Source: Macrostomum lignano
Taxonomy: Eukaryota
Reading direction: 5' to 3'
Assembly: GCA_002269645.1 (NCBI GenBank)
Contig: NIVC01002479.1
Span: 184,998 to 208,684 of the forward strand
Length of the DNA: 23,687 nt
Shown here: positions 1 through 23,687 of the stretch, one piece after another
Numbering within the stretch: position 1 is the first letter of the stretch
Layout: each line of letters opens with the position of its first letter
Notes under the pieces: generated by a model
Seen by the model: only the letters and a program-made list of their open reading frames with translations
Told to the model about the DNA's origin: nothing
Database searches by the model: none
Made by a program: the position numbers and the translations under genes

Positions 1-3000
1 CTGCGGCGCCAAAATGAGTGCCTGCGGCGCTAAAATGAATGCCTGCGGCGCTAAAATGAGTGCCTGCGGCGCTAAAATGAATGCCTGCGGCGCCAAAATG
101 AGTGTCTGTTGTCTGCGGCGCCAAAATGAGTGCCTGCGGCGCTAAAATGAATGCCTGCGGCGCTAAAATGAGTGCCTGCGGCGCTAAACTGAGTGCCTGC
201 GGCGCTAAAATGAATGCCTGCGGCGCTAAAATGAATGCCTGCGGCGCTAAAATGAATGCCTGCGGCGCCAAAATGAGTGTCTGTTCTTTGCGGCGCCAAA
301 ATGAGTGCCTGCGGCGCCAAAATGAGTGTCTGCGGAGCCAAAATGAGTGCCTGCAGAGCCAAAATGAGTGCCTGCAGTGCCAAAATGAGTGCCTCCGGCG
401 CTAAAATGAGTGCCTGCGGCGCTAAAATGAGTGCCTGCGGAGCCAAAATGAGTGCCATCAGAGCCAAAATGAGTGCCTGCAGAGCCAAAATGAGTGCCTG
501 CGGCGCTAAAATGAGTGCCTGCGGCGCTAAAATAAATGCCTGCGGCGATAAAATGAGTGCCTGCGGCGCCAAAATGAATGCCTGCGGCGCCAAAATGAGT
601 GCCTGCGGCGCTAAACTGAGTGCCTGCGGCGCTAAAATGAATGCCTGCGGCGCAAAAATGAGTGCCTGCGGCGCTAAAACAAATGCCTGCGGCGCTGAAA
701 TGAGTGCCTGCGGCGCTAAACTGGATGCCTGCGGCGCTAAAATGAATGCCTGCGGTGCTAAAATGAGTGCCTGCGGCGCTAAAATAAATGCCTGCCGCGA
801 AAAAATGAGTGCCTGCGGCGCCAAAATGAATGCCTGCGGCGCCAAAATGAGTGCCTGCGGCGCTAAAATAAATGCCTGCGGCGCTAAAATGAGTGCCTGC
901 GGCGCTAAACTGGATGCCTGCGGCTTTAAAATGAATGCCTGCGGCGCTAAAATGAGTGCCTGCGGCGCCAAAACGAGTGTCTGTTGTCTGCGGCGCCAAA
1001 ATGAGTGCCTGCGGCGCAAAATGAATGCCTGCGGCGCCAAAATGAGTGCCTGCGGCGCTAAACTGAGTGCCTGCGGCGCCAAAATGAGTGTCTGTTGTCT
1101 GCGGCGCCAAAATGAGTGCCTGCGGCGCTAAAATGAATGCCTGCGGCGCTAAAATGAGTGCCTGCGGCGCTAAACTGAGTGCCTGCGGCGCTAAAATGAA
1201 TGTCTGCGGCGCTAAAATGAATGCCTGCGGCGCGAAAATGAATGCCTGCGGCGCCAAAATGAGTGTCTGTTCTTTGCGGCGCCAAAATGAGTGCCTGCGG
1301 CGCTAAAATGAGTGTCTGCGGCGCTAAAATGAGTGCCTGCGGCGCTAAAATGAATGCCTGCGGCGCTAAAATGAGTTCCTGCGGCGCCAAAACGAGTGTC
1401 TGTTGTCTGCGGCGCCAAAATGAGTGCCTGCGGCGCTAAAATGAATGCCTGCGGCGCCAAAATGAGTGCCTGCGGCGCTAAACTGAGTGCCTGCGGCGCC
1501 AAAATGAGTGTCTGTTGTCTGCGGCGCCAAAATGAGTGCCCTCGGCGCTAAAATGAATGCCTGCGGCGCTAAAATGAGTGCCTGCGGCGCTAAACTGAGT
1601 TCCTGCGGCGCTAAAATGAATGCCTGCGGCGCTAAAATGAATGCCTGCGGCGCTAAAATGAATGCCTGCGGCGCCAAAATGAGTGTCTGTTCTTTGCGGC
1701 GCCAAAATGAGTGCCTGCGGCGCCAAAATGAGTGTCTGCGGAGCCAAAATGAGTGCCTGCAGAGCCAAAATGAGTGCCTGCGGCGCTAAACTGGATGCCT
1801 GCGGCGCTAAAACAAATGCCTGCGGCGCTAAAATGAGTGCCTGCGGAGCCAAAATGAGTGCCTGCAGAGCCAAAATGAGTGCCTGCAGAGCCAAAATGAG
1901 TGCCTGCGGCGCTAAAATGAGTGCCTGTGGCGCTAAAATAAATGCCTGCGGCGATAAAATGAGTGCCTGCGGCGCCAAAATGAATGTCTGCGGCGCCAAA
2001 ATGAGTGCCAGCGGCGCTAAACTGAGTGCCTGCGGCGCTAAAATGAATGCCTGCGGCGCAAAAATGAGTGCCTGCGGCGCTAAAACAAATGCCTGCGGCG
2101 CTAAAATGAGTGCCTGCGGCGCTAAACTGGATGCCTGCGGCGCTAAAATGAATGCCTGCGGTGCTAAAATGAGTGCCTGCGGCGCCAAAACGAGTGTCTG
2201 TTGTCTGCGGCGCCAAAATGAGTGCCTGCGGCGCTAAAATGAATGCCTGCGGCGCTAAAATGAGTGCCTGCGGCGCTAAACTAAGTGCCTGCGGCGCCAA
2301 AATGAGTGTCTGTTGTCTGCGGCGCCAAAATGAGTGCCTGCGGCGCTAAAATGAATGCCTGCGGCGCTAAAATGAGTGCCTGCGGAGCCAAAATGAGTGC
2401 CTGCAGAGCCAAAATGAGTGCCTGAAGAGCCAAAATGAGTGCCTGCAGAGCCAAAATGAGTGCCTGCGGCGCTAAAATGAGTGCCTGCGGCGCTAAAATA
2501 AATGCCTGCGGCGAAAAAATGAGTGCCTGCGGCGCCAAAATGAATGCCTGCGGCGCCAAAATGAGTGCCTGCGGCGCTAAACTGAGTGCCTGCGGCGCTA
2601 AAATGAATGCCTGCGGCGCTAAAATGAGTGCCTGCGGCGCTAAAATAAATGCCTGCGGCGCTAAAATGAGTGCCTGCGGCGCTAAACTGGATGCCTGCGG
2701 CGCTAAAATGAATGCCTGCGGCGCTAAAATGAGTGTCTGCGGAGCCAAAATGAGTGCCTGCGGCGCTAAAATGAATGCCTGCGGCGTTAAAATGAGTGCC
2801 TGCGGCGCTAAACTGCGTGCCTGCGGCGCTAAAATGAGTGCCCGCGGCGCTAAAATGAGTGCCTGCGGCGCCAAAATGAGTGTCTGTTGTCTGCGGCGCC
2901 AAATTAAGTGTCTGCGGAGCCAAAATGAGTGCCTGCAGAGCTAAAATGAGTGCCTGCGGAGCCAAAATGAGTGCTTGCCTTGCCAAAATGCGTGCCTGCG

Positions 3001-6000
3001 GCGCTAAAATGAGTGCCTGCGGCGCTAAAATGAGTGCCTGCGGCGCTAAAATGAGTGCCTGCGGCGCTAAAATGAGTGCCTGCGGCGCTAAAATAAATGC
3101 CTGCGGCGAAAAAATGAGTGCGGAGCTAAAATGAGTGCCTCCGGCGCTAAAATAAATGCCTGCGGCGCTAAAATGAGTGCCTGCGGCGCTAAAATGACTG
3201 CCTGCGGCGCTAAAATGAGTGTCTGCGGTGCCAAAATAAGTGCCTGCGGCGCTAAAATAAATGCCTGCGGCGCTAAAATGAGTGCCTGCGGCGCTAAAAT
3301 GAATGCCTGCGGCGCTAAAATGAGTGCCTGCGGCGCTAAACTGAGTGCCTGCGGCGCTAAAATGAATGCCTGCGGCGCTAAAATGAGTGCCTGCGGCGCC
3401 AAAATGAGTGTCTGTTGTCTGCGGCGCTAAAATGAGTGCCTGCGGCGCCAAAATGAGTGTCTGTTGTCTGCGGCGCCAAAATGAGTGCCTGCGGCGCTAA
3501 AATGAATGCCTGCGGGGCTAAAATGAGTGCCTGCGGCGCTAAACTGAGAGCCTGCGGCGCTAAAATGAATGCCTGCGGCGCTAAAATGAATGCCTGCGGC
3601 GCCAAAATGAGTGTCTGTTGTCTGCGGCGCCTAAATGAGTGCCTGCGGCGCCAAAATGAGTGTCTGCGGAGCCAAATTGAGTGCCTGCGGCGCCAAAATG
3701 AGTGTCTGCGGAGCCAAAATGAGTGCCTGCAGAGCTAAAATGAGTGCCTGCGGAGCCAAAATGAGTGCTTGCCGCGCCAAAATGCGTTCCTGCGGCGCTA
3801 AAATGAGTGCCTGCGGCGCTAAAATGAGTTCCTGCGGAGCTAAAATGAGTGCCTGCGGCGCTAAAATGAGTGCCTGCGGCGCAAAAATGAGTACGGAGCT
3901 AAAATGAGTGCCTGCGGCGCTAAAATAAATGCCTGCGGCGCTAAAATAAATGCCTGCGGCGCCAAAATGAGTGCCTGCGGCGCCAAAATGAGTGTCTGTT
4001 GTGTGCGGCGCCAAAATGAGTGTCTGCGGAGCCAAAATGAGTGCCTGCAGAGCCAAAATGAGTGCCTGAAGAGCCAAAATGAGTGCCTCCGGCGCTAAAA
4101 TAAATGCCTGCGGCGCTAAAATGAGTGCCTGCGGCGCTAAAATGAGTGCCTGCGGAGCCAAAATGAGTGCCTGCGGCGCTAAAATGAGTGCCTGCGGCGC
4201 TAAAATGAGTGTCTGCGGAGCCAAAATGAGTGCCTGCAGAGCCAAAATGAGTGCCTGCAGAGCCAAAATGAGTGCCTGCAGAGCCAAAATGAGTGCCTGC
4301 AGAGCCAAAATGAGTGCCTGCGGCGCTAAAATAAATGCCTGCGGCGCTAAAATGAGTTCCTGCGGCGCTAAAATGAGTGCCTGCGGAGCCAAAATGAGTG
4401 CCTGCGGTGCCAAAATGAGTGCCTGCGGCGCCAAAATGAGTGTCTGCGGAGCCAAAATGAGTGCCTGCAGAGCTAAAATGAGTGCCTGCGGAGCCAAAAT
4501 GAGTGCTTGCCGCGCCAAAATGCGTGCCTGCGGCGCTAAAATGAGTGCCTGCGGCGCTAAAATGAGTGCCTGCGGCGCTAAAATGAGTGCCTGCGGCGCT
4601 AAAATGAGTGCCTGCGGCGCTAAAATGAGTGCGGAGCTAAAATGAGTGCCTGCAGCGCTAAAATGAGTGCGGAGCTAAAATGAGTGCCTGCGGCGCTAAA
4701 ATGAGTGTCTGCGGTGCCAAAATGAGTGCCTGCGGCGCTAAAATAAATGCCTGCGGCGCTAAAATGAGTGCCTGCGGCGCTAAAATGAGTGCCTGCGGAG
4801 CCAAAATGAGTGCCTGCGGTGCCAAAATGAGTGCCTGCGGTGCTAAAATAAATGCCTGCGGCGCTAAAATGAGTGCCTGCGGCGCTAAAATGAATGCCTG
4901 CGGCGCTAAAATGAGTGCCTGCGGCGCTAAACTGAGTGCCTGCGGCGCTAAAATGAATGCCTGCGGCGCTAAAATGAGTGCCTGCGGCGCCAAAATGAGT
5001 GCCTGCGGCGCCAAAATGAGTGTCTGTTGTCTGCGGCGCCAAAATGAGTGCCTGCGGCGCTAAAATGAATGCCTGCGGCGCTAAAATGAGTGCCTGCGGC
5101 GCTAAACTGAGTGCCTGCGGCGCTAAAATGAATGCCTGCGGCGCTAAAATGAATGCCTGCGGCGCCAAAATGAGTGTCTGTTGTCTGCGGCGCCAAAATG
5201 AGTGCCTGCGGCGCCAAAATGAGTGTCTGCGGAGCGAAATTGAGTGCCTGCGGCGCCAAAATGAGTGTCTGCGGAGCCAAAATGAGTGCCTGCAGAGCTA
5301 AAATGAGTGCCTGCGGAGCCAAAATGAGTGCTTGCCGCGCCAAAATGCGTTCCTGCGGCGCTAAAATGAGTGCCTGCGGCGCTAAAATGAGTGCCTGCGG
5401 AGCTAAAATGAGTGTTTGCGGCGCTAAAATGAGTTCCTGCGGCGCAAAAATGAGTGCGGAGCTAAAATGAGTGCCTGTGGCGCTAAAATAAATGCTGCGG
5501 CGCTAAAATAAATGCCTGCGGCGCCAAAATGAGTGCCTGCGGCGCCAAAATGAGTGTCTGTTGTGTGCGGCGCCAAAATGAGTGTCTGCGGAGCCAAAAT
5601 GAGTGCCTGCAGAGCCAAAATGAGTGCCTGCAGAGCCAAAATGAGTGCCTCCGGCGCTAAAATGAATGCCTGCGGCGCTAAAATGAGTGCCTGCGGCGCT
5701 AAAATAAATGCCTGCGGCGCTAAAATGAGTGCCTGCGGCGCTAAAATGAGTGCCTGCGGAGCCAAAATGAGTGCCTGCGGTGCCAAAATAAGTGCCTGCG
5801 GCGCTAAAATAAATGCCTGCGGCGCCAAAATGAGTGTCTGCGGAGCCAAAATGAGTGCCTGCGGAGCCAAAATAAGTGCCTGCAGAGCCAAAATGAGTGC
5901 CTGCAGAGCCAAAATGAGTGCCTGCGGCGCTAAAATGAGTGTCTGCGGAGCCAAAATGAGTGCCTGCAGAGCCAAAATGAGTGTCTGTCGTCTGCGGCGC

Positions 6001-8351
6001 CAAAATGAGTGTCTGCGGCGCTAAAATGAGTGCCTGCGGCGCCAAAATGAGTGCCTGCGGCGCCAAAATGAGTGTCTGCGGAGCCAAAATGAGTGCCTGC
6101 AGAGCCAAAATGAGTGCCTCCGGCGCTAAAATAAATGCCTGCGGCGCTAAAATGAGTGCCTGCAGAGCCAAAATGAGTGCCTGCAGAGCCAAAATGAGTG
6201 CCTCCGGCGCTAAACTAAATGCCTGCGGCGCTAAAATGAGTGCCTGCGGCGCTAAAATGAGTGCCTGCGGCGCTAAAATGAGTGTCTGCGGTGCCAAAAT
6301 GAGTGCCTGCGGCGCTAAAATAAATGCCTGCGGCGCTAAAATGAGTGTCAGCGGAGCCAAAATGAGTGCCTGCAGAGCCAAAATGAGTGCCTGCAGAGCC
6401 AAAATAAGTGCCTGCAGAGCCAAAATGAGTGTCTGCGGAGCCAAAATGAGTGCCTGCAGAGCCAAAATGAGTGCCTGCAGAGCCAAAATGAGTGCCTGCA
6501 GAGCCAAAATGAGTGCCTCCGGCGCTAAAATAAATGCCTGCGGCGCTAAAATGAGTGCCTGCGGAGCCAAAATGAGTGCCTGCGGAGCCAAAATGAGTGC
6601 CTGCAGAGCCAAAATGAGTGCCTGCGGCGCTAAAATGAATGCCTGCGGCGCTAAAATGAGTCCCTGCGGCGCTAAACTGAGTGCCTGCGGCGCTAAAATG
6701 AATGCCTGCGGAGCCAAAATGAGTGTCTGCGGAGCCAAAATGAGTGTCTGCGGCGCTAAAATGAGTGCCTGCGGCGCTAAAATGAGTGCCTGCGGCGCTA
6801 AAATGAGTGCCTGCGGCGCTAAAATGAGTGCGGAGCTAAAATGAGTGCCTGCAGCGCTAAAATGAGTGCGGAGCTAAAATGAGTGCCTACGGCGCTAAAA
6901 TGAGTGTCTGCGGAGCCAAAATGAGTGTCTGCGGAGCCAAAATGAGTGTCTGCGGCGCCAAAATGAGTGCCTGCGGCGCTAAAATGAGTGCCTGCAGAGC
7001 CAAAATGAGTGCCTGCGGAGCCAAAATGAGTGCCTGCGGAGCCAAAATGAGTGCCTGCGGAGCCAAAATGAGTGCCTGCAGAGCCAAAATGAGTGTCTGC
7101 GGCGCTAAAATGAGTGCCTGCGGAGCCAAAATGAGTGCCTGCGGAGCCAAAATGAGTGCCTGCGGAGCCAAAATGAGTGCCTGCAGAGCCAAAATGAGTG
7201 CTTGCCGCGCCAAAATGCGTGCCTATGGCGCCAAAATGAGTGCCTGCGGCGCTAAAATGAGTGCCTGCAGAGCCAAAATGAGTGTCTGCGGAGCCAAAAT
7301 GAGTGCCTGCGGCGCTAAAATGAGTGCCTGCGGCGCTAAAATGAGTGCCTGCGGCGCCAAAATGAGTGCCTGCGGCGCCAAAATGAGTGTCTGCGGAGCC
7401 AAAATGAGTGCCTGCAGAGCCAAAATGAGTGTCTGTTGTCTGCGGCGCTAAAATGAGTGCCTGCGGCGCCAAAATGAGTGCCTGCAGAGCCAAAATGAGT
7501 GCTTGCCGCGCCAAAATGCGTGCCTATGGCGCCAAAATGAGTGCCTGCGGCGCTAAAATGAGTGCCTGCGGCGCAAAAATGAGTGCGGAGCTAAAATGAG
7601 TGCCTGCGGCGCTAAAATAAATGCCTGCGGCGCTAAAATAAATGCCTGCGGCGCCAAAATGAGTGCCTGCGGCGCCAAAATGAGTGTCTGCGGAGCCAAA
7701 ATGAGTGCCTGCAGAGCCAAAATGAGTGTCTGTTGTCTGCGGCGCCAAAATGAGTGCCTGCAGAGCCAAAATGAGTGCCTCCGGCGCTAAAAAAAATGCC
7801 TGCGGCGCTAAAATGAGTGCCTATGGCGCCATAAAAGAGTGCCTGCGGCGCTAAAATGAGTGCCTGCGGAGCCAAAATGAGTGTCTGCGGAGCCAAAATG
7901 AGTGCCTGCGGCGCTAAAATAAAAGCCTGCGGCGCTAAAATGAGTGCCTGCGGCGCCAAAATGAGTGCCTGCGGCGCCAAAATGAGTGTCTGCGGAGCCA
8001 AAATGAGTGCCTGCAGAGCCAAAATGAGTGTCTGTTGTCTGCGGCGCCAAAATGAGTGCCTGCAGAGCCAAAATGAGTGCCTCCGGCGCTAAAATAAATG
8101 CCTGCGGCGCCAAAATGAGTGCCTGCGGCGCTAAAATGAGTGCCTGCGGCGCTAAAATGAGTGTCTGCGGTGCCAAAATGAGTGCCTGCGGCGCTGAAAT
8201 AAATGCCTGCGGCGCTAAAATGAGTGTCAGCGGAGCCAAAATGAGTGCCTGCAGAGCCAAAATGAGTGCCTGCAGAGCCAAAATGAGTGCCTGCGGAGCC
8301 AAAATGAGTGTCTGCGGCGCCAAAATGAGTGCCTGCGGTGCCAAAATGAGC
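1..8351. repeat. 21-bp tandem satellite/minisatellite, consensus AAAATGAGTGCCTGCGGCGCY, about 395 units, open at the window 5' edge; includes 28-bp and 17-bp variant units
   Basis: The unit is read directly throughout. Variants include AAAATGAAT, AAAATAAAT, AAACTG, GTCTG, CAGAGCC and GGAGCC. The array stops abruptly at ...CCAAAATGAGC (about 8351) and unique sequence follows. Confidence 0.98.
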
Positions 8352-8790
8352 ACTGACAATACCGATTCTGAAAATAATGTACATGTATTTCGCGTATTGG
8401 TACGAGGTTCGGCTAGGGGTACCCCAAACAAATTGCCGTCCCTAATACCCCTAGTGCGTACGCATTTGTGTGCGCTCTCGGGGGGCAGAGGAATGGGCCT
8501 ACTGCTTGCTATGTCGGGCCAGGTCTGATCCAGTAAAGTCCAATGCAAAGTGAAACGGTTTGTTTTGTCATAACTTGCTTCAAAACACCAGAGAGAAAGC
8601 ACTTCAATATACAGCGTGTATTTTATCGTGAAGTCTTGGTCATGTGGCAAAATGCACTGAGCCAGAAACTTCTCGTGACTAACCGAATAGCCGGAAAAAT
8701 CAAGCATTGAAAAATGGTAAGAAACCTGACACATTGGCCGAACAGGATAGCAAAGACAATCAAAGTGATAGCGCATGATCCAGCTGAAAA

Positions 8791-9388
<598 letters not shown>

Positions 9389-9393
9389 TGCAG

Positions 9394-9752
9394 TTAATCC
9401 CAGCCACACTGAACATAAGCCTTATACGGAGACTGCAGCTCAGCATCCCAGTGTCCCCCATCGCCAGACCCCAGAGCTGTCAGTAACCGTCTAGCCAGCC
9501 GGAGTCGCGCAGCCGTCTGAGAAGCCTCGTTGAAGGCAGACGGCTGGCGGGTGGGGTCCGGCCAGACGGATTTGGCCGAAGCCACAGTGGCCGCCTTGGC
9601 CAGCCGATCGGACAGTCGCCGCAGACAGCCTGCAGTCACGGCGATGGCAGGCGAAGGCGAGGTCAGTAGACGGTCAGCCAGACGGCGGAAAAGCATCAGG
9701 GAGTCCAGCAGATGTTCAGCTCGCTTCGATCGAATAAGCGAAGCGGCTTGGC
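9394..9752 (-). CDS. THADA: THADA-like terminal coding exon ([14 protein letters not shown]/[frameshift]/[16 protein letters not shown]...YVQCGWD*), with an apparent 1-bp deletion near 9711
   Basis: Acceptor ...CCAACTCGCAG|GCC (AG at 9754-9753) is phase 0, matching the upstream donor. The stop TAA is at 9396-9394. Length is 359 nt, one short of a multiple of 3. The downstream frame is track ORF 9394..9696. Confidence 0.75.
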
Positions 9753-9791
9753 CTGCGAGTTGGTTGAATGGGTTGGGGCGGCTTTCGTGGG

Positions 9792-10423
9792 GCAGATCTC
9801 ATTGGGGAGGGGCGGATCTCATTGGGGGGGGGCGGATCTCATTGTGGAGGGGGCGGATCTCACTGGGGAGGGGGCGGATCTCATTGTGGAGGGGGGCGGA
9901 TCTCACTGGGGAGGGGGCGGATCTCATTGGGGAGGGGGCGGATCTCATTGTGGAGGGGGGCGGATCTCATTGGGAGGGGGCGGATCTCATTGTGGAGGGG
10001 GCGGATCTCACTGGGGAGGGGGCGGATCTCATTGTGGAGGGGGCGGATCTCACTGGGAGGGGGCGGATCTCATTGGGGAGGGGCGGATCTCATTGTGGAG
10101 GGGGCGGATCTCACTGGGGAGGGGCGGATCTCATTGGGAGGGGGCGGATCTCATTGGGGAGGGGGCGGATCTCATTGGGGAGGGGCGGATCTCATTGGGA
10201 GGGGAGCGGATCCCTCATTATGGAGGGGGCGGATCTCATTGGGGAGGGAGCGGATCTCACTGGGGAGGGAGCGGATCTCATGGGAGGGGGCGGATCTCAT
10301 TGGGGAGGGGAGCGGATCTCATTAGGGAGGGGGCGGGTCTAATTGGGAGGTGGCGGATCTCATTGGGGAGGGGAGCGGATCTCATGGGAGGGGGCGGATC
10401 TCATTGGGGAGGGGAGCGGATCT
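9792..10423. repeat. G-rich 20-22-bp minisatellite (GGGGCGGATCTCATTGGGGAG), about 30 units, filling most of the last THADA intron
   Basis: Read directly. Unit length varies with G-run length. Confidence 0.96.
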
Positions 10424-10464
10424 TGAAGGGCCTTCCAATCTAATCGCCAAGCAAACGGCCTCAC

Positions 10465-10622
10465 CTCGGCAATGCTGGCCTCAACTTGCTCAACTTGGAA
10501 TCCGGCCAGCAGCCAGGCCAGCAGGCGGTCAGCGATCGCATCGGACCAGCCGGGCGGACCGCGGCGAGCGGCCAGACGGTCGATGAGCCAGTCCAGACAC
10601 TTTGACTGGCAGGCCGGCTCAA
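10465..10622 (-). CDS. THADA: THADA-like internal exon, 158 nt ((V)EPACQSKCLDWLIDRLAARRGPPGWSDAIADRLLAWLLAGFQVEQVEASIAE)
   Basis: Acceptor TTTATCCCGCCCAG| and donor GAG|GTGAGG. Phase 1 in, phase 0 out. It lies within track ORF 10360..10722. Confidence 0.85.
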
Positions 10623-10752
10623 CTGGGCGGGATAAATATGGAAATTGAGAACTGATAAAGCATTCGATATAATAGCAAGAACTGCTATCGTGATTAGCCT
10701 GTCTGTCTGGCTCTTTGAGCATCGCAAATTTCCTACTGCTATTTTTTTATTC

Positions 10753-11165
10753 CACTCTACTTCTCTCCCGCTTAACTCTACTTCTCTCCAGCTTAACTCT
10801 ACTTCTCTCCAGCTTAACTCTACTTCTCTCCAGCTTAACTCTACTTCTCTCCAGCTTAACTCTACTTCTCTCCAGCTTAACTCTACTTCTCTCCCGCTTA
10901 ACTCTACTTCTCTCCAGCTTAACTCTACTTCTCTCCAGCTTAACTCTACTTCTCTCCCGCTTAACTCTACTTCTCTCCAGCTTAACTCTACTTCTCTCCA
11001 GCTTAACTCTACTTATCTCCAGCTTAACTCTACTTCTTTCCCGCTTAACTCTACTTCTCTCCAGCTTAACTCTACTTCTCTCCCGCTTAACTCTACTTCT
11101 CTCCCGCTTAACTCTACTTCTCTCCAGCTTAACTCTACTTCTATCCAGTTTTACTCTACTTCTCC
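10753..11165. repeat. 21-bp pyrimidine-rich minisatellite CTTAACTCTACTTCTCTCC(A/C)G, 18 full units plus partial units
   Basis: Read directly. It gives the LNSTSLQ/LNSTSLP repeats in the ORF track. Confidence 0.97.
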
Positions 11166-11322
11166 CCTGTTTTATTCTTATGATTGCGCCGAATTCTATT
11201 CCTCTCAAGTCCCATTCCACTCTTCTAATCACACTCGACTTCTCCCGACTTTCTGCATCTCACTCTGCTTCTCACAGTCTCCATCTCCCCTTCCGTCCTA
11301 CTCTCCCTCATTCAGTCCTCAC

Positions 11323-11427
11323 CCCAGCCAGCCAGGTCGGACACGCAGGTGCAGACCTCAGCGGACACCTCCTCGCAGTCGTCCATGAGGCCGGTGACGG
11401 CGGCTTCCCAAAGGTCCAACCAGTCCA
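11323..11427 (-). CDS. THADA: THADA-like internal exon, 105 nt ((V)DWLDLWEAAVTGLMDDCEEVSAEVCTCVSDLAGW)
   Basis: Acceptor TTTTGATAATTTAAG| and donor TGGG|GTGAGG. Phase 1 in and phase 1 out. It resembles the THADA LW...LLQSEEQAVR HEAT segment. It is not in the ORF track on this strand. Confidence 0.85.
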
Positions 11428-11532
11428 CTTAAATTATCAAAAGCGGGACGAGAGACGAAAGTCAAAATACGAGTAAAACCGAGAAAAGACACCCTTCCTT
11501 GATCAGTCAGACAAACCGGACAAAAGGGGGCG

Positions 11533-12351
11533 CTTCACAAGCTGGAAACTTCACAAGCTGGAAACTTCACAAGCTGGAAACTTCACAAGCTCCAAGCTTC
11601 ACAAGCTCCAAGCTTCACAAGCTCCAAGCTTCACAAGCTCCAAGCTTCACAAGCTCCAAGCTTCACAAGCTCCAAGCTTCACAAGCTAGAAGATTCACAA
11701 GCTAGAAGATTGACAAGCTAGAAGATTCACAAGCTGGAAACTTCACAAGCTAGAAACGTCACAAGCTGCAAACTTCACAAGCTGCAAACTTCACAAGCTG
11801 GAAACTTCACAAGCTAGAAGATTCACAAGCTGGAAACTTCACAAGCTAGAAGATTCACAAGCTAGAAGATTCACAAGCTCCAAGCTTCAAAAGCTAGAAG
11901 ATTCACAAGCTGGAAGATTCACAAGCTAGAAGATTCACAAGCTGGAAGATTCACAAGCTCTAAGCTTCACACGCTAGAAGATTCACAAGCTAGAAGATTC
12001 ACAAGCTGGAAACTTCACAAGCTGGAATATTCACAAGCTAGAAGATTCACAAGCTAGAAGATTCCCAAGCTCACAAGCTCCAAGCTTCACAAGCTAGAAG
12101 ATTCACAAGCTAGAAGATTCACAAGCTAGAAGATTCACAAGCTAGAAGATTCACAAGCTAGAAGATTCACAAGCTAGAAGATTCACAAGCTAGAAGATTC
12201 ACAAGCTAGAAGATTCACAAGCTAGAAGATTCACAAGCTAGAAGATTCACAAGCTAGAAGATTCACAAGCTAGAAGATTCACAAGCTAGAAGATTCACAA
12301 GCTAGAAGATTCACAAGCTAGAAGATTCACAAGCTAGAAAATTCACAAGCT
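11533..12351. repeat. 16-bp minisatellite: constant TTCACAAGCT plus a variable hexamer (GGAAAC, CCAAGC, AGAAGA), about 51 units
   Basis: Read directly. The 3' part is near-homogeneous AGAAGATTCACAAGCT. Confidence 0.97.
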
Positions 12352-12366
12352 CTCAGTCGGGCTTAC

Positions 12367-12859
12367 CGAACTCGGCCTCTCCTTTATCCGAGCTCCACTC
12401 CCACGGCTCGGCAGTCAACAGGCCAATGCTGGCGCGACGGCAGAAGTCGCGCAGCGCATGCGCAGCGGCCAGCCGCAGCCGGTCGGGCTGATCGAAGCCG
12501 GCCAGCCGCAGCAGTAGCCGGCCGCAGCCGTCGCCATCGCCGGCAAGCAGGCGGATCCGCAGTCGAAGACAAGGTCCGGCGGCTGGAGAATCTCCCAACA
12601 GGCTCAGCAGCTCTTCCAGCCGGCAGGGCAGCTGTCGCTCCTCGGCAATCAGCTGGCGGCCGCGCAGCCGGCCGGGCTGGTCGAGCGAGCTGGCGAGAAA
12701 CTCTGCGGCCAGGCCGGCAAGGGCGGAGTTGGCCGGCCGGCCGGGACCGCGCAGCAGACGGAGACAGCAGGCGGCCAGGCCGGGGTTGGACAGCAGGCCG
12801 AACTGCAGGGGACAGCGGGGCGACTCGTGCAGCAGCCAGTGGAGAGTGGAAATCTGGAT
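12367..12859 (-). CDS. THADA: THADA-like internal exon, 493 nt ([36 protein letters not shown]...[22 protein letters not shown]...GEAEF)
   Basis: Acceptor CCCCCCCCCCGCAG|ATC and donor TTCG|GTAAGC. Phase 0 in, phase 1 out. The frame is open for 164 codons with Leu/Ala-rich HEAT-like content, and its 3' part equals track ORF 12353..12598. Confidence 0.88.
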
Positions 12860-12915
12860 CTGCGGGGGGGGGGAGAGGGGAGCACTGGAATTGCAAATAT
12901 GGCAGTGGCATGGAT

Positions 12916-12916
12916 A

Positions 12917-12961
<45 letters not shown>

Positions 12962-12992
12962 CTAAGACAGACAGACAGACAGACAGACACTA

Positions 12993-13073
<81 letters not shown>

Positions 13074-13082
13074 CAGACACTA

Positions 13083-13119
<37 letters not shown>

Positions 13120-13120
13120 C

Positions 13121-13159
<39 letters not shown>

Positions 13160-13162
13160 CTA

Positions 13163-13211
<49 letters not shown>

Positions 13212-13214
13212 CTA

Positions 13215-13274
<60 letters not shown>

Positions 13275-13342
13275 TGCCAGGCAGACACTAACACAGACAG
13301 TCAGACAGACAGACAGACAGACAGACGAACAGACACACAGGC

Positions 13343-13414
<72 letters not shown>

Positions 13415-13428
13415 TGCCAGGCAGACAC
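12916..13428. repeat. (GACA)n microsatellite with CACTAA interruptions and two CTGCCAGGCAGACAC elements 140 bp apart
   Basis: Read directly. Confidence 0.97.
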
Positions 13429-14063
13429 GGGGGCATGTAATAAAAACAGTATGCATTAAGACAAAAAAGCCAGTGCATTCTGTTTTGGAGAATTAGCATC
13501 GGATCACCCATGAATTTTGCGTACATAAAACACCTGCTTGCCGGACGGACCCTCTGTTGAACAGAATATTTAACAAGAAATCGAAGGAAAAAATTCCATG
13601 GTAAATCGAAATGCTGCGCAGATTCAAAGCGTAACCTGACACCGCTTAGCCCGCCATCCCCGAGGTTCGAATACAGCGATTTGAATGCCGAGTAAAAAGT
13701 GAGAAAAGCTACTTTCAAACCCCAATCGATGCACTATCCGGTAAGTCACGCGAGTTGGCCAACCCAGTTCTTACAGTTCCTCAATCCCTAGTTCGCGTTT
13801 CATTGATCCTAGCAGCTCGGGAAAGTCTTAAAGAGGCCAGAATCCTACCGAAAATCTTCCACGACACTGCATCAGCTTCTATCGATCGTTGATCCAAATG
13901 CAACATGACTGCCTGGCGGCGGCTGAGAGAAAGGATGCAACATGCACTTGCGTATGCGGAAACAGACAGAAAATGATGATGTGACAGGCTGACACTAAGA
14001 TGACAGGCGCGACAGGATAGCATAGAAAAATAGACTGACTAGAAGTAAAGCAGACCAACGGAG

Positions 14064-14065
14064 GC

Positions 14066-14110
<45 letters not shown>

Positions 14111-14745
14111 CACAGACACAAATAGACAGGCAGACAAGCGGACACAAATAGACAGACAGACACAGACATAAATAGACAGGCAGACACACAGACACAAATA
14201 GACAGGCAGACACACAGACACAAATAGACAGGCAGACACACAGAGACACAGACACAAATAGACAGGCAGACACACAGAGACACAGACACAAATAGACAGG
14301 CAGACACACAGAGACACAGACACAAATAGACAGGCAGACACACAGACACAAATAGACAGGCAGACACACAGACACAAATAGACAGGCAGACACACAGACA
14401 CAAATAGACAGGCAGAGACAGACACATGGACAGACAAACACACACAGAAACATAAGGCCATCAAAGCAGGCACGCGGACACAAATAGACAGGCAGACACG
14501 CGGACACAAATAGACAGGCAGACACGCGGACACAAATAGACAGGCAGACACGCGGACACAAATAGACAGGCAGACACGCGGACACAAATAGACAGGCAGA
14601 CACGCGGACACAAATAGACAGGCAGACACGCGGACACAAATAGACAGGCAGACACACAGACACAAATAGACAGGCAGACACACAAATATAAATAGACAGG
14701 CAGACACGCGGACACAAATAGACAGGCAGACACGCGGACACAAAC
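14064..14745. repeat. Compound GACA-derived repeat: short pure (GACA)n, then 26-bp (GACACAAATAGACAGGCAGACACACA or ...CACGCG) and 32-bp units
   Basis: Read directly. The homogeneous 26-bp GCG variant runs over about 14470-14745. Confidence 0.95.
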
Positions 14746-14775
14746 ACCAGGATTCTGAGGCGCAATCCAACAGAC

Positions 14776-15418
14776 CTCTGCACAGCGGGGCGCCGGCATC
14801 TCCAGCCAGGTGAGCAGCAGGCCCGCAGCGGCAGAGCTGGCCAAGTCGGGCACGTGGCCAACAGCGGACCGCTGGCCCAGCGCGCGCAGCAGCTCGCAAG
14901 CCAGCTCCGTGCAGGCGGCGAACATGTCCGGTCCGTCAGGCTCGTCCAGAATTGTTGGCCAAGCCGACTCGGCTGACGCCAGAAATGTCGCCGGGTCGTC
15001 GTGCAGCCGCCTGCCAATCAGTCGGGCCAGGCGGCCGTCGGACGCCTGCAGGAGCCGCAGGACGGGCTCGGCAGCCAGCGGCCTGAGCAGGGCCCGGAGC
15101 GCCCTGGCGTAGGCGGCGGCCAAAGTCGGACAGCAACCGGACGGCAGGGCCAGCCAATCCAGGCGGTCGAGGCAAAGGCCGGCCAGGCGGCCGAACACGG
15201 ACTGGCGCTCCTCGCGGCCGGGCAGCGCCGGAGCCAGTTCGGCGGCCGCGGCGGCCAACTGCAGCAGGGCGCCGTGCAGTTGGTTGGCGCCAAATGTTGG
15301 GCGCAGGCCGCAGATGATGATGCGCTCGGCTAATCCGGCCAGCTGGTGTCCGGGCACCACGGCTACCAGGGCGCGAGCCGAGAGGTGCCGGACGCGGATC
15401 ATGGGGCTGGAACCGCAG
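14776..15418 (-). CDS. THADA: THADA-like internal exon, 643 nt (CGSSPMIRVRHLSARALVAVVP...ANQLHGALLQ...LDWLALPSGCCPTLAAAY...LLTWLEMPAPRCAE)
   Basis: Acceptor ACCTTGACAG|C (phase 2) and donor GAG|GTCTGT (phase 0). This is the non-repeat part of track ORF 14461..15402 and carries the strongest THADA motifs. Confidence 0.9.
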
Positions 15419-16843
15419 CTGTCAAGGTCGATGGCAGATTTGGGATCATAGAGGCGTCTTCTCTAGGTTGAATTGCAAAATGCAATTTTTTCCTAAATCC
15501 CTGCCACAGTGCCATCCCAAATCCCATGGAGTATCCTTGCAAATTTAGTCCAGACAGCTCGAGATGTCTAAAGCATAGGCTTACTAGTACTCATTGCAGA
15601 AGCTTCGAACGGGTCTGAGACGGTATAGTCCAACCACAGAGCAAAATAAAGTACAAGTGGTTTTATTGGCTATGTATACTGTTTGCACTACTGTTAGTTC
15701 CAAGTTCCAGATCAACTCAAGCTGTACTTTTACTTTAGAATATGAAATGACTGCTTGCAAAACTTCCTACCAATCACAGTTAGGCTGTTCTGAATTCTTC
15801 TTGTCGAAAGACGATTTTAAGATACAGATGAATTATGCTGTACACGGAACTTCAAGAAGTGACTACATCCTTTGGAGATATGGTTAGCCATGGATTCCCA
15901 ATAATTGCAGCAAACCTTGGACATTTTGCGAGAAGATCCAAGGCCACATTTCCAGGAATTGATGTCTTCGTAGTCCTCAAACATGCTGCTCCTAACTGCT
16001 TAAGAAGTCTGACAAGTCTCCCAAAAATATTTCCCGAAAAGCCTGCGACCATTTCATGGTTAGCGACTAGCTTGTTACTGTGTCCGTTAGCAAAGAATAT
16101 GCAACTTATTTTTCCGACGTTTTAAGACGTTTAACAGATACACTTGATAGCTCTGCCAGGCCGAGATATTTCCAAAGCCAAAGAAGACACAAATGTCTTT
16201 GTACAAGTATGAGAAATTTGCGCAAACAATTTCTGATGCTTGCATTTGGCAAAGTGAGCAGAAACTCACCAATGCAACGAATGCTACTGCAATCTAGTTA
16301 GCAAATCAGCTGGAAAGGAATTCTCCTTTTCTTTTTGCTTTTAATCCGTCACATTTCCAATTGTCGCGCCTTGTCGCACTTGCACTGATCAATTTCTGAC
16401 TAAATCCTCCGACGGAGAGTGAAAGTAAACACTGCATAGTTGTACACCTGTGCCCAGTTGAATACACAGTGGCACACCCTCTTAATCCGCGTCTTATCCA
16501 AGTCTTCGAGGCAAATTTCATCAAAAAAAACCAAAAGAAATTCGAGTTCTGAGCTGCGCCAACATGTTTGAAAACTGCTCCACTTGCTAAGCTTGTTTGC
16601 AGGATTGTTAGAAGCAAAAAGAATCAAGTATTCTCTGCTATTTAACATGATCATCTGGATGGTTCATACGGATAACAGATCGCAAGTCGTTAACACAAGT
16701 CTGTAGCTCATGTCTCTCATATTGTTAGTTCGTTGCTGATGTTGACACGGTGTTGCTCAGTATTGTTTATACAGGTTTTTTATACAGGTCTTTCTGCTGC
16801 TCATGCTTGCCATGCAGGTGTTGCTCTTGCTACAATGGGAAAA

Positions 16844-18130
16844 TTACAGCAACGCAGTGGCCACTGTGAGCCGATCCTCCCGCCGCCGTCCCATCCGCTC
16901 TCGCAGCGGCCAGCTGGTCATCTGCTCGCTCCCGTCCGCTGACCTGACGCAGCGACCAAGCGTTACTACGGCCAAAAATTCCGAACGAAATTGGCGATCC
17001 CTGCACAGCAGCACCGCCCAGTTGATGGACTGATTTACGAGGATCAGAATCTGGCCGATGTCGCTGATGTTGTACACTGAGCGAAGGCCCATAACGCCGC
17101 CTCCACCGATGCTGCTATCGTTGTCGCTTTCGTCGCCAAAGACGGTCCGGCGCATGACGACGAAGCCAACGGCGCACACAGGCAGGCCGCACATCAGAAA
17201 GACAACGGAAAGCGCCACTACAACCAGAGTCGGCGCCAGTTCCTCCGCCGCTGCTAGTCTGGCGCCGCCGTGTCGTCTAGAGCTGCGCCCGAGTCGTCTG
17301 GTGCCTCCGTGCCGCCTGGTGTCCGCATTACCGCCAAAAAAGTTTCCCGAGGAGCGGCGAAGACGGCAAAGCCGCACAAGAAGAAGACTGTTGCACACTG
17401 ACACGGCCAGCATCTGGAGGCTGGGCGGCTGCAGCAGTAACACGGTCGAGAAGATGGTCCACAGACGCACGGAGTCGCCATAGAAAGGCACTGGAAGGCA
17501 GGCGATGCGGCCGCCGCCGCCCTGCACCAGGCGATGCCAGCCCCAGAATGCTGGCACGGGGCCGGCCATGGCGATGGTCGCCACGAAGGCGCCGGTGGCC
17601 GCCTTGGCCGCCGAGCGGAGGCTGAGCGAGCGCGCCTTCAGCGGCCGATAGAGGGCGTTCAGACGGTCCAGCGTCATCAGCAGGAACCAGTTGGCCGACA
17701 GGGCGTGGAAAAAGTTGTGCGCGAACCGGAAGCCGCGGCACATGCCGTCCGACATGTTGGGGATAATTATCCCAACGCGGCCACCGGAGAGCCAGGGCAG
17801 CCCCTTGGCCAGCACCTGCCAGCCCAGGCCCCAGCAGATGAGGTTGCCCCAGTCCGACAGCGCAATGCAGGCCAGGTAAAAATGCAGCCGAGTTCGCTGA
17901 CGAATTCGACGAAAGATCACGTGCACCGTGAGCAGGTTGCCCACCGTTCCCATGGCAACGGCCACTGGGACCACGGCGCCGGCCAGGAAGCCGAGCACGG
18001 TGGCCGTGGCGCAGTCGAGACTGGAGCTGTCCACCAGGCAGTCCACCTGCAAGTCCAGCAGGGTGTCCAGGTAAGAATCGTTCAGGTAGCGCTGCAGCAT
18101 CTCGCTGCGCTGATCAGGCGACCAGGGCAT
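16844..18130 (-). CDS. Intronless class A (rhodopsin-like) 7TM GPCR, 428 aa, of divergent peptide-receptor type (FMRFamide/sex-peptide-receptor-like or flatworm-expanded orphan group)
   Basis: Seven hydrophobic segments with class A landmarks: TM1 GTVGN, TM2 IALSD, ECL1-TM3 Cys (MCR), TM3 LDRLNALYRP, ECL2 Cys, TM5 Pro plus N, TM6 FLMCGLP, TM7 NQSINW, and helix 8 FRSEF. An N-glycosylation sequon NDS lies in the N-terminus. Confidence 0.93.
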   Translation of the reverse strand: MPWSPDQRSEMLQRYLNDSYLDTLLDLQVDCLVDSSSLDCATATVLGFLAGAVVPVAVAMGTVGNLLTVHVIFRRIRQRTRLHFYLACIALSDWGNLICWGLGWQVLAKGLPWLSGGRVGIIIPNMSDGMCRGFRFAHNFFHALSANWFLLMTLDRLNALYRPLKARSLSLRSAAKAATGAFVATIAMAGPVPAFWGWHRLVQGGGGRIACLPVPFYGDSVRLWTIFSTVLLLQPPSLQMLAVSVCNSLLLVRLCRLRRSSGNFFGGNADTRRHGGTRRLGRSSRRHGGARLAAAEELAPTLVVVALSVVFLMCGLPVCAVGFVVMRRTVFGDESDNDSSIGGGGVMGLRSVYNISDIGQILILVNQSINWAVLLCRDRQFRSEFLAVVTLGRCVRSADGSEQMTSWPLRERMGRRREDRLTVATALL

Positions 18131-20775
18131 TGCCGGTGGAGAGGCAGCTGAGCTGCGTTATCTTGCTGCTGGCTGGCTGTTTGATATCGCGCCTATTGCG
18201 ATGGTATTTTGCCGGTCAGTTGTGTCCGATACTTGCGGGGTGTGGTCTGTGGCCTGCTATTAGGCAGCTGATATACATATACAGCCTTATAGCCATACAC
18301 GTGAGCAACGTTGCTGCCCTATTCCCCATTCCCCCTCCCCAAGACTCTTATTCGTCAAGAAAACCTCGGATGCACTTAACGAATGACAGGCCCGTGATAG
18401 AGAGAAAGCGCCTACTCAAGCTCCTAAGTTCGACCAAGTTCGTCAAGTAAGTGCGCACGCTTGTTCAGGCTCGAGGCCCTCTAATAGAATTTCATGTCAA
18501 GTTGGTTTGCTTAGGGCAAACCTGGCTTTCAAGAGAGTCCACTGGAACCACTGGAGTCAAAGGCTCCCTGGAGTCAAGATCGGAGGCTGGGCGGATATTG
18601 TCTTAGAGGAGCCGCAAGTGAATTGTTGAACTAATTCACTTACTAAGACAGGTGGAGCTTCCAAAATTAGCAATCCCAAAATGCACACACTGTCATTCCA
18701 AATGGATGGATTTGTGGACAAGTGACAGGCCAGGTAAAAAAGCAATGGAAATTTAAGTACACGAGGAGACAGAAAATGTTGAGTAAGTTTGAGCTTCTAT
18801 CCAGGCACCGGAGCACTACGACCCTTGACCCAGTTCTTACATTTGAATCTTGAATTGATTTTAAAGACAGGCATGCAGTAGAAATGCAGGGTGGGGGGGG
18901 GGGTTGCAGCCATACCCACAAAGCACTGTGCATGCTCTACACAGCTGTATTGCAGCGGCTGTATCATTAGCTAGCTGTTGTTGCCTTGGTTACCTTACAG
19001 CTGGCCAGACGTCTTCCAATGTCATCTTGTGTACTACTATTTTTACATAATAGCGATTTCCAGTCCAACACACACTACAAGTTCCTTCCGATTCTGAGAG
19101 AGATAGTGTGGCTGAAAGCAGAAAATACACAAAAAATACCTGGCCAAGAGGAGAAAAAGCAGATGAGTACAAAAGAGAATAGACTTGAATTTCCGCGTCA
19201 CAGCTACGCTAAAAAAGCAACTTCTTTGCATCTCCAATGCTCTACGCTGTGGATTCTGCGGGATCATTTATTGAAAAATCTGTCATTCAATATCCTCAGT
19301 TACAGGATGCAGATTTGGCTTTCGCTGACTGAGAGAAATGTGCTACATCAGCTTGTCTGTAATTTTTTTTGAAATTGATTTAATCATCGTTCACAGTTGA
19401 CTCGAAAAGTACAAAATAATGTCAAGATAAGTGCACGATTATTCGTACTTCGAATAAGTCTAGACAATGACTAGTGAATTACCCGTTCTAATTTAACTTC
19501 TGGTTGCTAATCTCTTTCAAAACTTAAACTATGCGATATATCGTATAATGTCAAGTCCATATCGACTAGTGACATTAAACAACCTGCGTTTTAATGAACG
19601 ATTATCGTCGATAATTGATGGCAATATTAACAAACTTCCATGAAAAATACATTCTACACCACCATTGTCGCAATAGCATCGATGTTTCTTGTTTTTATTC
19701 GTTTCTAAACCAGATTTTTAACAATTTTCATCGACTTTTAAGACACGAAAGTCGACCGAAAGTTGTATATGTTGTACCGCTTTTTGTCTGCGTTTCAGCA
19801 ACTTTCAAAAGTTGATAATCGATTTGTAAGACCGCTATCTACAGGAGGCCGCTACTCTCTTGTGTAACTCACGTCGAACAAAATGAAGCGGGGGTGCAGG
19901 TTGCAGATCAACTGGTATTCGCACCAGACGTGACACTACTTAACCGCAAACATTCCCGTACGCATGTCTGACTTGTCAGGCGTAAGTTCATTAACTACGC
20001 AATCGTGTTTTAGTGAATTTTCTCACAGGATCTTTGTATTGAATATTTCCATCTCTACATTTCCCGTGGACAGGCAAATGCCGTATCATCTTTGGAGAAG
20101 CTTAACGGCTTTGATTTCGTTATCAGATGTCCCCGTCCCCGCTTCCTGCACTAGTTTGACGGTGGTGTGGTGTCTGTCCGATGGCTCTTGCGACAGCTTA
20201 TTATGCCAGAACGAGACCAGCCGATCTAAACAACGCCATCTTTAAACCAGCGAAAGTCTATTTATAAATGGTGTCCGCAGCCATCAAACTCGGGCTCATT
20301 CACGTCGGCAGCAGAAAATCAGAGTGCCGAAAGCTGCCAGTCAGTCGCCACATTGACAGACTTTGAGCAAGCAACGTGGAGAATGATTAACGCGATCAAG
20401 GCCATGTAAATTTAGTAGGAATTAAACTTCACGGTAAACAGCACCAGAATGAAAATAGATTTCATGGTGCAACTCTGCCAAATGGCCTATTCCTGGAACT
20501 AAGAAAAAGACTGACTGAAGACGGCTTCACGCTTCGTTGCAATCAGTGCCGACTCTTCAACAAGCTTCCGTTTCGGGCGGATGAAGGCCATTCAAGCGGA
20601 TTTTGATGCCAGCCTCTGTCCAATGTATTGCGCAAAACGTACGCCCGTGTATTGCGCAAAATAAATGCAACATACGAAGGGGTCGCCTTCCCCACCTCGT
20701 CGCTGCTTTGTGCTCGCTGCCAACCTGCTACCTTTGCCTTCCTTTTGCTGCTGGTGGGGTTGCGGGTTAACTCAT

Positions 20776-20947
20776 AATATTCAGTTAATATACAGGCGTT
20801 TACTGAATATTCAGGTGTATATTCAGATATATATTCATTTTAGGAGCTAAATTAGACGTACATTCAGGTGTGTATTCAGATGTACATTCAGATGTATCTT
20901 CATTTGTACGAGCTATATTCAGATGTACATACAGGTGCTATATTCAC
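20776..20947. repeat. Degenerate 12-bp tandem repeat (TATTCAGRTGTA-like) next to a THADA donor site
   Basis: ATTCAG/ATTCA words recur at 12-bp spacing, interrupted twice by ...GAGCTA. Confidence 0.75.
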
Positions 20948-20954
20948 TACTCAC

Positions 20955-21080
20955 GCAATAATGAGCGGCACAAATACGCCGGTGTCCAAGCCGCCGTCGT
21001 GCACCGCTGAGGTCTCCTTCACAGGCGGAGTCAGGCGGGAGAACAGCAGGAGGATTGGAAATAGCTCGGGTGTCAGGGCA
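20955..21080 (-). CDS. THADA: THADA-like internal exon, 126 nt (ALTPELFPILLLFSRLTPPVKETSAVHDGGLDTGVFVPLII)
   Basis: Acceptor CAATTTTTACAG|T and donor GC|GTGAGT. Phase 2 in and phase 2 out. It joins the 15418 exon to give FVPLIIACGSSP. Confidence 0.9.
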
Positions 21081-21195
21081 CTGTAAAAATTGTTTTTTTA
21101 AAATGTGCCAAATTATATTCCAAGATTGGCTGGCGCAGACAAATGCCAAGCCGCACTTAAAGCAATTTCAGATAATAAAAAGTAGCAATACTTAC

Positions 21196-21288
21196 CCGGA
21201 TTCCATAGACCGAATGGCGAATTCTAGTCGGCTCTTCAAATACTCGTACATGCCTCGATAGCGATGGAAAAACACAGAGGTTGACAGA
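21196..21288 (-). CDS. THADA: THADA-like internal exon, 93 nt (LSTSVFFHRYRGMYEYLKSRLEFAIRSMESG)
   Basis: Acceptor CACCTTTTTTAG|T and donor GG|GTAAGT. Phase 2 in and phase 2 out. It resembles THADA MTGREFFSRFPELYPFL...QLE as recalled. Confidence 0.87.
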
Positions 21289-21379
21289 CTAAAAAAGGTG
21301 CAAGTACGGCGAGGTACTGGATAGTCTGGACAGTGCATTCGTGCGTAGGTTTTTGCGTGCTGCTTGTCAGCATTTAGGA

Positions 21380-23687
21380 CTAGAGCGATTCTTAGAAAGC
21401 TAGAGTAATTCTCAGAAAGCTAGAGCGATTCTTAGAAAGCGAGAGTAATTCTCAGAAAGCTAGAGCGATTCTTAGAAAGCTAGAGTAATTCTCAGAAAGC
21501 TAGAGCGATTCTTAGAAAGCGAGAGTAATTCTCAGAAAGCTAGAGCGATTCTTAGAAAGCTAGAGCGATTCTTAGAAAGCGAGAGTAATTCTCAGAAAGC
21601 TAGAGCGATTCTTAGAAAGCTAGAGTAATTCTCAGAAAGCTAGAGCGATTCTTAGAAAGCTAGAGCGATTCTTAGAAAGCTAGAGCGATTCTTAGAAAGC
21701 TAGAGCGATTCTTAGAAAGCTAGAGCGATTCTTAGAAAGCTAGAGCGATTCTTAGAAAGCTAGAGTAATTCTTACAGCTAGAGCAATTTGTAGAAAGCTA
21801 GAGCGATTCTTAGAAAGCTAGAGTAATTCTTAGAAAGCTAGAGCGATTATTAGAAAGCTAGAGCGATTATTAGAAAGCTAGAGCAATTCTTAGAAAGCTA
21901 GAGTAATTCTTACAGCTAGAGCGACTTTTAGAAAGCTAGAGTAATTCTTACAGCTAGAGCGATTTGTAGAAAGCTAGAGCGATTCTTAGAAAGCTAGAGT
22001 AATTCTTAGAAAGCTAGAGCGATTATTAGAAAGCTAGAGCGATTCTTAGAAAGCTAGAGTAATTCTTACAGCTAGAGCGATTCTTGGAAAGCTAGAGTAA
22101 TTCTTACAGCTAGAGCGATTTGTAGAAAGCTAGAGCGATTCTTAGAAAGCTAGAGTAATTCTTAGAAAGCTAGAGCGATTATTAGAAAGCTAGAGCGATT
22201 ATTAGAAAGCTAGAGCGATTCTTAAAAAGCTAGAGTAATTCTTACAGCTAGAGCGATTTGTAGAAAGCTAGAGCGATTCTTAGAAAGCTAGAGTAATTCT
22301 TAGAAAGCTAGAGCGATTATTAGAAAGCTAGAGCGATTATTAGAAAGCTAGAGCGATTTATTAGAAAGCTAGAGCAATTCTTAGAAAGCTAGAGTAATTC
22401 TTACAGCAAGAGCGATTTTTAGAAAGCTAGAGCGATTATTAGAAAGCTAGAGCGATTATTAGAAAGCTAGAGCAATTCTTAGAAGCTAGAGTAATTCTTA
22501 CAGCAAGAGCGATTATTAGAAAGCTAGAGCAATTCTTAGGAAAGCTAGGGCGATTCTTAGAAAGCTAGAGCGATTATTAGAAAGCTAGAGCGATTCTTAG
22601 AAGGCTAGAGTAATTCTTAGAAAGCTAGAGTAATTCTTAGAAAGCTAGAGTAATTCTTACAGCTAGAGCGATTCTTAGAAAGTTAGAGCGATTCTTAGAA
22701 AGCTAGAGTAATCTTTTTAGAAAGCTAGAGTAATTCTTACAGCTAGAGCGATTCTTAGAAAGCTAGAGTAATTCTTAGAAAGCTAGAGTAATTCTTAGAA
22801 AGCTAGAGCGATTCTTTAGAAAGCTAGAGTTATTCTTAGAAAGCTAGAGCGATTCTTAGAAAGCTAGAGCGATTCTTAGAAAGCTAGAGCGATTCTTAGA
22901 AAGCTAGAGCGATTATTAGAAAGCTAGAGCGATTCTTAGAAGGCTAGAGCGATTCTTAGAAGGCTAGAGTAATTCTTAGAAAAGCTAGAGTAGTAATTCT
23001 TAGAAAGCTAGATTAATTCTTAGAAGGCTAGAGTAATTCTAGAAAGCTAGAGTAATTCTTAGAGGCTAGAGTAATTCTTAGAAAGCTAGAGTAATTCTTA
23101 GAGAGCTAGAGTAATTCTTACAGCTAGAGCAATTCTTAGAAAGCTAAAGCGATTCTTAGAAAGCTAGAGTAATCCTCAGAAAGCTAGAGCGATTATTAGA
23201 AAGCTAGAGCGATTCTTAGAAAGCTAGAGCGATTATTAGAAAGCTAGAGCGATTCATTAGAAAGCTAGAGCGATTCTCTAGAAGCTAGAGTAATTCTCAC
23301 AAAGCTAGACCGATTCTTAGAAAGCTAGAGTAATTCTTAGAAAGCTAGAGCGATTCTTAGAAAGCTAGAGTAATTCTTTAGAAAGCTAGAGCGATTCTTA
23401 GAAAGCTAGAGTAATCCTCAGAAAGCTAGAGCGATTCTTAGAAAGCTAGAGCGATTCTTAGAAAGCTAGAGCGATTCTTAGAAAGCTAGAGTAATTCTTA
23501 CAGCTAGAGCAATTCTTAGAAAGCTAGAGCGATTCTTAGAAAGCTAGAGCGATTCTTAGAAAGCTAGAGCGATTCTCTAGAAAGCTAGAGCGATTATTAG
23601 AAGCTAGGCGATTCTTAGAAAGTTAGAGCGATTCTTAGAAGGCTAGAGTAATTCTCACAGCTAGAGCGATTATTAGAAAGTTAGAGC
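21380..23687. repeat. 20-bp tandem satellite TAGAG(CG/TA)ATTCT(T/C)AGAAAGC, about 115 units, with an 18-bp variant (TAGAGTAATTCTTACAGC); open at the window 3' edge and presumably intronic to THADA
   Basis: Read directly. The 20-bp phase is perfect over about 21381-21770, and indels appear distally. Confidence 0.98.

Follow-up and report, generated by a model that had tools for sequence, protein, structure and literature searches.

A complete intronless GPCR gene of PROF1 affinity lies in sense orientation within an intron of THADA in Macrostomum lignano

The stretch of DNA analysed here (the window, 23,687 nucleotides of contig NIVC01002479.1) comes from Macrostomum lignano and carries on its minus strand the C-terminal ~550 codons only of a gene identified by homology as THADA, the Trm732-type cofactor of the tRNA position-32 2'-O-methyltransferase. 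The partial model consists of exon X (21196..21288; ...LSTSVFFHRYRGMYEYLKSRLEFAIRSMESG; acceptor ttttttag, donor gtaagt after GG), exon A (20955..21080; ALTPELFPILLLFSRLTPPVKETSAVHDGGLDTGVFVPLII(A)), exon B (14854..15418; CGSSPMIRVRHLSARALV...AVGH), exon C (12367..12859; ending ...GEAEF; acceptor cccgcag, donor gtaagc after G), exon D (11323..11427; VDWLDLWEAAVTGLMDDCEEVSAEVCTCVSDLAGW; donor gtgagg) and exon E (10360..10622; VEPACQSKCLDWLIDRL...). Its junctions are canonical GT-AG, with two uncertain points: the 3' end of exon B, for which the donor gtgccc at 14853 (used by a UniProt model) competes with gtctgt after 14776, and the true 3' end of exon E, whose reading frame stops at 10360 within a 21-bp minisatellite. 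Several of the THADA introns in the window are filled with minisatellites.

Exon A ends in phase 2 with GTA TTT GTG CCG CTC ATT ATT GC at 20955, followed by gtgagt; the intron closes with ttgacag at 15419, and exon B opens with C TGC GGT TCC at 15418. Exons 21080-20955 and 15418-14854 thus join in phase across a GTGAGT...CAG intron whose donor and acceptor both fit the consensus of the species (GT[G/A]AG at the donor; PMC8629364), and the spliced peptide reads ...FVPLII-A-CGSSPMIRVRHLSARALV. The Pfam profile TPR_Trm732_C runs unbroken along this joined peptide, exon X included, from profile position 34 to 157 (87 bits, cut-off 27; E=1.4e-24), and when the two halves are scanned singly they cover the consecutive positions 34-102 and 105-157. 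Residues 1312-1487 of human THADA (PDB 8y2o_A) align straight across the junction, from exon X onwards: FVPFIMRCGHSPVYHSREMAARALV. The C-terminal domain shared with THADA and yeast Trm732 (PDB 8y2o) includes the conserved pattern FVP(L/F)I..CG.SP......ARAL, which spans the junction, although the M. lignano protein has diverged strongly and scores 36-38 bits against its human counterpart. Coordinates, profile and human alignment therefore agree with the preliminary description, which had proposed both the host gene and the in-phase join of 20955 to 15418.

The intron between these exons (15419..20954, minus strand; 20954-15419+1 = 5,536 nt) has a GC content of 41-44% outside the receptor described below. 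In contrast to neighbouring introns, it contains tandem repeats only at 20854-20946; the remaining introns of the window, less their tandem arrays, are short. A protein-family search of its open reading frames matched nothing besides a single GPCR. This reading frame, complete, intronless and on the same strand as THADA, as had been described, occupies 16844..18130 of the minus strand (1,287 nt, 428 codons plus TAA), wholly inside the intron, with 2.8 kb of unique intron sequence on its 5' side and 1.4 kb on its 3' side; an in-frame TAA lies 30 nt 5' of the ATG.

The guest is an intact rhodopsin-type GPCR with native codon composition. It matches Pfam 7tm_1 above the cut-off (E=9.6e-13; 48.6 bits against 30.5), its GC at the three codon positions is 0.64/0.50/0.79, compared with 0.41-0.44 for the intron, and its GC3 (0.785) is practically that of the THADA exons (0.782). 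The AlphaFold model (pTM 0.79) predicts seven helices, a helix 8 and a hairpin in ECL2: TM1 at residues 37-75, TM2 at 81-114, TM3 at 128-161, TM4 at 171-195, the ECL2 beta-hairpin at 196-213, TM5 at 215-265, TM6 at 282-330, TM7 at 344-377 and helix 8 at 379-389. The closest structural matches of the model are peptide receptors (TM-score 0.76-0.81), and by sequence the best solved structure from outside the flatworms is NTSR1, at 35 bits only; the guest receptor is probably responsive to peptides.

Sequence comparison places the receptor in PROF1, a platyhelminth-specific family of rhodopsin-like orphan receptors whose genes in Schistosoma and Schmidtea are described as intronless without exception (PMC3261222). 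Full-length alignments with curated members give E=2e-31 for Schmidtea SMDC1889.2 and E=1e-23 for S. mansoni SMP091950, and in an alignment of nine sequences, itself included, the receptor keeps the shared residue in 17 of the 17 invariant columns. It has in common with the family the N-terminal D-L-x-x-x-C...C pair, the AKGLP(W/Y) loop after TM2, YNISDIG before TM7, N-W-x-x-(Y/L) in TM7, the helix-8 F-R, a single exon and a fold and composition of peptide-receptor type, and the relatives that can be named are all flatworm proteins. It differs from them in that it comes from the Macrostomorpha, an early-branching, free-living group absent from the original 2011 description, in its low identity to other members (23-34%), in a 20-residue Arg/Gly-rich insert in ICL3, modelled with low confidence, and in its TM6 F...G.P and TM7 NWAVL. 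The canonical motifs are degenerate (DRL for DRY, NWAVL for NPxxY, CWxP absent), which is the norm in PROF1 (PMC3261222). The three relatives checked are free-standing rather than nested, and the one from Echinococcus is also a single-exon gene.

The origin of the nested copy has to be considered in this light. The preliminary description took the lack of introns as a sign of retroposition; because PROF1 genes are described as intronless throughout, it is a family trait and no sign of that kind, and a search around the receptor found neither a poly(A) tract nor a convincing target-site duplication. The receptor shares no more than ~33-38% identity with its nearest paralogue and is thus not a copy of recent date. 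Most likely a PROF1 member that had no introns beforehand was inserted or duplicated at the DNA level together with its flanks, rather than retroposed recently.

Taken together, these observations make it reasonably probable that the locus is a nested pair, in which THADA is the host and an autonomous PROF1 gene in the same orientation is the guest, removed with the intron. Judging from the sequence, the receptor is most likely an autonomous transcription unit. Its transcription would start at a promoter of its own within the 2.8 kb of unique sequence 5' of the ATG; reporter constructs in M. lignano indicate that up to 2 kb of upstream sequence is enough for tissue specificity in the genes tested (PMC5730564). 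A TATA-like TATAAG at 18286..18291 (minus strand), ~155-160 nt 5' of the ATG, is no more than a candidate core promoter. The transcript would be cleaved and polyadenylated at a site of its own within the 1.4 kb 3' of the coding sequence, where two TATAAA hexamers (16766..16784, minus strand; 62 and 75 nt 3' of the stop codon) are candidate variant signals and ATTAAA (16345-16340) and AATAAA (15667-15662) further candidates; all of these elements are only consensus-like hexamers. During transcription of THADA the polymerase would pass through the receptor, ordinary cis-splicing from 20955 to 15418 would discard it with the intron, and the two products would have no functional link. Complete independence is nevertheless an assumption, since a poly(A) site in a same-strand intron should partly truncate the host transcripts.

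The route of expression could also be a different one. The receptor mRNA might be cut from the THADA pre-mRNA by SL trans-splicing just 5' of its ATG, combined with internal polyadenylation, forming an operon-like unit within the intron that competes with cis-splicing of that intron. The preliminary description had made this route conditional on a flatworm source, and M. lignano is indeed a flatworm, with SL trans-splicing acting on 30-39% of its genes and also resolving polycistronic “transcriptional units” (PMC8629364, PMC5730564); as in those operons, two same-strand genes here necessarily share one primary transcript. AG dinucleotides are present 17-46 nt 5' of the ATG, among them the acceptors pointed out earlier, GCAG (exon start 18152) and CTCAG (exon start 18147), at 18148..18155 of the minus strand. 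These sites exist, but their surroundings are purine-rich (35% pyrimidine upstream) and do not fit YTNCAG, the published trans-splice acceptor motif of the species (PMC8629364). YTNCAG does not occur at up to 400 nt from the ATG, and the sequence around the CAGs close by is 35-45% pyrimidine, although the motif is present in only 9,551 of 21,754 known SL acceptor regions and its absence is not decisive. Moreover, with any acceptor up to 40 nt from the ATG the 3'-terminal ATG of the 35-nt leader falls in a frame other than that of the receptor and starts a short reading frame of 13-29 codons overlapping the receptor start (13 or 22 codons at the two sites pointed out earlier). The receptor lies inside a THADA intron, not beyond the 3' end of the upstream gene as in M. 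lignano operons, and is separated from the upstream exon by 2.8 kb of non-repetitive sequence, compared with a typical ~100 bp and a repeat-adjusted threshold of 1 kb. Considering also that PROF1 relatives elsewhere are free-standing, expression driven by the host is unlikely. Similarly improbable is that the reading frame is a silent copy, either intact and not expressed or in decay, that is spliced out with the intron. In its favour, the assembly collection, the RNA-seq-annotated Mlig_3_7 included, lists no gene encoding precisely this protein of 428 aa, so that the receptor may be weakly expressed or unannotated there; the altered motifs and the ICL3 insert point the same way. Such motifs are normal for PROF1, however, and all 428 codons remain open, with a coding-type GC gradient equal to that of the host exons, the family-invariant residues retained and a confidently predicted fold. 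The protein is also 100% identical in a second version of the sequence that differs elsewhere, and all of the planarian PROF1 genes tested by RT-PCR (13/13) were expressed (PMC3261222).

That second, non-identical M. lignano sequence corresponds to UniProt A0A1I8IXQ9, an 882-aa model that fuses the receptor to the THADA 3' exons by way of a donor-like GTAATT (preceded by CT) on the receptor stop codon (16847..16852, minus strand). A genuine chimera, made through this donor and exon B or with the reading frame as a cassette exon of THADA, is very improbable, and the fusion in A0A1I8IXQ9 is probably wrong. In this window a join of 16848 to 15418 is in frame and without a stop, a cassette at 18152-16848 would be 1,305 nt long (a multiple of 3) and in frame with THADA at both ends, and a cytoplasmic THADA tail at the receptor C-terminus is topologically possible. 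Nonetheless, the acceptor that the model itself uses (exon start 15462) does not keep the frame here owing to a 1-nt difference, and its join therefore has the look of a prediction artefact; GTAATT does not have the G at +5 that the donor consensus calls for, the upstream acceptor is poor, the phase agreement is expected by chance roughly once in nine, and seven TM helices in the middle of the cytosolic cofactor would place the N-terminal ~1,400 residues of THADA outside the cell. Over-merging is frequent in M. lignano models from the same source, as in the 2,481-aa A0A1I8HJ75. Least credible of all is a misassembly of separate loci, whether of the two THADA halves or of the receptor. M. lignano, a hidden polyploid rich in repeats, has redundant assemblies (PMC8629364, PMC5730564), and tandem arrays crowd the window; still, the window contains no N and no gaps, the host intron itself is nearly free of repeats, the THADA exons are consistent in order, strand and phase, with a profile continuous over the join, and the sequence behind A0A1I8IXQ9 likewise carries this receptor 5' of these THADA 3' exons and in matching orientation.

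The arrangement has parallels in other animals. One is the cholinergic gene locus, in which VAChT lies within the first intron of ChAT in the same orientation, the two genes having a common promoter and 5' exon and serving one pathway. The likeness is that of an intronless gene for a multi-pass membrane protein placed in sense inside a host intron; the difference is that THADA and the receptor have no evident shared exon or functional link, one being a tRNA-methylation cofactor and the other a receptor. Like intron-nested protein-coding genes of metazoans, the receptor gene is complete, has one exon and is contained in a single intron of a host unrelated to it, and M. lignano differs in having SL trans-splicing, in principle a route to the expression of an intronic gene. 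The statement that nested genes are mostly antisense to their hosts holds for human, where ~63% are on the opposite strand, ~37% on the same strand and ~41% single-exon (PMC3192792, citing Yu et al. 2005). The receptor thus belongs to the minority class, but with ~37% of human nested genes in it the same-strand arrangement is not unusual, and the nesting of this GPCR in THADA is a real yet ordinary nested-gene arrangement.

The exon at 21080-20955 (minus strand; exon A) ends in GTA TTT GTG CCG CTC ATT ATT GC, followed by gtgagt, and exon B (15418-14854, minus strand) opens at 15418 with C TGC GGT TCC AGC, directly after the last bases of the intron, ccttgacag, at 15419. The intron (20954-15419, minus strand) is 5,536 nt long, and its donor and acceptor agree with the published splice consensus, GT[G/A]AG and CAG, respectively (PMC8629364), of Macrostomum lignano, the free-living flatworm from whose genome the window comes. 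When the two THADA halves are scanned singly, the left one matches positions 34-102 of the Pfam profile TPR_Trm732_C and the right one positions 105-157, so that they represent consecutive parts of a single domain; the spliced peptide, GVFVPLIIACGSSPMIRVRHLSARALVAVVPG, matches the profile unbroken from 34 to 157 (E=1.4e-24, 87.2 bits, cut-off 27). Residues 1312-1487 of human THADA (PDB 8y2o_A, “tRNA (32-2'-O)-methyltransferase regulator THADA”) are collinear with it through the join (FVPFIMRCGHSPVYHSREMAARALV, E=8e-9). This continuity and the human alignment back the junction by homology, and the proposal of the preliminary description that exons A and B are joined in phase across a GT-AG intron holds at that level. 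The receptor gene is thereby predicted, by sequence and homology, to lie wholly between two THADA exons that splice together.

The partial THADA model comprises, on the minus strand, exons at 21288-21196, 21080-20955, 15418-14854 (3' end uncertain), 12859-12367, 11427-11323 and 10622 to at least 10468. The introns of this model have GT-AG borders; the donor of exon B is uncertain. The last three exons (C, D and E), for which phmmer gave no alignment with human THADA, are based on the UniProt model A0A1I8IXQ9, in which a GPCR is fused to the 3' exons of THADA, and on inspection of splice sites. The upstream exons, encoding the N-terminal and central domains, are located outside the window. The 20-bp minisatellite CTAGAGCGATTCTTAGAAAG (21380-23687, approximately 116 copies), which fills the THADA intron 5' of exon 21288-21196, runs off the window. 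The exon that encodes positions 1-33 of the TPR_Trm732_C profile must lie beyond this array. Past its modelled donor, the frame of exon B (14776-14853) reads VPDLASSAAAGLLLTWLEMPAPRCAE, similar to the first residues of the next exon (12815-12859), and is either a small duplicated pseudo-exon or the product of an alternative donor. Of the two donors that come into question, gtgccc and gtctgt, neither is good. At the other end of the model, the last THADA reading frame (10360-10423) enters a 21-bp GGGGCGGATCTCATTGGGGAG array about 21 codons before its stop, and the C-terminus and 3' end of the gene are uncertain; the public model ends at EASIA (10468).

Outside the genes described, the window is nearly all tandem repeat, which is in line with a genome that contains 15% of simple and tandem repeats (PMC5730564). 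One third of the window is occupied by a 21-bp minisatellite with the consensus CTGCGGCGCTAAAATGAGTGC (1-8350, approximately 392 copies, 86% identity), which yields many long spurious reading frames on both strands. Further arrays are found in the THADA introns 3' of the receptor (8790-9388, 9789-10423, 10754-11164, 11534-12351, 12917-13427 and 14065-14744), all of them different from one another: (ACAG)n, two 21-mers, a 16-mer, (AGAC)n and a 26-mer. These arrays make up most of the length of the downstream introns, while the intron that bears the receptor is nearly free of repeats. None of the eight other reading frames in this intron (84-128 aa) has a significant Pfam match, the single marginal one (E=0.088) being well below threshold, and searches of the window for Rfam families and tRNAs found none.

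The receptor reading frame extends from 18130 to 16844 in the same orientation as THADA and consists of 428 codons and a TAA stop, with an in-frame TAA 30 nt 5' of its ATG. It matches the Pfam family 7tm_1 (PF00001) over residues 64-324 (48.6 bits, cut-off 30.5; E=9.6e-13), and its AlphaFold model, built from a nine-sequence alignment, predicts seven long helices followed by helix 8, with ECL2 folded as a beta-hairpin (pTM 0.79). The earlier identification of a complete GPCR gene is thus supported by profile and predicted fold alike. The closest neighbours of the predicted structure are peptide receptors (mu-opioid, ghrelin, NTSR1, CCK1R and apelin; target TM-score 0.76-0.81), and the first four of these are the top Foldseek matches, with E ~5e-10. 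Base composition follows a coding gradient, with GC1/2/3 of 0.64/0.50/0.79; GC3 in the THADA exons is 0.78, and the surrounding intron has 41-44% GC. Among the microswitches, N65 (N1.50), D93 (D2.50), the C131/C211 pair (the disulfide between C3.25 and ECL2) and D155-R156 (the DR of DRY) are present, and three others are altered: DRY reads DRL, CWxP reads FLMCGLP and NPxxY reads NWAVL.

Degenerate microswitches are the published pattern of PROF1, an orphan receptor family found only in flatworms (Zamanian et al., 2011; PMC3261222), and it is to this family that pairwise alignment assigns the predicted protein. In BLASTP it aligns from the N-terminal cysteine pair to helix 8 with both the planarian PROF1 of Schmidtea, SMDC1889.2 (110 bits, E=2e-31), and Schistosoma mansoni SMP091950 (88.6 bits, E=1e-23); the S. 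mansoni entry G4VFU5 is identical to the sequence that Zamanian et al. (2011; PMC3261222) label “SMP091950 | PROF1” among the 66 curated PROF1 sequences of their supplement. Among solved structures from outside the flatworms, NTSR1 scores highest, with 34.6 bits. The relatives, found by an exhaustive representative protein search, are all flatworm proteins wherever an organism is named, and they include M. lignano proteins of assembly GCA_002269645.1. Those annotated as “rhodopsin(-like) orphan GPCR” come from Echinococcus, S. mansoni and Clonorchis, and those from Spirometra, Sparganum, Anoplocephala, Opisthorchis, Protopolystoma and Macrostomum are hypothetical or unnamed proteins. When the receptor is aligned with eight relatives, it keeps the shared residue at all 17 invariant columns (C31, C40, P55, G61, N65, R81, D93, K109-G110, C131, R135, D155-R156, P163, C211, D357 and F381).

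Compared with Table 3 of Zamanian et al. (2011), the TM2 motif IALSD agrees with the PROF1 pattern [L/I]A..[D/E] and the TM3 motif DRL with DR[L/V] of group II; the TM6 motif F...G.P is near [F/Y]...[S/A].[P/L] of group I, and the TM7 motif N-W-..-L matches no PROF1 group exactly, the nearest being N[F/I]..[M/L] of group III. DRL, F...G.P and NWAVL thus seem to resemble the published pattern without an exact fit to any one subgroup. Exact look-up of the 428-aa product returned no recorded gene, and a word-indexed protein search gave no match for the full receptor, for its N-terminal 203 aa or for the spliced THADA peptide.

The lack of introns had been taken in the preliminary description as a sign of retroposition, a notion that the family itself does not support. 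PROF1 receptors are “exclusively derived from intronless genes” (PMC3261222) and the Echinococcus relative is a single exon of 1,476 nt; the M. lignano receptor, a single uninterrupted reading frame that aligns with its relatives from the N-terminus to helix 8, shares this structure. Because intronlessness is inherited from the family, it is uninformative on retroposition at the THADA site. An A-tract 3' of the reading frame was looked for and none was found. The only direct repeat that flanks the receptor measures 17 nt with two mismatches; chance alone would produce roughly one pair of this kind in 5.5 kb, and the repeat is situated 5' of the sole AATAAA, the wrong side for a target-site duplication. 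No paralogue of more than 38% identity was found; the closest are 33-38% identical, so the receptor is not a young copy. With neither a poly(A) tract nor a convincing target-site duplication, and in a family that is ancestrally intronless, a processed retrogene is not supported.

The relative from Echinococcus is not in THADA, as its neighbours are an unannotated gene on one side and a MYST acetyltransferase gene on the other, and neither of the M. lignano paralogues, Mlig021946 and Mlig016690, is nested. As none of the three PROF1 relatives with readable neighbourhoods is nested in THADA or close to it, the pairing shows no sign of conservation or function. The paralogue Mlig021946g1 (NIVC01002184.1, L002 10001-11447) has been modelled with an “intron” of approximately 490 nt that deletes the TM4-TM5 region; as PROF1 genes lack introns, either an erroneous model or a damaged copy may account for this. 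Another M. lignano protein, A0A1I8HJ75 (2,481 aa), was considered as a second fusion of THADA and GPCR and ruled out, as it contains no THADA. It is a chimeric, over-merged model with two near-identical tandem PROF1-like copies, 33% identical to the protein of the window, a retroelement-like zinc-finger segment and C-terminal cadherin repeats.

How the receptor might be expressed can be weighed from its surroundings. It is flanked by unique, non-repetitive intron sequence, 2.8 kb on the 5' side and 1.4 kb on the 3' side, and the remaining introns of this part of THADA measure 115-1,994 nt and are mostly tandem arrays. For the genes tested in M. lignano, tissue-specific reporters needed no more than 2 kb of 5' flanking sequence (PMC5730564). 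A TATAAG is located approximately 155 nt 5' of the ATG, and TATAAA (+62 and +75), ATTAAA (+501) and AATAAA (+1,179) follow the stop codon, all of these being consensus matches only. The unique flanks, the reporter precedent, the TATAAG and the poly(A)-like hexamers favour an autonomous nested gene, which is the reading that we consider probable, if by no means assured. That the receptor is instead a silent passenger, never expressed, is rather unlikely. Similarly doubtful is its release from THADA pre-mRNA by spliced leader (SL) trans-splicing, a process that affects 30-39% of the genes of this species, provides them with a 35-nt leader whose last three bases are ATG, and coexists with operons (PMC8629364; PMC5730564). 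The acceptors GCAG and CTCAG that had been put forward just 5' of the ATG do exist (exon starts 18152 and 18147), but they make poor SL sites: the published acceptor motif YTNCAG ([T/C]TNCAG) is lacking nearby, its nearest occurrence being 412 nt 5' of the ATG, the CAGs near the start have a context of only 35-45% pyrimidine, and at both exon starts the ATG of the leader would be out of frame and open a reading frame of 13 or 22 codons across the receptor start. Moreover, the 2.8 kb of unique sequence between exon A and the receptor is far above the repeat-adjusted operon limit of 1 kb (PMC8629364), so that in both motif and spacing the receptor differs from SL-trans-spliced operon genes of M. 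lignano.

A different route is suggested by the public model. When the 428-aa receptor was used as query in an exhaustive profile search, it recovered the 882-aa A0A1I8IXQ9 of M. lignano with 100% identity over residues 1-428; in this protein the last receptor codon is followed by “EDASMIPKSAIDLDS”, THADA exon B and three more exons. Its donor, CT/GTAATT (16847-16852, minus strand), overlaps the receptor stop codon; in the window, a 1-nt difference takes its acceptor (exon start 15462) out of the frame of exon B. The model requires the CCCAAAT run (15441-15446), 25 nt 5' of exon B, to be one base longer than in the window, and in exon D (11427-11323) it has Ala where the window has Thr (EVCACVS vs EVCTCVS); these are either haplotype or homeologue differences or an assembly error. 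The 1-nt difference and the exon D residue mark A0A1I8IXQ9 as an independent sequence version, which thereby confirms the order and the common orientation of the GPCR and the THADA 3' exons. A chimeric GPCR-THADA isoform would be in frame if the canonical acceptor at 15419 were used, as the donor at the receptor stop is in phase with exon B, and the segment 18152-16848 (GCAG acceptor at 18153, GTAATT donor) forms a stop-free cassette of 1,305 nt that keeps the THADA frame at either end. Such phase agreement is, however, roughly a 1-in-9 coincidence, which explains the behaviour of the gene predictor, and the cassette is probably due to chance; we regard this isoform as highly improbable. Production of the receptor from THADA pre-mRNA by either means, as an “intronic operon” or as a chimera, is very unlikely; in the former, SL trans-splicing within the intron would compete with removal of the intron, and in both cases the receptor would depend for its output on a gene with a housekeeping role in tRNA modification. 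A0A1I8IXQ9 is probably best annotated as two products, a PROF1 receptor of 428 aa and the 3' portion of THADA.

A single-exon gene nested on the same strand as its host is a common minority case, and what the finding offers is a correct annotation and, for an already described receptor family, a representative from a further lineage; it does not amount to a new type of system. The locus illustrates how same-strand nesting, together with a chance agreement of phase, can mislead gene predictors in M. lignano, and its arrangement would be of biological interest only if expression of the receptor depended on the host through trans-splicing or chimeric splicing. For PROF1, which is of interest as a flatworm-restricted class of anthelmintic targets, it adds a member from the Macrostomorpha, which lends support to an origin of the family, and of its intronless structure, before free-living and parasitic flatworms diverged.
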